Assembly (NCBI GenBank): GCA_964416765.1
Contig: CAYQEU010000001.1
Location: forward strand, 1,675 to 65,674
Source: an uncultured Candidatus Saccharibacteria bacterium
Lineage (GTDB): Bacteria; Patescibacteriota; Doudnabacteria; UBA920
Reading direction: 5' to 3'
DNA: 64,000 nucleotides
The first letter of the stretch is position 1. Every line of letters begins with the position of its first letter. The translations under genes were made by a program, and so were the position numbers. The notes under the pieces are model-generated. The model searched no databases. It saw only the letters and a program-made list of their open reading frames with translations, and had not been told where the DNA came from. Below are positions 1-64,000 of the stretch, piece after piece.

Positions 1-3000
1 GAAGTACTAACATTGGTAGCAGTGGCACCGGAGATATCTTATTAGGTGGTGGCAGCGGCTCTACCGGATGTACCGTGGTTAACTCTTCTGGAGCACTGGC
101 ATGTTCTGCTAGCGGCGACTTTGGTAATTACTTATCGGTTGCACAATCCGGAGCAACCACTACGGCCGGAGTGTTGCGAGTAACCACTTCTACTTCAACT
201 GATTTTGCCCCGGGTATTAAAAACCAGTACACAGAAACATCCACAGGATCACTTACCGGTGTGTATGGCATGCAAAACTTCTTGTCCTCATCCGCCACTG
301 TTACTGGAGCGAGCGTAGGACAGAATTTGTACGGCTTCTATAACAGCGTTTCCAAGAGCGGAGCTGATACCGCCACTGGCACTTACAATATTTATGGTAA
401 CTATAATGCCGTTGATAACACAGGTCGTACCAACGTTGGTACTGTTAACACTTACGCTGGATACTTCAATGCCTTTGGTGACACCGCCGGCACTTCCCAG
501 GCCATTGGTCTGTATGCCACGGCCAGCGGCGCTGACAATAACTATGCCGCTCTCTTTGACCAGGGTAGCGTTGGTATTGGCACACTTACTCCACGGCGCA
601 AGCTGGACGTGCTTGATGCCTCCAACCCCCAGCTTCGTTTAACCTACACCGACAACTCTGTTTATACAGACCTGCAAACGACCTCTTCCGGAAACCTATA
701 TATTAATCCAACGGGTGGCGGAGTCGGTATTGGCATAAGCTCACCAGGAGCGGTACTTGCCGTTGAAGATGGCACTTCTTCCGACCAATTTCGTATTGGC
801 GACCAAAGCGGTGGTAACTATTACAAAATCGGGCGCAATACCAGCACGGGCTTCTTAGATTTTACAGGTACTCAAAGCGGCTTCCGGGGTTATCTATTTA
901 ACAACCCAGACAACAATTTTTATGTGACTAATGCCACAGGAAGCAATAGGATTAAATCATCCACCGGCACAGCGGCTGCAGTAGCAGGTATTGAATTAAA
1001 TAACTCCTCTCGTGGTTACTCTTGGTATATCGATAACCGCGGGTCAATAGATAGCCCAAATGACCGTTTCGGGATCTTTAATAACGCAGGCACTGAAGTC
1101 ATCACAGCCCTAAGCGGCGGGAATATCGGTATCGGTACCAATAATCCAGGCAAGAAGCTCAGTGTAATTAAGGCCGACAACGCCACAGACGAAATTGCCC
1201 AGTTCTACGCTAATAACCTCACTCAAGGTATCGGCATAACCTACGCAACTATAAGTGCTATTGGCTCTAACACAGACCAAGGTATAAATATTGTCCCTAA
1301 GGGCGCTTTTGGAGTCGGCGTAGGAACCACCACAGTGGCTACCAATAACATGTTCTCCGTTAATGGTTCAGCCACTATTGGTGCCGGGTCATATAACGTA
1401 GCTGCTCCAACCAGCGGTTTGTTGGTCTCCGGCGGTGTCGGTATCGGCACTAACGGTCCTGACCGCAAGTTGGACGTACTTGATGCCTCCAGCCCACAAC
1501 TGCGCTTAACCACGACCGATGGTACGGTTTATGGAGATTTCCAGAATACTGCTAATGCCAATGCCATTCTTACAGGTAACACTTTAGCCTCCTCTTCTGC
1601 CATTCAATACGGTCTCCAGGTAGTTCCAACAGTCAACCAAACTTCTACGGCTGGTTATACTGCCCTGGACGTTAACGTCACTGAAACTGGGGTAACCAAC
1701 GGGCCAAACTTATTGGCTGACTTCCGCGTGGGTAACAGTGAAAAGCTGTCGGTACGCAACGATGGTTCCTTGACCTTGCATGGTAACTCCAACATTATCA
1801 CTCCTTTTGGTGGCTTCGGCAGCTTCTCTAACTACCTTGTCCGCAGCGAAGACTTTACCACTACATGGTCAGTATCAAGCGTAACTGCTCCTACGGCAGA
1901 TACTCAGGTTGCCCCTGACGGTAGCACTACCGCAGAAAGCCTTGCTACGAGCGGCTCCGGCGGTTCTGTTACCCAAGATACCTCAACTGCCATTTCCAGT
2001 ACCACTTACACCTTTAGCGTTTGGGCCCGGTCAGCCAGCGGCACCCAAAACTTTGGTTTGAGAATCGACGGCACCTCCTCCGGGACTGGTGCAGAAAAGA
2101 CTTATACTGCCACAACAAGCTGGCAAAGGTTCTACGTTACCCAGGCGGTCGGCAGCTTTACCGGAAACGTTCGGGTAAAGATCTTCCCTGGCACCTCTTC
2201 GGGTACCGGCACCATTTATGCTTGGGGCGCTCAGTTAGACAACGCATCAGTTCCTTCCCAGTATGCTAAGACCACTACGGCCGCGATTAATAACCCAAGC
2301 AACAGGGGATTGCTGGTTAACACCAACCTTACCAATACTGTTTCCAGCGGCTTCCTTTACGGTGAACGCCACATTAGCACCATTAACTCCACTACCGCCG
2401 GCACTCACGTTGGCCAGTTCATCCGAACTATAGACAATACTTCACTGGATTCGGGCCAGGTCGTGCGTGCCCTTGAAGTTCAGGCGTTCTCCGGAAGCAA
2501 CGTCAACGGCACAAATACAGGTATTGCAACCTTTGGCTACACGTTTGGTATCCAGGCCACTACTACCGCCCAAGCGGCTTCCCAAGCCGCCCCGGCAGCC
2601 ATCTTCGCTGACCTTGATAACGGTACTGACTCTACTACTAAGGCCCGTGGTAATGCCATCCGCGCTTACACCAACGATGCCACTTCGGCCACCCTGGTCC
2701 AGTTCTACCAAGAAACCTCGGCCTACACAGGCACTGGTTTACAAATGGATTTCGGCAACAACTCCGGCTCCTTCAACGGCAATTACGCGGACTTCCTCTA
2801 CCAGGGATCCAGTAAGTTCCAGATTGCCTACAGCAGTTCCACCGGCAAGCTTACTCAAACCTACGGAGCCACTGGCAGCATCATTGACTACGCCAGCGCC
2901 ACTAACGGCAACACCTTTGTCGCCAAGATCCCGCAGAAGGCAACTAGTGGTACTTGTGCATCCGCTGCAGCTGAAGGGTTCATTTACCAGAATTCCGGAG

Positions 3001-4370
3001 GTACTCAGGTTGGACACATTTGTATTGATGGCCCGTCCTCCGGCACTCCAAACAAGCTCCGCTTCTACGCCGAACAGTTCAACGCCACCTCCACTGACGT
3101 TGCAGAAAACTATTCCGATGCCACTAATTCCCTACAGCCAGGCGACTTGGTAATGCTCGACGCTTCTACTAAATATGGCGTAACTAAGGCAAATATTGGC
3201 ACCGGAAACCCGGTAATCGGTGTGGTCTCCACCTCACCTGGTATTGTCCTGACCGGTATTAGCGAGTCTGACCACAGCAGCGAATTGGTCAATCCAAAAC
3301 CAATTGCTCTGTCCGGGCGTGTCCCAGTTAAGGTATCCAATGAGAACGGCGCCATTAAGACCGGTGACTTCCTGACTGCTTCCTCAACTCCGGGTGTTGC
3401 CATGAAGGCAACCAAAGCCGGCCCCGTTATTGGCCAAGCCCTGGCAGACTTCAACGGTACTACCGGCACCATTGTGGTGTTCATTAAGGCCACTAACTAC
3501 AACGGCGCTGATATTCAGAATGAAATGCCAGGCCTGACCTTCCGCTATGCTGACCCAGTCCAGGCTGCCAACACTTCCTACGATATCCTCGGCCACCTCA
3601 TGGCCCAGCTACCGAACCTCAACCCAAATAACCTGTCCCAGGTTCATACCGATGTGGTTGTCGCGCGGGCTGAAGTAATCACCCCGACTGTTACCACCCA
3701 CACGCTGCGTACCGATTTGTTGTCCGCCGCGACTGCCCAAGGGGGATTGTCGGTCGCGTCGACAACCGTGTTCAACGGCGGGTTGAAGGTGGACTCAATT
3801 GGCTCCATCGGAACGATGCTGTCCATCCAGAGCGATGTCGAATTCTTTGGTATCCCGTACTTCACCAGCGATACCGCCGGGTTCGCCCTCATTAAGAGTG
3901 GAGTTCAAAGTGTGGACGTGGAATTTACCCACCCCTATGTGGCCCAGCCGATCATCAACGCGACTATCAGTTTCGAACAGGACATCAACCCTGACCTGAT
4001 CAATGACCCGAATGCCCAAGAGTCACTGAAGAACGCTGCCATAACTGATACCCAGGCATTCCTGCAGGCGGGGATTAGCTACGCCATTACCAACAAGAGC
4101 GCGCGTGGGTTTACGATTGTCCTCAATAAGCCAGCCCCAAGTGACATTAAGTTCAGCTGGATTTCCTTAGCCGTTCGGAACGCCATTACCTTCACTTCCA
4201 AAGATGCGCCCCAGCAAAGCCAGGCTACTCCTCCGGCTGACGGCCAGGCAGGTGGCGACACTACTACTCCGCCGGCAGGGGATGGCAGCGTTAGCGGTTC
4301 AGACCAGGGAGCAGACAGCACCACACCGCCTACCTCATCTTCTGATAATGGCAATGACTCCTCATCATAA
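1..4370 (+). CDS. Giant secreted surface protein, 5'-truncated by the window edge (at least 1431 aa). It has repeated GxGIGT..P..KL.V and 'RKLDVLDAS.PQLRL' motifs of the tail-fibre-domain kind, and a C-terminal Pro/Thr/Ser/Asp-rich low-complexity tail.
   Basis: The frame is open from nt 3 with no stop before 4370. Motifs occur at least four times (GSVGIGTLTPRRKLDVLDASNPQLRLTYTD, GGVGIGISSPGAVLAVEDG, GNIGIGTNNPGKKLSV, GGVGIGTNGPDRKLDVLDASSPQLRLTTTD). Thr/Ser/Gly/Asn content is very high. All overlapping minus-strand and frame-shifted ORFs look like low-complexity artifacts. Confidence 0.8.
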   Translation, partial: STNIGSSGTGDILLGGGSGSTGCTVVNSSGALACSASGDFGNYLSVAQSGATTTAGVLRVTTSTSTDFAPGIKNQYTETSTGSLTGVYGMQNFLSSSATVTGASVGQNLYGFYNSVSKSGADTATGTYNIYGNYNAVDNTGRTNVGTVNTYAGYFNAFGDTAGTSQAIGLYATASGADNNYAALFDQGSVGIGTLTPRRKLDVLDASNPQLRLTYTDNSVYTDLQTTSSGNLYINPTGGGVGIGISSPGAVLAVEDGTSSDQFRIGDQSGGNYYKIGRNTSTGFLDFTGTQSGFRGYLFNNPDNNFYVTNATGSNRIKSSTGTAAAVAGIELNNSSRGYSWYIDNRGSIDSPNDRFGIFNNAGTEVITALSGGNIGIGTNNPGKKLSVIKADNATDEIAQFYANNLTQGIGITYATISAIGSNTDQGINIVPKGAFGVGVGTTTVATNNMFSVNGSATIGAGSYNVAAPTSGLLVSGGVGIGTNGPDRKLDVLDASSPQLRLTTTDGTVYGDFQNTANANAILTGNTLASSSAIQYGLQVVPTVNQTSTAGYTALDVNVTETGVTNGPNLLADFRVGNSEKLSVRNDGSLTLHGNSNIITPFGGFGSFSNYLVRSEDFTTTWSVSSVTAPTADTQVAPDGSTTAESLATSGSGGSVTQDTSTAISSTTYTFSVWARSASGTQNFGLRIDGTSSGTGAEKTYTATTSWQRFYVTQAVGSFTGNVRVKIFPGTSSGTGTIYAWGAQLDNASVPSQYAKTTTAAINNPSNRGLLVNTNLTNTVSSGFLYGERHISTINSTTAGTHVGQFIRTIDNTSLDSGQVVRALEVQAFSGSNVNGTNTGIATFGYTFGIQATTTAQAASQAAPAAIFADLDNGTDSTTKARGNAIRAYTNDATSATLVQFYQETSAYTGTGLQMDFGNNSGSFNGNYADFLYQGSSKFQIAYSSSTGKLTQTYGATGSIIDYASATNGNTFVAKIPQKATSGTCASAAAEGFIYQNSGGTQVGHICIDGPSSGTPNKLRFYAEQFNATSTDVAENYSDATNSLQPGDLVMLDASTKYGVTKANIGTGNPVIGVVSTSPGIVLTGISESDHSSELVNPKPIALSGRVPVKVSNENGAIKTGDFLTASSTPGVAMKATKAGPVIGQALADFNGTTGTIVVFIKATNYNGADIQNEMPGLTFRYADPVQAANTSYDILGHLMAQLPNLNPNNLSQVHTDVVVARAEVITPTVTTHTLRTDLLSAATAQGGLSVASTTVFNGGLKVDSIGSIGTMLSIQSDVEFFGIPYFTSDTAGFALIKSGVQSVDVEFTHPYVAQPIINATISFEQDINPDLINDPNAQESLKNAAITDTQAFLQAGISYAITNKSARGFTIVLNKPAPSDIKFSWISLAVRNAITFTSKDAPQQSQATPPADGQAGGDTTTPPAGDGSVSGSDQGADSTTPPTSSSDNGNDSSS

Positions 4371-4404
4371 CTTTTATTAACTTAACAAAAGTTAACAAAA
4401 TGAC

Positions 4405-4433
4405 TTGCAAAAATTTTCCAATTGTGCTATAAT
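4405..4433 (+). promoter_or_regulatory. Sigma70-type promoter for giant gene 2: TTGCAA, 17-nt spacer, extended -10 TGcTATAAT.
   Basis: TTGCAA at 4405-4410, TATAAT at 4428-4433 with TGc immediately upstream. Inverted repeat GTTAGC-N7-GCTAAC at 4452-4470 lies in the 5' UTR, and the ATG at 4489 has an A-rich leader. Confidence 0.6.
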
Positions 4434-4488
4434 ATAAGTAATAAAGTGCTTGTTAGCCAAAATAGCTAACATCTGAAACAAAAAACAA

Positions 4489-7400
4489 ATGAATATCAGC
4501 ATAGGAAAAGTCAGGCCAGGCTTTGGTACCAGAAAAACCTTCACTTTAGTGGGCGTTTTTCTGTTTTGTGCTTTGCTGGTATTCAATGGTTTTTTCCCCT
4601 CCAGCGGTGGAATTAAAAAAGCTCATGCGGCCCCGGTAACGATCACATTTTACTCGGATGATTACTGGCAGGTTCCTGCCGGTGTGACTTCCGTAACTAT
4701 TGATGCATGGGGCGGCGGCGGCGGCGGTAATTCCATCGGCCAAGGCGGTTACGGCGGAGGCGGCGGCGGTTACGCGCATGGTACTGTTAGCGTTACCCCT
4801 GGAAATTACTATGACATTATAGTCGGCCAAGGAGGGGTGGCGGGAGAAAAAAATGGCGGCGCGGGCGGCCCCACATATTTTGGTGGTGGTGACGTGGGTG
4901 CTACTGGCGGCGATGGCGGCCAGAGTGGTATTGGACCCGGAGTGGGGGGCAATATTTTTGCCGGTGATTTTGGGTACTCAGGCGGCCAAGGCGGTTACGG
5001 CGACCAATTCTTTTCCTTGTTAGGCGGCGGCGGTGGCGGTGGTGCTGGATCTTCCGGCGCCGGCAGTACCGGTGACGATGGTATAAATGGAGGTGCTGGA
5101 GGCGCCGGCGGCCCGTCTGAAGGCGGCCAAGGCGGTCACGGCGGCGACAGCAGAAGTGATGGCGAGCCGGGCTACAGCATAGGCGGGGGCGGTGGCGGTA
5201 GCGGAGATGGCTCCTTCCCGGGAGATGGGGCAGCTGGTCAACTTTGGGTTACCTATATTCCTCCTTTAATTTGTACTTCAATCACAAGCGGCTCTGGCAA
5301 CTGGAATAGCGCCAGCACTTGGACCAATTGTGGCGGCGGCACACCCGGCTCTAATGACACCGCGGTTATTGAGGGCACCGCGCAAATCACGGTCACTGCC
5401 AGCACCACGGTAAATAACTTACAGTTTGGTGACAATTCGACACCCGCGACAAACGCGGTGCTTAAAGTTAATAGTGGCCAAACTTTAACAGTTTCCAACA
5501 CCACTACAGTTTTCAGTGCCTCTAACAATAATGTCCAAGCCACCATCCAGGATGGTACCGGTAGCGGGACGGTATCCGGTGTTTATTTGGATATAGGATC
5601 ACCCGTAATTCCTGGTACAGGATCCCACGAAACTAAATTGATATCTTCAATTTCCAATTTTTCTCTGGCGGGAAGCACAACCATGCATGGGTATTCCGGT
5701 GTTTCAAGAGACAACGACCCAACTCTGGAAATACCTTCTGGTACTATGACGACTACCAGCCTAACTACAACTTTATCTGCTTCGTGGGTGACTGCTACTA
5801 TTTCAATGAACACGGGTGCCCAGACGGGAACCCTTAAACTGACCAGTAACCCCGCATGGTCCATAAGCGGTACAGGTACCACCAATCTGAACTTAGCAGG
5901 GACGGGCAACACGGTGGAGTATTCGGGCACAAATGCTTCCATACTCAACACGACTTACAAGAACCTCAAAGTAAGCGGTGCCCTGGGTACGACGGCACAG
6001 ACCGCTACTGTTGCAGGAGCCTTCACTGTTACGGGCAGCGGTAGCATGTCTCCAAGCTCGGGAACCATGACGTTTAACAACGGGGCTTCAATAAATAATT
6101 CCGGTACCCTTAATTTCTATAATCTATCAACTTCGGTATTTTCTTCCGTTAGCTCGAGCGGTAGCTTCGGGGTAGCTTCAGGCGGCACGTTTACCATTGG
6201 GGGAGCGAGCACGTTTACCCCGGCAGCAGGCGATGTTATTACCGGTACCTCTGCTACTATTACCGGAAGCGGCACGGCCAAGGTCACCCGTACCGCGGCG
6301 ACCGCTGATTTTAATACTCAATACAATTTTGGCACTAAGACCCTGACTAACTTAACCGTGGACTACGCGGGCAGCGGGCAATCGTTGAGCAATCTCACAT
6401 ACGGTGGACTAAAAGTGAGCGGATCCATTACGGGCGCCACCGCTACTGCAACTGTGGGCACTAACTTTAATGTTACGGGCACCTTCACGCCCAGCGCCGG
6501 CACGATTACCATGAGCGGCACGAGTTCCATTACGAATTCAGGCACACTTACGTTCATTAACTTAATCATCAATACTTTGGCGTCAGTGACCGGCAACACT
6601 AGCTTTGGTGTTTCAGGCACCTTTACGGAAAATTCTGGGGCCAGTTTCGCCGCGGCTTCAGGCACGCAAACATTTAACAACGGTTCGAGCATAGTAAAAA
6701 ACAGCACCCAGCTGCTTCAGTTTAATAATCTAACGGTGGCGGCATCTGGCACCATAACCGCTAACGTGGACATGAGCATTAATAGCGCCGTAACCGTACT
6801 TTCTTCCGGCACGTGGAATGCCACGGCGGGCACGGTTACCATGATGGATGGGTCATCAATTTCAAACGCGGGAACCCTGTCCTTCCAAAACCTGACCATA
6901 GGGGCAGGGGGGACAACTAATGTCACCGCCAACGCTAGCTACACTGTTAAGGGGGGTTGGACAATAAGTTCGAACGCTACGCTATCCTCCAGCTCCGGTA
7001 CAGTAACCTTAACCGCTTCTGGAACGCCTTTTGTCATGAGTGGCTCATTTTCCCCGTCAGGAACTAATACGGTTAAGTACGCGTCCAGCACGGGCGCTAC
7101 AGTGACCAGCAACATAAGTTACCAAAATCTCGACATTTCTCCCAGCAGCGGAACTCCGACTTTTTCGGTTGGCTTCTCCAATCTTAGCGTGGGGGGTGAT
7201 CTTACTCTAACAGGAACAGTCGCGACAACCTTCAATTTGAATAATATCGCATCTTACCTGGATGTTAACGGAAACGTGAGCATCAACTCTGGGAATACCT
7301 TGGTGGCTCCGCCGAGCTCCGCGATTTTCTATATTGGCGGGAATTATACCAATTCGGGGACATTGAACAACAATGTTGGAACCATTCAGTTTGACGCCGG

Positions 7401-10400
7401 TACTACCGGTAAAACCATAACTACCAATAACCAGTTTTTCAACAATTTAGTTTTCAATAACGCCTCGGGCGGTTGGACTTATACTCCAACCCTGTACATG
7501 TCCGGGACTTTGACTGTTACCGCTGGCACACTGTCCGGTACCGGTAACGTGGAGACCGATGGGGGCAACACCACGGGGAATGGAACAATCAACATAACTG
7601 GCGGAACCTTTTCGCAGTATGCCGGGGGCAGCTTTGGTGGCAATACCAACTGGACCTTTAATGACATCCAGTTCGGGGATGATATTTCCGAAATGCATGC
7701 CACCGGAACCGGAACCATAACAGCCCGCTCTATTAGCTCGCTTTATGAGTGGCACGCCGGCAGCAAGACTTGGATTATTACGGGTACCGGCACTCCGCTT
7801 ACCAACAACGGTACGTTTTTTGGTGAGAATAGCACATTCCAGTTTACAGGCAGCACTGTTACGGTACCGGTGTTCGCATATAATAACCTAACCTTGGGGG
7901 GGAGCGGGACTTACACCATGCCGGCCTCAACCCTTACGCTCACTGGAAACCTGACCGTGACCAACGGGGCGACGGTGACAAAGGGAGCAGGAACTGTAGT
8001 GTTCGGGGGATCCACGCCTCAGACCATAACTGACAACAGTGGTACCAAACAGGACTTAGGGGCTCTTCAAGTCTCCAACACTACGCAGCCGTGGTGCAAC
8101 ATTTCTTCCACAGTATGTAATTCTTCCTGGCTGAACCGACGCAAGATTACTTTTAATAACAGCGCTTCTTCCGCGAACCTTACCAACTTCCCGGTTTTGG
8201 TTCAGCTGACTTCCGCCAACATCGACTACAACAAGACCAAAGCCAACGGCGCGGACCTTCGTTTCGTTGATGCTGATGGCACTACAGCCTTGAGTTATCA
8301 GATTGAAACCTGGAATACATCGGGAACATCCAACATATGGGTGAGGGTACCTCAGGTTAATAACACCACGACCGACTATATCTACATGTACTATAACAAC
8401 ACTGGGGCGGTAGATAGCCAGGCGGCCACCAGTGTGTGGGACTCAAACTTCAAGGGAGTGTGGCATCTCCCGGATGGTGGTACTCTTTCCACTGCGGATT
8501 CCACGAGCAACGCTAATAACGGGACTAATCAGGGAAGTACCATTGCCGCTGCAGGCAAGATTGGTGGGGGAGCGAACTTCATCAATAGCGGCAGCGACCT
8601 CGCGATTTCCAATATCTCCGTTAGCGGGGTTGCTTATACCATCAGCACCTGGTTTAATACTCCTTTTGGTAATGCCGGCAGCTACACTACCTTAACCCGT
8701 GGCGCCGCTGGTGACCACCAGGTCTTAATAGACCCGAGTAATATTCTGGGGGTATTTGATTCCAGCACCGGTTTCTATAGCTCAGGGTTTAATGTCACGT
8801 CTCTTTCCAGCGGCTGGCATCACTTAACCGCGTCAGCTACCGGCAGTACTACAACTTTCTATATCGATGGGGTAAGTGTTGGTTCTTCCTTATTTAAATC
8901 CAATACCAACATTAGTTACTTGGGTAACTGTGGCGTGTGTTCTGGCCAACGGTGGGGTTTGGCTGACGAAATGCGCGTTTCCACCGGCATTGCCCGCGAT
9001 GCTAACTGGGCCAAGGCGGACTACCTTTCCGAAAGCAACCAGATGAATACTTTTGGAAGTGAAGAATCCTCCACTGCGGTCGGGGTTGCATTGGGTTCTT
9101 CCATTAAAGCTACATCGGTAACAGTGGATGCTACTCGAGTTCTCAGCGCCAACGGCTCTAATACCCTAACTCTGGTAGGAAACGGCGCATCGGTGTTCGT
9201 GGTAAATGGCACGTTTGTCCCTTCTACCGGCACGGTTGATTTTAGCTCAGCAAGCACAACAGGAACTACTGTACCGGGCACGACTTTTTATAACCTCACC
9301 TTAAACAAAGCTTCCAATAACTTTACCTCCGGCGGTTCCATGACCGTAGGCGGTACGTTGACCATTAGTGCCGGCACCTTTACCGCACCTTCAGGCACTC
9401 TGACATTGAACGGGGACTTAGTTAATAGTGGCACCTTTACTCACAACAGCGGCACGGTAGTATTCGCCCCGACCAATGCCTCACTAAGTTCCACAATTTC
9501 AGGTAGTTCAAACATCACATTTAACAATGTCAGTGATACAACTCCCGGTTCCAGCATAATTTTCAAAAATGGGAGTACGTTCATTTTCTCCGGCACCCTA
9601 ACCGCCACGGGCACGGCGCAAAACGCGGTTTGGTTGAAGAGCGCTTCCCCAGGATCACAATGGACCGTTACTTTTAGCTCGACCCCTAGCCTTACAAACG
9701 TATCCGTGCAAGACGGTGCTTGTAATGGCGGGTTAACTTTGGCGCAAAACCCTTCCCTGCATAATGAAGGACGCAATGGTTCCTGCTGGGGCTTTATAAT
9801 CTACACTGGCGGCGGCGGTGCTTCTGACGGTGGTTCTGGCAACACCGGCGGCGAATCCGGCGGCGGCGGCGGAAGCGGCGGCGGTACAACCATTTCATTT
9901 ACTTCAAGCGGCTCTTGGACCGCGCCTGAGGGCGTAACTTCTGTTATTGTGGAAGCCTGGGGCGGCGGGGCCGGTGCCGGCAGGGGTACTACCATAGGTG
10001 GTTCTGGCGGCGGCGGCGGAGCGTATTCTAAGAAAAATTCTATCAGTGTAACCGCAGGTACTACATACACCGTAACTGTTGGCACTGGCGGAGCAGGGTC
10101 CACGGGGGGCAATGCCCAGGCGGGCGGTGACTCCTGGTTCTCTACTTCCGGTACTATACTGGCTAAGGGAGGCACGGCTGGAGCAGATAATGGCGGAGCT
10201 GTTGGAACCGGGGGCGCGGCGGGAAGCGGTATTGGTGATGTTAAATTCTCTGGAGCCAACGGAGGGACGGGTTCCAGTATCATAGGCGGAGGCGGTGGTG
10301 GAGGAGGGGGAGCTGGAACCGGCACTAATGGTAATCCAGGGGACGATGGTGTTTCTGGCGGCGGCGGCGGCAAGGGCGGCGCACTAAATGGCGGCGCTGG

Positions 10401-11244
10401 CGGTGATGGTCAATTCGGTAGCACGGGAGGTGCTGGATCAGTCCGCGCCGGCGGCGGCGGTGGTGGACAAGGCGCGGGCAGTAACGGCGGCGCAGGAGCC
10501 CGTGGTGAGATTCGGATAACCTACACAGTCAGTGGCGGCTCGGGCGGAAGCTCAACGAGTGGAAATACAACTACATTTACTTCAACTGGCTCATGGACTG
10601 CGCCAGCAGGCGTAACCTCGGTTACCGTTGAAGCCTGGGGCGCGGGCGGTTCTTCAGCCAGTGGTTCCTCGGGCGGTGCCGGACGGGGCGGTGGCGGAGG
10701 AGGAGCATATTCGTCCGCTACTATTACCGTTACTCCTGGTAACCAGTATACGGTAACGGTTGGTACTGGCGGTGCTGGACGGTCATGCTGTAGTGTTTTG
10801 GGACAAGCTGGGGGAGATTCCTGGTTCGGAACTACCGGCACATTGTTGGCAAAAGGTGGCTCCGGCGGAGACTTTTCCGGTACTGGCGCCTCAGGCGGCG
10901 CTGCGGCAGCCGGTGTAGGAACAATTAAGTTCTCTGGCGGTGCCGGCGGAAACAGCGCTGACAACACAGCGTCCTTTGGTGGCGGTGGCGGTGGCGGAGC
11001 CGGTACAACCGCCAACGGCGGTAACGGCGGCAATTCTTCCGGTGTAAATACCGTAGGAGCTGCGGGAACAGGCGGCTCCCTTAACGGCGGTAATGGCGGA
11101 ATTGGCGGAACCGGGGCCGGTTCAGTAAGAGGCGGCGGCGGCGGAGGGGCAAATGGCGCAACCGACTCTGTTGCTGGCGGTCGTGGTGAAGTTAGGATTA
11201 CCATCAATGCCACCCAAGGCGGCGGCGGTGGGGGATCCCCATAA
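4489..11244 (+). CDS. Giant secreted/surface protein (2251 aa). It has an N-terminal signal/anchor, three copies of an extremely glycine-rich domain, many PATR-like Ser/Thr/Gly beta-strand repeats, and a central DUF2341-like plus LamG/concanavalin-like module.
   Basis: N-terminal hydrophobic segment RKTFTLVGVFLFCALLVF. Gly-rich domain consensus 'W.APAGVTSV.VEAWGGGG...GGGGGAYS...ITVTPG..YTVTVGTGG' occurs at about 4650-5260, 9886-10512 and 10567-11217. The DUF2341-like signature LRFVDADGTTALSYQIETWNTSGTSNIWVRVPQV...IYMYYNN is followed by a lectin-like beta-sandwich region. There are dozens of SGT/TGT-rich roughly 20-aa beta-solenoid repeats. Confidence 0.85.
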   Translation: MNISIGKVRPGFGTRKTFTLVGVFLFCALLVFNGFFPSSGGIKKAHAAPVTITFYSDDYWQVPAGVTSVTIDAWGGGGGGNSIGQGGYGGGGGGYAHGTVSVTPGNYYDIIVGQGGVAGEKNGGAGGPTYFGGGDVGATGGDGGQSGIGPGVGGNIFAGDFGYSGGQGGYGDQFFSLLGGGGGGGAGSSGAGSTGDDGINGGAGGAGGPSEGGQGGHGGDSRSDGEPGYSIGGGGGGSGDGSFPGDGAAGQLWVTYIPPLICTSITSGSGNWNSASTWTNCGGGTPGSNDTAVIEGTAQITVTASTTVNNLQFGDNSTPATNAVLKVNSGQTLTVSNTTTVFSASNNNVQATIQDGTGSGTVSGVYLDIGSPVIPGTGSHETKLISSISNFSLAGSTTMHGYSGVSRDNDPTLEIPSGTMTTTSLTTTLSASWVTATISMNTGAQTGTLKLTSNPAWSISGTGTTNLNLAGTGNTVEYSGTNASILNTTYKNLKVSGALGTTAQTATVAGAFTVTGSGSMSPSSGTMTFNNGASINNSGTLNFYNLSTSVFSSVSSSGSFGVASGGTFTIGGASTFTPAAGDVITGTSATITGSGTAKVTRTAATADFNTQYNFGTKTLTNLTVDYAGSGQSLSNLTYGGLKVSGSITGATATATVGTNFNVTGTFTPSAGTITMSGTSSITNSGTLTFINLIINTLASVTGNTSFGVSGTFTENSGASFAAASGTQTFNNGSSIVKNSTQLLQFNNLTVAASGTITANVDMSINSAVTVLSSGTWNATAGTVTMMDGSSISNAGTLSFQNLTIGAGGTTNVTANASYTVKGGWTISSNATLSSSSGTVTLTASGTPFVMSGSFSPSGTNTVKYASSTGATVTSNISYQNLDISPSSGTPTFSVGFSNLSVGGDLTLTGTVATTFNLNNIASYLDVNGNVSINSGNTLVAPPSSAIFYIGGNYTNSGTLNNNVGTIQFDAGTTGKTITTNNQFFNNLVFNNASGGWTYTPTLYMSGTLTVTAGTLSGTGNVETDGGNTTGNGTINITGGTFSQYAGGSFGGNTNWTFNDIQFGDDISEMHATGTGTITARSISSLYEWHAGSKTWIITGTGTPLTNNGTFFGENSTFQFTGSTVTVPVFAYNNLTLGGSGTYTMPASTLTLTGNLTVTNGATVTKGAGTVVFGGSTPQTITDNSGTKQDLGALQVSNTTQPWCNISSTVCNSSWLNRRKITFNNSASSANLTNFPVLVQLTSANIDYNKTKANGADLRFVDADGTTALSYQIETWNTSGTSNIWVRVPQVNNTTTDYIYMYYNNTGAVDSQAATSVWDSNFKGVWHLPDGGTLSTADSTSNANNGTNQGSTIAAAGKIGGGANFINSGSDLAISNISVSGVAYTISTWFNTPFGNAGSYTTLTRGAAGDHQVLIDPSNILGVFDSSTGFYSSGFNVTSLSSGWHHLTASATGSTTTFYIDGVSVGSSLFKSNTNISYLGNCGVCSGQRWGLADEMRVSTGIARDANWAKADYLSESNQMNTFGSEESSTAVGVALGSSIKATSVTVDATRVLSANGSNTLTLVGNGASVFVVNGTFVPSTGTVDFSSASTTGTTVPGTTFYNLTLNKASNNFTSGGSMTVGGTLTISAGTFTAPSGTLTLNGDLVNSGTFTHNSGTVVFAPTNASLSSTISGSSNITFNNVSDTTPGSSIIFKNGSTFIFSGTLTATGTAQNAVWLKSASPGSQWTVTFSSTPSLTNVSVQDGACNGGLTLAQNPSLHNEGRNGSCWGFIIYTGGGGASDGGSGNTGGESGGGGGSGGGTTISFTSSGSWTAPEGVTSVIVEAWGGGAGAGRGTTIGGSGGGGGAYSKKNSISVTAGTTYTVTVGTGGAGSTGGNAQAGGDSWFSTSGTILAKGGTAGADNGGAVGTGGAAGSGIGDVKFSGANGGTGSSIIGGGGGGGGGAGTGTNGNPGDDGVSGGGGGKGGALNGGAGGDGQFGSTGGAGSVRAGGGGGGQGAGSNGGAGARGEIRITYTVSGGSGGSSTSGNTTTFTSTGSWTAPAGVTSVTVEAWGAGGSSASGSSGGAGRGGGGGGAYSSATITVTPGNQYTVTVGTGGAGRSCCSVLGQAGGDSWFGTTGTLLAKGGSGGDFSGTGASGGAAAAGVGTIKFSGGAGGNSADNTASFGGGGGGGAGTTANGGNGGNSSGVNTVGAAGTGGSLNGGNGGIGGTGAGSVRGGGGGGANGATDSVAGGRGEVRITINATQGGGGGGSP
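9886..11217 (+). repeat. Intragenic tandem duplication (two copies of about 630 nt, at 9886-10512 and 10567-11217) encoding the glycine-rich domain. A third, more diverged copy lies at about 4650-5260.
   Basis: DNA- and protein-level similarity is visible, e.g. TSSGSWTAPEGVTSVIVEAWGGGAG versus TSTGSWTAPAGVTSVTVEAWGAGGS, and both copies end ...RGE(I/V)RIT. Confidence 0.8.
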
Positions 11245-11260
11245 CCTGTATAATGAAAAT

Positions 11261-11803
11261 ATGCTAGACGTAAAGCACAACGTAAACAATTCCAATAATA
11301 TACCCAGTTCACCCAAGCTCAGTCACGGGCTGAAGGTGAGAACGGTACGTCCAAACCCCACTACCCCAAAGTGGGTTTGGATTGTATTAGGAGCACTTGC
11401 TCTAGCGCTCGTAATATTAGGTATCTTATTCTGGCGGTCTCAGCATCAAGTAAATGAGTTACGGGACAGTTTGGACAGCAAAGTAAACGCTACAAAGATT
11501 GCTGAAGAAAACAAGGCTTTATTGGATAGGGTAGGGGCAGTCATTATCCTGCCCGACGATGAAACCCCAACCATCGCGACGGTAAGCGATTTAGATAAGC
11601 TTAAAGGACAGCCGTTTTTCGCTAAAGCGGAGCTTGGCGATAAGGTTTTAATATACGCCAAAGCCAAAAAAGCCATTTTATACCGACCTTCCACCAACAA
11701 AATAGTGGAATTGGCGCCTTTAACCGATAGCGGCGATCCAGGCACAATTTCCAACTCCAACGCAAGCTCTAACTTGGCCCCCGCAAACCAGGCCAGCCAA
11801 TAA
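11261..11803 (+). CDS. Hypothetical membrane-anchored protein (about 180 aa, single N-terminal TM).
   Basis: ATG at 11261 is the first in-frame Met after the giant gene stop; the ORF-track start at 11153 overlaps the giant gene. TM helix WVWIVLGALALALVILGILFW. Confidence 0.55.
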   Translation: MLDVKHNVNNSNNIPSSPKLSHGLKVRTVRPNPTTPKWVWIVLGALALALVILGILFWRSQHQVNELRDSLDSKVNATKIAEENKALLDRVGAVIILPDDETPTIATVSDLDKLKGQPFFAKAELGDKVLIYAKAKKAILYRPSTNKIVELAPLTDSGDPGTISNSNASSNLAPANQASQ

Positions 11804-11804
11804 T

Positions 11805-12986
11805 ATGCTAGCCAAACAGCCCTGGACACATCACCACGCGCACCGATTGTTCCATATTTCACTGGGGCTTTGCTTCGCGTTTATACTGGTCACAATTCTC
11901 ATGGGGCTCATGGTCGTGTGGCTCGGCCACGCGGATCCGCCGCCTGTTAGCCACGACGTATCGATTACCGCTACCGTTGCCGGTATAACTCCTGGACCCA
12001 TTGATAACGGGGGAGGCCCAGCTCCGGTACCGCCAAATCAAAACCCTACCATTACGATTGTGGCCGAGCCACAAGGGGTCATACCGCAGACCGGGGGAGT
12101 GTATGTTTTTGTGGACCGCATCCCGGCTTTTTCCGGGCATACTTCGGTTCCCGGCGGATTGATATTTATTTCGATTGCCGGACCACAGGTGCTTAACAGC
12201 AGTGCTATCGCTGATGGCCAGGGAAATTGGTATTGGCAGTCGCCGGCCAAGCTGGATTTGGGAAGCTACGCCATAACTGCCACGGTTTACAATCGCAATG
12301 ATTTTTCCAAGAGCGGCCACGTCACGGCGAATTTTGCCGTGGAAACCAATTTGCAAACAAACCAGCCGAATAACGGCAACCAAGGAACCCCAGGCAATAA
12401 TGGCCAGCCGGGCAAACCTGGCACCGGCCGTCCCGGCACTGGGGGAATCACCCTTCCTCCGGCACCAGGGACCTCGCGGCTGTTCGGTGTATTTTTTAAA
12501 GTTTTGCCCGAATATGAGCGGGTGCTGGCGGGGAACAAGGTTGTAGGTCAGCTCACGTTGGTTAATAAACTGAGCAATCAGGAAACGAACCAGGAAATCA
12601 GTTACAAAATCAGCGGGCCTGACGGCAAGGTGGTCATGGAATCCCAGGACAATATCACTTACAGCAAGGTCGCCAACTTCCTAAAAACTTTTTATACCGC
12701 CCCGGCAACGGCCCCAGGACGATACACTATAGTGGTTACGACATCATACAACGGTATTATTTCCACAGCGTCCGATACTTTCAATTTAGAGCAAGTATTC
12801 CCGGCAGCCCCGACCCAAAGGGAAATTAACGGTCCGGTTATTTTGTGGGGAGGCCTGGCAGGACTGCTCATGCTGTTCCTGTTCCTAGTCCTGGTGGCCT
12901 ATTACCAGGTACGACTGGTGAGCCGGCACATTAGGGAACACAACGAAAAATACCATAAAGAAGATGAAAATACACCGCCCCAATAG
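11805..12986 (+). CDS. Hypothetical membrane protein (393 aa) with N- and C-terminal TM segments and a short collagen-like Gly-X-Y stretch.
   Basis: Start is 1 nt after the upstream stop. TM segments ISLGLCFAFILVTILMGLMVVWL and VILWGGLAGLLMLFLFLVLVAYY. GNQGTPGNNGQPGKPGTGRPGTGG at about 12375-12450. Confidence 0.55.
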   Translation: MLAKQPWTHHHAHRLFHISLGLCFAFILVTILMGLMVVWLGHADPPPVSHDVSITATVAGITPGPIDNGGGPAPVPPNQNPTITIVAEPQGVIPQTGGVYVFVDRIPAFSGHTSVPGGLIFISIAGPQVLNSSAIADGQGNWYWQSPAKLDLGSYAITATVYNRNDFSKSGHVTANFAVETNLQTNQPNNGNQGTPGNNGQPGKPGTGRPGTGGITLPPAPGTSRLFGVFFKVLPEYERVLAGNKVVGQLTLVNKLSNQETNQEISYKISGPDGKVVMESQDNITYSKVANFLKTFYTAPATAPGRYTIVVTTSYNGIISTASDTFNLEQVFPAAPTQREINGPVILWGGLAGLLMLFLFLVLVAYYQVRLVSRHIREHNEKYHKEDENTPPQ

Positions 12987-13000
12987 GCGGTGTATTTGTC
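12971..13000 (+). terminator. Intrinsic terminator hairpin (9-bp stem TACACCGCC/GGCGGTGTA) overlapping the stop codon, followed by a T-rich run.
   Basis: Perfect inverted repeat with a 6-nt loop, and TAG at 12984-12986 inside the loop/stem. Confidence 0.55.
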
Positions 13001-13015
13001 TTATATAAGCCAAAT

Positions 13016-13762
13016 TTAGGTAAAAAAGCTGTGGCGGATGGCTTCGGTGTGGCGCATGAATGCTTCTCCCTGTTCTCGTCGCGGGCGGGCTAAATCCACG
13101 GGAAAAGTTTGGATTTCTTTGCCGGCCTTCATGAGCATGATGCGGTCCGCCAGTGCCACGGCTTCTTCCACCAGGTGGGATACCATGATTATAGTAATGC
13201 CGGTTTGTTTCCAAATTTGCAGCAAGTCTTTGTGCAGTTCCTCGGTAGTCACAATATCCAAAGCGGAAAACGGCTCATCAAGAAGTAATAGTTTTGGGTT
13301 TACCGCGAGCGCGCGGGCTATACCGACGCGCTGTCTTTGCCCGCCGGACAAGTCACGGGGGTATTTTTGTTCCAGCCCCTTGAGCCCGGTCATGCTGAGC
13401 AGTTTATTCGTTGTCGAAACCACGAGTTGTTCTGGGGCGTGCCGGGCGCGCAGGCCAAACGCTGCGTTGTCGAAAACATTCAACCACGGAAGTAATGCCC
13501 CCGCTTGGAATACCATGCTGACGCTGGTGGGCTTTGTGGCCTGTCCCTGGTCCGGGGTTTCCAGCCCGGCAATAATCTTCAAGACAGTAGACTTGCCGCA
13601 GCCGGACGGTCCGACCATGGCAAAGAACTCTCCTTCGTTGACGTGGAAGCTGAGGTTACTAACGGCGACTTCGGTCCCAAAACTTTTTGATACGCCGTCA
13701 AAAGCAACTATGTTATTCGAATTTGAATTTTTCTGCATAGTGTAATAGTCTTTGCCAAACAA
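13016..13762 (-). CDS. ABC transporter ATP-binding protein, nitrate/sulfonate/taurine (NitT/TauT)-type.
   Basis: Walker A GPSGCGKST, ABC signature LSGGQRQRVGIARAL, Walker B LLLLDEPFSALD. Confidence 0.9.
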   Translation of the reverse strand: MFGKDYYTMQKNSNSNNIVAFDGVSKSFGTEVAVSNLSFHVNEGEFFAMVGPSGCGKSTVLKIIAGLETPDQGQATKPTSVSMVFQAGALLPWLNVFDNAAFGLRARHAPEQLVVSTTNKLLSMTGLKGLEQKYPRDLSGGQRQRVGIARALAVNPKLLLLDEPFSALDIVTTEELHKDLLQIWKQTGITIIMVSHLVEEAVALADRIMLMKAGKEIQTFPVDLARPRREQGEAFMRHTEAIRHSFFT

Positions 13763-14540
13763 ATAAGTTGAGTAAGCCTACAGCGGCAACCAACACGCTC
13801 AAGACCAGAACAAAATTGTGGCGCTGGCCGGCGCTGGCGGTGTAAACTAACAGGCTGCCGAGGCCGAACAGGTCGTGGGACAGGCTGCCACCGGGAATGT
13901 AAGTATGGAGCACTTCAGCCACAATAATGATGTTCCAGCCGCTGGCCCAGGCCAGGATGGAACCGGTGACCGCGTATGGGAAGGCGGCGGGCAGTACGAC
14001 CTTGGCCAGGCGCTGCCAGTGACTCAAGCGGAACACTTGGGCGACAGAAAGGATGTCTTGGGGAATTGACCCAAGTCCGGAAACCAAACTGAACACCAAG
14101 CTCCAGGTCATGGTAATGACCAAAATAAAAATTGCCGCCCAGTTGTCGAGACCGTAGTGGATGAAAGTAATAATGATGACCGGGAAAAACGCCAATACGG
14201 GAACTGATTCTAAAATATCAAACAACGGAAGTAAAAGTTTTTCCACCCACGGGCGGGAAACAATTAGCAGTGCGATGGGCAATGCCAGCATGCACGCAAT
14301 GAGGTAAGCCAAAAACAATCGGGCTGAGGTGAGTAATAGGGCTAGCGCGACCATATGAAAATTAATGTCCGGCTGTTGAGCAATGCCATTGTCTCCAAAC
14401 CAGGCTAGAGCAAAAAACGCCGCAATTATAAGCAAAATTGGCACGATGACAAAAGAATAGAACCGCTGTTGGTTGGAAGCGGCGAAGGAGTAGCTTATAT
14501 GTCCGTGGTAGCGGTGGATATGGCGAGGCTTAGCTCTCAT
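13713..14540 (-). CDS. ABC transporter permease (NitT/TauT family, SsuC/TauC-like).
   Basis: Six predicted TM segments and the family-typical loop ...SVAQVFRLSHWQRLAKVVLPAAFPYAVTG... It overlaps the ATPase gene start (translationally coupled). Confidence 0.85.
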   Translation of the reverse strand: MRAKPRHIHRYHGHISYSFAASNQQRFYSFVIVPILLIIAAFFALAWFGDNGIAQQPDINFHMVALALLLTSARLFLAYLIACMLALPIALLIVSRPWVEKLLLPLFDILESVPVLAFFPVIIITFIHYGLDNWAAIFILVITMTWSLVFSLVSGLGSIPQDILSVAQVFRLSHWQRLAKVVLPAAFPYAVTGSILAWASGWNIIIVAEVLHTYIPGGSLSHDLFGLGSLLVYTASAGQRHNFVLVLSVLVAAVGLLNLFVWQRLLHYAEKFKFE

Positions 14541-14608
14541 ATCTCAATTATACTATAATAAACCTTGCCTTCATAAATTCTTCACCTTTGGAAGACTAAA
14601 GTAAAAGC

Positions 14609-15271
14609 ATGAAAATACTTGTCGTCGAAGACGAACCAAAATTGAATAAAGGGATTAGTGACGGGTTGGTCGCCCGGGGCTTTGCCGTTGACTCCGCCTT
14701 TGACGGTGAAGAGGGAGAAAAGATGGCGCGGTGGAATGAATACGACTTAATTATTCTGGATGTAATGATGCCGAAGAAAGACGGGTTTGAAGTTTGTCGG
14801 AGCCTGCGAGAGAAAGGTACTACTACTCCAATTATTATGCTGACCGCCAAAGATGCTGTTCGCGACCGGGTCATGGGCCTGAATGACGGCGCGGACGACT
14901 ACCTGGTTAAACCGTTTGCGTTTGAAGAATTAGTGGCCCGTATCCGTTCTTTGCTGCGCCGCCCTGCTTTGTCGGAAAATGATGTTCTTGAATTGGACGA
15001 ACTAAAGTTGGACACGCGCGCGCAAAAAGTGACCGTGGAGCAGAAAGAAATTGGATTGACCATGCGCGAGTACGGGCTGTTGGAATATTTATTGCGCCGC
15101 CGCGGGGAAGTGCTAACCCGTGATGACTTGCTCGAACATGTCTGGGATAGGTTCCACAATACATTAAGCAACGTGGTGGATGTCCATTTGAAAAACTTAA
15201 GAAAGAAATTACCTGGAGATTATGCCCGAAGAATCGAAACCGTTTGGGGTAAGGGTTACCGACTCATTTAG
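14609..15271 (+). CDS. OmpR-family two-component response regulator (receiver plus winged-helix).
   Basis: MKILVVEDEP...LIILDVMMPKKDGFEV receiver motifs with the phospho-acceptor Asp, and a C-terminal VWGKGYRLI winged-helix end. Confidence 0.9.
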   Translation: MKILVVEDEPKLNKGISDGLVARGFAVDSAFDGEEGEKMARWNEYDLIILDVMMPKKDGFEVCRSLREKGTTTPIIMLTAKDAVRDRVMGLNDGADDYLVKPFAFEELVARIRSLLRRPALSENDVLELDELKLDTRAQKVTVEQKEIGLTMREYGLLEYLLRRRGEVLTRDDLLEHVWDRFHNTLSNVVDVHLKNLRKKLPGDYARRIETVWGKGYRLI

Positions 15272-16265
15272 CCGTCGGTTCCAATTTTCCCTGTGGAAGT
15301 TAACAGCGGTGTATGTTGTTATTTTGGCAATCATACTGTTTTTATCGAGCTTCATAATTTACTCCGCTTTCTCCAGCCAGCTGGTGCACCGGTTTAGGGA
15401 TGTCCACCCAATCCCCGAGGAATATCTGAATGTCATAGCGCCGGCCCCCAGCGCAGACGACGTGCGCGCCGACCTTATAAACTCACTTATTTTAGTAAAC
15501 GGCTTTCTTTTGGTAATCGCCGGCTTTTCCAGTTATTGGTTGGCCAAGTTGACTCTATCTCCCATAAACGAAGCTTACGAAAAACAGCGTGCCTTTTTAA
15601 GTGATGCGTCGCATGAATTGCGTACACCCCTGGCCATCCTGAAAACTGACCTAGAAAACGAGGTGGCTGCTCCGGACGTAAGCCCGGCTTCGAAAGCACG
15701 AGCTGAAAGCAATCTGGAAGAAGTGGACCGTATGGGACGACTGGTTTCTGACCTGCTATTACTGGCTAATTCAGACGAAGATGGCTTAAATAAGGATAAA
15801 AACGTCCAAAAGGTGGACCTGACAGTTTTAGCTCGGCAGGTTTTAGGAAGGATGGAGCGGCTTGCTGTCGAGCACCAAGTTACCCTTCGTTCTTCACCCG
15901 AAAACATCGCTCTTGAAATCATAACCAACGAGGAATTACTGCAGCGGGTATTAACGAACTTAGTAAAAAATGGGATTTTGTACAATCGGCCAAACGGCAG
16001 CGTAACCATTAACATGGCGGAATCCGGCAGTTCGGTAATCATTAATATTGTAGACACCGGAATGGGAATTAGTCCTGCGGATTTGCCCAGGATTTTTAAC
16101 CGGTTTTACCGTTCCGATAAAAGCCGTTCCCGCGCCACGGGAGGAAGTGGCCTGGGATTGGCCATTGTACGTTCCTCGGTGGAACAACTCGGCGGCAGTG
16201 TCACGGCAAAAAGTGAGCTGGAAAAGGGGAGCAGCTTTACTATTAAGCTTCCCAAAAGAATTTAA
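15222..16265 (+). CDS. Sensor histidine kinase (two TM segments, HisKA, HATPase_c).
   Basis: H-box LSDASHELRTPLAIL, G-boxes DTGMGIS and GGSGLGLAIV. It overlaps the regulator gene by 50 nt, and ATG at 15222 is the only in-frame start. Confidence 0.85.
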   Translation: MPEESKPFGVRVTDSFSRRFQFSLWKLTAVYVVILAIILFLSSFIIYSAFSSQLVHRFRDVHPIPEEYLNVIAPAPSADDVRADLINSLILVNGFLLVIAGFSSYWLAKLTLSPINEAYEKQRAFLSDASHELRTPLAILKTDLENEVAAPDVSPASKARAESNLEEVDRMGRLVSDLLLLANSDEDGLNKDKNVQKVDLTVLARQVLGRMERLAVEHQVTLRSSPENIALEIITNEELLQRVLTNLVKNGILYNRPNGSVTINMAESGSSVIINIVDTGMGISPADLPRIFNRFYRSDKSRSRATGGSGLGLAIVRSSVEQLGGSVTAKSELEKGSSFTIKLPKRI

Positions 16266-16413
16266 AATCTCTTCACTATTTCTTCATTGCCCATTTGTTA
16301 ACCTATAAACACGATCAAGGAATTCATTGGTCGGAGGGAAGAAATAAAAATTAACTGGCGCCCGCGAATCTCGCGTAAGCAATGATAACGCGGACGTAAA
16401 AGGAGAAATTTTA

Positions 16414-16920
16414 TTGAACAGACCAAGTAAATCACAAATTGTTGGGGCTATCGCCATAGCGACTGGCTTGGCGCTCGCGGGAACCGGGGTAATCCACGCG
16501 GCCAACACTAGCACAGCGCAAACCAGCAACCCGATGAGCGGCTTAGTAAACGCCATCGCCCAGAAGTTTAATCTTAACGCCGGTGACGTGCAACAAGTTT
16601 TTGACCAACAGCGCGCCCAAATGGACGCCCAACACCAACAAGACTTTGAAGCCCGCGTTGCCCAAGGCGTGAAAGATGGAAAGATAACGCAAGACCAAGC
16701 TGACCAAATTATCGCCAAGGCTAAGGAGCTACAAGCGTCCCGCCAAAGCGAACAAGCCAGCTCAGCGAAGCAAACCGAAGCGGAACGCGACGCCGCCAGG
16801 AAGGCTCAAATGGACTCGTTAAAGCAATGGGCGACCCAAAATAACATACCAAAAGAATTTATGTTATTCGGAGGGATGGGTCACGGCGGACCGGGACATC
16901 ATGCCAAACCTAACAACTAA
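16414..16920 (+). CDS. Secreted Gln/Ala-rich hypothetical protein (168 aa), possibly a periplasmic stress or chaperone-like protein.
   Basis: TTG start preceded by AAAGGAGAAA at 8-nt spacing. Signal peptide IVGAIAIATGLALAGTGVIHA, then Q/A/D-rich helical repeats. It sits immediately downstream of the two-component pair. Confidence 0.6.
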   Translation: MNRPSKSQIVGAIAIATGLALAGTGVIHAANTSTAQTSNPMSGLVNAIAQKFNLNAGDVQQVFDQQRAQMDAQHQQDFEARVAQGVKDGKITQDQADQIIAKAKELQASRQSEQASSAKQTEAERDAARKAQMDSLKQWATQNNIPKEFMLFGGMGHGGPGHHAKPNN

Positions 16921-16940
16921 ATTATCTAGCGTACAAGATC

Positions 16941-16969
16941 AAAAAAACCACCTAATCGGTGGTTTTTTT
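16941..16969. terminator. Bidirectional intrinsic terminator AAAAAAACCACC-TAATC-GGTGGTTTTTTT.
   Basis: Perfect stem flanked by an A-run and a T-run. It serves the plus-strand gene ending at 16920 and the minus-strand sodC, whose stop codon (TAG, 16952-16954) lies in the loop. Confidence 0.8.
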
Positions 16970-17467
16970 GATAATTCCGCAGGCGATGCGCGGACCTCCG
17001 CTTATGCCGGAGCCGTGTTCACCGCCTTGGTAAGGGTCGGGATTTCCGTGAATCATGAGGGAAGTACCTTCCCCGGCGAGGATGGAAGCGGCGCCATCGG
17101 AAAGGGTTACACGCGTGGTAATGGCTTCCAGGGTTCCCTTACCCTCTGAGCCGATTTCTATATTGGGTAAGTCACCAGCGTGGAAGGGATGGTTAACGTC
17201 GGGGTCGGAGTTTCCTGCCGGACCTGGATCAAAATGGCCGCCAGCGCATTTAAAGCTGTCGCCGCAATCCGCCTTTTCATGGATGTGGACGGCATGCATG
17301 CCTGGCTTCAACTTTTCCGGGTCGCCTTCCAATTGCAGGATAAGTTTAACCAGAGTTTGGGTACCGAATTGGTACTCCGTGAATACGGCATTCCCTTTGA
17401 TCCCGTCGCCTTCCAGCAATGCTTCGGCTTTCATGATTTCTTTAGGTTCGGATGAAAATAGTTCCAT
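16952..17467 (-). CDS. sodC: Cu/Zn superoxide dismutase (SodC family), apparently cytoplasmic with no signal peptide.
   Basis: HAVHIHE, GGHFDP, HPFHAGDLPN, LMIHGNPD and GGPRIACGII metal-ligand and fold motifs are present. The start is uncertain: ATGs at 17524, 17467 and 17434 are all in frame, and 17467 leaves a 17-nt gap to the upstream gene. Confidence 0.85.
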   Translation of the reverse strand: MELFSSEPKEIMKAEALLEGDGIKGNAVFTEYQFGTQTLVKLILQLEGDPEKLKPGMHAVHIHEKADCGDSFKCAGGHFDPGPAGNSDPDVNHPFHAGDLPNIEIGSEGKGTLEAITTRVTLSDGAASILAGEGTSLMIHGNPDPYQGGEHGSGISGGPRIACGIIKKTTD

Positions 17468-17484
17468 AGTTTTTGTGATGTTAA

Positions 17485-17985
17485 TTACCAGGCGCAGGAA
17501 GTGGGATCGCTGCACGCCATCCATGCCGTGGTCGGACGGACGGGATCATAAAATAGTTCAGTAGAAGAGGGGAACGTTTCCGGCCCCACGTCGCTTAAAA
17601 TCAATTTATATCTCAGGCCATCGGATTTGTAGTTATAGCCGGACCATCCTGTGGTTACGCCCAACGGGTCGGTGGGTAAGGTGCTCAAGTAAGTTGGTGT
17701 CAGGCCAGGAATGTATGCGTTGACACCGCTTGTAGTATGTCCACCACCGTTGGCGGAAGTGCCCCACCATTGGCTGCTGGTGCTTGGATATCCGTAGTTG
17801 GCGGTGTAGTAATTTTCCAACGCGGTTTTTAGTTGGGTTAAGTCTGCCTTGCGCTTAGTATCTCGTGAGGTTTTTCTTGCGCTGGCCAGTGAGGCAACCA
17901 TAATGCTGGCCAGTAACCCGATGATGCCAATTACCACCATCAACTCAATCAAACTAAAACCCTTTTGTCTCTTAAGTGTTATCAT
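17485..17985 (-). CDS. Type IV pilin-like protein (prepilin-type N-terminal cleavage/methylation domain).
   Basis: N-terminus MITLKRQKGFSLIELMVVIGIIGLLASI with a class III signal (G|FSLIE). The C-terminal region is globular and Cys-containing. Confidence 0.85.
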   Translation of the reverse strand: MITLKRQKGFSLIELMVVIGIIGLLASIMVASLASARKTSRDTKRKADLTQLKTALENYYTANYGYPSTSSQWWGTSANGGGHTTSGVNAYIPGLTPTYLSTLPTDPLGVTTGWSGYNYKSDGLRYKLILSDVGPETFPSSTELFYDPVRPTTAWMACSDPTSCAW

Positions 17986-18266
17986 GGGTTTTTCTCCAGC
18001 TTCGGGGGCTCACCGGGCGTATTGGTCATGTGGTAGCCAGCCGGGGGAGTGTAGTTAGCGGGGTTAGTCGTGGTTTTGGTGTATTCACGAATGAAATAAC
18101 CTAGTGCAGCCAGTGACGCAATGACAAATATGATAGCACCTGCCATTTTTAGGGTCGGATGCGCTGATTCAACTCGTTTAGGCGCTGGAGCTTGTTTGTT
18201 ATTTTGGTTTCCGGGGAAGAAACCACTGAAATCAACACCTTCTTCACTTTTGGGGTTTTGGGCCAT
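17982..18266 (-). CDS. Small membrane protein (94 aa) with an N-terminal EEGVDFSGFF motif. It pairs with the pilin gene (ATGA overlap) and is a paralog of 27583..27867.
   Basis: Single TM segment AGAIIFVIASLAALGYFI, and a 4-nt overlap with the downstream pilin start. Confidence 0.6.
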   Translation of the reverse strand: MAQNPKSEEGVDFSGFFPGNQNNKQAPAPKRVESAHPTLKMAGAIIFVIASLAALGYFIREYTKTTTNPANYTPPAGYHMTNTPGEPPKLEKNP

Positions 18267-18313
18267 AGTACTTTTATTTTAGCACAAAAGCCCAGCTGTT
18301 CACTAAACGCTTA

Positions 18314-18958
18314 TTACTTTTCCACCACAATCATGGCGGAATCCCGGATTTTTGCGTTTAGGTGAATGCCGGAGGAATAGTCCTGCATGGCCCGTTCAAA
18401 TATGCTCTCGCTCGCGCGCCGATAGGCACCAGTCATGGGGTCATGGAAGATTATTTCGCCATTGTCATGCCCCACGACCACCACTGTGTGGCGGGTGGTG
18501 AAGCTGTTGTACAGCCTTGTGCTGAGCACACGGGGGTTTAAGGGGGTAATGACCAGGCTTCCATTATCCAGCTGCGCCTTGATGTCCTGAACGGTGACAT
18601 TGTGCACTACTCTTAACCCATGGTATCCATAATACTGCACCATTAAATTTGCCGTATCCTGGGCCGAGGTATCCTGGTAAAATCCGTGAAAGAATTTTTC
18701 GTAATCAGACATGCCCACTATTTCATCTCGCGCTTGTTCTTTTGACATTGGGTTCCCACTTTCCCACATTACCGCCATGAGAATGCTTGCTTCTTCGCAG
18801 CCGTCGCTTTGTCGCGGATCACTCCATTGGCCCAGAGGCGCCTGGCTGGTGTAAGGAACGGCCAGAGTTGCCGCGAGCGATGGATGCGCAAAAACAAATA
18901 TTCCGGCCAACGCCAGAAATACTCCCACTCCTTGTTTTAGTGTGTTTGTTTTAATCAT
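18314..18958 (-). CDS. Secreted peptidase_C39-like (papain-fold Cys/His) domain protein.
   Basis: Signal peptide. The candidate catalytic Cys sits in SDGCEEASILMA and the His in HTVVVVGHD, in the order and spacing typical of C39-like domains. Confidence 0.55.
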   Translation of the reverse strand: MIKTNTLKQGVGVFLALAGIFVFAHPSLAATLAVPYTSQAPLGQWSDPRQSDGCEEASILMAVMWESGNPMSKEQARDEIVGMSDYEKFFHGFYQDTSAQDTANLMVQYYGYHGLRVVHNVTVQDIKAQLDNGSLVITPLNPRVLSTRLYNSFTTRHTVVVVGHDNGEIIFHDPMTGAYRRASESIFERAMQDYSSGIHLNAKIRDSAMIVVEK

Positions 18959-19000
18959 TGGGTAAAAAAATCGGGCGCTTTTTGGGCGCCCGATTGATAG

Positions 19001-19810
19001 TTATTTAATCCAGATCTTCAGGGCGGTTAATACGTGGAGTATATTGTCCCAAATCCCGAAAACCCTTACTTTAGTTCCCACAGTTACATCAGAAGTAGTG
19101 GCAGTGCCGCCATTTTGGCTGACTACCTGGGTGTTAGAGTTGGTTGCCACAGTGGCACTAGCGCCATTCTTTGCCTGGACCGTCAGGTCAGAACCGGCAA
19201 CTGCGGTGACCACACCTTTGTCAGATGCAAATGCCTTGTTTACCGGCATATCGTATACGAAGTTGGCAGTTAAAGTGGATCCAGACAATGTTCCGTTTAC
19301 AGTAACTTTGTCGCCTACCTGGATGTTTGTGTTGGTAATGGCAGTGTTGGGCACGCTTATTATAGTGGCGCCCGAATCAACAACGGTTAGGGTTCCATTA
19401 TGCTTGGTCGTGAAGGTAAAACCGGTGCTTGAGGTACCAGTAACAGTTCCGGTGTAGAACAAAGTGAACATATTGCCAAAACCGAACCCATGGTCTCCAC
19501 GATGGGAATCACCGTCGTGGTCGCCATCTTTGTTATTGTCACGGTTTGTATTCTTATTGTTATCTTGTTTAGGGTCGGTCTTGGAGTTGTCCCGCTCCCC
19601 AAAAACATGGACACCATATTGGCTGTAAGTGCTTGAATTTGCAGATACATTGCCGCGATCGGTGTTAGCTTTCGCGTTTACGTCAGTAGAGGCTTTAACC
19701 TGGAAAGAGTGCCCGGAGGTAAGTCCGTGGGCCGCCGCAACTCCTGGTACCATAACAGCCACAATACCCAGGGCCGCCACCAACATAGAAAGTTTTTGGA
19801 TAAGTTTCAT
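19001..19810 (-). CDS. Secreted hypothetical protein with an Asp/Asn/Lys-rich linker and a C-terminal Thr/Val-rich beta-strand repeat domain, possibly DUF5666-like.
   Basis: Signal peptide MKLIQKLSMLVAALGIVAVMVPGVAAA. Repeated G.V..V.G...TV... segments. Confidence 0.55.
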   Translation of the reverse strand: MKLIQKLSMLVAALGIVAVMVPGVAAAHGLTSGHSFQVKASTDVNAKANTDRGNVSANSSTYSQYGVHVFGERDNSKTDPKQDNNKNTNRDNNKDGDHDGDSHRGDHGFGFGNMFTLFYTGTVTGTSSTGFTFTTKHNGTLTVVDSGATIISVPNTAITNTNIQVGDKVTVNGTLSGSTLTANFVYDMPVNKAFASDKGVVTAVAGSDLTVQAKNGASATVATNSNTQVVSQNGGTATTSDVTVGTKVRVFGIWDNILHVLTALKIWIK

Positions 19811-19912
19811 AGAAGCCTTTCTATTTTGTTAATTATTAACCTTTCCGGGCAATATATCGCCTGCGGGTAAAAAGTGTTACAATGTAACATCTATGTTAAA
19901 GACGCGTTATAA

Positions 19913-20467
19913 ATGATGGACAAAAGCCAAGTAAATGATTTAGTGGCCAAAATCCAAAAAGGAGATGAGCAAGCATTTTCGCTTATTTATGACGAATTTG
20001 CTGACCGAATCTACAAGTTTACATGCCTAAAGGTGTCCGAGCCAGAAGTGGCGGAAGACCTCCTCCAGGAAGTTTTCGTTAAAGCCTGGCAGGGGTGCAA
20101 AACCCTGGAATTGGAAGACTTGAATTTTTCGGCCTGGCTCTACCGGGTAGCGTCGAATACGATCAACGACCATTATCGGAAAGCGTATAGGCGGCCTCAG
20201 ACCACGGAGTTGGATCCGGCGTTCAACATCGCGTCGACCGACGTTACCGAAAAGGCGACTGAGGATTCTTTTGATGCCCAAGCCATGCGTGAAGTAATAG
20301 ATGAGTTGCCCGCCAACTATAAGCAGATAATCGAACTTCGTTATTTCCAGGATTTCACGGTTGAAGAAACCGCTAAGGTCTTGAACAAAAGCAGTGTCAC
20401 AATCCGTGTGCTCCAGCACCGGGCAACTAAAAAATTAAGACAATTATATAGAGAGAATGGACGATAA
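19913..20467 (+). CDS. ECF-type RNA polymerase sigma factor (sigma-70 regions 2 and 4).
   Basis: Region 2 LLQEVFVKAWQG...FSAWLYRVASNTINDHYRK. Region 4 ELPANYKQIIELRYFQDFTVEETAKVLNKSSVTIRVLQHRATKKLRQ. Confidence 0.9.
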   Translation: MMDKSQVNDLVAKIQKGDEQAFSLIYDEFADRIYKFTCLKVSEPEVAEDLLQEVFVKAWQGCKTLELEDLNFSAWLYRVASNTINDHYRKAYRRPQTTELDPAFNIASTDVTEKATEDSFDAQAMREVIDELPANYKQIIELRYFQDFTVEETAKVLNKSSVTIRVLQHRATKKLRQLYRENGR

Positions 20468-21251
20468 GTTAAAACAATTATATAGACAATATTCCGAAAG
20501 CGGTCATTCCGCTTTGTCACCCGAGGCAAAGTCCCGGGTAAAGGATAAAGTATTCCAGCGTCTTTCCGAGCCGGCTACTGCAGTGCAACCACAGCCGGTT
20601 TCATTTTGGGAAAAATTACGCGGAAGTTTTGTAGTGCGCAGTTATGTAATTGTGCCACTGGCTTTAATTTTAATAATAATTTCCAGTACCGCTGCCTCCG
20701 CTACATCTTTGCCGGGAGACTTGTTGTACCCGCTGAAGCGCCAGGTGGAGAGCGCCAGAATCTGGCTTGCGCCTACCCCGGCAGCCCGCATGGACTTGGA
20801 AGTAAATTTCGCTGAACAACGCTTGCAGGAATTGAAGAACCTTCAGGATGATGAATTCCCGATGCTTCCGCTGCAAACAGGTAACAGCAGCACTGGGGTT
20901 TCCGCCAACGCAAGTTCAAACGCCAACATCTCTAACAGCAATTCTGATAAAAACGACGATGCCATAAAGGCTGCCAAGAAGAAACGCAAAGAACAAGCCA
21001 AAAAAGAAGCTAATGACGCTCTGGAATTTCTCAAGAAGGCGCAATCCCAGTATCAGAAAGATAGACAAAACCAAAAAGCCGACAACCTTAACAGGGTTAT
21101 CGACGATTTGAAAAACAGCATAAAGAGAGACGATGACGGCAACCAGCCGCCATCGTCTGTAAATGGGGTTCCGCCAGTCAACCTAAATGTTAACGCCAAC
21201 ATTCAGGGTAGTATCCCACCGGTGCATGTAAGCTTGCCTCACGGTCTTTAA
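20457..21251 (+). CDS. Putative anti-sigma factor (single-pass membrane protein), with a DUF5667-like extracytoplasmic LPGDLLYPLKR segment and a C-terminal Lys/Asn-rich region.
   Basis: It overlaps the sigma gene by 11 nt. A cytoplasmic N-terminus is followed by TM segment VIVPLALILIIISSTAASA. Confidence 0.6.
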   Translation: MDDKLKQLYRQYSESGHSALSPEAKSRVKDKVFQRLSEPATAVQPQPVSFWEKLRGSFVVRSYVIVPLALILIIISSTAASATSLPGDLLYPLKRQVESARIWLAPTPAARMDLEVNFAEQRLQELKNLQDDEFPMLPLQTGNSSTGVSANASSNANISNSNSDKNDDAIKAAKKKRKEQAKKEANDALEFLKKAQSQYQKDRQNQKADNLNRVIDDLKNSIKRDDDGNQPPSSVNGVPPVNLNVNANIQGSIPPVHVSLPHGL

Positions 21252-21490
21252 CAGCCAAGTACCAACGCGCGTTTTTTCTGGCGCGTCCACTTTTTAACTT
21301 CAATTTCGCGGCGAAGCGCTTCGCCGCGATTTTTGTATTTTTCGCTGTAAACTATGCGACCGCCTCCATGAGAACGCACGTAAACCGAGCCTTTTCCACT
21401 GTTATGCAAGGCTGAGCGCTTATCCAAGTCGTTGGTCACTCCGCTGTAGTAGGTTCCGTCGGCGCACTCAAGGATATAAAAATAATCCAC
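21248..21490 (-). CDS. GIY-YIG nuclease family protein (80 aa).
   Basis: YFYILECADGTYYSGVTNDLDKRSALHNSGKGSVYVR matches the GIY-YIG motif. Confidence 0.8.
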   Translation of the reverse strand: MDYFYILECADGTYYSGVTNDLDKRSALHNSGKGSVYVRSHGGGRIVYSEKYKNRGEALRREIEVKKWTRQKKRALVLGC

Positions 21491-21939
21491 TATTTTTTTG
21501 TTTGATTGAGTATTTCCAAAATGAGACGGTTCTGTTCTTCCAAATGGAGTAGGATGGCTTCGATTTCGGTTTCAGACTTGGTGTTAACTTCGAAATCGGC
21601 TTCGGCTCGTGCCTCCGAATGCCGTCCCTGCAAGTTTTGTCCGATCATAATTAAAGGCATCAGAAAGATTTGGATCATATTGGAAATGAAAAGCCAGAGG
21701 ACGAAAGCCGGGGAGGGGTCAAAACGCAATTCGCGCGGGGCGAATATATTCCATGAGAGCCAAAAACTGGTCCAGCAAAAGATAATTATAAAGAAGCCCA
21801 TGGTGCCAACGTGGTTGGTTATCCAGAGCGCCAGTTTGTCGAGAGAGCTGAGGTTTTGCCGCACCTCGACATTGGCGTTTCGCACCGGCTTATGAATTTT
21901 TCGGATTTCCTCCAGAGAGAGGATTTTTTGCTGTTCCAT
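21490..21939 (-). CDS. DUF1003-like membrane protein.
   Basis: LALWITNHVGTMGFFIIIFCWTSFWLSWN...FDPSPAFVLWLFISNMIQIFLMPLIMIGQNLQGRH resembles the DUF1003 core. Confidence 0.55.
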   Translation of the reverse strand: MEQQKILSLEEIRKIHKPVRNANVEVRQNLSSLDKLALWITNHVGTMGFFIIIFCWTSFWLSWNIFAPRELRFDPSPAFVLWLFISNMIQIFLMPLIMIGQNLQGRHSEARAEADFEVNTKSETEIEAILLHLEEQNRLILEILNQTKK

Positions 21940-21958
21940 ATATTGTTTTGTTGATTAG

Positions 21959-22690
21959 TTAAAGGCCCAAGACTGCTTTAGGGTCAATCCAGCCCGAAAG
22001 AAGGTCTTTGCTTTTGACATAGCCGAGAAGGCTGGGCGCGCTGCCGATGTGTATGCCCAAGTGCAAGTGCTTCCGTTCGCCGTCAGTTTCAGTAGAATTC
22101 CCGTTACCGAGGACGGCCAGTTCCTGGGCGGGCTTGATGTACGCGCCGACCGCCGGTTTGATGCTCGGTAATCTTAGGTGTCCGTAAATTACCGCCACGG
22201 TTTTCCCTTGTATAATGCAGCTTTGCACCGCGTAGCCACCATAACCTGAAGCGTAACCCTTAGTGAGGAGTTTCCCTTCGCACATGGCGTATATGGTTAT
22301 ATCGCTGTCTTTCTCTTCTGCGGTTGTCTCAAAGTCCAGCCCCGTGTGGTAACCGCTAAATCGCTCCGGCTTTACCGGGGAATTTTGCGGAGTCACGTAA
22401 GTGCCAAAAAGTTTTTTGGTAATTCTTGAAGCCGGCTCGCTTATGGGTGCTGCAATCCCATTGGTTACCGTGGGGGCAGGGGACTGTGTGCTGGGTTGGT
22501 CCTGGTTGATGTATTTGTTCGCAGCCGCGTTATTGGTATTAGCGGTCGAGACATCCTGATGGGAATTGCCATTTTCAAGTTTCGGCACGAATTGGTGCTC
22601 AATATACCAGCCGGCAAATGCCAGTATAACCCCAATAATAATCAATATAATAGGTCTTTTCATATTGCTATAATTATACCACTTTAACAT
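21959..22690 (-). CDS. M23 family metallopeptidase (LytM-like), membrane anchored.
   Basis: HTGLDF...GYGGYAV...YGHL...HLHLGIH are the M23 zinc-ligand motifs. The start could instead be the MKRPIIL Met at 22663. Confidence 0.8.
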   Translation of the reverse strand: MLKWYNYSNMKRPIILIIIGVILAFAGWYIEHQFVPKLENGNSHQDVSTANTNNAAANKYINQDQPSTQSPAPTVTNGIAAPISEPASRITKKLFGTYVTPQNSPVKPERFSGYHTGLDFETTAEEKDSDITIYAMCEGKLLTKGYASGYGGYAVQSCIIQGKTVAVIYGHLRLPSIKPAVGAYIKPAQELAVLGNGNSTETDGERKHLHLGIHIGSAPSLLGYVKSKDLLSGWIDPKAVLGL

Positions 22691-22834
22691 ATTGACATTT
22701 TAGATAAAATGTGGTATAATATTGAGTTACAGTTTTTTTGCGCATTTTGCGCCAATTCCGTAACCTGGCTCGTGTTATTTGCCAGCAGTACAGCAATACA
22801 AAAACCAAAACTAGATTTTAAAGGAGATCAGATA

Positions 22835-23737
22835 ATGAAAGCTAAATTCTTTTTCGTGGCGATTATCTTCGCCATCGTTTCTTTTTTGACCGTTTCGACC
22901 GCTTCGGCGCAGGGACGACCCCTTCCTGAGGGCGCGCGCATTTTGGACAAAGCGTCCCTGGACGCAGCCATTCAGACTGTGAAGAATTCGCGCTCATCTA
23001 CCAATATGGACGCGAGCAGCCTTGACCGCGACGGCGCGGGTAGATACCGCCCCATGTTCGTCATACGCGTGTATGGCGACAGCGAAATCGGCATCTCGGC
23101 AATCGCCCAGAATGTTGACCGGATTCCGGCGGGAACAACCATGATTGGCACCCGCAGGTTCAACGGCAACGCCGACTATCTTTGGGGCATTACATTTCTC
23201 CAAGATGTGGACGCCAACTCGCTCTGGTATCAGATAGAGAATGGAAAACGTGCTTCCTACGAACCCGGCGGCACCATCAGTTATGAGATGCAGGTGATTG
23301 CTCCCGAAGGCGGCGTTACAACCTATTCCGCCGAGAAGAACTATCTGGCGTTTTACACCCAGACTCCTCATCAAACCATTCTGGACGGAATATCCGCCCG
23401 GGTGAACGATGGAGTAAGGTTCTACTTATTCGGCAGGTTCGTCGGCAACGTCGGCGTTTCCATCCGGGACGCGGACAGTGGCAACGTAATTTCCATCCCC
23501 AACGCGGCGGTAAGTGCGAACTCATTCCGCGTGTCGGTGGACATGAGTCAGGTTCCCTACTGGTACTATTCGGCAGGGGATTTCGACATCACGGTCGTTG
23601 ACGGAACCCGAAGGTCGGATACTTTCCGGGTTCGCTTGGCACCGCCGGGCGGCAATGGAAGAACCGACGAAGGAAGCCAGCTCAAGCTGGACTTGCTGAA
23701 CCAGGTTTACGGTCGGCAGTCGTCCGGAAAGAAATAA
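22835..23737 (+). CDS. Secreted hypothetical protein (300 aa).
   Basis: ATG at 22835 is preceded by AAAGGAGAT. Signal peptide MKAKFFFVAIIFAIVSFLTVSTASA. The ORF-track start at 22709 lacks an RBS and is probably read-through. Confidence 0.6.
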   Translation: MKAKFFFVAIIFAIVSFLTVSTASAQGRPLPEGARILDKASLDAAIQTVKNSRSSTNMDASSLDRDGAGRYRPMFVIRVYGDSEIGISAIAQNVDRIPAGTTMIGTRRFNGNADYLWGITFLQDVDANSLWYQIENGKRASYEPGGTISYEMQVIAPEGGVTTYSAEKNYLAFYTQTPHQTILDGISARVNDGVRFYLFGRFVGNVGVSIRDADSGNVISIPNAAVSANSFRVSVDMSQVPYWYYSAGDFDITVVDGTRRSDTFRVRLAPPGGNGRTDEGSQLKLDLLNQVYGRQSSGKK

Positions 23738-23792
23738 TTTAATTTAGGCTTTAGGACTAGCGGCCCCTCGGTGAAAACCCTGGGGCTGCTTT

Positions 23793-24662
23793 TTATTTGG
23801 CTGATAAATCGGTAAAGGCGGAAACTTCGTTGCCCATGCGTTCGTTTAACGGCCCTACTGCCTGGACTAGATATTGGACCAGGGCGTAGAGCTTATTCAT
23901 ATCTTCAGTGGTATAGACAACGCCGGGTGCATATACGTATAGGTGCTGGCCGACAAACTCCAAAGTGTAATTTTTCCAACCGTCCAGGAGGTTGGCCATA
24001 AACTCAGGGTTGAATATCTGGTAAAGCTCAATCTCCAAACCTTTCTGGACGTATATTTCAAAGTGCTCATTAAAATCGCCTTCCAATTCCAGTTTTTCCC
24101 GGTTGCCGGCCAGATTAGGCAAATCGCCATCGGAGAAGAAGCCGGGCCTGACCCGCAAATATATAGAGGGAAAAACCCTAGGGAATTCCAGCCGGACTAT
24201 GGTACTTGAATAGGTGTGCTGTTGTTGTTCCTGCATGGCAGAGGCGTAATCTTTGACCGTAAAACTATAGTTAAAAAGAGCCAGAGGGAAACTTTGCAGT
24301 TGGCCCTCAACCAAGTCAAAGCCTGTCCGCCCCTCGCCTAAACTAAATAACCCGCCATCAAGTGCCGTGGGGAAGCCAGTCTTTTCGAAGCTAAACTTGT
24401 GCGCCCGCGCGAATTGTTCATAGAACCTATCGCGGATTTCCGCTTTGATGTAAGAGTATAGAATAACCCCAACCAGGACAGGGAATAGAAACAGGACCAT
24501 GCCCCAGGTGCCATAGCCGCGGAACATAAAGTACAGGACCAGCGATTCATAAATGATTAACACGGCCGCGCCAATCAGGAGCGCGGGCATGTATTCCTGC
24601 CGGATGAAATTCTCCGTTGTGGAGACAACATTTTCAATGGGTCCGATTTTTTTGGTGTCCAT
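23793..24662 (-). CDS. Hypothetical membrane protein (two N-terminal TM segments plus a soluble domain); last gene of the pilin-headed operon.
   Basis: Likely start is MDTKKIGP at 24662, 4 nt after the upstream stop. TM segments ALLIGAAVLIIYESLVLYFMF and GMVLFLFPVLVGVILYSYI. Confidence 0.55.
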   Translation of the reverse strand: MDTKKIGPIENVVSTTENFIRQEYMPALLIGAAVLIIYESLVLYFMFRGYGTWGMVLFLFPVLVGVILYSYIKAEIRDRFYEQFARAHKFSFEKTGFPTALDGGLFSLGEGRTGFDLVEGQLQSFPLALFNYSFTVKDYASAMQEQQQHTYSSTIVRLEFPRVFPSIYLRVRPGFFSDGDLPNLAGNREKLELEGDFNEHFEIYVQKGLEIELYQIFNPEFMANLLDGWKNYTLEFVGQHLYVYAPGVVYTTEDMNKLYALVQYLVQAVGPLNERMGNEVSAFTDLSAK

Positions 24663-24666
24663 AAGG

Positions 24667-25176
24667 CTAAGAAAGTTGTTCAGGTTCAGGCCGAACGGCG
24701 CTATATATTGCCCAGGCGCAGGCAATAAGGATGGCGGCGACCCCCAGAAATCGTATGGCCGCGGCGACCCCAATTGTATGATGCAGCATGCCGGCCCGGA
24801 TTAACAACCAGTTCCAATCGTGCGTCGAACTGTCGCCAAACAGCAGGGGCAGCTGCATTTTTACCGCGTCGCCCGCGTAAACGGAAACGTTTAGCAGGTT
24901 TTCGCCGACCCAAAACAGGACTAAAGCGGCGGAAAAGTACTGTTCCTGGTAAGCAAAGTAGATTACAAAAATGGCGGGAAGCAATACCTGGGTGAGGCTT
25001 CCGCCCAAGGCGTACATAAAATCACCAAACGGCATGAAAATAATGTGGCCGCCTTCGTGAATCAACAGGTTCGCGTTATCAATAAAGTGCCAGGCTCCCG
25101 GGTTTAAGCAGCAACCAATGAAATAAATGGAAGCAATTATGGCGATAGCAAGCTTGAAGTAGTTATGGTTGGTCAT
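24667..25176 (-). CDS. Polytopic membrane protein with an HExxH motif (putative membrane-embedded zinc metalloprotease, DUF3267-like).
   Basis: LIHEGGHIIFMPFG lies within or next to a TM segment. There are 4 to 5 hydrophobic helices, and a 4-nt ATGA overlap with the upstream gene. Confidence 0.5.
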   Translation of the reverse strand: MTNHNYFKLAIAIIASIYFIGCCLNPGAWHFIDNANLLIHEGGHIIFMPFGDFMYALGGSLTQVLLPAIFVIYFAYQEQYFSAALVLFWVGENLLNVSVYAGDAVKMQLPLLFGDSSTHDWNWLLIRAGMLHHTIGVAAAIRFLGVAAILIACAWAIYSAVRPEPEQLS

Positions 25177-25676
25177 AACGGGTTGTCGCGGAGCTTTAAT
25201 AGGTAACCAGCATAAGCCAGAATAGGTTGGATCAGCAAAGTAACTATTAATCCTACAGCGGCTATCGGCAACTGTTCCTTGCCCAGAGTTACAAAAACTA
25301 TTCCGGTTACAATTATGGAATCGCCGTGGTCTATGATTGGGACATACTTTCCCCGAGGAACGCCAAACCGCCTTTTGATGAAAGCTCCGCAGGCATGACC
25401 CAGGTATACCGTTAGCCCTTTAAGCGCGCCCAAAGCCGGGCTGGTTATGAATGATTCTATAAGCATGCCGGAAAGAATTGCGACCGGCAAACCAACCCAG
25501 GTAGTAGAAACTCCCAGCAGTCGGTACCCGTCTCCCAGAGTGTAGCCGAGGTCAAGCGGCGCGTCGTATTTAAGGAGTGCGGGACGGCGTAATTTGAGCA
25601 GGTACCATAAATTCAGCGCAATATTAATGCACCAACAGGGAATTGTATACAGGAGTACATGGTATAGCTCCGTCAT
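25173..25676 (-). CDS. CDP-archaeol synthase-like (CarS/DUF46 family) integral membrane cytidylyltransferase homolog.
   Basis: DLGYTLGDGYRLLGVSTTWVGLPVAILSG resembles the CarS 'D.G..L.DG.RLLGD.KTWRG' signature, and about five TM helices fit a CarS-family protein. The start codon overlaps the upstream stop by 1 nt. Confidence 0.5.
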   Translation of the reverse strand: MTELYHVLLYTIPCWCINIALNLWYLLKLRRPALLKYDAPLDLGYTLGDGYRLLGVSTTWVGLPVAILSGMLIESFITSPALGALKGLTVYLGHACGAFIKRRFGVPRGKYVPIIDHGDSIIVTGIVFVTLGKEQLPIAAVGLIVTLLIQPILAYAGYLLKLRDNPL

Positions 25677-27088
25677 TAAGACTTGATTTCCAGGTCGCTG
25701 ATGAAAAAGTTTTGCAGACCGGAACTCAGGAAATATTGTTCGACGACATTAACTTCGCGGGGCCAGCATTGCGGAAAGGCAAGCTCGACTTGGTATCGGT
25801 ACAAGCCATGGTCGGACCCGAGTTCCTTTATGGAGTTGAACATTTCCTTTACGGTTGCCGTCTGGAACTGCTCAAAGGTGGAAAGTACAAAGTTAAACCG
25901 GGTGCGGCTGCCATGGGTCATGCAAGTTTCGCCGGGTACGGTGACCGGTTGGAAGTTATCAAGCAAACCCTGCTCATTCAGAATTTGTCCCACAGTAGTG
26001 GGCTGACCAGGAAGGTAGGAATATATGGTCATGTTGCCAATTATTTTAACAGGTTTGTAAGCTGGGTCGTGCGGGTCATGGAACATTCCGACCAGTGCGC
26101 CTTCATCACCAATTGCCTGATGACGGTAGCTGGCCAGCGATAAATCAGCTGAGAGGGGATAATAAAACATCAAGGCGATGAAAATTCCACACAATAGGGC
26201 CGGCCGGTTTACAGCCTTGCCCCAGCTTACGTAGACCAAAGCCATCATGGCAAAAGCGTAGAGGCAGATTAGGTAAAGCTGGAAGGAAAAATCGGAAAAG
26301 CCGGAATACATTCCAAGCCAGTAGCAAACTACAACAAGCGCGGCGTAAAACAAGGCCCAGAGTAGGATAGCGTTCTTGAGCCAGGGTTTGCCACGAAAAA
26401 TCAGGTAAACGAATAGCGGTATACTGACTGCCGCTTCGTGGGTAAATGGCCCGCCATCAACTATGTTTTTTACAATACTGAAAGTAACAATAGCGAAAAT
26501 GAGCCCGTAAAGACGTGGGAATTTTTCCTGCTGCCACGTCGCGAGGAACTGCCAGGCTAGCAGATAGAGGATTGCTATTATTAAGATAATTCCAACCCAG
26601 GCCACCCAGTCGGGGACCAGCCCTACGAAAGCGTAACCAGTATCAATATTTTCCTGGCTGGCTTTGTGAGTGAAAGAAAGAATTGTGCCGGAAACAACTT
26701 TGAAAGTGTGATTATGGAGCAACTTGGTGCTTGAAAGCTCCCCGTGGTTTTCAGCAATTACGTAGTCCTGGTAGCTAAAACCGTAGTGGTGATAGAACCA
26801 GACAAAACTCCCAATATTGAGCAGAAAAGACAACAACACGGCCCCGACTAAGACGTTTTTCCAGCGGGCCTTAATTTTGGGCAGCGCTATTTTAAGATTT
26901 ACCGCCAGCAGAATAAGTAAAAGGTAGGCGAGGAATAGCACTACCTTGGTGAAGCTTCGCCCACCGGCGAAAATATTTATGAGTGAATGGAGGAAAAGGA
27001 AAACGTAGTCTGACCAGACGATAAGTCCGGCTAGTATTATGACGGCGGCAATGCCGCCCCAGCGCTTAAAGAGAGAGCCCAAAGCCAT
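25676..27088 (-). CDS. Large polytopic membrane protein (470 aa, about 10 TM segments plus a C-terminal soluble domain of about 140 aa), possibly a GT-C-like or ligase-like enzyme; function unknown.
   Basis: Hydrophobicity pattern. Translationally coupled to the pilin gene (23-nt overlap). Confidence 0.6.
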   Translation of the reverse strand: MALGSLFKRWGGIAAVIILAGLIVWSDYVFLFLHSLINIFAGGRSFTKVVLFLAYLLLILLAVNLKIALPKIKARWKNVLVGAVLLSFLLNIGSFVWFYHHYGFSYQDYVIAENHGELSSTKLLHNHTFKVVSGTILSFTHKASQENIDTGYAFVGLVPDWVAWVGIILIIAILYLLAWQFLATWQQEKFPRLYGLIFAIVTFSIVKNIVDGGPFTHEAAVSIPLFVYLIFRGKPWLKNAILLWALFYAALVVVCYWLGMYSGFSDFSFQLYLICLYAFAMMALVYVSWGKAVNRPALLCGIFIALMFYYPLSADLSLASYRHQAIGDEGALVGMFHDPHDPAYKPVKIIGNMTIYSYLPGQPTTVGQILNEQGLLDNFQPVTVPGETCMTHGSRTRFNFVLSTFEQFQTATVKEMFNSIKELGSDHGLYRYQVELAFPQCWPREVNVVEQYFLSSGLQNFFISDLEIKS

Positions 27089-27596
27089 GATTTTCTCCCC
27101 ATTTGGCTTGGCCAGACTCCAGATGCTCTGCCCAAAGTTGGTACATGTAGTTTAGTTCGGTAGTTCCCAAGCCGCACCCTATTCTGTTGCACCAATCGGA
27201 CATAGCACTTGGGGGTACGTATCCATATACATAGTAGTAATTGTCGTCGCCAGCGCAATTGATGCCACAAGGGTCCTTAGAGATATTTTTGGCATATGGC
27301 GATAGGTCAGTGGCCAAAAATTTCCACTGGTCAGAATAATCATAAATAGTCGAACAAGTGCCCGGGTTTTCTGCCTTACAGTCGTACTTTCCGGCATACG
27401 GAGCATGGTCTTTATCTATAGTGTATGCCTGGATGGCGGTGTCAATTTGTTTAATATCTGCTTTACGTTTGGCGTCACGAGCCAGTTTCCTTGCGGTACT
27501 GACTGATGTCAACACGATGCTGGCCAACAGTCCAATAATGGCAATCACAACGAGCAGTTCGATTAAAGTAAAACCAGCTTGTCTATTTTTGCGCAT
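27066..27596 (-). CDS. Type IV pilin-like protein (prepilin-type N-terminal domain), Cys-rich C-terminal domain.
   Basis: MRKNRQAGFTLIELLVVIAIIGLLASI N-terminus, then several Cys residues. Confidence 0.85.
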   Translation of the reverse strand: MRKNRQAGFTLIELLVVIAIIGLLASIVLTSVSTARKLARDAKRKADIKQIDTAIQAYTIDKDHAPYAGKYDCKAENPGTCSTIYDYSDQWKFLATDLSPYAKNISKDPCGINCAGDDNYYYVYGYVPPSAMSDWCNRIGCGLGTTELNYMYQLWAEHLESGQAKWGENHGFGLSL

Positions 27597-27867
27597 TGGT
27601 ATTTAGGTTTACATTTTTTACTACCCCATGAATGTTTATCTTAGTGGTGGTTTTTTTGGGGGCAGGAGGGGTAGGACGACTCACATACAAAATTATAATC
27701 TGGACGATAGTCAAAACCGCCAGGACGATGGCAAGAATCAGGATTCTTCGGGGAATGCGCTTGATTCGCGATGGCGGTGTCATAGGGATTTGGGGTGTGG
27801 TTGGTTGCTCTACTTGGAAGTGGCTAAAGTCTAAGCCCTCTTCTTCTTGAGGTTGTTCCAAAGGCAT
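27583..27867 (-). CDS. Small membrane protein (94 aa) with an EEGLDFSHF motif; paralog of 17982..18266, overlapping the pilin start by 14 nt.
   Basis: MPLEQPQEEEGLDFSHFQ... and TM segment ILILAIVLAVLTIVQIIILYV. Confidence 0.6.
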   Translation of the reverse strand: MPLEQPQEEEGLDFSHFQVEQPTTPQIPMTPPSRIKRIPRRILILAIVLAVLTIVQIIILYVSRPTPPAPKKTTTKINIHGVVKNVNLNTNAQK

Positions 27868-27968
27868 GTGCTTATTTTACCATAGTTTAATGCCTTTTGC
27901 CTGTAATTTGGCCAATATAGTGCTATTATTATGTTATGGAAATAGGAACCCCCACAACTAAGAGAAGA

Positions 27969-28553
27969 ATGTCTGAGAGAGGGTTTACCCTTATTGAATT
28001 GCTAATGGTCATAGCCATCATAGGCTTGCTGGCTTCCATTACTTTAACCAGCGTGACCGCGGTACGGGACAAAGCCCGAGACACCAGACGAGTGACCGAC
28101 GTGAAGCAGCTAGCGGGTGCCGTAGAACTTTATCGACTGGCCAATGGCACGTATCCAGTGGCCGCTGTTCCGACACTATCCATACCGGGAGTTTCCCCGA
28201 CGTACGTTAGTTCTATTCCCGCGGCTCCAGTGCCGCCGGCCCGGAACTGTACCTCTTCCCAAAACCAATATTTGTACCAATCTGACGGAACCAATTATGG
28301 AATCCAGTTTTGCATCGGGGGAAATGTGGGAAGTATCGGATCGGGTGTGGGGGTTATGTCAGACAAAGGAGCAGGTTTGCGTTATGACGTAAACGGCGAT
28401 GGGGTTGTAGACAATAATGACCCAAATTATATTGCACAATACGTTGTGCTTTTAGTAAACAGTTGCCCGCTATACCTATGTGATATCAGCGGCGATGGCG
28501 TAGTTACCGCACAGGACGCCGCGCTCTTGGCACAGATTATTGCGGGATCCTAA
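27969..28553 (+). CDS. Type IV pilin-like protein with two C-terminal dockerin-like calcium-binding repeats.
   Basis: MSERG|FTLIELLMVIAIIGLLASI, where the in-frame ATG at 27936 is an alternative start. C-terminal DVNGDGVVDNNDPNYIAQYV and DISGDGVVTAQDAALLAQII match the dockerin repeat pattern D.NGDG.V...D. Confidence 0.8.
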   Translation: MSERGFTLIELLMVIAIIGLLASITLTSVTAVRDKARDTRRVTDVKQLAGAVELYRLANGTYPVAAVPTLSIPGVSPTYVSSIPAAPVPPARNCTSSQNQYLYQSDGTNYGIQFCIGGNVGSIGSGVGVMSDKGAGLRYDVNGDGVVDNNDPNYIAQYVVLLVNSCPLYLCDISGDGVVTAQDAALLAQIIAGS

Positions 28554-28573
28554 TGATATTGAGACGTAATTTT

Positions 28574-28597
28574 AAACCGGCCAAGGGGCCGGTTTTA
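28574..28597. terminator. Bidirectional intrinsic terminator AAACCGGCC-AAGG-GGCCGGTTTT.
   Basis: Perfect 9-bp stem with flanking A- and T-runs, lying between the pilin gene (plus) and tRNA-Glu (minus). Confidence 0.75.
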
Positions 28598-28601
28598 TAG
28601 T

Positions 28602-28676
28602 TGGTAGCGCTACGGGGAATCGAACCCCGATTTGATGGATGAAAACCATCTGTCCTAACCATTAGACGATAGCGCC
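28602..28676 (-). tRNA. tRNA-Glu (anticodon UUC), CCA encoded.
   Basis: Hand-folded cloverleaf: acceptor GGCGCTA/TAGCGCT with a G-U at 1:72, D-arm GTCT-AATGGTTA-GGAC, anticodon stem GATGG/CCATC with loop TTTTCAT, T-arm CGGGG-TTCGATT-CCCCG. Confidence 0.85.
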
Positions 28677-28704
28677 ATAGATATTTAAGGTTTGCAGTTT
28701 CACT

Positions 28705-28733
28705 ATTATAGCGAAATTCGTGGATTTAATCAA
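28705..28733 (-). promoter_or_regulatory. Promoter for tRNA-Glu: TTGATT, 17-nt spacer, TATAAT (read on the minus strand).
   Basis: Minus-strand sequence reads TTGATTaaatccacgaatttcgcTATAAT, ending about 25 nt upstream of the tRNA 5' end. Confidence 0.6.
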
Positions 28734-28740
28734 GCCCTGG

Positions 28741-29229
28741 CTAGCGAACTCGCTTAATATATAGAGAATAAAAAAGCGCAGCACCGGGAGGGGGTGCCGC
28801 GCCAGAAGAAACACACGGTGGGAGGTCTTGGTAAAAGTCATTGACCATGAACCCCTGGTTGAACCGGACCCGGACTTTTTTGTCCAGGTACTGGGCTGCT
28901 ATCCCGGCGGCGCGCTTGGCATCGCCCAAAATTTGGCAGTCCGGTGTTCCGGCGGGATAGGACACGGAAATCCCCGTTGGCTTCATTCCCTGGACGGGAA
29001 TGTTGGCGTCGGCTAGTTCCGCCCGCAGTTTCTTACTGTCCCATTTTTTGCCCAGCTCCATTTCCCAAACGAACACCCTTTTGCCGTCGGCGGGGGAATT
29101 TTCCACCACCGTGTAATCCCAAAACGGAATTGGCTGAGGGGTCGGGTTGGGAGAAGCGGTTGGCTTCTGCGCCGCGAGAGGCAGGGACAACATTACGATA
29201 AAGAATAATGAGCCTAAAATAGATCTCAT
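28741..29229 (-). CDS. Secreted hypothetical protein (about 162 aa).
   Basis: ATG at 29229 has a GAGGTG RBS and signal peptide MRSILGSLFFIVMLSLPLAA. A promoter TTGACA-17-TCTAAT lies upstream within a GGCATT...AATGCC palindrome. The last 20 codons overlap a terminator-like hairpin. Confidence 0.6.
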   Translation of the reverse strand: MRSILGSLFFIVMLSLPLAAQKPTASPNPTPQPIPFWDYTVVENSPADGKRVFVWEMELGKKWDSKKLRAELADANIPVQGMKPTGISVSYPAGTPDCQILGDAKRAAGIAAQYLDKKVRVRFNQGFMVNDFYQDLPPCVSSGAAPPPGAALFYSLYIKRVR

Positions 29230-29403
29230 ATTCACCTCATCCTCTTTAGATTTGCCCGGCAGGCCAGGCATAGAGTACGGGAATTAGACCATGAAATGGC
29301 ATTTTTGTCAATGCCGAAATGAAAGACCGGGCAACTATATAAATATAGTTACACCGGTCTTCTGAGATGGAGCATGCCTTATGCAAAGCGGAAGAAGTAA
29401 GTA

Positions 29404-29685
29404 TTATTGCATACGGTATTTCGCTTCTGCTCCTGATCTCATTACCATCGCGCCAGCAATTCCGGCGGCGAACGCTGCGGCGAACAGCGTAACGATGGAC
29501 AAAGGGTCCTGGCGGTGTGCAACCTCTCCGGCTTGCATACCAAGGACCAATATTCCCATTAATTTGGGAACCCGTGACTTGTCAGTCACGGCTTTGACCA
29601 GCTTGGGCGGGTGCGGGGTCATTTTGACCGCGGCTCTCAGCGAGAACATACCCGCAGCTCCAAGGATCAGGAGCGCCATAGGCAT
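29404..29685 (-). CDS. Small two-TM membrane protein (93 aa), hypothetical.
   Basis: ATG at 29685 is preceded by AAAGGAG. The ORF-track GTG start at 29703 would include the RBS itself. TM helices MALLILGAAGMFSLRAAV and LSIVTLFAAAFAAGIAGAMV. Confidence 0.4.
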   Translation of the reverse strand: MPMALLILGAAGMFSLRAAVKMTPHPPKLVKAVTDKSRVPKLMGILVLGMQAGEVAHRQDPLSIVTLFAAAFAAGIAGAMVMRSGAEAKYRMQ

Positions 29686-29839
29686 AAGCTCCTTTCTGCC
29701 CACTTAAGCGTGGGCGCCCTCCATTAATATTTACTACCCGGCCCTAGTCTTCGTAACCCTTGTGACTAGGCCACCCCATGCGGCAACGGCCGGGTAGCCG
29801 GTCAGTGTACACCCGGGGAAAAGGCCTGTCAACCGCGGC

Positions 29840-29868
29840 TTGACGCACTCCCAAGAGGGGAGTAATCT
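29840..29868 (+). promoter_or_regulatory. Sigma70-type promoter TTGACG, 17-nt spacer, TAATCT for the csoR-like/trxB operon.
   Basis: TTGACG at 29840-29845, TAATCT at 29863-29868. The spacer contains inverted repeat CTCCC-AAGA-GGGAG. Confidence 0.6.
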
Positions 29869-29878
29869 GAAATAGTAA

Positions 29879-29895
29879 ACCCCCCATAGGGGGGT
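29879..29895 (+). promoter_or_regulatory. Candidate CsoR/RcnR-family operator: perfect palindrome ACCCCCC-ATA-GGGGGGT at or just downstream of the predicted transcription start.
   Basis: C6 at 29880-29885 and G6 at 29889-29894, flanked by A/T. CsoR/RcnR-family repressors are known to bind G/C-tract inverted repeats. It sits 23 nt upstream of the csoR-like ATG. Confidence 0.55.
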
Positions 29896-29917
29896 ATGAA
29901 AGGACCAGGCAATAACG

Positions 29918-30193
29918 ATGCCCGAAACCGACACCCAAAAGGACAACATCATTAAACGGCTGCACTACGCCGAGGGCCATTTGCGAGCCGTGGCTACCAT
30001 GGTGGAGAATAAAGCGTACTGCATGGATATCATCAACCAGAACCACGCCGTCATTGAAGCGCTGAAGAAAATCAACGGCATGATTTTGGAAGGCTACCTT
30101 GGTGAGTGCGCCTTTGACGCCGTAAACAGCAAGAACGCCCAAAAACGAAAAAAAGCAGTCATGGAATTAGTAAATTTATACAGCAAGAAATAA
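29918..30193 (+). CDS. CsoR/RcnR/FrmR-family (DUF156) metal- or stress-sensing transcriptional repressor.
   Basis: IIKRLHYAEGHLRAVATMVENKAYCMDIINQNHAVIEALKKINGMILEGYLGEC is the family helical-bundle signature, with Cys in AYCMD and a second Cys in GEC. RBS AAAGGA. Confidence 0.8.
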   Translation: MPETDTQKDNIIKRLHYAEGHLRAVATMVENKAYCMDIINQNHAVIEALKKINGMILEGYLGECAFDAVNSKNAQKRKKAVMELVNLYSKK

Positions 30194-30194
30194 C

Positions 30195-31178
30195 ATGGAA
30201 AACGAAATTTACAAAACTATCATCATTGGTTCCGGCCCAGCCGGACTTACCGCCGCCCTTTATGCTTCCCGCGCCGACTTGAAACCGTTGCTCATATCCG
30301 GCTTTGAACCAGGCGGCCAGCTTATGCAAACCACCGATGTCGAAAACTTCCCGGGTTTTCCGGAAGGGATCCAGGGTCCCGAGTTAATGCAGAAAATGAT
30401 TGAACAGGCTAAGCGCTTTGGTACGGAGTGGGTGCAGGAAAACGTGACCGCGGTGGACTTTTCCGGGGTGCCGCTAAAAGTTTCGACGGAAGGTAAGACT
30501 TATTTGGGCGAAACAGTAATAATTGCCACGGGTGCCGAGGCTAACTGGCTTGGTTTGCCCAACGAGCAAAGATTGCGCGGCAAGGGCGTTTCCGCCTGCG
30601 CCACCTGTGACGGATTTTTCTTCCGCGACAAGGAGGTTGTGGTAATTGGCGGGGGAGACAGCGCCATGGAGGAAGCTAATTTCCTGACTAAGTTTGCCTC
30701 CAAAGTTACCATACTTCACCGCAGCGACAACTTTCGGGCTTCCCGTATCATGTTAAAGCGCGCCCAGGACAATCCTAAGATTTCCTTTATCACCAACATC
30801 ACCGTTACGGATGTTTTGGGAGAAGAAAATGTTACCGGGGTCCGGTACAAGGACAATGCCACCGGCGAAGAAAAGGAATTGGCGTGTAATGGTTATTTTG
30901 CCGCCATTGGACACACCCCGTCTACCAAAGTATTTGCCAACAGCGGTGTTAACACTGACATCAAGGGTTATGTAATAACCACCGATCACACACGCACTAG
31001 CATCCCTCGGGTGTTCACCGCGGGCGACGTGCATGACCCGCGTTACCGCCAGGCCGTAACAGCCGCCGGCATGGGCTGCATGGCCGCTCTCGACGTGGAG
31101 AAGTTTTTGGCTGAGATGGAGCACCAAATGGGGGACATGCAAGATATGGAACAAATGAAAGCTCAGACCAATGCTTGA
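30195..31178 (+). CDS. trxB: Thioredoxin-disulfide reductase (TrxB) with an unusual Met-rich C-terminal extension.
   Basis: FAD motif IIIGSGPAGLTAALYASRA, redox-active CATCDG, NADPH motif VIGGGDSAMEEA. C-terminal tail EMEHQMGDMQDMEQMK. Confidence 0.9.
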   Translation: MENEIYKTIIIGSGPAGLTAALYASRADLKPLLISGFEPGGQLMQTTDVENFPGFPEGIQGPELMQKMIEQAKRFGTEWVQENVTAVDFSGVPLKVSTEGKTYLGETVIIATGAEANWLGLPNEQRLRGKGVSACATCDGFFFRDKEVVVIGGGDSAMEEANFLTKFASKVTILHRSDNFRASRIMLKRAQDNPKISFITNITVTDVLGEENVTGVRYKDNATGEEKELACNGYFAAIGHTPSTKVFANSGVNTDIKGYVITTDHTRTSIPRVFTAGDVHDPRYRQAVTAAGMGCMAALDVEKFLAEMEHQMGDMQDMEQMKAQTNA

Positions 31179-31545
31179 GTATAGCGGCCGGGTCATTCAT
31201 GGACAGCACCTGGCCAATACGCTGGGTTTCCCGACGGCTAACCTGGATCGACGGCAGTGGCAGCGCCAAAAGCTAAACTGGAAACTGGGAGTGTATATTG
31301 GGACCGTCACCGGAAGCGGCGGGAGGAAGTATCGAGCCGCGTTCGGACTTGGCCCCAAAGAGAGAAACCAGCTGCCCAAGATTGAAGCGCACTTACTGGA
31401 TTATAAAGGGCCGCCCTTGTACGGTAAACCGCTGACGTTTCAGCTAACAAAGTACCTGCGCCCTTATAAAAAATTTCCTAACCTAGAAGCGCTCAAACGG
31501 CAAATCGCCGCTGACGTAAAACAAGCAAGCAAAATACAGCTATGA
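31171..31545 (+). CDS. Monofunctional riboflavin kinase (flavokinase domain).
   Basis: GRVIHGQHLANTLGFPTANL...EAHLLDYKGPPLYGKPLTFQLTKYLRPYKKFPNLEALKRQIAADV matches the RFK fold motifs. It overlaps the trxB end by 8 nt. Confidence 0.8.
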   Translation: MLEYSGRVIHGQHLANTLGFPTANLDRRQWQRQKLNWKLGVYIGTVTGSGGRKYRAAFGLGPKERNQLPKIEAHLLDYKGPPLYGKPLTFQLTKYLRPYKKFPNLEALKRQIAADVKQASKIQL

Positions 31546-32468
31546 AAAAATACATAAAATATGCCCCCTATCTGGTGTTTGTCGCGGCAATGCTTTGGGC
31601 AACTGATGCCCCTTTCCGCGTTTATTTAACCAGCCAGCTCTCCAGTAATTTTATTGTCTTGGCGGAGCATCTGGTTGATGTGTTAGTGGCACTTCCCATA
31701 CTAATTAGCGTGTGGCCGGAACTCAAACAACTTAATGGCAAAGCCTGGATTTCTGTTTTAATAATTGCCATTGGCGGTTCTGCCCTGGCTTCCGTTGCTT
31801 TTACCGAAGCGTTCCGTTACATGAACCCCTCCGTCGCCATCCTTCTGCAAAAACTCCAGCCGCTAATCGCGATTTCGCTCGCTGCCGGCCTGCTCCGGGA
31901 GCGGCTTCGCGAGCGGTTCTGGATTTGGGCCGTGTTGGCTTTGGCCGGCGCGTACATAATTTCCTTCCCTCACTTGCGACCTGAACTTTATGCCGGAGAG
32001 CAGTTTAATCCCAACATGATCGGCGTAGGCCTGGCCCTGCTGGCCGCGGTATTGTGGGCTACTTCCACTGTCCTGGGACGATATGTCTTAAGCAAGGTTA
32101 GTTTTACCGCCATGACCAGCTTGCGTTTCGTGTTCGCGTTTCTGTTCCTTATCCTCCTGAACGCTTACCAGGGCTCATTTTCCCAGGTTCAACTGCTGAC
32201 TCCGAAGGATCTACTGTTCATTGCCATAATTGCCGTGGCATCCGGAATAGTCTCGCTCTATATCTATTACGCCGGTTTGCAGAATACCAAAGCTTCCATT
32301 GCTACTATCGCTGAGTTAGGGTTCCCCCTGGCTGCCGTGGTGGTAAACTATTTCTTTCTGCATGCGGCTTTGGCGCCCATGCAGCTCGTTGGAATTGCGG
32401 TATTGCTCTTGGCCGTGTGGCAGCTGGGCAAGGTAAACCGGGAAGAAGTATCGGTTTCCACTGTTTAA
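31542..32468 (+). CDS. EamA/DMT-family transporter (10 TM segments), candidate riboflavin or metabolite transporter.
   Basis: Two EamA-like halves. 4-nt ATGA overlap with the riboflavin kinase gene. Confidence 0.75.
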   Translation: MKKYIKYAPYLVFVAAMLWATDAPFRVYLTSQLSSNFIVLAEHLVDVLVALPILISVWPELKQLNGKAWISVLIIAIGGSALASVAFTEAFRYMNPSVAILLQKLQPLIAISLAAGLLRERLRERFWIWAVLALAGAYIISFPHLRPELYAGEQFNPNMIGVGLALLAAVLWATSTVLGRYVLSKVSFTAMTSLRFVFAFLFLILLNAYQGSFSQVQLLTPKDLLFIAIIAVASGIVSLYIYYAGLQNTKASIATIAELGFPLAAVVVNYFFLHAALAPMQLVGIAVLLLAVWQLGKVNREEVSVSTV

Positions 32469-32488
32469 TAATTTAAAGCTTAACTAAC

Positions 32489-33715
32489 ATGAATAACAAC
32501 CCATTTGAATCAGCCCAGGCCCAGCTCCGCGCGGCCGCGGAAATCGCCAACTTTGACCCGGACAAAATAGCCCGGCTCATGGAACCTGACCGCTACACCG
32601 AAGTTTCCATTCCCGTGCGCATGGACGACGGTTCCCAAAAAATCTATACCGGTTTCCGCAGCCAGCACAATAACGCGCGCGGCCCGTACAAAGGAGGTAT
32701 CCGCTATCATCAGCAGGTCAACCTGGATGAAGTAAAAGCCTTAAGCTTTTGGATGTCCTTTAAGAACGCGGTAGTTAACGTACCGTTTGGCGGCGGCAAG
32801 GGCGGTATTATAGTAAACCCAAAAGAATTGTCAGAAGGGGAATTGGAACGGTTATCCCGCGGGTACATACAAAAGATGTACCGTTTGTTTGGCCCTGAGT
32901 TTGATGTTCCCGCTCCGGATGTAAACACCAACGGTCAGATCATGGGCTGGTTCCTCGACGAGTATGAAAAGTTAACCGGCACCAAAGCGCCAGCCACTTT
33001 TACCGGTAAGAACATCGAAGATGGAGGGAGTGAAGGACGTACTGAGGCCACCGGTTACGGCGGTGGATATGTAATCCGCGAAGCCGTGAAGGCTGGAATC
33101 ATCCCGGAAGGCAAGCAAACCATCGCCATCCAGGGTTTTGGTAACGTCGCTACTTACCTGGCGGAAAGCGTCGCCAGTCTTGGCTTCACTATTGTTGCCT
33201 TGTCAGACAGCAAAGGCGGAGTATATAACGCTGAAGGGATCGATGTCGCCGCTGCCGAAAAGCATAAAAAGGAAACCGGCGCGTTAAAAGACTTACCCGG
33301 CACCCAGAATATTACCAATGAAGAACTACTAGAGCTGGATGTCGCGGTTTTGGTACCGGCCGCCTTGGAAAATGTTTTGACCGCCGACAATGCTAACAAC
33401 ATTAAAGCGCATTTAATTCTGGAAATGGCCAACGGTCCTACCACACCGGAAGCAGACCAAATTTTCCATGACAAAAATATCGCGGTAATACCGGACATTC
33501 TGGCCAACAGCGGGGGAGTGGGAACTTCCTACTTCGAATGGTACCAAAATATGCACAACGAGAAATGGTCCAAGGAAGATGTGCTGAAGAAACTGGACGA
33601 GTACATGGTGAAGGCTTTCGCGGACGTTGTGGCAAAGAAGAATGACCATAATACTACCTACCGGAACGCGGCGTACATAGTGGCTGCCAACCGGATTATT
33701 GAAGCCATGGAGTAG
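32489..33715 (+). CDS. gdhA: Glutamate dehydrogenase (Glu/Leu/Phe/Val dehydrogenase family).
   Basis: YKGGIRYH...VPFGGGKGGI catalytic Lys/Gly-rich motif, and a C-terminal Rossmann domain. Confidence 0.9.
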   Translation: MNNNPFESAQAQLRAAAEIANFDPDKIARLMEPDRYTEVSIPVRMDDGSQKIYTGFRSQHNNARGPYKGGIRYHQQVNLDEVKALSFWMSFKNAVVNVPFGGGKGGIIVNPKELSEGELERLSRGYIQKMYRLFGPEFDVPAPDVNTNGQIMGWFLDEYEKLTGTKAPATFTGKNIEDGGSEGRTEATGYGGGYVIREAVKAGIIPEGKQTIAIQGFGNVATYLAESVASLGFTIVALSDSKGGVYNAEGIDVAAAEKHKKETGALKDLPGTQNITNEELLELDVAVLVPAALENVLTADNANNIKAHLILEMANGPTTPEADQIFHDKNIAVIPDILANSGGVGTSYFEWYQNMHNEKWSKEDVLKKLDEYMVKAFADVVAKKNDHNTTYRNAAYIVAANRIIEAME

Positions 33716-33738
33716 GTAAACAAAATATGAAGAAAATT

Positions 33739-33763
33739 AAGGGCTTGTCAAAGCCCTTTTTTT
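33739..33763 (+). terminator. Intrinsic terminator AAGGGCTT-GTCA-AAGCCCTTTTTTT after gdh.
   Basis: 8-bp stem plus a T7 run. It overlaps the -35 of the downstream promoter. Confidence 0.75.
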
Positions 33764-33773
33764 GTGCTATAAT
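33745..33773 (+). promoter_or_regulatory. Promoter TTGTCA, 17-nt spacer, TGcTATAAT for the propeller-protein gene.
   Basis: TTGTCA at 33745-33750, TATAAT at 33768-33773 with TGc upstream. Confidence 0.6.
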
Positions 33774-33814
33774 TAAGGCATAATAAAGGTTAAACCTTAA
33801 AAATTAGAAACAAA

Positions 33815-36382
33815 ATGACAAGTAAATACTTCAAGCACGTCAGCCGTGTCCTGCTGGTTGCAGCGGTTGTTTTTTCGTGTTCAGGGGTTGTTGCCCCGCA
33901 GAGCAGCCATGCTGAGGACTTATTGCCGCGCGTTGTGGTGCGCGACCAGGCTATCCCAACACCACAGTACTACAACACTCCCAACGTGCCTCCGGGACAG
34001 AACGGGGGATCGGTTTATAAAACCCTGATCGCCGCTGACGGCACTATTTACTTGGCTGGAAATTTCGCGTTCGTCTCCGGACAAGACCGCCACAACCTGG
34101 CTGCCTTGTCGGCTGACGGCACTCTTTTGAGCTGGAACCCCAACGCGGATGGCGGAGTGTACACCATGGCCATGGACGGTAGTACTATATATATCGGCGG
34201 CGACTTTTCTCATATCGGCACCACAGCCAAAAACATGATCGCCGCTATCTCTACCAATGGGCAGTTAACTTCCTGGGCTCCGGCCCTCCCGGAAGGATAC
34301 GCTGTCGCTGGTATAGTGGTGGGAGCCAACTCGGTTTATGTCATGACTTCGCCGGGGCCGGATTATTACGGCGACCCAAATTCAGCGGTTGAGTCAGTAT
34401 TTGCTTTCGATAAAACATCGGGGGCCAAACAGTGGTCGGTAACTACCGACGGCTTTGCCATTAACGGAGCGTTAAAGGACAGCACGCTGTATGTGTCCGG
34501 AATATTCACCAAACTTGGCGGACAAGACCGCTCCGGTTTGGGGGCGATTAACGTCAGTAGTGGTCAGGTGACCTCCTGGAACCCAAACCCCAGCAACGCC
34601 CACCCAGAGTATTCGTATAATCTCGTGCAGGCGCTGACTCTTTCGGGAAACACTTTGTACGTGGGAGGAAGCTTCTCTTCCATTGCCAACCAATCCCGTT
34701 CTTACATTGCCTCGTTCGACGCCAGTACCGGCAACCTTACAAACTGGAACCCACAAGTGAGCTTTGGTTACGTTAATGAATCACCATCCATAATGTCTAT
34801 GGCCGTTGATGCTAACGGCAAGCTATATGTTGGCGGCAGCTTTGGTGATGACAACCATTCTTCTTTCTATAACTTATTTATTCTTGACCAGAACGGCATG
34901 GAATATTACTGGCCTATCGACATGGAAGCGAACGCGGATAACGGCTATTACGCCCCAGCGCTCGCCAACGTCGCGATTAGCGGCCATTACATGTATGCCA
35001 GTTCATATAATGACTTCGCCCGCTATGACCTGAACAGCCCCGTGCCTATGACCACAGTTAAGCCGGTATATCCTGGGCCTATTCCGCCTCCTGTCGTGCT
35101 GCCTCCGAACGTCCACGCGGGACAATTGCTAAAATTCAAGAGCAACAACGCGGTTTATCTAGTAGAACCGGAAGGGCTGTACCCGTTCCGCAACTACTAC
35201 TCCTTCCAGCTATACCAAGGCGCCAGCAATGAAAAAATCACCAACATAAATAATGTTATTGACCCATACACGGTTACTACGGCATATGGTTACTCTTCTG
35301 CCGATGAATATTTGGGCCAGTATATTCCCGCGGGACAGCCTTATGTGCCCGGCACTTTGGTTAATTCCAAAGGCACGGTATTCCTCATAATGGTAGGGGA
35401 GCAGATCCCGTTCCGGAACAAGGAATCCTTCCTGGGCCTTGGTTATTCCTTTGCCGATGTCATCAACGCCGACTTAACCAACTCAGGACTTACCCAGACT
35501 CCTGGCATATATACGGATAAAGTTCCACACACATGGGGCACATGGTTAAACTATAACGGCACGATTTACTATTCGGATGAAACCGGCATGATCGGTGTTC
35601 CTGACTGGAGCACTTTCCTTTCTAACCACGGTTTGCCGCAAATGATCAAACAAATGAACCAGTACGACCTCGATGTCTACTTCCAGGACCCGAACCAGCC
35701 AGTACTGCGCTACGCTGACCCGCGGGTAGCTTTGTCTCCAAACGACCCGCCGTATGACCCGGCCACTTACCGCGACCAGACCCGGGTTTATGACATCTAC
35801 AATATTCAGTATGCGCTTGAAGATTATTACTATGCGAATAACAGCCAGTACCCAGCCACCCTCAATGATTTAGTACCGGGCTACATTGGCGAACTGCCGG
35901 TGGCTCCAACCCCGGCTGACGGTTCCTGTACCGCCGACCAGAATACCTATAAGTACGTGCGTACGGACTCTTCCAACGTCGCGTTGACATTCTGTCTTGG
36001 TGCCGCGGTTGATAAGTATGTGGCGGGAGTAAATACTGACCACAGCCCTACCGCGGCCGACCACCGCGACATTACCCGCATAAATGATATTTACCAGCTG
36101 GATTCCGCCATTGAAAACTATCGCTATGACCACAGCAATAAGTACCCGAGCGCGTTATCTGACCTGACCCCTGCCTACATAGGGCAACTTCCAGTGGCGC
36201 CAACTCCGGCTGACGGCACTTGCAGCGCGCAACAAAATACCTACGCCTACCAAAAGCTAACCGATACTACCTTTAAGATGACTTTTTGTTTAGGCGGTAG
36301 TTACACTGGATACAGTGCGGGGTTCCGTACCATTGACCAGACGGGCCAAATTGATGGCGGCCCCGTTGGTCCCACTTATTAA
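33815..36382 (+). CDS. Secreted 855-aa protein: an N-terminal delta-60-repeat-type beta-propeller, then middle domains, then two tandem C-terminal pilin-headgroup-like domains.
   Basis: Signal peptide. Propeller repeats GNFAFVSGQDRHNLAALSADGTLLSWNPN, GDFSHIGTTAKNMIAAISTNGQLTSWAP, GIFTKLGGQDRSGLGAINVSSGQVTSWNPN, GSFSSIANQSRSYIASFDASTGNLTNWNPQ. The two C-terminal repeats of about 85 aa (R..D.Y.I..A.E.Y...N..YP..L.DL.P.YIG.LPVAPTPADG.C...QNTY.Y......FCLG) align with the globular domain of the dockerin-pilin at 27969..28553. Confidence 0.8.
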   Translation: MTSKYFKHVSRVLLVAAVVFSCSGVVAPQSSHAEDLLPRVVVRDQAIPTPQYYNTPNVPPGQNGGSVYKTLIAADGTIYLAGNFAFVSGQDRHNLAALSADGTLLSWNPNADGGVYTMAMDGSTIYIGGDFSHIGTTAKNMIAAISTNGQLTSWAPALPEGYAVAGIVVGANSVYVMTSPGPDYYGDPNSAVESVFAFDKTSGAKQWSVTTDGFAINGALKDSTLYVSGIFTKLGGQDRSGLGAINVSSGQVTSWNPNPSNAHPEYSYNLVQALTLSGNTLYVGGSFSSIANQSRSYIASFDASTGNLTNWNPQVSFGYVNESPSIMSMAVDANGKLYVGGSFGDDNHSSFYNLFILDQNGMEYYWPIDMEANADNGYYAPALANVAISGHYMYASSYNDFARYDLNSPVPMTTVKPVYPGPIPPPVVLPPNVHAGQLLKFKSNNAVYLVEPEGLYPFRNYYSFQLYQGASNEKITNINNVIDPYTVTTAYGYSSADEYLGQYIPAGQPYVPGTLVNSKGTVFLIMVGEQIPFRNKESFLGLGYSFADVINADLTNSGLTQTPGIYTDKVPHTWGTWLNYNGTIYYSDETGMIGVPDWSTFLSNHGLPQMIKQMNQYDLDVYFQDPNQPVLRYADPRVALSPNDPPYDPATYRDQTRVYDIYNIQYALEDYYYANNSQYPATLNDLVPGYIGELPVAPTPADGSCTADQNTYKYVRTDSSNVALTFCLGAAVDKYVAGVNTDHSPTAADHRDITRINDIYQLDSAIENYRYDHSNKYPSALSDLTPAYIGQLPVAPTPADGTCSAQQNTYAYQKLTDTTFKMTFCLGGSYTGYSAGFRTIDQTGQIDGGPVGPTY

Positions 36383-36447
36383 TTTAGTCATATAAAAGTA
36401 GATAAGATAAAACCCTCCGGAAATCCGGAGGGTTTTTAAATTTAGAA

Positions 36448-37005
36448 CTAGTTGGCGCGTTCCACGTATTCGCCGCTGCGGGTATCAATTCGGAGCATGT
36501 CGCCTTCTTTGATGAACATGGGAGCCTGGACTACGAGTCCGGTTTCCATGGTCACCGGCTTGGTAACGTTGCCGCCGGAGTTCCCAACCACGTTTGGCGG
36601 AGCTTCGGTAACTTTCAGGTCAATCTTAATTGGAAGTTCAATGGATACCGGCTTGCCGTTGAAGCGGAGGATCTGGACTTCCAACCCTTCCTTAAGGAAT
36701 CCCAACTGGGACTCGACTTCGCTAGTGGCCATATCCACTGTTTCAAAAGTTTCGTTGTTCATAAAGTGAACGCCCTCACCGTCAGTGTAAAGGTAGTTGG
36801 CCTTTTCGCGGGAAACATCTGCTTCTTCAACCTTTTCGCCAAACTTGAATGAGTATTCCATAACCTTGCCGGAGATAAGATTTTCCAGCTTGGCCTGCAT
36901 GACAGGCTTTCTCTGGGCGGTACGCATGCGGTTGGACCAAATAACCTTAAAAGGCTGGTTGTTCATGAGCACGATAGCCCCTAATTTTACGTCGTTTAAA
37001 TCCAT
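36448..37005 (-). CDS. efp: Translation elongation factor P.
   Basis: Three-domain EF-P pattern with C-terminal KPVTMETGLVVQAPMFIKEGDMLRIDTRSGEYVER. Confidence 0.9.
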   Translation of the reverse strand: MDLNDVKLGAIVLMNNQPFKVIWSNRMRTAQRKPVMQAKLENLISGKVMEYSFKFGEKVEEADVSREKANYLYTDGEGVHFMNNETFETVDMATSEVESQLGFLKEGLEVQILRFNGKPVSIELPIKIDLKVTEAPPNVVGNSGGNVTKPVTMETGLVVQAPMFIKEGDMLRIDTRSGEYVERAN

Positions 37006-37022
37006 GGGGGTTGGGTTTTAGT

Positions 37023-37253
37023 TTAAGGAGCAACGAATGGAAGCAGTGCCATGTGGCGGGCGCGCTTCAACGCGATGGTAACCATGCGCTGGTGCTTCGG
37101 GCAGGAGCCATTCTTTACCCGGGAAAGGATCTTGGCGTGAGGAGACATGAAGCGGCGCAAGGTTTGGGTGTCTTTGTAGTCCACTGTTGTGATCTTGTTA
37201 GAACAGAAGTAGCAGACTTTTTTAGCCACCGGTGCATTTTGCTGTGGTTTCAT
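37023..37253 (-). CDS. rpsR: 30S ribosomal protein S18.
   Basis: YKDTQTLRRFMSPHAKILSRVKNGSCPKHQRMVTIALKRARHMALLPF. Confidence 0.9.
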   Translation of the reverse strand: MKPQQNAPVAKKVCYFCSNKITTVDYKDTQTLRRFMSPHAKILSRVKNGSCPKHQRMVTIALKRARHMALLPFVAP

Positions 37254-37272
37254 ATTTGAGGGGGATTAAGGT

Positions 37273-37740
37273 TTAAAAGGGGATATCTTCAACATTCAGG
37301 TCTTCGCCCTGGATGATGGTTGGTAGTTCTTCGGACGGCGCTTCCTGATTCATGCTATCGCTAGGAGCGGAATTGCCGCGGCTCGGAGCGGACATGTCGG
37401 AACTTCCGGCGCCGCCATCGAGCATGATCATGTTATCAGCCACAATTTCGGTGCGGTAGTTCTTCTTGCCGTCCTGGCCATCCCACGAACGGGTTTGCAA
37501 ACGGCCTTCAATGTAAACGCGACGGCCTTTCTTGAGGTACTGGTTGGCGATTTCGGCCAGTTTGCGCCACAACACAACGTTGTGGTATTCAACCTGCTCG
37601 ACGCGCTGGCCACTCTGCTGGTTTGTGTAAACGTAATTGGTGGCAAGGCCGAGTTGGCAGACACTAGCCCCGTTGGGGGTGGTTTTTAGTTCTGGATCAC
37701 GGGTCAGGCGGCCAATGATCATTACTTTATTTAAGTCCAT
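37273..37740 (-). CDS. ssb: Single-stranded DNA-binding protein.
   Basis: OB-fold MDLNKVMIIGRLTRDPEL..., W/F aromatic positions, and an acidic C-terminal tail ending DIPF. Confidence 0.9.
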   Translation of the reverse strand: MDLNKVMIIGRLTRDPELKTTPNGASVCQLGLATNYVYTNQQSGQRVEQVEYHNVVLWRKLAEIANQYLKKGRRVYIEGRLQTRSWDGQDGKKNYRTEIVADNMIMLDGGAGSSDMSAPSRGNSAPSDSMNQEAPSEELPTIIQGEDLNVEDIPF

Positions 37741-37751
37741 GGTTTTTGAGA

Positions 37752-38240
37752 TTACTTGCTAACGTCCTCGTTAAGGGCGGCTTCAATTTGCTCGTCCAAA
37801 TCAACAACCTCACCCGTGCTTTCGGCAGAGGCCTTAGGGGCGGCCGGAGCGGAAGGGGCTTCTGCCGGGGCACCGGTTTCGCTTTGGGCTTCAACCGGGC
37901 GGTTGCGGTTCATCTTAGCCTGGACTTCACGGTCGCGTGAAAGACGCTCCAAGTGTTCGTCTTGGTTTACTAAGATGTAACGGATGATTATGTTTTGGGT
38001 GCGGATTTTAGCGTCCAGGTCATTGATTTTTGGCCCTTCCAAACTAAAATCGATTAACCCATAAAAACCGTTGCGGGTTTTCTTGATAGGGTAGGCGAGC
38101 TTTTTCTTGCCTAACTGAGTCTCCTGGATGTCGGTACCGCCAAAGTCGGAAACGAATTGGGCGATTTGTCCGGTAACATCAGGGATCTGATCGTCAGAAA
38201 CTGACGAAGCCAATATGTACATGAGTTCATATCTTGGCAT
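37752..38240 (-). CDS. rpsF: 30S ribosomal protein S6, with a C-terminal Ala/Pro/Glu-rich extension.
   Basis: MPRYELMYILASS...LGKKKLAYPIKKTRNGFYGLIDF. Order rpsF-ssb-rpsR. Confidence 0.9.
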   Translation of the reverse strand: MPRYELMYILASSVSDDQIPDVTGQIAQFVSDFGGTDIQETQLGKKKLAYPIKKTRNGFYGLIDFSLEGPKINDLDAKIRTQNIIIRYILVNQDEHLERLSRDREVQAKMNRNRPVEAQSETGAPAEAPSAPAAPKASAESTGEVVDLDEQIEAALNEDVSK

Positions 38241-38443
38241 GAAGGATGGTCTCCTTATTCCTATAATCCGGTCGTGGAGAAGAACGCTTGCGGCAAAGTA
38301 CAGGCGGTCCTCTCCAACCGTTCGTTACCTTGCTTCCTCGCCCCTCTTCAAGGAAGCTGCAGGAAAGGCTTTTTCAGGGCCTGTCCCTTAGCTCCATGTT
38401 ATAGGAGATATGTTAATGATTTATTAAAGAAATAGTAAAAACT
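38241..38443 (-). promoter_or_regulatory. Long (about 200 nt) structured 5' leader of rpsF, a candidate S6:S18-binding autoregulatory leader.
   Basis: Multiple stable hairpins, e.g. GCTTCCT-N12-AGGAAGC and AGGG-ACAGG-CCCT, between the predicted transcription start and the AAGGAG RBS. Confidence 0.4.
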
Positions 38444-38449
38444 TGCTAA

Positions 38450-38478
38450 ATTATAGCCCATTTATCCACTTTTGTCCA
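38450..38478 (-). promoter_or_regulatory. Promoter for the rpsF operon: TGGACA, 17-nt spacer, TATAAT (minus strand).
   Basis: Minus-strand sequence reads TGGACAaaagtggataaatgggcTATAAT; the plus-strand complement lies at 38450-38455 and 38473-38478. Confidence 0.6.
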
Positions 38479-38576
38479 GCATATAATAAGGCTAAATAAT
38501 GCAACTTTTGGTATGCTTATATCGTGCTAATACTGCCAGTTGCCCAATTACTGGCACTTTATTAATAAGAACCACA

Positions 38577-39569
38577 ATGAATAAGTTAAAGGTTTTTTTG
38601 ACTGGAGTATTAACTCTGGCGTCGATTGCGGGAACTGCAGTGGCCCCCATGGTCGTTAAAGCAGCTTCATGCGCTGATGCCTCTATTCCTTTGTATGGAA
38701 TGCTTAAACCAGATGGCAGGCATTTTTATACCACCAATTACCAGGAAGTTCAGCAAGTTGCCCAATATAACTATCAGTTTATGGGTATTGTAACCAGGAT
38801 TTTCGCCCAGCGTGTTTCAGGCACCGTCGCCATCAAACGGTACTATAACTCAGCAACTGGCGCGCATCGCTATTTCGCCTCTGACTCCATTGATACTTCC
38901 AAGGGCTCCTATGAAGGGGAGTTAGGTTATATCTCAACTTCTCCTTCCAATAACCTGAACAATATATTTTTCCAAGTCAGTGACAGTAAACAAGATGTAA
39001 TTTTGAGCATCGACGATAACAATATTTGGGGTTATGGTTTGGTGGGGCCTGACGCGTCATATAATCGTTCCGGAACTTTAGGGTGGTCATGTGGTGCTCA
39101 AAGCGCTATTACGGCTCAGGTATCCCTACTGCGCTACTATAATCCAAAGACCAAACACCACTTCATGACTACCAGCAAGACAGAAGGAAATGCCTTGGTA
39201 AAAAATTCAGGATATAAATATGAAGGAATAAGCGGATATATCTTTGCCATGGAAGAAGGCTTGAATTTCGCCGCTAACCATCCTGTATACAGAATGTACA
39301 AAAGGAGTTCCGATGACCACTTGTATACAACAAACGAATCTGAAAAGGCATTCTTGATGACCCAGGGGTACACATTTGAAGGAACCATGGGTTGGACAGC
39401 CTCTGATCAAGGCGATCAAGGAATTCCCATGCACCGGTTGTTCAACCACACAACCAATGACCGATTATATACTATTGATAACTTGGAAACCCAGCGCGCC
39501 ATAGCCGCTGGTTACACGGAAGAGTCGCCGTTGGGTTACGCTAATCCACGGTTCCAATACGGCTACTAA
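38577..39569 (+). CDS. Secreted protein with four repeats of about 45 aa, similar to DUF5648-like (R.YNP.T.DH.YTT...E) repeats.
   Basis: ATG at 38577 gives signal peptide MNKLKVFLTGVLTLASIAGTAVAPMVVKAAS. Repeats KRYYNSATGAHRYFAS.., LRYYNPKTKHHFMTTSKTE.., YRMYKRSSDDHLYTTNESE.., HRLFNHTTNDRLYTIDNLE.. Confidence 0.65.
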   Translation: MNKLKVFLTGVLTLASIAGTAVAPMVVKAASCADASIPLYGMLKPDGRHFYTTNYQEVQQVAQYNYQFMGIVTRIFAQRVSGTVAIKRYYNSATGAHRYFASDSIDTSKGSYEGELGYISTSPSNNLNNIFFQVSDSKQDVILSIDDNNIWGYGLVGPDASYNRSGTLGWSCGAQSAITAQVSLLRYYNPKTKHHFMTTSKTEGNALVKNSGYKYEGISGYIFAMEEGLNFAANHPVYRMYKRSSDDHLYTTNESEKAFLMTQGYTFEGTMGWTASDQGDQGIPMHRLFNHTTNDRLYTIDNLETQRAIAAGYTEESPLGYANPRFQYGY

Positions 39570-39580
39570 AGCATCTAACT

Positions 39581-39605
39581 AAAACCGCCCTCCGGGGCGG
39601 TTTTT
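39581..39605. terminator. Bidirectional intrinsic terminator AAAACCGCCC-TCCG-GGGCGGTTTTT between convergent genes.
   Basis: Perfect 6-bp GC stem with flanking A4 and T5 runs. Confidence 0.8.
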
Positions 39606-40882
39606 CAATTGAAGTATTTTACGATACCGTGGGACAAGGCAAAGGTAATGGGCTTCCGTATAAGCGCCTGCAATGTTTTGCCAATAGGGTATTTGCGCTG
39701 GAATTTGAACTCCTCGTCAAAGTCGTTGCGTCCCGTCATGGATTTATCGGCGATATACGATCCAATTGCCGCAGCCCAGGGGAGACCCGTAGGGGCTGCC
39801 ATGTAGTATAGGTTTTTTTGCTCGGGGTCTTGGGCTGCCAGCGGTACCAAGTCCTTGCTCACGCCAATCATGCCTGGCCAGAAATATTCCAGTTCCACTT
39901 CAAGCCAGGGGAACTTTTGGCTTAGGTATCCTTTCATCTTCCGCATAATGGCGGCCGAGTGTTTGATTTCAAAAGGCACATAGGTATAGAACATAGACGC
40001 TGCTCCAATGAGAAGGCGGTTTTCGGCAACTATCCGGTAGTATTGGTAGATGAGGTCAGTATCCCAAACCATAGTTTTTGCGTCGGGGAACATCTTTTTG
40101 GTGGCAGCTTCAGGAAGGGGTTTGCTAATGGCCAGGAAAGTTTGGGCTTGGTAGACTTGCGGCTTCATAACGCCCAGAGAAGGGCTGAATCGGTCCGCAC
40201 ATACTAATATGCTTTTGGCGGTCACTTTGTATTTGCCCACCTTTACTCCGTCTTTTTGTATCTCCGTAACGCGCGACTGCTCATAGATTTGGACACCCTT
40301 CGTCTCTAATATTTCTTTAAGGCCCTGGCAGTAGAGATAGGCATTAATCCCAAATGTGTCGGGATAACGAACCGCTCCGTAGTACTCATTACTTCCTATA
40401 ACTTGGTCAATTTCATTCCCGTGGTAGAGCCGGCTTTCGTAACCCAAGCTTGTGCGCGCATCATGTTCTTTTTTGATCCGCTTCGTCTTGCCGGAAGCGT
40501 TGGCCACGAACAGGGAATCCTGCACTTCATAGTCACATACAATGTTATGCTGCTCGATGTTTTGGCGGATTTTGTCTACTCCGGATACCACAAAGTCCCA
40601 GAGCTTCTTAGCTTTGTCTTTGCCGTATGTTTCAATCAAGTTTGAGAGTTCAAGCTCGGAATCGGGAGTAATAAACCCGGAAGATTTGCCTGACGCACCG
40701 CCCCCGCAAAAATCTTGTTCGAGCAAAATTACTTTCTGGCCATGCTCTTGAAGCGTTTGGGCTGCGGACAAGCCGGCCATGCCCCCACCCACTACAACCG
40801 TGTCGCATTCCAGATTTTCGCTGAGTGGTTTAATTTGGGGTTTCTTCTGGGTATACCAGAAAACTTTGTCTCTTATCTCCAT
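39605..40882 (-). CDS. FAD-dependent oxidoreductase (amine oxidase/phytoene desaturase-like).
   Basis: N-terminal dinucleotide-binding motif DTVVVGGGMAGLSAAQTL...LLEQ. A -10 TATAAT lies 6 nt upstream of the ATG, suggesting a leaderless mRNA. Confidence 0.75.
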   Translation of the reverse strand: MEIRDKVFWYTQKKPQIKPLSENLECDTVVVGGGMAGLSAAQTLQEHGQKVILLEQDFCGGGASGKSSGFITPDSELELSNLIETYGKDKAKKLWDFVVSGVDKIRQNIEQHNIVCDYEVQDSLFVANASGKTKRIKKEHDARTSLGYESRLYHGNEIDQVIGSNEYYGAVRYPDTFGINAYLYCQGLKEILETKGVQIYEQSRVTEIQKDGVKVGKYKVTAKSILVCADRFSPSLGVMKPQVYQAQTFLAISKPLPEAATKKMFPDAKTMVWDTDLIYQYYRIVAENRLLIGAASMFYTYVPFEIKHSAAIMRKMKGYLSQKFPWLEVELEYFWPGMIGVSKDLVPLAAQDPEQKNLYYMAAPTGLPWAAAIGSYIADKSMTGRNDFDEEFKFQRKYPIGKTLQALIRKPITFALSHGIVKYFN

Positions 40883-40901
40883 ATAGTCATTATATACCCA
40901 T

Positions 40902-40931
40902 AAACAAAAACCGCCCTATGTGGAGCGGTTA
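40902..40931 (-). terminator. Intrinsic terminator for ychF (stem AACCGC/GCGGTT, 10-nt loop, U-tract).
   Basis: The minus-strand RNA reads AACCGC-UCCACAUAGG-GCGGUU-UUUGUUU, and the stop codon is inside the stem. Confidence 0.6.
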
Positions 40932-42038
40932 GTTGGCAAATCGGAAGTGGACGACGTCGCCGTCTTGTACAACGTATTCTTTTCCTTCCACGCGCAGCCA
41001 GCCCTTTTCTTTGGCCCCGTTGTAGGAACCAGCTTCCAGGAGTTTGTCCCACTGAATCACTTCCGCGCGGATGAAGCCGTGTTCGAAGTCGGTGTGGATG
41101 ACTCCCGCGGCTTGTGGAGCTTTGGTACCTGCAGGGCATGTCCAGGCTTTGCTTTCCATCGGACCCGCTGTGATGAAAGTAACTAACCCCAGGGTTCGGT
41201 ATGCAGCTTTTATGATTTTGTCCAAACCGCTTTCGTTCAGCCCTAAATCTTTTAAGTATTGGGCGCGGTCTTCATCTTCGAAATCCGCCAGTTCGGTTTC
41301 CAACTTGGCATCTATGACTATGACGTCGCCAAAATTGAATTTATATTCATCCGTGTTGATCGGGGACCCGTCGGAGTTTTCATACTGCTTGGAAGAAATA
41401 TTGTATGTAGAGTTTATGGCCAAGAGGAAAGGTTTGGTGGTGAGCAGTTGGACGTCTTTGCTGGCTGCTTTTTCTTCTTCATTCAACACAACAGTATTGG
41501 CCATTTGGCCGTTTTCAACGGCAGCCCGGTACTTTTCCAATGCCTGCTTTTTAAGTATCATCTCGCGGTCGTTACCCCGCGCCTGGCGTGCCACGGTTTC
41601 CAAACGCTTATCGATATTCTGTAAGTCAGCCAGCTGTAGCTCAATCGCAATAGTTTCAATGTCGCGTTTCGCGTCCACTGACCCTTGCACGTGGATGATA
41701 TCATCGTCATGGAACAAACGGGAAACTTCGAGGATAGCGTCTACTTCGCGGATATGGGAAAGGAACTGGTTCCCCAACCCTTCTCCCTTATGCGCGCCGC
41801 TAACTAGCCCGGCGATGTCCACAAATTCAATAGTGGTAGGGACAATCTTTTCGCTCTTTTCCTGGGCGGCTAATTTAGCAAGGCGGTCATCCGGCACGGC
41901 AACAACACCGACATTCGGGTCGATGGTGGCAAAAGGGTAATTAGCAGCTTCAACGTTGCTCTTGGTGATGGCGTTAAACAGGGTGGACTTGCCCACGTTG
42001 GGCAGTCCGACAATTCCAATCTTAAATGACATAGCCAT
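40929..42038 (-). CDS. ychF: Ribosome-binding ATPase YchF (Obg-like GTPase family, TGS domain).
   Basis: MSFKIGIVGLPNVGKSTLFNAIT G1 motif, and a C-terminal TGS domain VVQDGDVVHFRFAN. The ORF-track start at 42143 is an upstream extension; Met codons at 42038 and 42032 fit homologs. Confidence 0.9.
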   Translation of the reverse strand: MAMSFKIGIVGLPNVGKSTLFNAITKSNVEAANYPFATIDPNVGVVAVPDDRLAKLAAQEKSEKIVPTTIEFVDIAGLVSGAHKGEGLGNQFLSHIREVDAILEVSRLFHDDDIIHVQGSVDAKRDIETIAIELQLADLQNIDKRLETVARQARGNDREMILKKQALEKYRAAVENGQMANTVVLNEEEKAASKDVQLLTTKPFLLAINSTYNISSKQYENSDGSPINTDEYKFNFGDVIVIDAKLETELADFEDEDRAQYLKDLGLNESGLDKIIKAAYRTLGLVTFITAGPMESKAWTCPAGTKAPQAAGVIHTDFEHGFIRAEVIQWDKLLEAGSYNGAKEKGWLRVEGKEYVVQDGDVVHFRFAN

Positions 42039-42176
42039 AATTTTACTTGGGTTTTCCACATATTGCAATATTCGGCGTTTTGTTTTATTATTGGCGGTAT
42101 GTCCGATAGGGTTCCCCCTTGGCTGACATACAAAAACAAACACAAACGAAAACTTAATAGGAGAAACTACAAATTA

Positions 42177-42515
42177 ATGAAAAGAAACACACGTAACGCC
42201 CCGCAGAACAATTCGGCTGACCGCGTCCCTTCGAGAAAGGGCACACCCAAGTTTTTCAGGAACCTACCTGAGACAGTCGTCGAAACGCTCTGCATCGAGT
42301 TTGATGCATTCCCCAGCCGAGCCAACGTCAGGAATATTCGCACATTCCTCGACACGAACAAAAAGGCGGTTAATGGACTTACCTTCCACGCGCTCAAAGG
42401 AGACCGCTTCAAACTCGTTCATCCTGTGGCGGGCAATCATATTTGCACGCCCAGCACCTTCCTTGACGCTATAGCTCGCGTCAACACTGTTCGCTACGAC
42501 CGCGCATCCGCGTAA
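42177..42515 (+). CDS. Hypothetical basic protein (113 aa).
   Basis: ATG at 42177 has a TAGGAGAAA RBS. A perfect 15-bp terminator follows on the same strand, supporting plus-strand transcription. Confidence 0.45.
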   Translation: MKRNTRNAPQNNSADRVPSRKGTPKFFRNLPETVVETLCIEFDAFPSRANVRNIRTFLDTNKKAVNGLTFHALKGDRFKLVHPVAGNHICTPSTFLDAIARVNTVRYDRASA

Positions 42516-42530
42516 CCCACGTTTCTATCC

Positions 42531-42570
42531 GAAGACCCGAAACTTGCTGTTTAAGTTTCGGGTCTTCTTT
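42531..42570 (+). terminator. Strong intrinsic terminator GAAGACCCGAAACTT-GCTGTTT-AAGTTTCGGGTCTTC-TTT.
   Basis: Perfect 15-bp stem. Confidence 0.8.
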
Positions 42571-42643
42571 ATGCCCGAAACAGGCGTTTCTGTGCCTGGT
42601 TATTTTCTGGTAAAATGTAAATACAAACTCATTAACATATCCG

Positions 42644-43447
42644 ATGAAAATTTCTAAACTCAGCGGCATAAAATTTAAGAAATTAGTGGTATTCGATTTA
42701 GATGGAACCCTGGCTCGTTCAAAAAGCGTAATGGATAAGGAGATGGTAAACTTGATAATCCAGCTACTGGAGCAAAAGCAGGTTGCGGTTATCGGCGGGG
42801 GGAAGCATGCCCTTTTCAAACAACAGCTCCTCGCCCCGTTAAAAGGAGTTCCCGGAAAGCTTTTGAAGAACCTATATCTCTTTCCCACAACAGCCACCGC
42901 GTTTTACCGCTACCAAAGCGGCTGGAAAAATGTTTATCTGCATCAGCTTTCCAAGGAAGAACGCGCCCTCATCAAAAAGACTTTCCAGCGAGTGTTTGAT
43001 GAAATTGGCTATAAGCACCCAAAGAAAACTTACGGCCCAGTTATTGAAGACCGCGGCACTCAGGTAACCTTCTCGGCGCTTGGCCAGGAAGTTGTGGCCA
43101 TGCTGGGCAAAAAGGGATTGAAGATGAAAGACGAGTGGCGCGACAAGTATACGCCAGTAAAGCTGCAAATCGCCAAGCTAATGTCCAAGTATCTGCCCAA
43201 CATGCACGTAAAGGCCGCGGGGCATACTTCGGTCGATGTCACCCAAAAGGGGATCGACAAAGCTTATGGCCTCAAACAAATTGAGAAATACCTGCACGTA
43301 AAGATTAAGGACATGTTGTTTGTGGGCGACGCGATTTTCCCCGGAGGTAATGATTACGCGGTGACCAAAACCAAGGTTGACTACTTCCCGGTAAAAGACC
43401 CGGAAGATACTAAAAAAGTCATTAAACAAGTTCTAAGCACTAAGTAA
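42644..43447 (+). CDS. Eukaryotic-type phosphomannomutase (HAD-IIB PMM family).
   Basis: LVVFDLDGTLARSKSVMDKEMVNLIIQLLEQKQVAVIGGGKHALFKQQL and VGDAIFPGGNDYAV match PMM motifs (DVDGTL, GGSD-like, GD...GGND). Extended -10 TGgTAAAAT lies upstream. Confidence 0.75.
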   Translation: MKISKLSGIKFKKLVVFDLDGTLARSKSVMDKEMVNLIIQLLEQKQVAVIGGGKHALFKQQLLAPLKGVPGKLLKNLYLFPTTATAFYRYQSGWKNVYLHQLSKEERALIKKTFQRVFDEIGYKHPKKTYGPVIEDRGTQVTFSALGQEVVAMLGKKGLKMKDEWRDKYTPVKLQIAKLMSKYLPNMHVKAAGHTSVDVTQKGIDKAYGLKQIEKYLHVKIKDMLFVGDAIFPGGNDYAVTKTKVDYFPVKDPEDTKKVIKQVLSTK

Positions 43448-43453
43448 GATTTT

Positions 43454-43897
43454 ATGAAAATAATACATGAGTTTCGCGAATTCGCGATAAAAGGGAACGT
43501 GGTGGATTTGGCCATTGGTTTGATTATTGGCGCCGCGTTCAATAAAATAGTGACATCCCTGGTCAATGACATAATCATGCCGCCCATTGGCGTATTGCTC
43601 GGCAAAGTCGACTTTTCTAATTTATTTGTCTCGGTGTCCCGCCAGCACTTCGCAACCTTGGCTGAGGCCAAAGCCGCTAATGTCGCTACCATAAACTATG
43701 GCACATTCATCAATACAATAATTGAGTTCCTGATAGTCGGTTTTACGGTGTTTATGATTATTCGTACCATGAACCGCCTGCGCCATGAACCGGAAAAGCC
43801 GCCTACACATAAAAAATGCCCGTACTGTAAGTCGGACATTGATATCGAAGCCACTAAGTGCGCGTTTTGTACCGCGGACGTACCAGCAACTGCTTAG
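43454..43897 (+). CDS. mscL: Large-conductance mechanosensitive channel MscL with a C-terminal CxxC-N11-CxxC zinc-ribbon extension.
   Basis: [32 protein letters not shown] is the MscL TM1 signature. C-terminus [21 protein letters not shown]. Confidence 0.85.
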
Positions 43898-43906
43898 GTT
43901 AATCCG

Positions 43907-44881
43907 TTAGATTAAGCCTATCTTTTCTTTTACTTCAGCCAGGGTCTGGCTCGCCACGACTTTGGCTTTTTTTGCGCCTTCAGCCAAAATTTCTTCGAGC
44001 TGTTTCGGTTTCGCCAAAATCTGCTTCTTCTTGTCGCGGAAATCTTTGAATTCTTCGTTAATGCTAGCGGCCAAAGACATTTTCAGATCGCTATAGCGAA
44101 TGGAACCATCTTTAATGGCTTTTTCAAATTGCTTCACTTCTGTTTCCGGCGCGAAGAAAGACATCATTTGCATGAGGTTATCGACGCCAGGGGAGGACTC
44201 GCCTTCGCTGGCAGTAACGGCCTTTTTTAACTTGCGTTCAATTTCACTAGGTTCATCAGAAATCAGAAGGGCTTCATCTCCCGTCTTGCTCATTTTCTTG
44301 TCAGGGTGAGTTAAGCTTTTAATGCGCAACGGTTTTCTTTCGTATGGTTTCGGTTCCGGGAAAGTCTCGCCAAACCGATTGTTGAATTTTCGGGCAATCG
44401 TCCTTGTCAGCTCGACGTGCTGGACCTGGTCTTCACCCACGGGAACGCCGGTAGGCTTGTAAAGAAGAATATCAGCGGCCATGAGGGCTGGGTAGGTAAG
44501 CAAGCCAGCGTTTACGTTTTCGCGGTGCTGTTGTGACTTGTCCTTAAACTGGGTCATTCGCTCAAGCTCGCCCAGGGGGGTTATGCAGTTAAAAATCCAT
44601 GCCAATTCAGAGTGTTCAGAGACCTGGCTTTGTAGAAACAAAGTCGATTTGTTAGGGTCAATTCCGGCCGCGATGTATTCGGCCGCAACCTCCAAAGTAT
44701 TTTTGGTCAGCTCCTTTGGATCAAATGGGGTTGTTAAGGCGTGAAGGTCAACCAGGAAGTAGAAGCAATCATACTTGCCGGTATTCTGGAGTTCAACGAA
44801 TTGTTTGAGGGCACCGAGGTAATTTCCGATATGTAGTTTACTCGTCGGTCTTATTCCTGAGGTAATTGCTTCTTTTTTCAT
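43907..44881 (-). CDS. trpS: Tryptophan--tRNA ligase.
   Basis: HIGN (HIGH motif), GEDQVQHVELTRTIARKFN, KMSKT. Confidence 0.9.
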   Translation of the reverse strand: MKKEAITSGIRPTSKLHIGNYLGALKQFVELQNTGKYDCFYFLVDLHALTTPFDPKELTKNTLEVAAEYIAAGIDPNKSTLFLQSQVSEHSELAWIFNCITPLGELERMTQFKDKSQQHRENVNAGLLTYPALMAADILLYKPTGVPVGEDQVQHVELTRTIARKFNNRFGETFPEPKPYERKPLRIKSLTHPDKKMSKTGDEALLISDEPSEIERKLKKAVTASEGESSPGVDNLMQMMSFFAPETEVKQFEKAIKDGSIRYSDLKMSLAASINEEFKDFRDKKKQILAKPKQLEEILAEGAKKAKVVASQTLAEVKEKIGLI

Positions 44882-44939
44882 GGATTAAGTATAGCAAAAC
44901 AAAACCCGCCCAAAAAGGGCGGGTTTATGGATAGAAAGG

Positions 44940-46958
44940 TTAAACTTCTATAACGACCGGGAGAATCATGGGGCGGCGTTCTGTCTTTTGGAACAGGTAT
45001 TCGCCGACTTCATCGCGGACTGCCTGGCGCAGGTAGGCGAAGTTCGGTTCGCCGCTGGCTTTGCCATTGGCGCCTTCCGCGAGCTTGCGCACTTCGTGCT
45101 TCACTTCTCGGATCAAGTCATCATTGTTTTTCATGAAGATAAAACCACGGGACAAAATATCGGGCTGGCCGATTAGTTTGCCGTTGTGACGGTCGAGCGT
45201 GATAATAATCACGAACATACCATCCTGGGCCATGAGCTGGCGGTCGCGAATAACGACTTCGCCAACATCGCCCACGCCGAGTCCGTCTACGAACACGTAG
45301 CCACCTGGCATTTTAGTGCCGAGCTTGGCTTCGCCGCGGTTATTGATTTCCAGCGGCTGGTTGTTTTCCATGACGAAGATATCTTCGGGCCGCATGCCAA
45401 CGCTTTGGGCCAGTTTGCTGTGGCCCACAAGCATGTGGTGCTCGCCGTGGATCGGCATTAAATACTTCGGCTTAACCATGTTAAGCAAAAGTTTCAATTC
45501 TTCCTGGCGGGCGTGACCGGAAGTGTGAATATCATAGATTTTGTCGTAGATAACGTCAGCGCCCATGCGGGTAAGGTTATCAAGCACTGCAACAATGGAG
45601 CGTTCGTTACCAGGAATCTGGGAAGCGGATACTACCACGGTGTCACCTTTTTTGATTTTGACGATCTTGTGTTCGCCTCGGCTCATGCGGGCCAAAGCGG
45701 AGAATTCTTCGCCTTGCGCGCCTGTGGTCAGAATTACAACTTGGTTGTCCGGGTATTTCTTGGCTTGCTCTGATTTTACAATTAGTTTGGGAGCAATTTT
45801 CAAGTATCCCATAGACAACGCGATTTCCACATTCTGCACCATGGAGCGGCCGGTAACAATGACTTTGCGGTTGTATTTGGCCGCGATTTCAAAGACCTGC
45901 TGCATACGGGGGATCAGGGAGGAGAAGCTGGAGAAGACAATGCGTCCGTGGGCATCCTGGAATATACGGTCAATTTGGGTTCCAATAATGCGCTCAGAAG
46001 GACAGTAGCCCGGGTGGATAGCGCTGGTGGACTCACCACAAAGCAGTAAGACACCTTCGCTAGCGTAACGGGCCAGTTTGGTGAATTCCATGGTTGGCTC
46101 GTTAACCGGGGTATGGTCAATTTTCCAGTCCCCGGTGTGGATGATCTGGCCGACAGGGGTCAGGATAGACAAACCGACGGAGTCCGGGATGTTGTGGTTA
46201 ACGCGGAAGAAGCGAACCTTGAAGTTTCCCAGAGGGATAACGTCGTCAGGCCCAACTGAATTAACCGGTACGCGGTTCTGTAAGTTGAACTCTTCCAACC
46301 GCTTCTTGATGAACCCGGCTGTCAAAGGCAGGGTGTAGAGCGGTGGGTTGCCGAGTTTGGGCATGATGTAGGGGATAGCCCCGGTATGGTCCAAGTGACC
46401 GTGGGTGATAAACACGCCGCGGATCTTGGACTTGTTTTGCTCAAGCCATTGGGTGTCCGGGATAATGTAATCCACCCCAGGAGTGGTTTCATCAGGGAAG
46501 GCAAAGCCCATGTCCACGATGATCATGTCGTTGCCGTATTCGAATACGGTCATGTTGGCACCAACTTCTTCCACGCCAGCTAGCGGGATAACCCGCAGGG
46601 TGTCGCGTGAAAGGGTATGGCTGCTTGCGAGCCCGGCAACGGTTTGTCCACCGCGGGTATCTGTGTCACCAAGCTGCGGAGCAACTTTTGCTGCTGCCCC
46701 GGTACGTCCATAAGATGGAGCACGGCGCATTCCCGATGAACGGGAGCTGCTGCTTCGTCCACCGCGGCTGCTGCCTGAACGGGAATGCCCACCTTTGGTA
46801 GGGGACGAATGCCCGGAGTTTCCAGCACTGCTGGAAACTCCGCCTTGGCGATTATTCTTTTGTTGAATCATTCGATTCCTTTTCAGAGTTGCGTTCGCGT
46901 GGCGCTCAAGGGTACTTGCAGTACTTCCGGAAGATCCCATAAGGGAAGAGCCGCACAC
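44940..46958 (-). CDS. rnj: Ribonuclease J (metallo-beta-lactamase/beta-CASP) with an N-terminal Ser/Arg/Gly-rich low-complexity extension of about 120 aa.
   Basis: VFITHGHLDHTGAIPYI and the beta-CASP region. Start is uncertain: GTG at 46958 with no RBS, while the core begins at about LRVIPLAGVEEVG. Confidence 0.85.
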   Translation of the reverse strand: MCGSSLMGSSGSTASTLERHANATLKRNRMIQQKNNRQGGVSSSAGNSGHSSPTKGGHSRSGSSRGGRSSSSRSSGMRRAPSYGRTGAAAKVAPQLGDTDTRGGQTVAGLASSHTLSRDTLRVIPLAGVEEVGANMTVFEYGNDMIIVDMGFAFPDETTPGVDYIIPDTQWLEQNKSKIRGVFITHGHLDHTGAIPYIMPKLGNPPLYTLPLTAGFIKKRLEEFNLQNRVPVNSVGPDDVIPLGNFKVRFFRVNHNIPDSVGLSILTPVGQIIHTGDWKIDHTPVNEPTMEFTKLARYASEGVLLLCGESTSAIHPGYCPSERIIGTQIDRIFQDAHGRIVFSSFSSLIPRMQQVFEIAAKYNRKVIVTGRSMVQNVEIALSMGYLKIAPKLIVKSEQAKKYPDNQVVILTTGAQGEEFSALARMSRGEHKIVKIKKGDTVVVSASQIPGNERSIVAVLDNLTRMGADVIYDKIYDIHTSGHARQEELKLLLNMVKPKYLMPIHGEHHMLVGHSKLAQSVGMRPEDIFVMENNQPLEINNRGEAKLGTKMPGGYVFVDGLGVGDVGEVVIRDRQLMAQDGMFVIIITLDRHNGKLIGQPDILSRGFIFMKNNDDLIREVKHEVRKLAEGANGKASGEPNFAYLRQAVRDEVGEYLFQKTERRPMILPVVIEV

Positions 46959-47249
46959 AAAAAAGCAGTCTGTATTAGTTTTATATCTAATTGTTTTGCA
47001 GGCTCAAGTGGCTTCCGGGGCCGCCTTGGCTCGTGCAATTAACAAATAAAAGGTAATTTAGCTAAACTAGTCTTTTATTCACTAACTGCCGCTTATTTAA
47101 GCTTTATACGTTAATTATATCACACCGGGATGGGGTTGTCAAACACTTTTTGATTGATTTAACCTATTTTTGATCACATATTAGTCTTGTTTATGCCGAA
47201 TTTGAAGAAGGTCTGGTATAATATTTATAGACAATTAAACATAAAAAAC

Positions 47250-47540
47250 ATGGGTAATAAAAAGCTTGTCATGGGCTTGATAGCAGTTATTGTAGCCTTT
47301 GCTGCATTTGTTGCTGGCCAAGCCTACGGCATTCGCGGGGGAACTCTCCCTTTTGAGAATTCCGGATCGCAGTCCAAAGCTAGCGGTGTACCGACGATGA
47401 AAAGGACATTGACGGAATCGGAACTTTTGCAGGTTTGTGGAGTGCCGGGTAAACCACCTTGCCATGGCCAAACTCATTGTGCCTGGTTCTATAACGTTCA
47501 GTATGGCGAATGGTATCAAGTGTGTAATATTCCAGACTAA
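47250..47540 (+). CDS. Small secreted Cys-rich protein (96 aa).
   Basis: MGNKKLVMGLIAVIVAFAAFVAGQAYG signal peptide. There are 4 Cys in the C-terminal 40 aa. Extended -10 TGgTATAAT at about 47213-47222. Confidence 0.55.
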   Translation: MGNKKLVMGLIAVIVAFAAFVAGQAYGIRGGTLPFENSGSQSKASGVPTMKRTLTESELLQVCGVPGKPPCHGQTHCAWFYNVQYGEWYQVCNIPD

Positions 47541-47546
47541 TTAGTT

Positions 47547-47577
47547 AAAAAACACCCGACCTCGGGTGTTTTTTATT
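47547..47577. terminator. Bidirectional intrinsic terminator AAAAAACACCCG-ACCT-CGGGTGTTTTTT.
   Basis: Stem CACCCG/CGGGTG with an A-run and a T-run, lying between the plus-strand gene and the minus-strand tRNA-Leu. Confidence 0.8.
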
Positions 47578-47665
47578 TGGTGGGCATGGAGGGAGTTGAA
47601 CCCTCATGAGATTGCTCTCACACGCACCTGAAGCGTGCGCGTATGCCAGTTCCGCCACATGCCCA
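47578..47665 (-). tRNA. tRNA-Leu (anticodon CAG), class II with a long variable arm, CCA encoded.
   Basis: Acceptor GGGCATG/CATGCCC, D-arm TGGCGGAACTGGCATACGC, anticodon stem CACGC/GCGTG with loop TTCAGGT, variable arm TGAGA-GCAA-TCTCA, T-arm GAGGG-TTCAACT-CCCTC. Confidence 0.85.
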
Positions 47666-47700
47666 TAATCAGGTTGCTCTAGTATAGCCGAAGCACAGCT

Positions 47701-49461
47701 CTATTTCAATACTCGGCGCTCGTCCCGGTACCAGTTTTGCAGATCATAGAACCGGTAGGATGGGTCAAACAAAGTTTTTACGCTCATGCCCTTCATGGAT
47801 TTATCGACGGTATAGATATACACGCTTTGGTCCAGGAAAATAGCGGGGGACTCGGAAATAATCAAGCTCTGAAATTGCTTGTATTTGTCCGCGCGGGCAT
47901 TTTGGTCAGTAGTGGAGCGTGCGTCGTTAATGAGCTTATCCGCCGTAGCGTTGTTAAAGCCAGTTAGGTTAAGCCCAGGATTTTTGGTTTGGCTGGAATG
48001 CCAGAACACGAAAGGGTCGGGGTCGGCGCCAATATTCTGGGCGAACACCAGGGCGTCGAACTTGCGGGGCCGGATTTGGCTTTCAGTTAGGTCTTTTGTA
48101 GGTACTGTGGTTAGGTGAACGTTCACGTTCAAGGCTTCCCACTGGGTTTTTAAGACTTCAGCCGCCTTTACATTTAGTGCAAAATCATTAGTGGCTATAG
48201 TGAATTCCAGAGGGATTTTGTTTTTCGAGCGGATGCCGGTGCTTTGGTCCACTTTCCATCCTGAATCATCCAATAGCTTCTTGGCTTCATCTGGCTTATA
48301 GTAGCTGGCATTGTCCACGTCCGCGACTTGCTCAGGCAGGATTGGTCCTGCAATGGCACGTGCGTCACCGTTGTAAACCTGCTTAATCAACTCATCTTTA
48401 TTGGTTCCGTAAAGCAGGGCTACCCGCACATTTCGGTCGCTCAAAACGCGGTTACTGAGGTTAAAGAAAACGGCCTGGTATTGCGGCAAAGGCAAGTCAA
48501 CCGTGGTTAGGGCCTTGTTGTTTTTGTCGAGGTAAAAACTTTGGTCGAACGGTACATAGCCAAATCCCTGGATTTGTTTGCCGTGCAAGGCCTGGAGCAC
48601 GTCATCATAGTTGGTGTAGAACATCAGGCGCACGGTATCAACGTAAGCCTGATGGGTATAGTAATTTGAGTATGATTCCAGCTTGATGCTTTGCACCGAA
48701 CCGTCCGGCAGTTTGTTGATTTCGCGGATGGTATAAGGGCCGCTTCCTACCGCCTTGAGGTTATCAGGGCTGGTGGCAAACTGGGAGGCGCTAACGTTTT
48801 CCCAAATTGCTTTGGAAATCAGCGGCAAAGTCAGGTTATGGATAAAAGGAGCGGAAACGTCTTTGGTGGTGAAGGTGACGGTAAAATCATCCTGTTTTTG
48901 GGCTACCGTGCTTTGGAGCTGGTTCCTCAGGGGGCTATTGAAAGTGGTATCCTGGAGGGTTTTGAAAGTAAAGACTACATCGTCGGCCGTGACTGGTTTG
49001 TCATTCTGCCATTTGGCGTTTTTGCGCAGGTGGATGGTGTAGATTTTTTGGGTTTCATCTATTTCCGGCATGCTTTCTGCCAGGTCAGGAACCACCTGCC
49101 CGTTGGCGTCATATTTATAGAGTCCGGAAAACACCAAACGAACCAATGCTTTGTCGGTATCACTGGTGGCGAGGAGGGGGTTGATGTAGCGCGGCTGTCC
49201 AATAATACCTTCGCGGTATTCGCCGCCCACGGTAGGAACGGGTTTGGTCAGGTTTAAGTAAACATTGTCCCCGGACCAGACCAAGCTGGTTGCCGCAATG
49301 GCCAGAAGGCTGACGAAGGCAATTTTTTCATTTTGCCCCATTAAAGAAAAAACTTTCCGAAAAGTGGAAAGGCGAAAGGCGGGAACAGCTTTGATTCCGG
49401 CCGTCAGTTCTCGCCTAAGCGAATTTAGCGAAGCCAGAAAAGTTTTTAGATTTGCGGGCAC
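47701..49461 (-). CDS. ABC transporter substrate-binding protein, family 5 (oligopeptide/dipeptide OppA/DppA-like), with an N-terminal TM anchor.
   Basis: Length and overall SBP_bac_5-like sequence pattern; an N-terminal hydrophobic anchor rather than a lipobox. Confidence 0.75.
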   Translation of the reverse strand: MPANLKTFLASLNSLRRELTAGIKAVPAFRLSTFRKVFSLMGQNEKIAFVSLLAIAATSLVWSGDNVYLNLTKPVPTVGGEYREGIIGQPRYINPLLATSDTDKALVRLVFSGLYKYDANGQVVPDLAESMPEIDETQKIYTIHLRKNAKWQNDKPVTADDVVFTFKTLQDTTFNSPLRNQLQSTVAQKQDDFTVTFTTKDVSAPFIHNLTLPLISKAIWENVSASQFATSPDNLKAVGSGPYTIREINKLPDGSVQSIKLESYSNYYTHQAYVDTVRLMFYTNYDDVLQALHGKQIQGFGYVPFDQSFYLDKNNKALTTVDLPLPQYQAVFFNLSNRVLSDRNVRVALLYGTNKDELIKQVYNGDARAIAGPILPEQVADVDNASYYKPDEAKKLLDDSGWKVDQSTGIRSKNKIPLEFTIATNDFALNVKAAEVLKTQWEALNVNVHLTTVPTKDLTESQIRPRKFDALVFAQNIGADPDPFVFWHSSQTKNPGLNLTGFNNATADKLINDARSTTDQNARADKYKQFQSLIISESPAIFLDQSVYIYTVDKSMKGMSVKTLFDPSYRFYDLQNWYRDERRVLK

Positions 49462-49466
49462 AAAGG

Positions 49467-49697
49467 TTATTTACTGAGGATGAGCGAAGTTACGCTTAGG
49501 CCTACAAATAAAACGCCCAAAACGATGGTGGCGTAAAATAGCCACTTGTCGACTCCGCGGCGGGTCTGGATAACGTTACCGGCACCGCCGAAAACATTGG
49601 ATAATCCGCTGGATTTGTTCTGCATGGCAATAACGATGATCAAAACCACCATTACCACCATATTTGCTACTGTTACGATTTGGTTCCAATTTTTCAT
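49467..49697 (-). CDS. secG: Preprotein translocase subunit SecG.
   Basis: Two TM helices flanking a Gly-rich loop SSGLSNVFGGAGNVIQTRRG. Confidence 0.75.
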   Translation of the reverse strand: MKNWNQIVTVANMVVMVVLIIVIAMQNKSSGLSNVFGGAGNVIQTRRGVDKWLFYATIVLGVLFVGLSVTSLILSK

Positions 49698-49742
49698 ACT
49701 CGATAATTATACGGAAAGTCGGGGGTAGTGTCAATCAGGCGG

Positions 49743-51563
49743 CTAACCGGCCAGGTGCTTCACTATTAATTCGGCTTTGTGCGGTCCGGTAACGGCGGCA
49801 ATGTCTTCCACGTTTGCCCGGCGGATTTGCGCGACAGTACCGAATTTTTGCTTGAGGAGTTTTTTGGTTTTGGGGCCGATTCCCGGAATTGTATCCAGCG
49901 CGGACTTGGTAGCAGCCTTGCTCCTAAGGGACCGGTGGAAAGTTATGCCGAACCGGTGCGCTTCGTCGCGTAATCGCTGAAGGAGCTGCAGTACCGGGCT
50001 GGAATGGTCCAGAATAATTGGAGTGCTGTTGTGCGGCAGGAAAATTTCCTCAATTCGTTTGGCCAAACCAATCACCGGAATGTTTAAGCTCTTTTCCTCC
50101 AACACTTCCACGGCTACGCTCAGTTGGCCTTTGCCACCGTCTATTACCAACAGGTCGGGGAGTGGCCAGGCGTCTTTGGGGTTTTCTGGGTTCACCCGGG
50201 ACAACCGCCTGCTAAGCATTTCCCGCATCATGGTAAAGTCGTCCGGGGTTTGCTTGGAGGTAATTTTAAACTTGCGGTATTCGTTTTTGGCTGCCTGTCC
50301 GTCTTTTGCCACCACCATACTGCCAACCGGATTGGTACCTTGGATGTTGCTGATGTCGTAACCCTCAATGCGCTTCGGTAATGTGGGCAAATTTAAAATA
50401 TCCTTGAGTTGTTCCAGGGTTTCCCTAACAGCGTCCAGGTTGGTGGCCTGGGTACGTTTCCATTTTGCTAAATATTCTTCAGCGTTAACCATACCTAGGG
50501 TAATGAGCTTCAGTTTTTGCCCGCGGGTAGGCGTGCACAGTTTGATTTTCCTGCCCGAACGCTGGCGGGTAACCATGCCCACTAAGTTTCCCGTTGGCAA
50601 ATCAACCTGAGTGTAAATTTCTTTTGGCAGGGAACTGGCCGTGGAGTAGTAGTCCTCGGCGAATTGCTGGAGAATTAAACTGGCGCGTTCGTTTTCCGGT
50701 AGGTGCAAAATATTTTCATAGATAAAATTTTCCTTATCGATGAGTTTGCCCTCGCGCACCTTAAACAGGTTAACGCAGGCCGCGAGGCCGTCCACGTATA
50801 GGGAGACAAAGTCCCAGGAGACTTTTTGGGGGAACATGGTGACCTGTCGTTCATCCAGGACTTCGATGGCCTGGAGTTGGTCACGCAACCTTCCGGCCAA
50901 TTCAAATTTGCGCCCGCGGGCTGCTTGCTTCATGGAACTCTTCAGTTCTCGTTTGATGGTGGAGGTCTGGCCCGACAGGAACAAAATTATCCGTTCCAGT
51001 TGTTTCTTATATTCCTCCATGGTTATAGAGCCGATGCAAATACCAGGGCAGCGGTGCAAATAGTAGTAGAAGCATGGGCGCTTCCCGATTTCTTTGTTGG
51101 CGCAGTAGGGGAAGATGCGTCTGACAAAATCCAGGGTTTGGCGGATTTTTTTAGTCGAAGAATAAGGACCAAAATATTTTGAGGTTTTGTCGCCTTCTAT
51201 TTTACGCGCGTAACCAATGGATGGAATCTCGGTGGAGTAATCAATTTTTATGAAAGCATAGTTTTTGTCGTCCCGAAGCATGATGTTATATTCGGGCATG
51301 TACTGTTTGATGAGCGTGTTTTCCAAAAACAGCGCTTCGAGTTCGGAGCTGACCACGACAAAATCCAGATCAACCGCGTCAGCCATAAGGAAGGGGATTT
51401 GCTCCCGGTTGTCATGCCCAAAATATTGCATGACACGGTTCCGCAGATCCTTGGCTTTGCCAACGTAAATAACCTCGCCGTCTTTATTCAGGTACTTGTA
51501 GACGCCGGGTTGGTGGGGAATATCTTTGAGCTTGTTTTTCAAGGTCTTCATGAGCTCAGTCAT
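49743..51563 (-). CDS. uvrC: Excinuclease ABC subunit C.
   Basis: N-terminal GIY-YIG (PGVYKYLNKDGEVIYVGKAKDLRNRV), UvrBC-interaction and RNase H-like domains, and C-terminal (HhH)2 IPGIGPKTKKLL. Confidence 0.9.
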   Translation of the reverse strand: MTELMKTLKNKLKDIPHQPGVYKYLNKDGEVIYVGKAKDLRNRVMQYFGHDNREQIPFLMADAVDLDFVVVSSELEALFLENTLIKQYMPEYNIMLRDDKNYAFIKIDYSTEIPSIGYARKIEGDKTSKYFGPYSSTKKIRQTLDFVRRIFPYCANKEIGKRPCFYYYLHRCPGICIGSITMEEYKKQLERIILFLSGQTSTIKRELKSSMKQAARGRKFELAGRLRDQLQAIEVLDERQVTMFPQKVSWDFVSLYVDGLAACVNLFKVREGKLIDKENFIYENILHLPENERASLILQQFAEDYYSTASSLPKEIYTQVDLPTGNLVGMVTRQRSGRKIKLCTPTRGQKLKLITLGMVNAEEYLAKWKRTQATNLDAVRETLEQLKDILNLPTLPKRIEGYDISNIQGTNPVGSMVVAKDGQAAKNEYRKFKITSKQTPDDFTMMREMLSRRLSRVNPENPKDAWPLPDLLVIDGGKGQLSVAVEVLEEKSLNIPVIGLAKRIEEIFLPHNSTPIILDHSSPVLQLLQRLRDEAHRFGITFHRSLRSKAATKSALDTIPGIGPKTKKLLKQKFGTVAQIRRANVEDIAAVTGPHKAELIVKHLAG

Positions 51564-51939
51564 ATATCTATTATAAAGTGCGGGTAGGTTTTAGCCAATA
51601 AAAGAAATTGTTTGGATTTAACCAGTGGCTAAGGTAAAATTTTATATGTGAGGAAGTGATGAAAAGAACAAAAACTATAAGGCGGGTGCTTACGTCGTTT
51701 TCGTTTATTTGGCTGAGCGGGCATATTTTGTCCGCGTACGATCACCAACTGACTCAAATGGCTTTACGCATTATTGGGTGGCTTATGGGAACGCAATTGG
51801 TTCCCGTTGTTATCCTGGGGCTGGCTGTCTTCGGCTGGCCCTCTTGTTTTTTTGGTCTTAAAAATGTAACTTTATCTAGTGTTAAAAGGGGGACTTAAAG
51901 CAGTTCCAGGTTTTATCAAATGGGAGAATAAAAGGGAGA

Positions 51940-52224
51940 ATGTACAGCGTCCACAGCTACGCCATCGAATACATAATCAAACGCCCAGGCGGTTGTTATG
52001 GAAAGCTCGACCCACTGGTCGGGAAAACCGTCCGAACCAAGGACTTAGCGCCGTTACTCGGCTTGCCCAACTACACCAGTAGCGAAGCAGTGGAGCGACG
52101 CATGATCGAGGAAGGAATCAACTTCCGAATGGTCGAGAGAACTTTTTTCGGCAAACTCAGGCACGGCGGATTTTTTTTCAATCGAAGCAAGTCCGACAAG
52201 ACCCAAGAGGAATCTGCAACTTAA
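51940..52224 (+). CDS. Hypothetical small protein (94 aa), weak call.
   Basis: The ORF is followed immediately by hairpin GCCCGGCA-N14-TGCCGGGC. No recognisable motif. Confidence 0.3.
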   Translation: MYSVHSYAIEYIIKRPGGCYGKLDPLVGKTVRTKDLAPLLGLPNYTSSEAVERRMIEEGINFRMVERTFFGKLRHGGFFFNRSKSDKTQEESAT

Positions 52225-52348
52225 GCTGGGGCCCGGCAAATCTTAACAGATATGCCGGGCTCTTGATTCATCCTGAAAAATGTGATACTCTTGCACCTAG
52301 TTTGCGTCATATTTAGACACGCTATTTTCTGAAATTAAACAACAATAC

Positions 52349-55189
52349 ATGGCAAATTCCGACAAAATAATTATCCGCGGCGCGCGCCAGCATAACCTGA
52401 AAAATGTTGATTTGGATTTGCCGCGAAATAAGCTGATTGTGATGACCGGCCTTTCGGGATCCGGTAAATCATCTCTGGCTTTTGACACTATTTACGCCGA
52501 AGGTCAGCGTCGTTATGTGGAATCTCTTTCCGCTTACGCCCGCCAGTTCATCGGCCTCATGGACAAGCCGGACGTGGACAAGATTGAAGGTTTGTCCCCG
52601 GCAATTTCGATTGACCAAAAAAGCGCGTCCCATAACCCCCGTTCCACCGTGGGTACCGTAACCGAAATTTACGATTACCTCCGCTTGCTTTACGCGCGCA
52701 TAGGCATCCCGCACTGTCCGGTTTGCGGACGTAAGATTTCGGGCCAAACCCTCCAGTCCATGGTTGACCATTTACTCGGCCTGCCCAAAGATACTCGTGT
52801 CATTTTGCTGGCCCCTTTCGTACGGGACCAGAAAGGCGAGCATAAATTAGTGTTTGACCAAGCCAAAAAAGCCGGCTTCTCGCGCGTTCGCGTGGACGGC
52901 GCCATTATGGATTTGAACGAAGCTCAGCGCCTGAATTTGGATAAACAGAAGAAGCACAGTATCGACGTTGTAGTAGACCGCGTGACCATAGACAAAGAAG
53001 AAAAGGGGCGCATTTCCGAAAGTTTGGAAAAGGCTTTAGACCTGGGTGACCAGTTGGCCATTGCTCTGATAGGGGACAAGAATCCCAAAGAAATGATGTT
53101 ATCCCAGAAATTTGCCTGTCCGCAGGGCCATGATGTTTCCTTAACCGAGCTGGACCCCCGTGACTTTTCCTTTAACAGCCCGCATGGCGCCTGCCCGGAT
53201 TGTAAGGGGCTTGGCACCAAGCTTACTATTGAGCCTGACCTTGTAATTCCAAACCCACGGCTGACCCTGGCCGAGGGAGCGGTACGCCCGTGGAGCAAAA
53301 CCACGTCGCGCTTGTCGTGGTATATGCGGGTGTTAAACGCGGTAGCCAAGGAATACGGTTTCTCCACCGATGTCCCCGTGCAGGAACTTCCCAAGAAATA
53401 TATTGATGTCGTCCTGTATGGTACCGGAGACCGTCGCGTTCGCGTACCTGGCGAAAACGCATTTAGCTCTGGCTATGACGCCAAATTTGAAGGGGTGATC
53501 CCTAACCTGGAGCGCCGCTATAAAGAAACCGATTCGGACTACATGCGTGGTGAAATTGAAAATTACATGCGCATCCGCACCTGCCAAACCTGCCAAGGCA
53601 AGCGTTTGAAGCCGGAAGTGGTCGCGGTTACCGTCAATGACGCCAGTATTGTGGATGTATCGCAAATGACCATTGAAGCGGCTGCTGAGTTTTTCAACCA
53701 GCTGCCTAAAAAGCTTTCGGCCAAAGAAACCACAATCGCGCGTTTGATTTTGAAGGAAATCGTGGCGCGACTGTCGTTCCTTTTGAACGTGGGGTTGTCC
53801 TACCTGTCCCTGGACCGGGGAGCCGACACTTTGTCCGGCGGGGAAGCCCAGCGCATCCGTTTGGCCACGCAGATCGGTTCGGGCCTCACCGGCGTGCTCT
53901 ATATATTAGATGAACCGTCCATTGGTTTGCACCAGCGCGACAATGGCCGCCTGTTAAAGACCCTTAAAGAATTGCGGGACCTCGGCAATACTGTCATTGT
54001 GGTTGAACATGATGAAGAAACCATTCGGGAATCGGATTGGGTAGTTGATATCGGTCCTGGTGCCGGAAACAATGGGGGACACGTTGTGGCGGAAGGCACT
54101 CCGGCACAGATAGTGAAGAGTAAAGATTCCATAACCGGCCAGTTTCTATCGGGTAAAGAAACCATTGAAGTACCGAAGCGCCGCCGCAGCGGCAACGGCA
54201 AGAAGCTGTCCATTGTGGGCGCTTCAGAGTTCAACCTAAAAGACATAACCGTTGATATCCCGCTCGGCAAGTTTGTTTGCCTTACCGGCATGTCCGGCTC
54301 GGGGAAGTCCACGCTGCTAAATGACATTTTGGCAAAATCATTGTCACAGTATTTCTATAACAGCAAGGACCAACCGGGAGCCCACAAAAAAATCTTGGGT
54401 ATTGACCACATCGATAAGATTATCGACATTGACCAGTCGCCGATTGGCCGCACGCCCCGTTCCAACCCAGCCACTTACACAGGCGTTTTTACCTTTATTC
54501 GTGATCTGTTTGCCGAAACCAAGGAAGCGAAGATGAAAGGATACAAATCAGGACGGTTCAGCTTTAACGTTAAGGGCGGGCGGTGTGAAAAATGTTCCGG
54601 TGATGGCGTGTTACGCGTGGAAATGAACTTCTTGCCGGACGTCTATATCACTTGTGAAGAATGCCACGGCAAACGCTACAACCGGGAAGCTTTGGAAATC
54701 CATTACAAAGACAAGACTATCGCCGACGTGTTGGAAATGACGGTAGACGAAGCCCGCATTTTCTTTGCTCACATCCCGAGCATAAAGCGCAAGTTGGATA
54801 CCTTGTCGGAAGTAGGGTTGGGCTACATGCATTTGGGACAAAACGCCACGACTTTGTCGGGTGGTGAAGCCCAGCGCATTAAGCTGGCCAGCGAATTATC
54901 ACGCGCTTCCACCGGCCGCACCCTTTACATACTTGATGAACCCACGACGGGCTTGCACTTTGCCGACGTTAAACGTTTGATCGCGGTATTAAACCGTTTG
55001 GTGGAAAAGGGTAATACCGTGGTGGTAATTGAACATAACCTCGACATGATTAAAACCTCAGACTGGATAGTCGACATGGGTCCGGAAGGCGGGGATAAGG
55101 GTGGCGAAATAGTGGCCGCCGGTACCCCGGAAGACGTGGCCAAAGTAAAACGCAGTTATACTGGTCAGTACCTAAAAAACATACTGTAG
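52349..55189 (+). CDS. uvrA: Excinuclease ABC subunit A.
   Basis: Two ABC ATPase modules ([12 protein letters not shown]; [13 protein letters not shown]), zinc-finger CxxC pairs, and signature LSGGEAQRI twice. Confidence 0.95.
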
Positions 55190-55190
55190 A

Positions 55191-55214
55191 AAAACCCGCC
55201 ACCCGGCGGGTTTT
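55191..55214 (+). terminator. Intrinsic terminator AAAACCCGCC-ACCC-GGCGGGTTTT after uvrA.
   Basis: Perfect GC-rich stem plus a T-run, 2 nt after the stop. Confidence 0.8.
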
Positions 55215-55290
55215 AAAATGCAACATAATCAGTATAAATGCGATATATTAGTAGAAGGTTTTAGCAAGCTTTTTTGTTATCTGCTTATTT

Positions 55291-57516
55291 ATGATTACTG
55301 ATTCAGCTAAGGCTTCAATTGTATTTATTTCAACCTACCCTTCACGTAAGTGTGGCATAGCCACTTTTACTCAGGACCTGGCCAATGCATTTGACTCCTT
55401 ATTTATGCCGGGGATAGAGTCAAAAGTTGTGGCCATGTCTGACAATCCCACCGAGCCCTATATCTATGATGACAGGGTGCTTTTTGAGATTGAACAAGAC
55501 AATGAATATTCCTACAAACAGGCTGCCGAAAAATTGAATGCCATGCCGGAGGTACAGCTCGTCTCCGTGCAGCATGAATTTGGGATTTACGGCGGTGAAT
55601 TGGGCCAGCACTTGCTGGTGTTTTTGGAGAATCTCACCAAACCCGCAGTTCTTACTCTTCATACGGTCCTGCCAAGCCCTACTCTCGCAATGAAAAAAAT
55701 AGTGGAGCAGTTGGCAGCGCAAGTTCGTGAGCTGGTTGTCATGACCCATTCTTCCTACCAGGTGCTTCGTCATGATTATAATCTGCCACATACTCCGATT
55801 AGAATAATTCCCCATGGTCTGCACGCAACGGAATATACTGTACCGGAAGAGCATAAACACGCAATTGGTCTGGAAGGGAAGAAAGTCTTGGCGACATTCG
55901 GTTTTGTAAGTCGGAGCAAAGGTTTGGAATATGTTCTCCAGGCCATGCCCAAAGTTATCGATAGCCATCCCGAAGCTATTTACGCCATAATTGGCGCGAC
56001 CCATCCTCACGTATTGCGCCAGGAGGGCGAAGCTTACCGCGAGTTTTTGGAACAAACAGTCAATGACTTAGGTCTCCAAAATAATGTCCGCTTTTACAAT
56101 GAGTATATGCCCACCAGCGATCTGTTGAATTTTTTTAAGGGTATGGATATATATATTGGCACTTCCACCAACCCTGACCAGGCGGTTTCTGGCACTTTGA
56201 CCTATGCGCTGGGTTCTGGTCGCCCCGTTGTATCCACCTCCTTCTCTCAATCCCGGGAACTTATTACCGATGAGGTGGGTCGCATAGTTCCCATTGGCTC
56301 CCCTGAAAGTTACGCCAAGGCATTATGTGAACTACTGGAGGATGAAAACCTGACCAAGGAAATGGGGAAAGAAGCATATGTAAAAACTCGTTCCATGACA
56401 TGGCCTAACGTAGCCATGGCGTATATGCAAATGTTTGGTTCCCAAGTCCCGGATTTGAGGGCGACTAACCGCACTTTGCCAGCGGTTAAGCTTGATCATC
56501 TCAGACGCATGACCGACGAGTTTGGCATGTTTCAATTTGCAGTTCATACAACACCGGATCCTGATTCAGGCTACACTGTAGATGACAACGCTCGGGCCTT
56601 GGTTGCCGCATGTCTGTATGGCCAAACTCCAAATGCTTCTGGGGAAGCGGAGCAACTGGCCAGGGTTTACCTGAACTTTATCGAACACGTGAAGATGGAA
56701 AACGGCCAGTATCATAATTATGTAAACAGCGACCATAGCGTTAACGTGGAACGGGATACAAAGGAAGGAGTACAAGATCCTACCGGACGGGCCCTCTGGG
56801 GTTTGGCAACTGCCGCTACCAGCCCATTTTTAAGCGAGGAGCTCCGAGAAAAAGCAAGAGCTATGTTCCGCCATAGCTTGGAACAAAAAGTTAGATTTAC
56901 TGATTTAAAAACTTTGGGCTTTTTTTGCAAAGCCTTAGGTTTATGGCTGCTGGATAACCCCGATGACCAACTCGCGACCCAAGCCCTAAAGGAATCGGTG
57001 CAAATTATTACCGATGCATATCTTCAACACGCTCAGCCTGACTGGCCATGGTTTGGGGATCAGCTAAATTATTCCAACGCGTTGCTCCCCGAGGCTTTGC
57101 TTTGGGCATACCAGATTTTGGGTGATCAGCAGCTTTATGATATTGCAGAAACAACTGTGGAATTTTTAATTTCCCAAACATTTCTGGGGCACATATACGT
57201 ACCGATTGGGCAGAATGGGTGGTATACGAAAGGCAAGGCAAGAGCCTTATATGACCAACAGCCAGAAGACCCGTGTGCCATGGTTCAAGCATTGCGAAAA
57301 ATGTACGACTTAACAAAAAATCCCCGCTACCGCATGTTGATGCGCCGGGCATTCTTTTGGTTCCTCGGGAACAATTTACCCGACCAGATTATTTATGATG
57401 AAGGCAGCGGCGGTTGTTATGATGGATTGCATGAGCATTCCATTAACCTAAACCAAGGGGCGGAGTCTACAGTATCTTATCTAATCGCCCGCCTGTTAGT
57501 CGGCCAACCAGACTAG
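55291..57516 (+). CDS. Fusion protein: an N-terminal GT4-family (group 1) glycosyltransferase plus a C-terminal domain of about 350 aa that is uncharacterized and possibly alpha/alpha-barrel glycoside-hydrolase-like.
   Basis: GT-B fold motifs over about the first 390 aa, with the E-x7-E-like region ...GTSTNPDQAVSGTLTYALGSGRPVV. The C-terminal half is helix-rich with W/Y/D-rich motifs (PDWPWFGDQLNYSNALLPEALLWAY). Confidence 0.7.
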   Translation: MITDSAKASIVFISTYPSRKCGIATFTQDLANAFDSLFMPGIESKVVAMSDNPTEPYIYDDRVLFEIEQDNEYSYKQAAEKLNAMPEVQLVSVQHEFGIYGGELGQHLLVFLENLTKPAVLTLHTVLPSPTLAMKKIVEQLAAQVRELVVMTHSSYQVLRHDYNLPHTPIRIIPHGLHATEYTVPEEHKHAIGLEGKKVLATFGFVSRSKGLEYVLQAMPKVIDSHPEAIYAIIGATHPHVLRQEGEAYREFLEQTVNDLGLQNNVRFYNEYMPTSDLLNFFKGMDIYIGTSTNPDQAVSGTLTYALGSGRPVVSTSFSQSRELITDEVGRIVPIGSPESYAKALCELLEDENLTKEMGKEAYVKTRSMTWPNVAMAYMQMFGSQVPDLRATNRTLPAVKLDHLRRMTDEFGMFQFAVHTTPDPDSGYTVDDNARALVAACLYGQTPNASGEAEQLARVYLNFIEHVKMENGQYHNYVNSDHSVNVERDTKEGVQDPTGRALWGLATAATSPFLSEELREKARAMFRHSLEQKVRFTDLKTLGFFCKALGLWLLDNPDDQLATQALKESVQIITDAYLQHAQPDWPWFGDQLNYSNALLPEALLWAYQILGDQQLYDIAETTVEFLISQTFLGHIYVPIGQNGWYTKGKARALYDQQPEDPCAMVQALRKMYDLTKNPRYRMLMRRAFFWFLGNNLPDQIIYDEGSGGCYDGLHEHSINLNQGAESTVSYLIARLLVGQPD

Positions 57517-58540
57517 TTCCGTTTCGGTACTGGGCGAAAAATGGGTTTGGACACCGCAGCACTCCCGTGGTGGTGTCGCTTAAACCGCCATAGAGCCATG
57601 CGCGTGCGCGGTTCAGCCTGTTTATGACAATGCGGGAAGGGAACAAAACTTCCTTGAGGTCATCTTCGCTTTCGCAATCGGGGAGGATTTTAACGGGACT
57701 TTCGGGGAAAGCCTGGCGGGTAGCCAATACCTTTTTGTCCGTAATATTCCCATTTTCAGGATCATAAATAAAAGTTGCTGCGTTGTAGAAACGTTTGGTT
57801 CCTTCAGCTCGGGCAATGTGGTACAACACCCCAACCTTGCCATTCGGAAGCAGGTAAAGGTCGTTTACCCCCGCCCATTCTCCATCGGCACACAGAGTTC
57901 CCAGTATGGGGGCGTTGTTGATGCTGTCGGGGTTGAGGTCCTCGAGCGCGTCTAAAATAGTAACCGCCACTTTACCGCGTCCCGCTTCACCTCCCTGGGG
58001 ACGGGTGAATACCAGGATTTTTTTCGGTTTGTCCCCGCGAGCAGGCAAACCAATCAGGCGAATATCCTTCATTCCCACTGGTCCGTGCCGAAACTCCTGC
58101 AGATTGTAAATGTTGGTTCCCCGGTAAAAGACAGTAAGGTAGCTGTAAATAAAACCGGTTTCGTCACGGAGGGTTTTAACCCCACCTATTATAAGCTGAT
58201 CGTCAACCCATGACTGGAACGGATCCTCGAGTTCGAATACCGGCGCGATAGGGTCAAGCTCCCACGTTTTGGGAGCAACCTTTCGGAAAAACATGGTTAG
58301 AGCATCTTGGTGACCACGCGATTCTACCCGTGCCGCAATGTACTCTTGGTCTCCGACCGAAAATGGTCCTGAAGTGTTGTAAACATCCTTGGACCCAGAT
58401 CCAATAAATTTTACGAATTCTCCCTTAGGCAAACCAAAAGTACCGCGAACGTGGCTGAGTGCCGAATTGTATATAGTTTCCGGCATGTGAGGGGTGCTTT
58501 TTATTCCCCTAACTAGTTTGTCAGTAAGTTTTTTAGGCAC
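57467..58540 (-). CDS. Hypothetical protein (357 aa), possibly a beta-propeller glycosidase/phosphorylase-like fold. It is convergent with the GT fusion gene, with 50-nt overlapping 3' ends.
   Basis: Long ORF with protein-like composition; the fold assignment is only an inference from beta-rich sequence and genomic context. Confidence 0.5.
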   Translation of the reverse strand: MPKKLTDKLVRGIKSTPHMPETIYNSALSHVRGTFGLPKGEFVKFIGSGSKDVYNTSGPFSVGDQEYIAARVESRGHQDALTMFFRKVAPKTWELDPIAPVFELEDPFQSWVDDQLIIGGVKTLRDETGFIYSYLTVFYRGTNIYNLQEFRHGPVGMKDIRLIGLPARGDKPKKILVFTRPQGGEAGRGKVAVTILDALEDLNPDSINNAPILGTLCADGEWAGVNDLYLLPNGKVGVLYHIARAEGTKRFYNAATFIYDPENGNITDKKVLATRQAFPESPVKILPDCESEDDLKEVLFPSRIVINRLNRARAWLYGGLSDTTTGVLRCPNPFFAQYRNGTSLVGRLTGGRLDKIL

Positions 58541-58616
58541 GGGAGAATTGAGGAATAATATTCCATATTATTTCCAACGTCATTAACAGGTTGGAATTAC
58601 ACTAGAAACGTTCCCG

Positions 58617-59675
58617 TTATCCGAAACTGAATTGGTCGATCTCAAACGGCCAGGTCTGGACTTCAATTTCAATGACATGTTCGCCGTAATCACCGGAATC
58701 AAACAGGGTATAGTTATCAAGTCCTTCCACGGTGACCGGAAGCTGGGTTTTACCATCCACGGTGATTTTTAGGTTGGTCGCGGCTTTGCTATTGGCGCGC
58801 ATGTAAACCTTGGCGGCATCAAATTTCAGCATGATCTTCCCGATGCCGGCCGTTAGGGTTGCCTTTTCATTGTCGAGTTTCCACGTGCCTTCTAAGGCGT
58901 AAGTATTCGTAGATAGATTGGGGGGCAGTTTGTATTTTTTGGGTTTGTTGTCTGGCAGGGTTTCATTGGCAAAATAATCCAAATGTTTTAAGCCAACGGC
59001 AAGGGTGGGTGACCTGACCTGGTTGGGGTCCGAAATCGGCGAAAGCGGCGAAAGCGGGTCTGTTTCCAGCCCGAGCAAAAGCCGGATCGCTTTCTCAGTT
59101 GTTTTAATGCCCCCGTCGCCATAGTGGGTATAGATTATTTTTCCGTCCTGGTTGATGAGGTACATAGCCGGCCAAAACTGGTTTTTGTACGCATTCCAAG
59201 TCGCGTATGCGTTGTCCAGGGCGACCGGGTAATTTATTTGAAACCGGCTAATTACACCTTGGACATTGTCCGCGTTCTTTTCGAACACGTATTCAGGGGT
59301 GTGGACTCCCACTACCGCAAAGCCGTTCTCCTTGTATTTGTCATTCCATTGGTTGAGGGTGGGGAGGTTGTTGATGCAGGAAAAGCAGGAGTAGGTCCAG
59401 AAATTTACCAAAATAACCTTGCCCTGCAAACCGGCAATGGTCTGGGGATCCCCATTTAGCCACTTATCGATTTTTTTGAATTCCGGTGCCGGTCCTAAAT
59501 TTTTGAAAGTTACCCGACCGGGGCGGTCGCCGTTTAGATCCTGGTTTTCGTCGGTACCGGAAGACTGCCCTTGTTTAAGCGGATAGGGGAGTTGGTTATG
59601 AGCGCGCAAATAAAAATAAGTCCCGGCGATCCCAAGCAATACGACAACTATAATAATGTAGATCCATTTCATCAT
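58617..59675 (-). CDS. Membrane-anchored thioredoxin-fold thiol:disulfide oxidoreductase (TlpA/redoxin-like) with a C-terminal beta-rich domain.
   Basis: N-terminal TM segment, redoxin motif VNFWTYSCFSCINNLPTL (CxxC), and a following domain of about 150 aa. Confidence 0.75.
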   Translation of the reverse strand: MMKWIYIIIVVVLLGIAGTYFYLRAHNQLPYPLKQGQSSGTDENQDLNGDRPGRVTFKNLGPAPEFKKIDKWLNGDPQTIAGLQGKVILVNFWTYSCFSCINNLPTLNQWNDKYKENGFAVVGVHTPEYVFEKNADNVQGVISRFQINYPVALDNAYATWNAYKNQFWPAMYLINQDGKIIYTHYGDGGIKTTEKAIRLLLGLETDPLSPLSPISDPNQVRSPTLAVGLKHLDYFANETLPDNKPKKYKLPPNLSTNTYALEGTWKLDNEKATLTAGIGKIMLKFDAAKVYMRANSKAATNLKITVDGKTQLPVTVEGLDNYTLFDSGDYGEHVIEIEVQTWPFEIDQFSFG

Positions 59676-59702
59676 TTCGCTTTATTATACCACTTATTTT
59701 GG

Positions 59703-59729
59703 TTAGCACTCTCCTTGACAGAGTGCTAA
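59703..59729 (+). promoter_or_regulatory. CIRCE element (HrcA operator): TTAGCACTC-N9-GAGTGCTAA.
   Basis: Perfect match to the canonical CIRCE inverted repeat, immediately upstream of hrcA-grpE-dnaK. Confidence 0.9.
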
Positions 59730-59743
59730 TTTTTGTTTATCAT
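59715..59743 (+). promoter_or_regulatory. Promoter TTGACA, 17-nt spacer, TATCAT embedded in CIRCE. The -10 ends 6 nt before the hrcA ATG, so the mRNA is probably leaderless.
   Basis: TTGACA at 59715-59720 inside the CIRCE spacer, TATCAT at 59738-59743, ATG at 59750. Confidence 0.6.
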
Positions 59744-59749
59744 CCAAAT

Positions 59750-60505
59750 ATGCAAAAAGCATCTGCCCCAAGCTCCCGCCAAGCGAAAATCTTGGCTGCT
59801 ATCGTGAAGTTGAACTGCGAAACCGGCCAACCGGTTGCCAGCCGCGACTTGGTGGAGAAATATAATTTTGATATTAGCTCCGCCACGATCCGCAACGAAA
59901 TGGCAGCACTGGAAAAAGCCGGTTACATTATGCAGCCCCACACTTCCGCCGGGCGAGTCCCGACTGACGAAGGGTTCCGCTATTTTGTGAACCAGCTTAT
60001 GCACCAGGTAAAGCTTACCGTCCGGGAGCAGGAGAACCTGCGCCGGGAAATAGTAAAGCTTCAAGTGGTTAACGCTGAAATCGGACGACGTTTGGCCAAA
60101 ATGCTGGCCAGCAACAGCGGCCAGGCTTCATTTGCTATCCTTCCTGAGGATGTTTCCGCGGTTGGCATGTCTAATCTGCTCAGCCAGGAAAACATTCCGG
60201 CGGAAGATGCCCGGGAAATAGCCAAATTCTTTGATCAGCTCGATGAATACGCCGACATGCTTGTCGACCAGTACGGTGACAAAGAGCCAGAAGCGTTTAT
60301 CGGCAAGGAGCTGAAACTTTCCAAGACTTCAGACTACTCCATGATTGTTTCCGGGCTAAAGCTTCCATCCGGCAAAAAGGGGGTTATCGGCCTCATCGGC
60401 CCCAAGAGCATGGAATATCCCAAAAATATTTCCCTGCTGGAATATATTTCCAAATTGATGGGCGGAGGAATGGCCGTGATTATAATGATTCACTTAATTA
60501 AATAA
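59750..60505 (+). CDS. hrcA: Heat-inducible transcription repressor HrcA.
   Basis: N-terminal winged-helix region, and the HTSAGRVPTDEGFRYFVNQL signature. Confidence 0.9.
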   Translation: MQKASAPSSRQAKILAAIVKLNCETGQPVASRDLVEKYNFDISSATIRNEMAALEKAGYIMQPHTSAGRVPTDEGFRYFVNQLMHQVKLTVREQENLRREIVKLQVVNAEIGRRLAKMLASNSGQASFAILPEDVSAVGMSNLLSQENIPAEDAREIAKFFDQLDEYADMLVDQYGDKEPEAFIGKELKLSKTSDYSMIVSGLKLPSGKKGVIGLIGPKSMEYPKNISLLEYISKLMGGGMAVIIMIHLIK

Positions 60506-60510
60506 TATAG

Positions 60511-61032
60511 ATGGACAAAAACGACGAGATTGAGGACATGGAAATGTCTGCCGGGGACGCGGAACACTCTTTGGAAGAGTTAGCCCAGCGCTTGGCCGAG
60601 GTCCAGGAAGAAGCCCAGACCAATTTGTCGGGTTGGCAGAGAAGCCAGGCAGACTTTGAGAACTATAAGCGGCGCAAAGAGAACGAGAACCAGGAATTAG
60701 TTGAATTCGCCCGCGAAGTTACCGTGGCAAAGCTGTTACCAACGCTAGACAGCTTAGAACAAGCCCTCCGCCACATGCCCGAAGGCATTGATGAAAAGTG
60801 GAAGAATGGCGTGCTCGGCACGCTCCAGCAGTTGGATAAAGCTTTAGCCGAACTGGGCGTAAAGAAAATTGAAGCCCTGGGAAAAAAGTTCGACCCGAAT
60901 TTCCATGAAGCAGTCCAGGAAGTGCCAGGCGAAGAGGATGGGGTGGTCACCCAAGAATTCATGACCGGTTATGAGATTAACGGCAAGGTTATAAGGCCAA
61001 GCCAAGTAGCAATAAGTAAGAAAGGAAATTAA
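60511..61032 (+). CDS. grpE: Nucleotide exchange factor GrpE.
   Basis: [38 protein letters not shown] plus a C-terminal beta-domain. Confidence 0.9.
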
Positions 61033-61037
61033 TATAT

Positions 61038-62939
61038 ATGCCAAAAATCATAGGAATTGACTTAGGAACCTCCAACTCAGCAGCGAGCGTCATGGAAGCC
61101 GGCAAGCCGGTTATCATCCCCGCGGCTGAAGGAGCTTCTGTCGGCGGGAAGGCTTTCCCGTCGTATGTAGCCTTCACTAAAGAAGGTGAATTATTAGTAG
61201 GCGAACCAGCTCGCCGCCAGGCAGTAACCAACCCGGAAGGAACCATCTTCGAAGCGAAACGCAAGATGGGAACCACTTTCCGTTACAACATCAACGGAAA
61301 GGAATACTCTCCGGAACAAATCAGCGCTTTCATTTTGCAAAAGATTAAGCGCGATGCCGAAAGTTTCATTGGCGACAAAGTAGAAAAAGCAGTTATTACC
61401 GTACCGGCTTACTTTGACGACGCCCAGCGCCAAGCCACTAAGCAGGCAGGGGAAATTGCCGGACTCGAAGTAGTCCGCGTAATTAATGAACCGACCGCCG
61501 CCGCTTTCGCTTACGGCCTCGACAAGACCGGTGCCTCCGACCAGAAAATTTTAGTGTTCGACCTTGGCGGCGGTACTTTGGACGTAACCATAATGGAATT
61601 CTCCGAAGTAGACGGCCAGGCTACCTTTGAAGTAAAGTCCACTTCCGGTGACACCGCTCTCGGTGGTAAGGACATGGACTCAGCCTTGATTGACTACATC
61701 ACCAATACCTTTAAAGCTGAAAACGGCGTCGATATTACCGCTGACAAGATGGCCATGAACCGTGTCCGTGAAGCCGCTGAAAAGGCCAAGATCGAACTTT
61801 CGACCACTTTGGAAACTGAGATTAACCTGCCGTTCATTACCGCGGACGCCAACGGTCCGAAACACTTGCAGATGAAGATTACCCGCGCAAAGTTGGAAGA
61901 ATTAGTGAAACCTATTTTGGAAAGAATGCGCCACCCGCTGGAACAGGCTTTAAATGACGCCAAGCTGACCCCGCAGAATATTGATAAGATCATTTTGATT
62001 GGTGGTCCGACCCGCATGCCTTCCGTGCAGAAGTTTGTTGAAGACTATATTGGCAAGCAGGTAGAGCGCGGGGTTGACCCAATGGAAGCTGTTGCCAAGG
62101 GCGCTGCCGTGCAGGCTGGCGTACTCGGCGGTGATGTTCAGGGCAAAGAAATCTTGCTGCTCGACGTTACCCCGCTGACCGTTGGTTTGGAAACTTTGGG
62201 TGGAGTAAGAACCCCGATTATCGACCGCAACACAACCATACCGACTTCCAAGTCCCAGACTTTCTCCACCGCGGCTGACAACCAGACGTCCGTGGAAATC
62301 CATGTCCTGCAAGGTGAGCGTGAATTCGCCGCAGACAATAAGTCTCTCGGCCGGTTCATTCTGGATGGCATCCCGCCGGCTCCTCGCGGCATCCCCCAGG
62401 TTGAAGTTACATTTGATATTGACGCTTCCGGTATCTTGACCGTACGCGCCAAAGATAAAGCCACGGGCAAGGAACAGCACATCACCATTCAGGGTTCTTC
62501 CAACCTTTCCAAGGATGAAGTAGAACGCATGAAGAAGGAAGCTGAAGCGCACGCGGAAGAGGACAAACAGCGCAAGGAGACTGTTGAAGTACGTAACCAG
62601 GCAGACACTTTGCTTTCAGTATCAGAAAAGACTTTGAAGGATGCCGGTGACAAAGCCAAGCCAGAAGATAAGACCGCGGTTGAAACCGCGATGGCTGAAT
62701 TGAAGGAAGTTAAGGATAAAGACGACATGGAAGCTATCCGCACGAAAATGCAGGCATTGTCTGACGCTATCCAGAAAGTTGGCGCGGCTATGTATGAAGG
62801 CCAGGAAGGCCAGCAGACTGAAGGCGCCGCTCCAGGAACGGAACAGTCCGCTGGGGATGGTTCCGCAAACGCCGGCTCATCCAATGGAACTGACGGTAAC
62901 CCGGTAGACGCCGAATATAAAGAAGTACCTAAAGAATAA
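61038..62939 (+). CDS. dnaK: Molecular chaperone DnaK (Hsp70).
   Basis: [26 protein letters not shown], a substrate-binding domain and a C-terminal lid. Confidence 0.95.
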
Positions 62940-62946
62940 GAAAAGG

Positions 62947-62984
62947 CGAGAACTGTATATGATACAGCTCTCGTCTTCGGTTTT
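62947..62984 (+). terminator. Probable intrinsic terminator after dnaK (12-bp stem with one mismatch, then TCTTCGGTTTT).
   Basis: CGAGAACTGTAT-ATG-ATACAGCTCTCG. Confidence 0.5.
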
Positions 62985-63268
62985 GCGGAAATTACTTTCC
63001 TGAAAAAATTTCCTGAACCGCCTCCGTTAAATTTCTGCCGTTACAACAGTATTTCCAGTAGATTCTTGCTACATGAACTACTGTGATTACAAGCAGAAAG
63101 ATAGAGAAGCAGAGCAGGCCGACCGCCGACCCTGGTCCTAAGACAGGGTCCGTGTAAACGCTAACGCGTGCCAGCCATTCTGACATAATCCTGCCTCCCG
63201 CCGAAACATATAAAACAAGCCCATTATAGAAGATCGTCTAAATAATTACAATACTTAAATAAACTCAT

Positions 63269-63592
63269 ATGGCCCAAGAACAACAGGCTCCCAACGGAGC
63301 GCAACAGCAAATCCAGCTAAAAATTAGTGACGAAGTCATGCAGGGAGTTTACTCCAACATGGCCCAAATCAGCCACACCCAGGAAGAATTCTTCCTGGAT
63401 TTCATGAATATTTTCTTTGGGCAACAGCCGCCGACCGGGAGTATTGCCAGCCGCGTTATCATCAGCCCCGCGCACATGAAGCGGTTGGTTGGAGCAATGC
63501 AGGAGAACATCAAGCGGTATGAAACCCAGTTTGGCGAGATTCCAGACAATACAGGCCCCCAAAACAGTAATTTCGGCTTCAGGACAGAATAG
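63269..63592 (+). CDS. DUF3467-like protein (107 aa) sitting between dnaK and dnaJ.
   Basis: VYSNMAQISHTQEEFFLDFMNIF....ASRVIISPAHMKRLVGAMQENIKRYETQFGEI matches the DUF3467 core pattern. Confidence 0.6.
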   Translation: MAQEQQAPNGAQQQIQLKISDEVMQGVYSNMAQISHTQEEFFLDFMNIFFGQQPPTGSIASRVIISPAHMKRLVGAMQENIKRYETQFGEIPDNTGPQNSNFGFRTE

Positions 63593-63595
63593 TTA

Positions 63596-64000
63596 ATGGC
63601 AAAAAATTTCTACGAAATATTGGGCGTGGCGAAAACCGCCAGCGCCGATGAAATAAAAAAAGCTTACCGCAAGCTGGCCCACAAATATCATCCCGACAAA
63701 GGAAAAGGGAACGAAGAAAAGTTTAAGGAAGTTAACGAAGCCTACCAGGTTTTGTCTGACAGCAAGAAACGTTCCCAGTACGATGCGTTTGGTGAAAACT
63801 ACCAGCAGGCCGGCGGGTACAACCCGGGCGCGGGCTATGGAGCCGGCGGCTTTGGCGGTTTTGATTTTGGCGGCTTTGGCCAGGGCGGTTACCAGGGCAA
63901 CGTTGATTTTGATTTTGGCGAAATATTCAGTGATATTTTTGGCAACAGTTCAACCCGGGCTGACCGTCGGGCTCGCGGCATAGATTTGGAAATGCCTGTC
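63596..64000 (+). CDS. dnaJ: Chaperone DnaJ, 3'-truncated by the window edge (J domain and Gly/Phe-rich region present).
   Basis: [55 protein letters not shown] contains the HPD motif, followed by a [14 protein letters not shown] region. The frame is open to the end of the window. Confidence 0.85.

Follow-up and report, generated by a model that had tools for sequence, protein, structure and literature searches.

The 855-aa protein encoded at 33815..36382 on the plus strand of our 64-kb window (the whole stretch of DNA analysed here) ends in two tandem domains, R1 and R2, which are homologous to the heads of Patescibacteria type IV pilins of the GspG/T2SSG kind, each an α1C helix and a small β-sheet with one conserved Cys pair. 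The protein itself is not a pilin and cannot be a pilus subunit: lacking both the prepilin cleavage motif and the polymerisation helix, it can neither be processed by prepilin peptidase nor be built into a filament. Helix-less heads of this type are a common and apparently undescribed module of Patescibacteria surface proteins.

A secreted protein with a propeller, three repeats and two heads

The 855-aa reading frame, which had been reported in an earlier note made from the DNA letters, is present in full and comprises the following features:

33815..36382, plus strand: whole gene, encoding an 855-aa secreted multi-domain protein with a signal peptide, a β-propeller, three ~45-aa repeats and two helix-less pilin heads
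33815..33916, plus strand: putative Sec signal peptide, aa 1-34 (MTSKYFKHVSRVLLVAAVVFSCSGVVAPQSSHA/ED), as read from the sequence
33932..35089, plus strand: DUF5122/PQQ_2-type β-propeller, aa ~40-425 (Pfam DUF5122, PQQ_2)
35117..35656, plus strand: three ~45-aa repeats, aa 435-479, 510-553 and 572-614 (local iterated HMM)
35765..36040, plus strand: R1, the first of the two helix-less heads, covering aa 651-742 (head HMM domain E 4e-35)
36059..36370, plus strand: R2, the second of the two helix-less heads, covering aa 749-852 (head HMM domain E 4.6e-42); a short tail ends the protein

The identical protein sequence is found on four independent contigs, including a 681-kb NCBI contig (NCBI protein P0347 is identical), and variants of 854-855 aa that are 94-99% identical come from other samples, the strain-to-strain substitutions being conservative. 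On the grounds of these copies and variants we rejected the possibility that the ORF is a chimera or an artefact. A propeller, three repeats and two heads in exactly this combination are confined to close strains, and a scan of contigs of species-representative genomes with the full-length protein yielded no relative.

The N-terminus reads as a putative Sec-type leader, not a prepilin (class III) leader, with a basic n-region, a hydrophobic core and S-H-A ahead of the putative cut. A lipoprotein anchor with a lipobox at Cys22 is unlikely, as this residue is Tyr in the 94%-identical variant P0344. Type IV pilins are recognised by a class III signal peptide cut after Gly or Ala, with Phe1 and Glu5 (G/FTLIE; PF07963/TIGR02532), and by an α1N helix of ~25 aa; the 855-aa protein has the globular head and lacks both the class III leader and α1N, and neither Pfam nor NCBIfam gives an N_methyl match to it.

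The earlier description of a ‘delta-60-repeat propeller’ holds as far as the propeller is concerned, with Pfam DUF5122 (PF17164) scoring 42.7 bits against a cut-off of 27 and PQQ_2 scoring 27.7 bits, while the delta-60 repeat itself (TIGR02608) stays below its cut-off (18.4 vs 76.5 bits). At E<=1, the only Pfam matches to the whole protein are DUF5122, PQQ_2, Reg_prop, Mcl1_mid and HofO. The 712 propeller homologues cover the propeller part alone, amounting to 28-51% of the query among the 120 matches listed.

The central repeats follow the pattern ‘G-T-V-Y-L-I ... R-x-P-F-x-S ... F-x-S-x-G’. A homologue search with this middle region returned nothing, and the repeats were recovered by local HMM iteration on the proteins already fetched, where the triple repeat is common to 22 other head-bearing proteins and thus co-occurs with the head in 23. 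AF2 predicts repeats 2 and 3 as small β3+helix units (pLDDT ~75-89), and their resemblance to EccB1 is faint (Foldseek E ~1.4, HMM E 0.14). A seemingly strong match of the middle-repeat profile to the designed ‘Pizza’ and ‘Cake’ propellers was rejected: it sums a short G-T-V-Y hairpin motif, each stretch of which has an E of ~50.

The C-terminal repeats are pilin heads without α1N

The window encodes three prepilins with which R1 and R2 can be compared:

27936..28553, plus strand: reference pilin, which shares the head type of R1 and R2; modular prepilin ending in a dockerin (N_methyl 31.4 bits, Dockerin_1 33.6 bits)
27066..27596, minus strand: second prepilin, with a different head (N_methyl 39.8 bits); its α1C region alone matches R2, E 0.002
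17485..17985, minus strand: third prepilin, with a different head (N_methyl 35.2 bits); partial head HMM match, profile positions 2-50 only

The first of these is assigned to NCBIfam IV_pilin_GFxxxE, matches the head HMM with an E of 1.3e-27 and is a modular pilin as that class has been defined (PMC8179133). The last ~205 aa of the 855-aa protein are indeed two repeats: R1 begins with RDQTRV... (nt 35771) and R2 with RDITRI... (nt 36065), and the two are identical at 46 of 89 positions (52%; E 9e-35). As the earlier note had claimed, both align with the globular domain of the dockerin-pilin (C-terminal 213 aa vs the pilin: R2 32% identity, E 2e-15; R1 E 7e-15), and both alignments start at pilin residue 48, right after the hydrophobic helix. 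Of the three pilins of the window, to all of which the earlier note proposed to align the repeats, only the dockerin-pilin has this head type; the other two match over the α1C helix alone.

Comparison of the helix-less head profile with bona fide prepilins in hhalign gave a probability of 100% and an E of 1.4e-43 over pilin columns 46-153, far below the E of 0.01 that the earlier note had set as the limit for its claim. The homology of R1 and R2 to pilins begins exactly at the end of the hydrophobic α1N helix, and the helix itself is missing, as claimed: taking a 19-residue Kyte-Doolittle score of at least 1.8 as the threshold for TM or α1N segments, we detected no hydrophobic 19-mer in the 35-40 residues upstream of either domain (maxima -0.58 and 1.22), nor did these residues contain the prepilin motif G-F-T-L-I-E.

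Both repeats keep every invariant column of the head family (alignment A2), including the Cys pair, and the maintenance of the core residues in both copies and across strains argues for purifying selection. At E<=1, Pfam T2SSG (PF08334, threshold 21 bits) does not match R1 or R2, while the heads of the homologues P0197 (24.6 bits) and P0212 (25.2 bits) exceed the threshold. When the PDB was searched with just the sequence of the 213-aa tail, chance antibody matches were all that came back; with the helix-less head profile, the top eight PDB matches are all GspG/EpsG chains (E 0.007-0.23).

The AF2 models predict the same fold for R1 and R2, namely a helix of 26 residues, a second, short one and three strands, with a pLDDT of about 85-98. 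In model 1, for which the homologues all aligned to R2, R1 was left unfolded; in model 2, the alignment for which had tandem-head relatives, R1 is folded (helix 225-250, short helix, three strands), with block-mean pLDDT values of 85-95 over ~230-300 and of 75 at 301-310. R2 is predicted at 94-98 in model 1 and 87-98 in model 2. In structural comparison pilins rank first: the best Foldseek hit in the PDB is truncated PilE (probability 0.95-0.96), followed by PilA1, TTHA1222, PAK and PilV. The similarity to these solved pilin structures is weak (best E 0.022, TM 0.43-0.57), and the pilin assignment therefore rests mainly on sequence. Taken with the profile-profile match, the pilin-like predicted fold of a helix and a three-stranded sheet bears out the central proposal of the earlier note, i.e. 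that pilin heads have been recruited without their N-terminal helix into a Sec-type secreted non-pilin. The conserved Cys pair connects strand 2 with the Pro-rich loop ahead of strand 1; it is distinct from the D-region disulfide of T4a pilins, which is C-terminal.

Helix-less heads are widespread in Patescibacteria surface proteins

While the architecture seen by the earlier note is real, it is not unique: the 855-aa protein belongs to a large family of surface proteins that bear the head. A head search returned 998 representative clusters at E<=1e-3, and the source genomes that have names are all Patescibacteria. The best 149 of the 998 split into 98 helix-less clusters, 42 with a TM helix that lacks the cleavage motif and nine prepilins; among the 98, an upstream TM anchor is present in 46 and an N-terminal signal or anchor in 36. 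We define the module as ~95 aa with the pattern R-D-x-x-R...Y-P...P-x-A-P-x-P-x-D-G-x-C...N-x-Y-x-Y...F-C-L-G...G, not preceded by a hydrophobic helix and usually C-terminal, a description that R1 and R2 match. In the best 149 clusters the helix-less head usually sits at the extreme C-terminus, often in tandem, and finishes 1-2 residues past a conserved G-I-Q. In the relatives, heads stand behind signal peptides or upstream membrane anchors, Ig-like stalks and the same triple repeat, the stalk domains (Kre9_KNH, TIG, CARDB) lying between the repeats and the head. Many Patescibacteria pilins of 300-860 aa are, furthermore, true modular pilins.

Pilin and non-pilin copies of the head are 45-54% identical and share a near-invariant P-x-A-P-T-P-x-D-G-x-C loop. 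A direction from pilin to helix-less domain is supported, as judged from the sequences, by the match of the profile to GspG pseudopilins and by the many helix-less copies that retain the last residues of α1N (‘..SARxKSRDAKR’). Apparent intermediates are documented along such a route, from prepilin through uncleaved TM-anchored head to soluble head.

We found no published description of the helix-less head module in the literature. For the 855-aa protein this domain family is not captured by Pfam, and modular-pilin surveys keyed on the N-terminal motif IPR012902 cannot detect helix-less head proteins. In about a hundred clusters of large proteins, either secreted or anchored in the membrane, the head is a standard module at the C-terminus and is often duplicated; tandem pilin heads that are soluble by nature are an unusual find in pilus biology. 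Since Patescibacteria surface proteins other than type IV pili are almost wholly unannotated, the module offers a handle on this ‘dark’ surface proteome.

Possible roles of the heads

In the reading that we consider most likely, at a probability of roughly 40%, the heads work autonomously as extracellular binding modules of a wall-associated adhesin. They would have come free of the pilus when α1N was lost, with intermediates that still have an uncleaved pilin-like TM helix. The central repeats would keep the molecule at the cell envelope and the propeller and two heads would be displayed; each freed head would act on a putative ligand of its own accord, so that a surface adhesin of short range, which does not retract, would have the binding capacity that a pilus owes to this head type. 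Where a protein is anchored already and the module sits at its distal end, binding is favoured over retention as the role of the module.

Other points sit awkwardly with a binding module. The head is unusually conserved, in a way unlike an adhesin tracking variable host receptors, which better fits a conserved partner or a purely structural role; the C-terminal position could reflect gene-fusion history and not function; and envelope anchoring by the repeats is drawn only from the faint EccB1 similarities.

The main rival, possible although on balance doubtful, holds that the heads bind the cell's own type IV pilus, on the fibre surface, at the tip or at the minor-pilin complex, with the propeller carried as a non-pilin accessory adhesin. 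In function the protein would then resemble PilC/PilY1 or a modular pilin that is assembled in trans. The presence in the same genome of a pilin of this head type that carries a dockerin suggests the pilus as a scaffold, and the strong conservation of the head across lineages would suit a conserved self-partner. PilX2 of the Saccharibacterium TM7x, a proposed pilus adhesin, joins a β-propeller directly to a pilin module (PMC11623550), and in PilC/PilY1, a non-pilin with a propeller, a short motif at the C-terminal end keeps the protein on the pilus tip (bioRxiv 10.64898/2026.09.18.752573). Docking on the pilus is, however, at odds with the membrane anchoring of about half of the helix-less members by an upstream TM, a poor fit to riding a retractile fibre, and the propeller is of the DUF5122 kind, with no PilC/PilY1-type family reported by Pfam. 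In type IV filaments, head-head contacts are minor beside the α1N core, which also counts against docking. Finally, no pilus machinery or minor pilin genes adjoin the 33815..36382 gene or lie beside the two relatives examined. For this reason we rejected an operon link with the pilus machinery, and the idea of the earlier note that the protein could interact with the pilus or mimic it has no genomic support.

We regard as improbable a wider scheme for Patescibacteria in which helix-less heads would dock diverse Sec-secreted or membrane proteins (propellers, Ig-stalk adhesins) in trans onto type IV pili or the membrane pilin pool, alongside dockerin-bearing pilins. Type IV pili are central to the attachment of Patescibacteria (CPR) to host cells and to their life on them, and were this scheme true, the pilus would be a programmable scaffold for host attachment by episymbionts. 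If the heads either dock on pili or share the ligand of the pilus, long-range pilus capture would be linked to short-range adhesion.

Another account to which we give little credence is that the C-terminal heads tether a soluble secreted protein to the surface of its producer, be it the wall, the S-layer or a membrane-resident pilin pool, in a role that would parallel that of T9SS C-terminal domains, dockerins or SLH domains in other propeller proteins. DUF5122 propeller proteins elsewhere do typically end in sorting or anchoring modules (the T9SS CTD PF18962 in many, dockerin/cohesin in some), Pfam and NCBIfam recognise no other anchor in the 855-aa protein, and almost without exception the head closes the protein, which ends just after the G-I-Q. 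Yet a second anchor would add nothing in the 46 of 98 helix-less members that are already TM-anchored, the triple repeat offers another candidate for an anchor in a better position, and the heads have no similarity to known wall-binding domains.

It is very unlikely that the secreted heads are decoys which compete with pili for binders such as pilus-specific phages, host receptors or antibodies. Recombinant α1N-truncated pilins can compete with pili for receptors, and the resemblance itself is all that speaks for such mimicry here; the heads sit in large multi-domain and often membrane-anchored proteins, which is unexpected for a released decoy, and R1 and R2, which share only ~30% identity with the pilin head that the genome itself encodes, would be poor mimics of it. 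That the heads are decaying relics of accidentally fused pilin genes, or the ORF an assembly chimera, is scarcely credible: nothing beyond the missing Pfam matches of R1 and R2 points that way, and against it stand the four contigs and the variants described above with their conservative substitutions, the retention of every invariant family residue in both copies and about 100 protein clusters with the same arrangement.

Comparison with known systems

Like type IV pilins and GspG (T2SSG PF08334; N_methyl PF07963), R1 and R2 have an α1C helix with the ‘...A-L-E-x-Y....Y-P’ motif on a small β-sheet; unlike them, they have no class III signal peptide, Glu5 or hydrophobic α1N and are found in a Sec-type protein, 650 and 750 residues downstream of its N-terminus. 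Modular pilins, of which S. sanguinis PilB and PilC are examples, comprise >1,200 proteins in 264 architectures (PMC8179133, Raynaud et al. 2021); they are defined by an N-terminal pilin module with IPR012902 and polymerise through it (PMC8179133). The 855-aa protein similarly combines a pilin module with unrelated functional modules, which in modular pilins include propellers, lectins and dockerin, but its order is inverted, it has no IPR012902/N_methyl motif and no polymerisation helix, and so it falls outside that definition.

PilC/PilY1 and TM7x PilX2 (a pilin with a heptabladed propeller) are, like our protein, large and propeller-containing. They are functionally coupled to type IV pili; any such coupling of the 855-aa protein is hypothetical. 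Its propeller is a DUF5122 one and N-terminal, in contrast to the C-terminal propeller of the PilY1/PilC type; PilY1 docks by a C-terminal 12-residue β-strand plug, which binds a minor pilin, and not by pilin-head domains, and PilX2 retains the N-terminal helix that the 855-aa protein lacks.

Bdellovibrio Bd0109 is a secreted or periplasmic non-pilin with a proposed pilin-like fold, which is proposed to act on the pilus (PMC3818213). Compared by description only, its pilin-like fold is N-terminal, single, predicted and accompanied by YD repeats, while R1 and R2 form a C-terminal pair. Recombinant α1N-truncated pilins such as 4noa (PilE) and 1dzo (PAK), which are the best structural matches, share the domain boundary of R1 and R2; these are, however, laboratory constructs made for crystallography, while the truncation of R1 and R2 is natural, duplicated and fused to other domains. 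Finally, the archaeal FlaF and FlaG have archaellin-like soluble domains and are not known to be filament subunits. They differ from R1 and R2 in fold and lineage and keep an N-terminal TM helix, with FlaF binding the S-layer, but in both cases a filament-subunit domain has been reused in non-polymerising proteins of the envelope.

The two C-terminal heads and the protein carrying them

The earlier note held that the secreted propeller protein ends in two tandem domains resembling the globular domain (head) of type IV pilins. Both repeats quoted there can be read in frame, the first from nt 35771 and the second from nt 36065, and belong to the following features:

33815-36382, + strand: gene of the window protein, a single long ORF (855 aa)
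35117-35656, + strand (aa 435-614): three ~45-aa repeats, motif G-T-V-Y-L-I...R-x-P-F-x-S...F-x-S-x-G, no Pfam family
aa 651-742: repeat R1, HMM-defined boundaries
aa 749-852: repeat R2, HMM-defined boundaries

Aligned without gaps over 89 residues, R1 and R2 share 52% identity (E 9e-35). The regions upstream of the two repeats contain neither a hydrophobic 19-mer nor a G-F-T-L-I-E motif; the heads do lack the hydrophobic pilin helix, as had been claimed. At its N-terminus the protein has what resembles a standard Sec leader, with S-H-A at the end; a lipoprotein anchor via Cys22 is unlikely, since this Cys is lost in a 94% variant (C22Y). The identical protein is found on four contigs, one of them a 681-kb NCBI contig, and other samples hold 854-855-aa variants of 94-99% identity, which rules out an ORF artefact.

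The segment spanning aa ~40-425 is a DUF5122/PQQ_2 beta-propeller (Pfam), whose relatives in other phyla carry a T9SS sorting domain, an Ig-like domain, a dockerin or a cohesin at the end. The ~45-aa repeats recur, usually as a triplet, in 22 other head-bearing Patescibacteria proteins, in most of which the triplet directly follows the signal peptide, with Ig-like domains (Kre9_KNH, TIG, CARDB) placed between it and the C-terminal head. Modelled with AlphaFold2 as small beta3+helix units, these repeats bear a faint likeness to EccB1/EccB5 of type VII secretion (Foldseek E ~1.2-2.9, HMM E 0.14), which we treat as a lead and not as a result.

The gene has glutamate dehydrogenase on one side and efp/rpsR/ssb/rpsF on the other, and there are no pilus machinery genes within the 64-kb window. 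Just downstream of the rpsF-ssb-rpsR-efp block, 38499-39569(+) encodes a 356-aa protein with three DUF5648 stretches (E 2e-51) and a hydrophobic N-terminal segment that is probably a signal peptide. The loci of two relatives also have housekeeping surroundings, with adjoining paralogues that carry heads or repeats. At locus L067, the gene at 6277-7995(+), the immediate upstream neighbour of the one for tandem-head protein P0212, codes for 572 aa with one head (aa 379-497); head-bearing genes thus occur as adjacent paralogues.

Pilin identity of R1 and R2

Neither Pfam nor NCBIfam gives a match on the last 213 aa of the window protein, and the pilin identity of R1 and R2 is decided by sequence comparison. 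Both repeats align with the head of the dockerin-pilin (27936-28553(+)) at ~30% identity (R2, E 2e-15; R1, E 7e-15), and both alignments begin at pilin residue 48, directly after the hydrophobic helix. The resemblance was to be sought in all three pilins of the window, and here the outcome is divided: it holds for the dockerin-pilin, while prepilins 27066-27596(-) and 17485-17985(-) have only the region of the alpha1C helix in common with the repeats. A homologue search with the 213-aa tail returned 76 proteins, the majority of them 135-160-aa Patescibacteria prepilins with PF07963 (35-53% identity). Aligned with hhalign, a profile of helix-less heads (A2) matches a profile built from 30 bona fide prepilins (A6) with 100% probability and an E of 1.4e-43, far below the 0.01 named in the earlier note, over pilin columns 46-153, the whole of the part beyond alpha1N, the hydrophobic N-terminal helix. 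Against the PDB, the A2 profile finds GspG/EpsG major pseudopilins in all eight of its best matches, which span alpha1C and the Y-P loop (E 0.007-0.23), and in two relatives the heads score above the gathering threshold of Pfam T2SSG. Of the two invariant Cys, one precedes strand 1, in the Pro-rich loop, and the other belongs to strand 2.

The predicted fold is supportive. Given a suitable alignment, AlphaFold2 yields the same topology for R1 and R2: three strands preceded by a 26-residue helix and a short one, with block-mean pLDDT of 87-98 in R2 and of 85-95 in most of R1, falling to 75 where R1 ends. The comparison with the pilin fold puts truncated PilE first among Foldseek matches in the PDB (probability 0.95-0.96), followed by PilA1 of C. 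difficile, TTHA1222, PAK pilin, PilV and S. sanguinis pilus subunits, though the E-values are weak (at least 0.02) and the TM-scores are 0.4-0.57, hence the lesser weight of this evidence.

The dockerin-pilin itself is a genuine prepilin (Pfam N_methyl, 31.4 bits; NCBIfam IV_pilin_GFxxxE) that ends in a type I dockerin (Dockerin_1, 33.6 bits), making it a modular pilin that could recruit cohesin-bearing partners to the pilus; Pfam detects no cohesin on the window proteins scanned, both giant ORFs included. These ORFs, 75-4370(+) (1431 aa, running off the window start, no Pfam match) and 4489-11244(+) (2251 aa, matching Gly_rich_2 and DUF2341), probably encode further surface proteins. The other two prepilins (166 and 176 aa) belong to paralogous gene pairs, 17485-18266(-) and 27066-27867(-), in which an overlapping gene immediately upstream encodes a 94-aa, single-TM protein that has no Pfam match. 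A Cu/Zn superoxide dismutase gene (16952-17524(-); Sod_Cu, E 7e-29) lies directly downstream of the third prepilin gene, overlapping it.

A family of helix-less heads

An exhaustive search of 1.84 billion representative proteins with the 213-aa tail gave 998 matches with E<=1e-3, of which 219 reach E<=1e-10. The best 150 of the 998 are mostly long (300-830 aa) and match at their very C-terminal end, many of them over two separate stretches. We sorted the 149 best clusters, a ranking biased towards tandem-head proteins because the query is itself tandem, by the segment preceding the first head: 98 are 'soluble-preceded', without a hydrophobic segment, 42 have a pilin-like TM helix without cleavage motif and nine are prepilins. 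The single case singled out earlier is thus real and its homology correctly read, and the arrangement is more general. Among the 98 helix-less proteins, 36 have an N-terminal signal peptide or anchor, like the window protein, and 46 a cytoplasmic N-terminal domain with a far-upstream TM anchor. Propeller, triple repeat and two heads come together only in the window protein's own 90% cluster; other matches are to the propeller alone. In a motif-based sample of species-representative genomes, pilins account for 76 of 88 occurrences, many being modular pilins of 300-860 aa.

All named source genomes of the family are Patescibacteria (Nomura-, Doudna-, Falkow-, Saccharibacteria, Paceibacterota, Parcubacteria). 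Patescibacteria-type pilins and ~0.5-Mb contigs are also seen in TPA metagenome bins labelled 'uncultured Gammaproteobacteria' (L008, L010, L013, L014, L016 and further loci), a label that is probably wrong. Modular pilin genes (268-431 aa each) with the same head type stand side by side in tandem arrays of two to four at L041, from a Falkowbacteria MAG, and at L040, L042 and L048, from bins so labelled.

Pilin and non-pilin heads share 45-54% identity and are often mutual nearest neighbours. The last alpha1N residues ('SARxKSRDAKR') are kept in many helix-less copies, and a short 'Y-P-x-S-L-x-x-L-x-P-x-Y' loop, more variable in prepilins, is common to the TM-preceded and soluble classes; together these features suggest a path that begins with the prepilin, passes through an uncleaved form tethered to the membrane and ends in a soluble head. 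In P0004, P0072, P0237, P0254 and others, a pilin-like TM helix ('GLLSSVVLLSLNSARAKSRDA') without G-F-T-L-I-E cleavage motif precedes the head and, in P0004 and P0072, itself follows zinc-ribbon and RDD membrane domains; these proteins are possibly uncleavable, membrane-locked pilin derivatives. Six small (~135-147 aa) head proteins (P0229, P0232, P0262, P0268, P0299, P0328) have a variant N-terminus, 'G-F-[VIL]-[ED]-I...', with the acidic residue at +3 or +4 and not +5, and could constitute a non-canonical prepilin class.

Possible function of the heads

The window protein has neither a class III leader nor alpha1N and so is excluded as a pilus subunit; it does have two intact, conserved pilin-type heads. 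R1 and R2 may instead act as autonomous extracellular binding modules. We tentatively favour a role as surface adhesins (probability of roughly 40%), because some half of the family already has a membrane anchor at the opposite end, Ig-like stalks part the head from the N-terminal repeats and the heads are the most distal element. Docking of the heads onto the pilus is the main rival, though an unlikely one. Four points speak for it: the dockerin-pilin is co-resident, PilX2 of TM7x joins a pilin to a propeller (PMC11623550), PilC/PilY1 offers a model in its mode of retention at the tip, and the heads are unusually conserved. That the heads form a retention module is somewhat less probable than docking and well behind adhesion; we consider a decoy role improbable and a mere relic more so.

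Comparison with known systems

The fold and superfamily of the heads are already known. Among the nearest concepts are PilC/PilY1, a non-pilin tip adhesin, and Bdellovibrio Bd0109, with its predicted pilin-like fold (PMC3818213). Modular pilins, also close in concept, take their definition from a pilin module with IPR012902 at the N-terminus (PMC8179133), which leaves out the architecture of the window protein. In our full-text literature searches, alpha1N-less pilin heads are nowhere described as modules of Patescibacteria non-pilin proteins. What is new is a natural, duplicated, helix-less head fused to putatively Sec-secreted proteins and widespread in one phylum.
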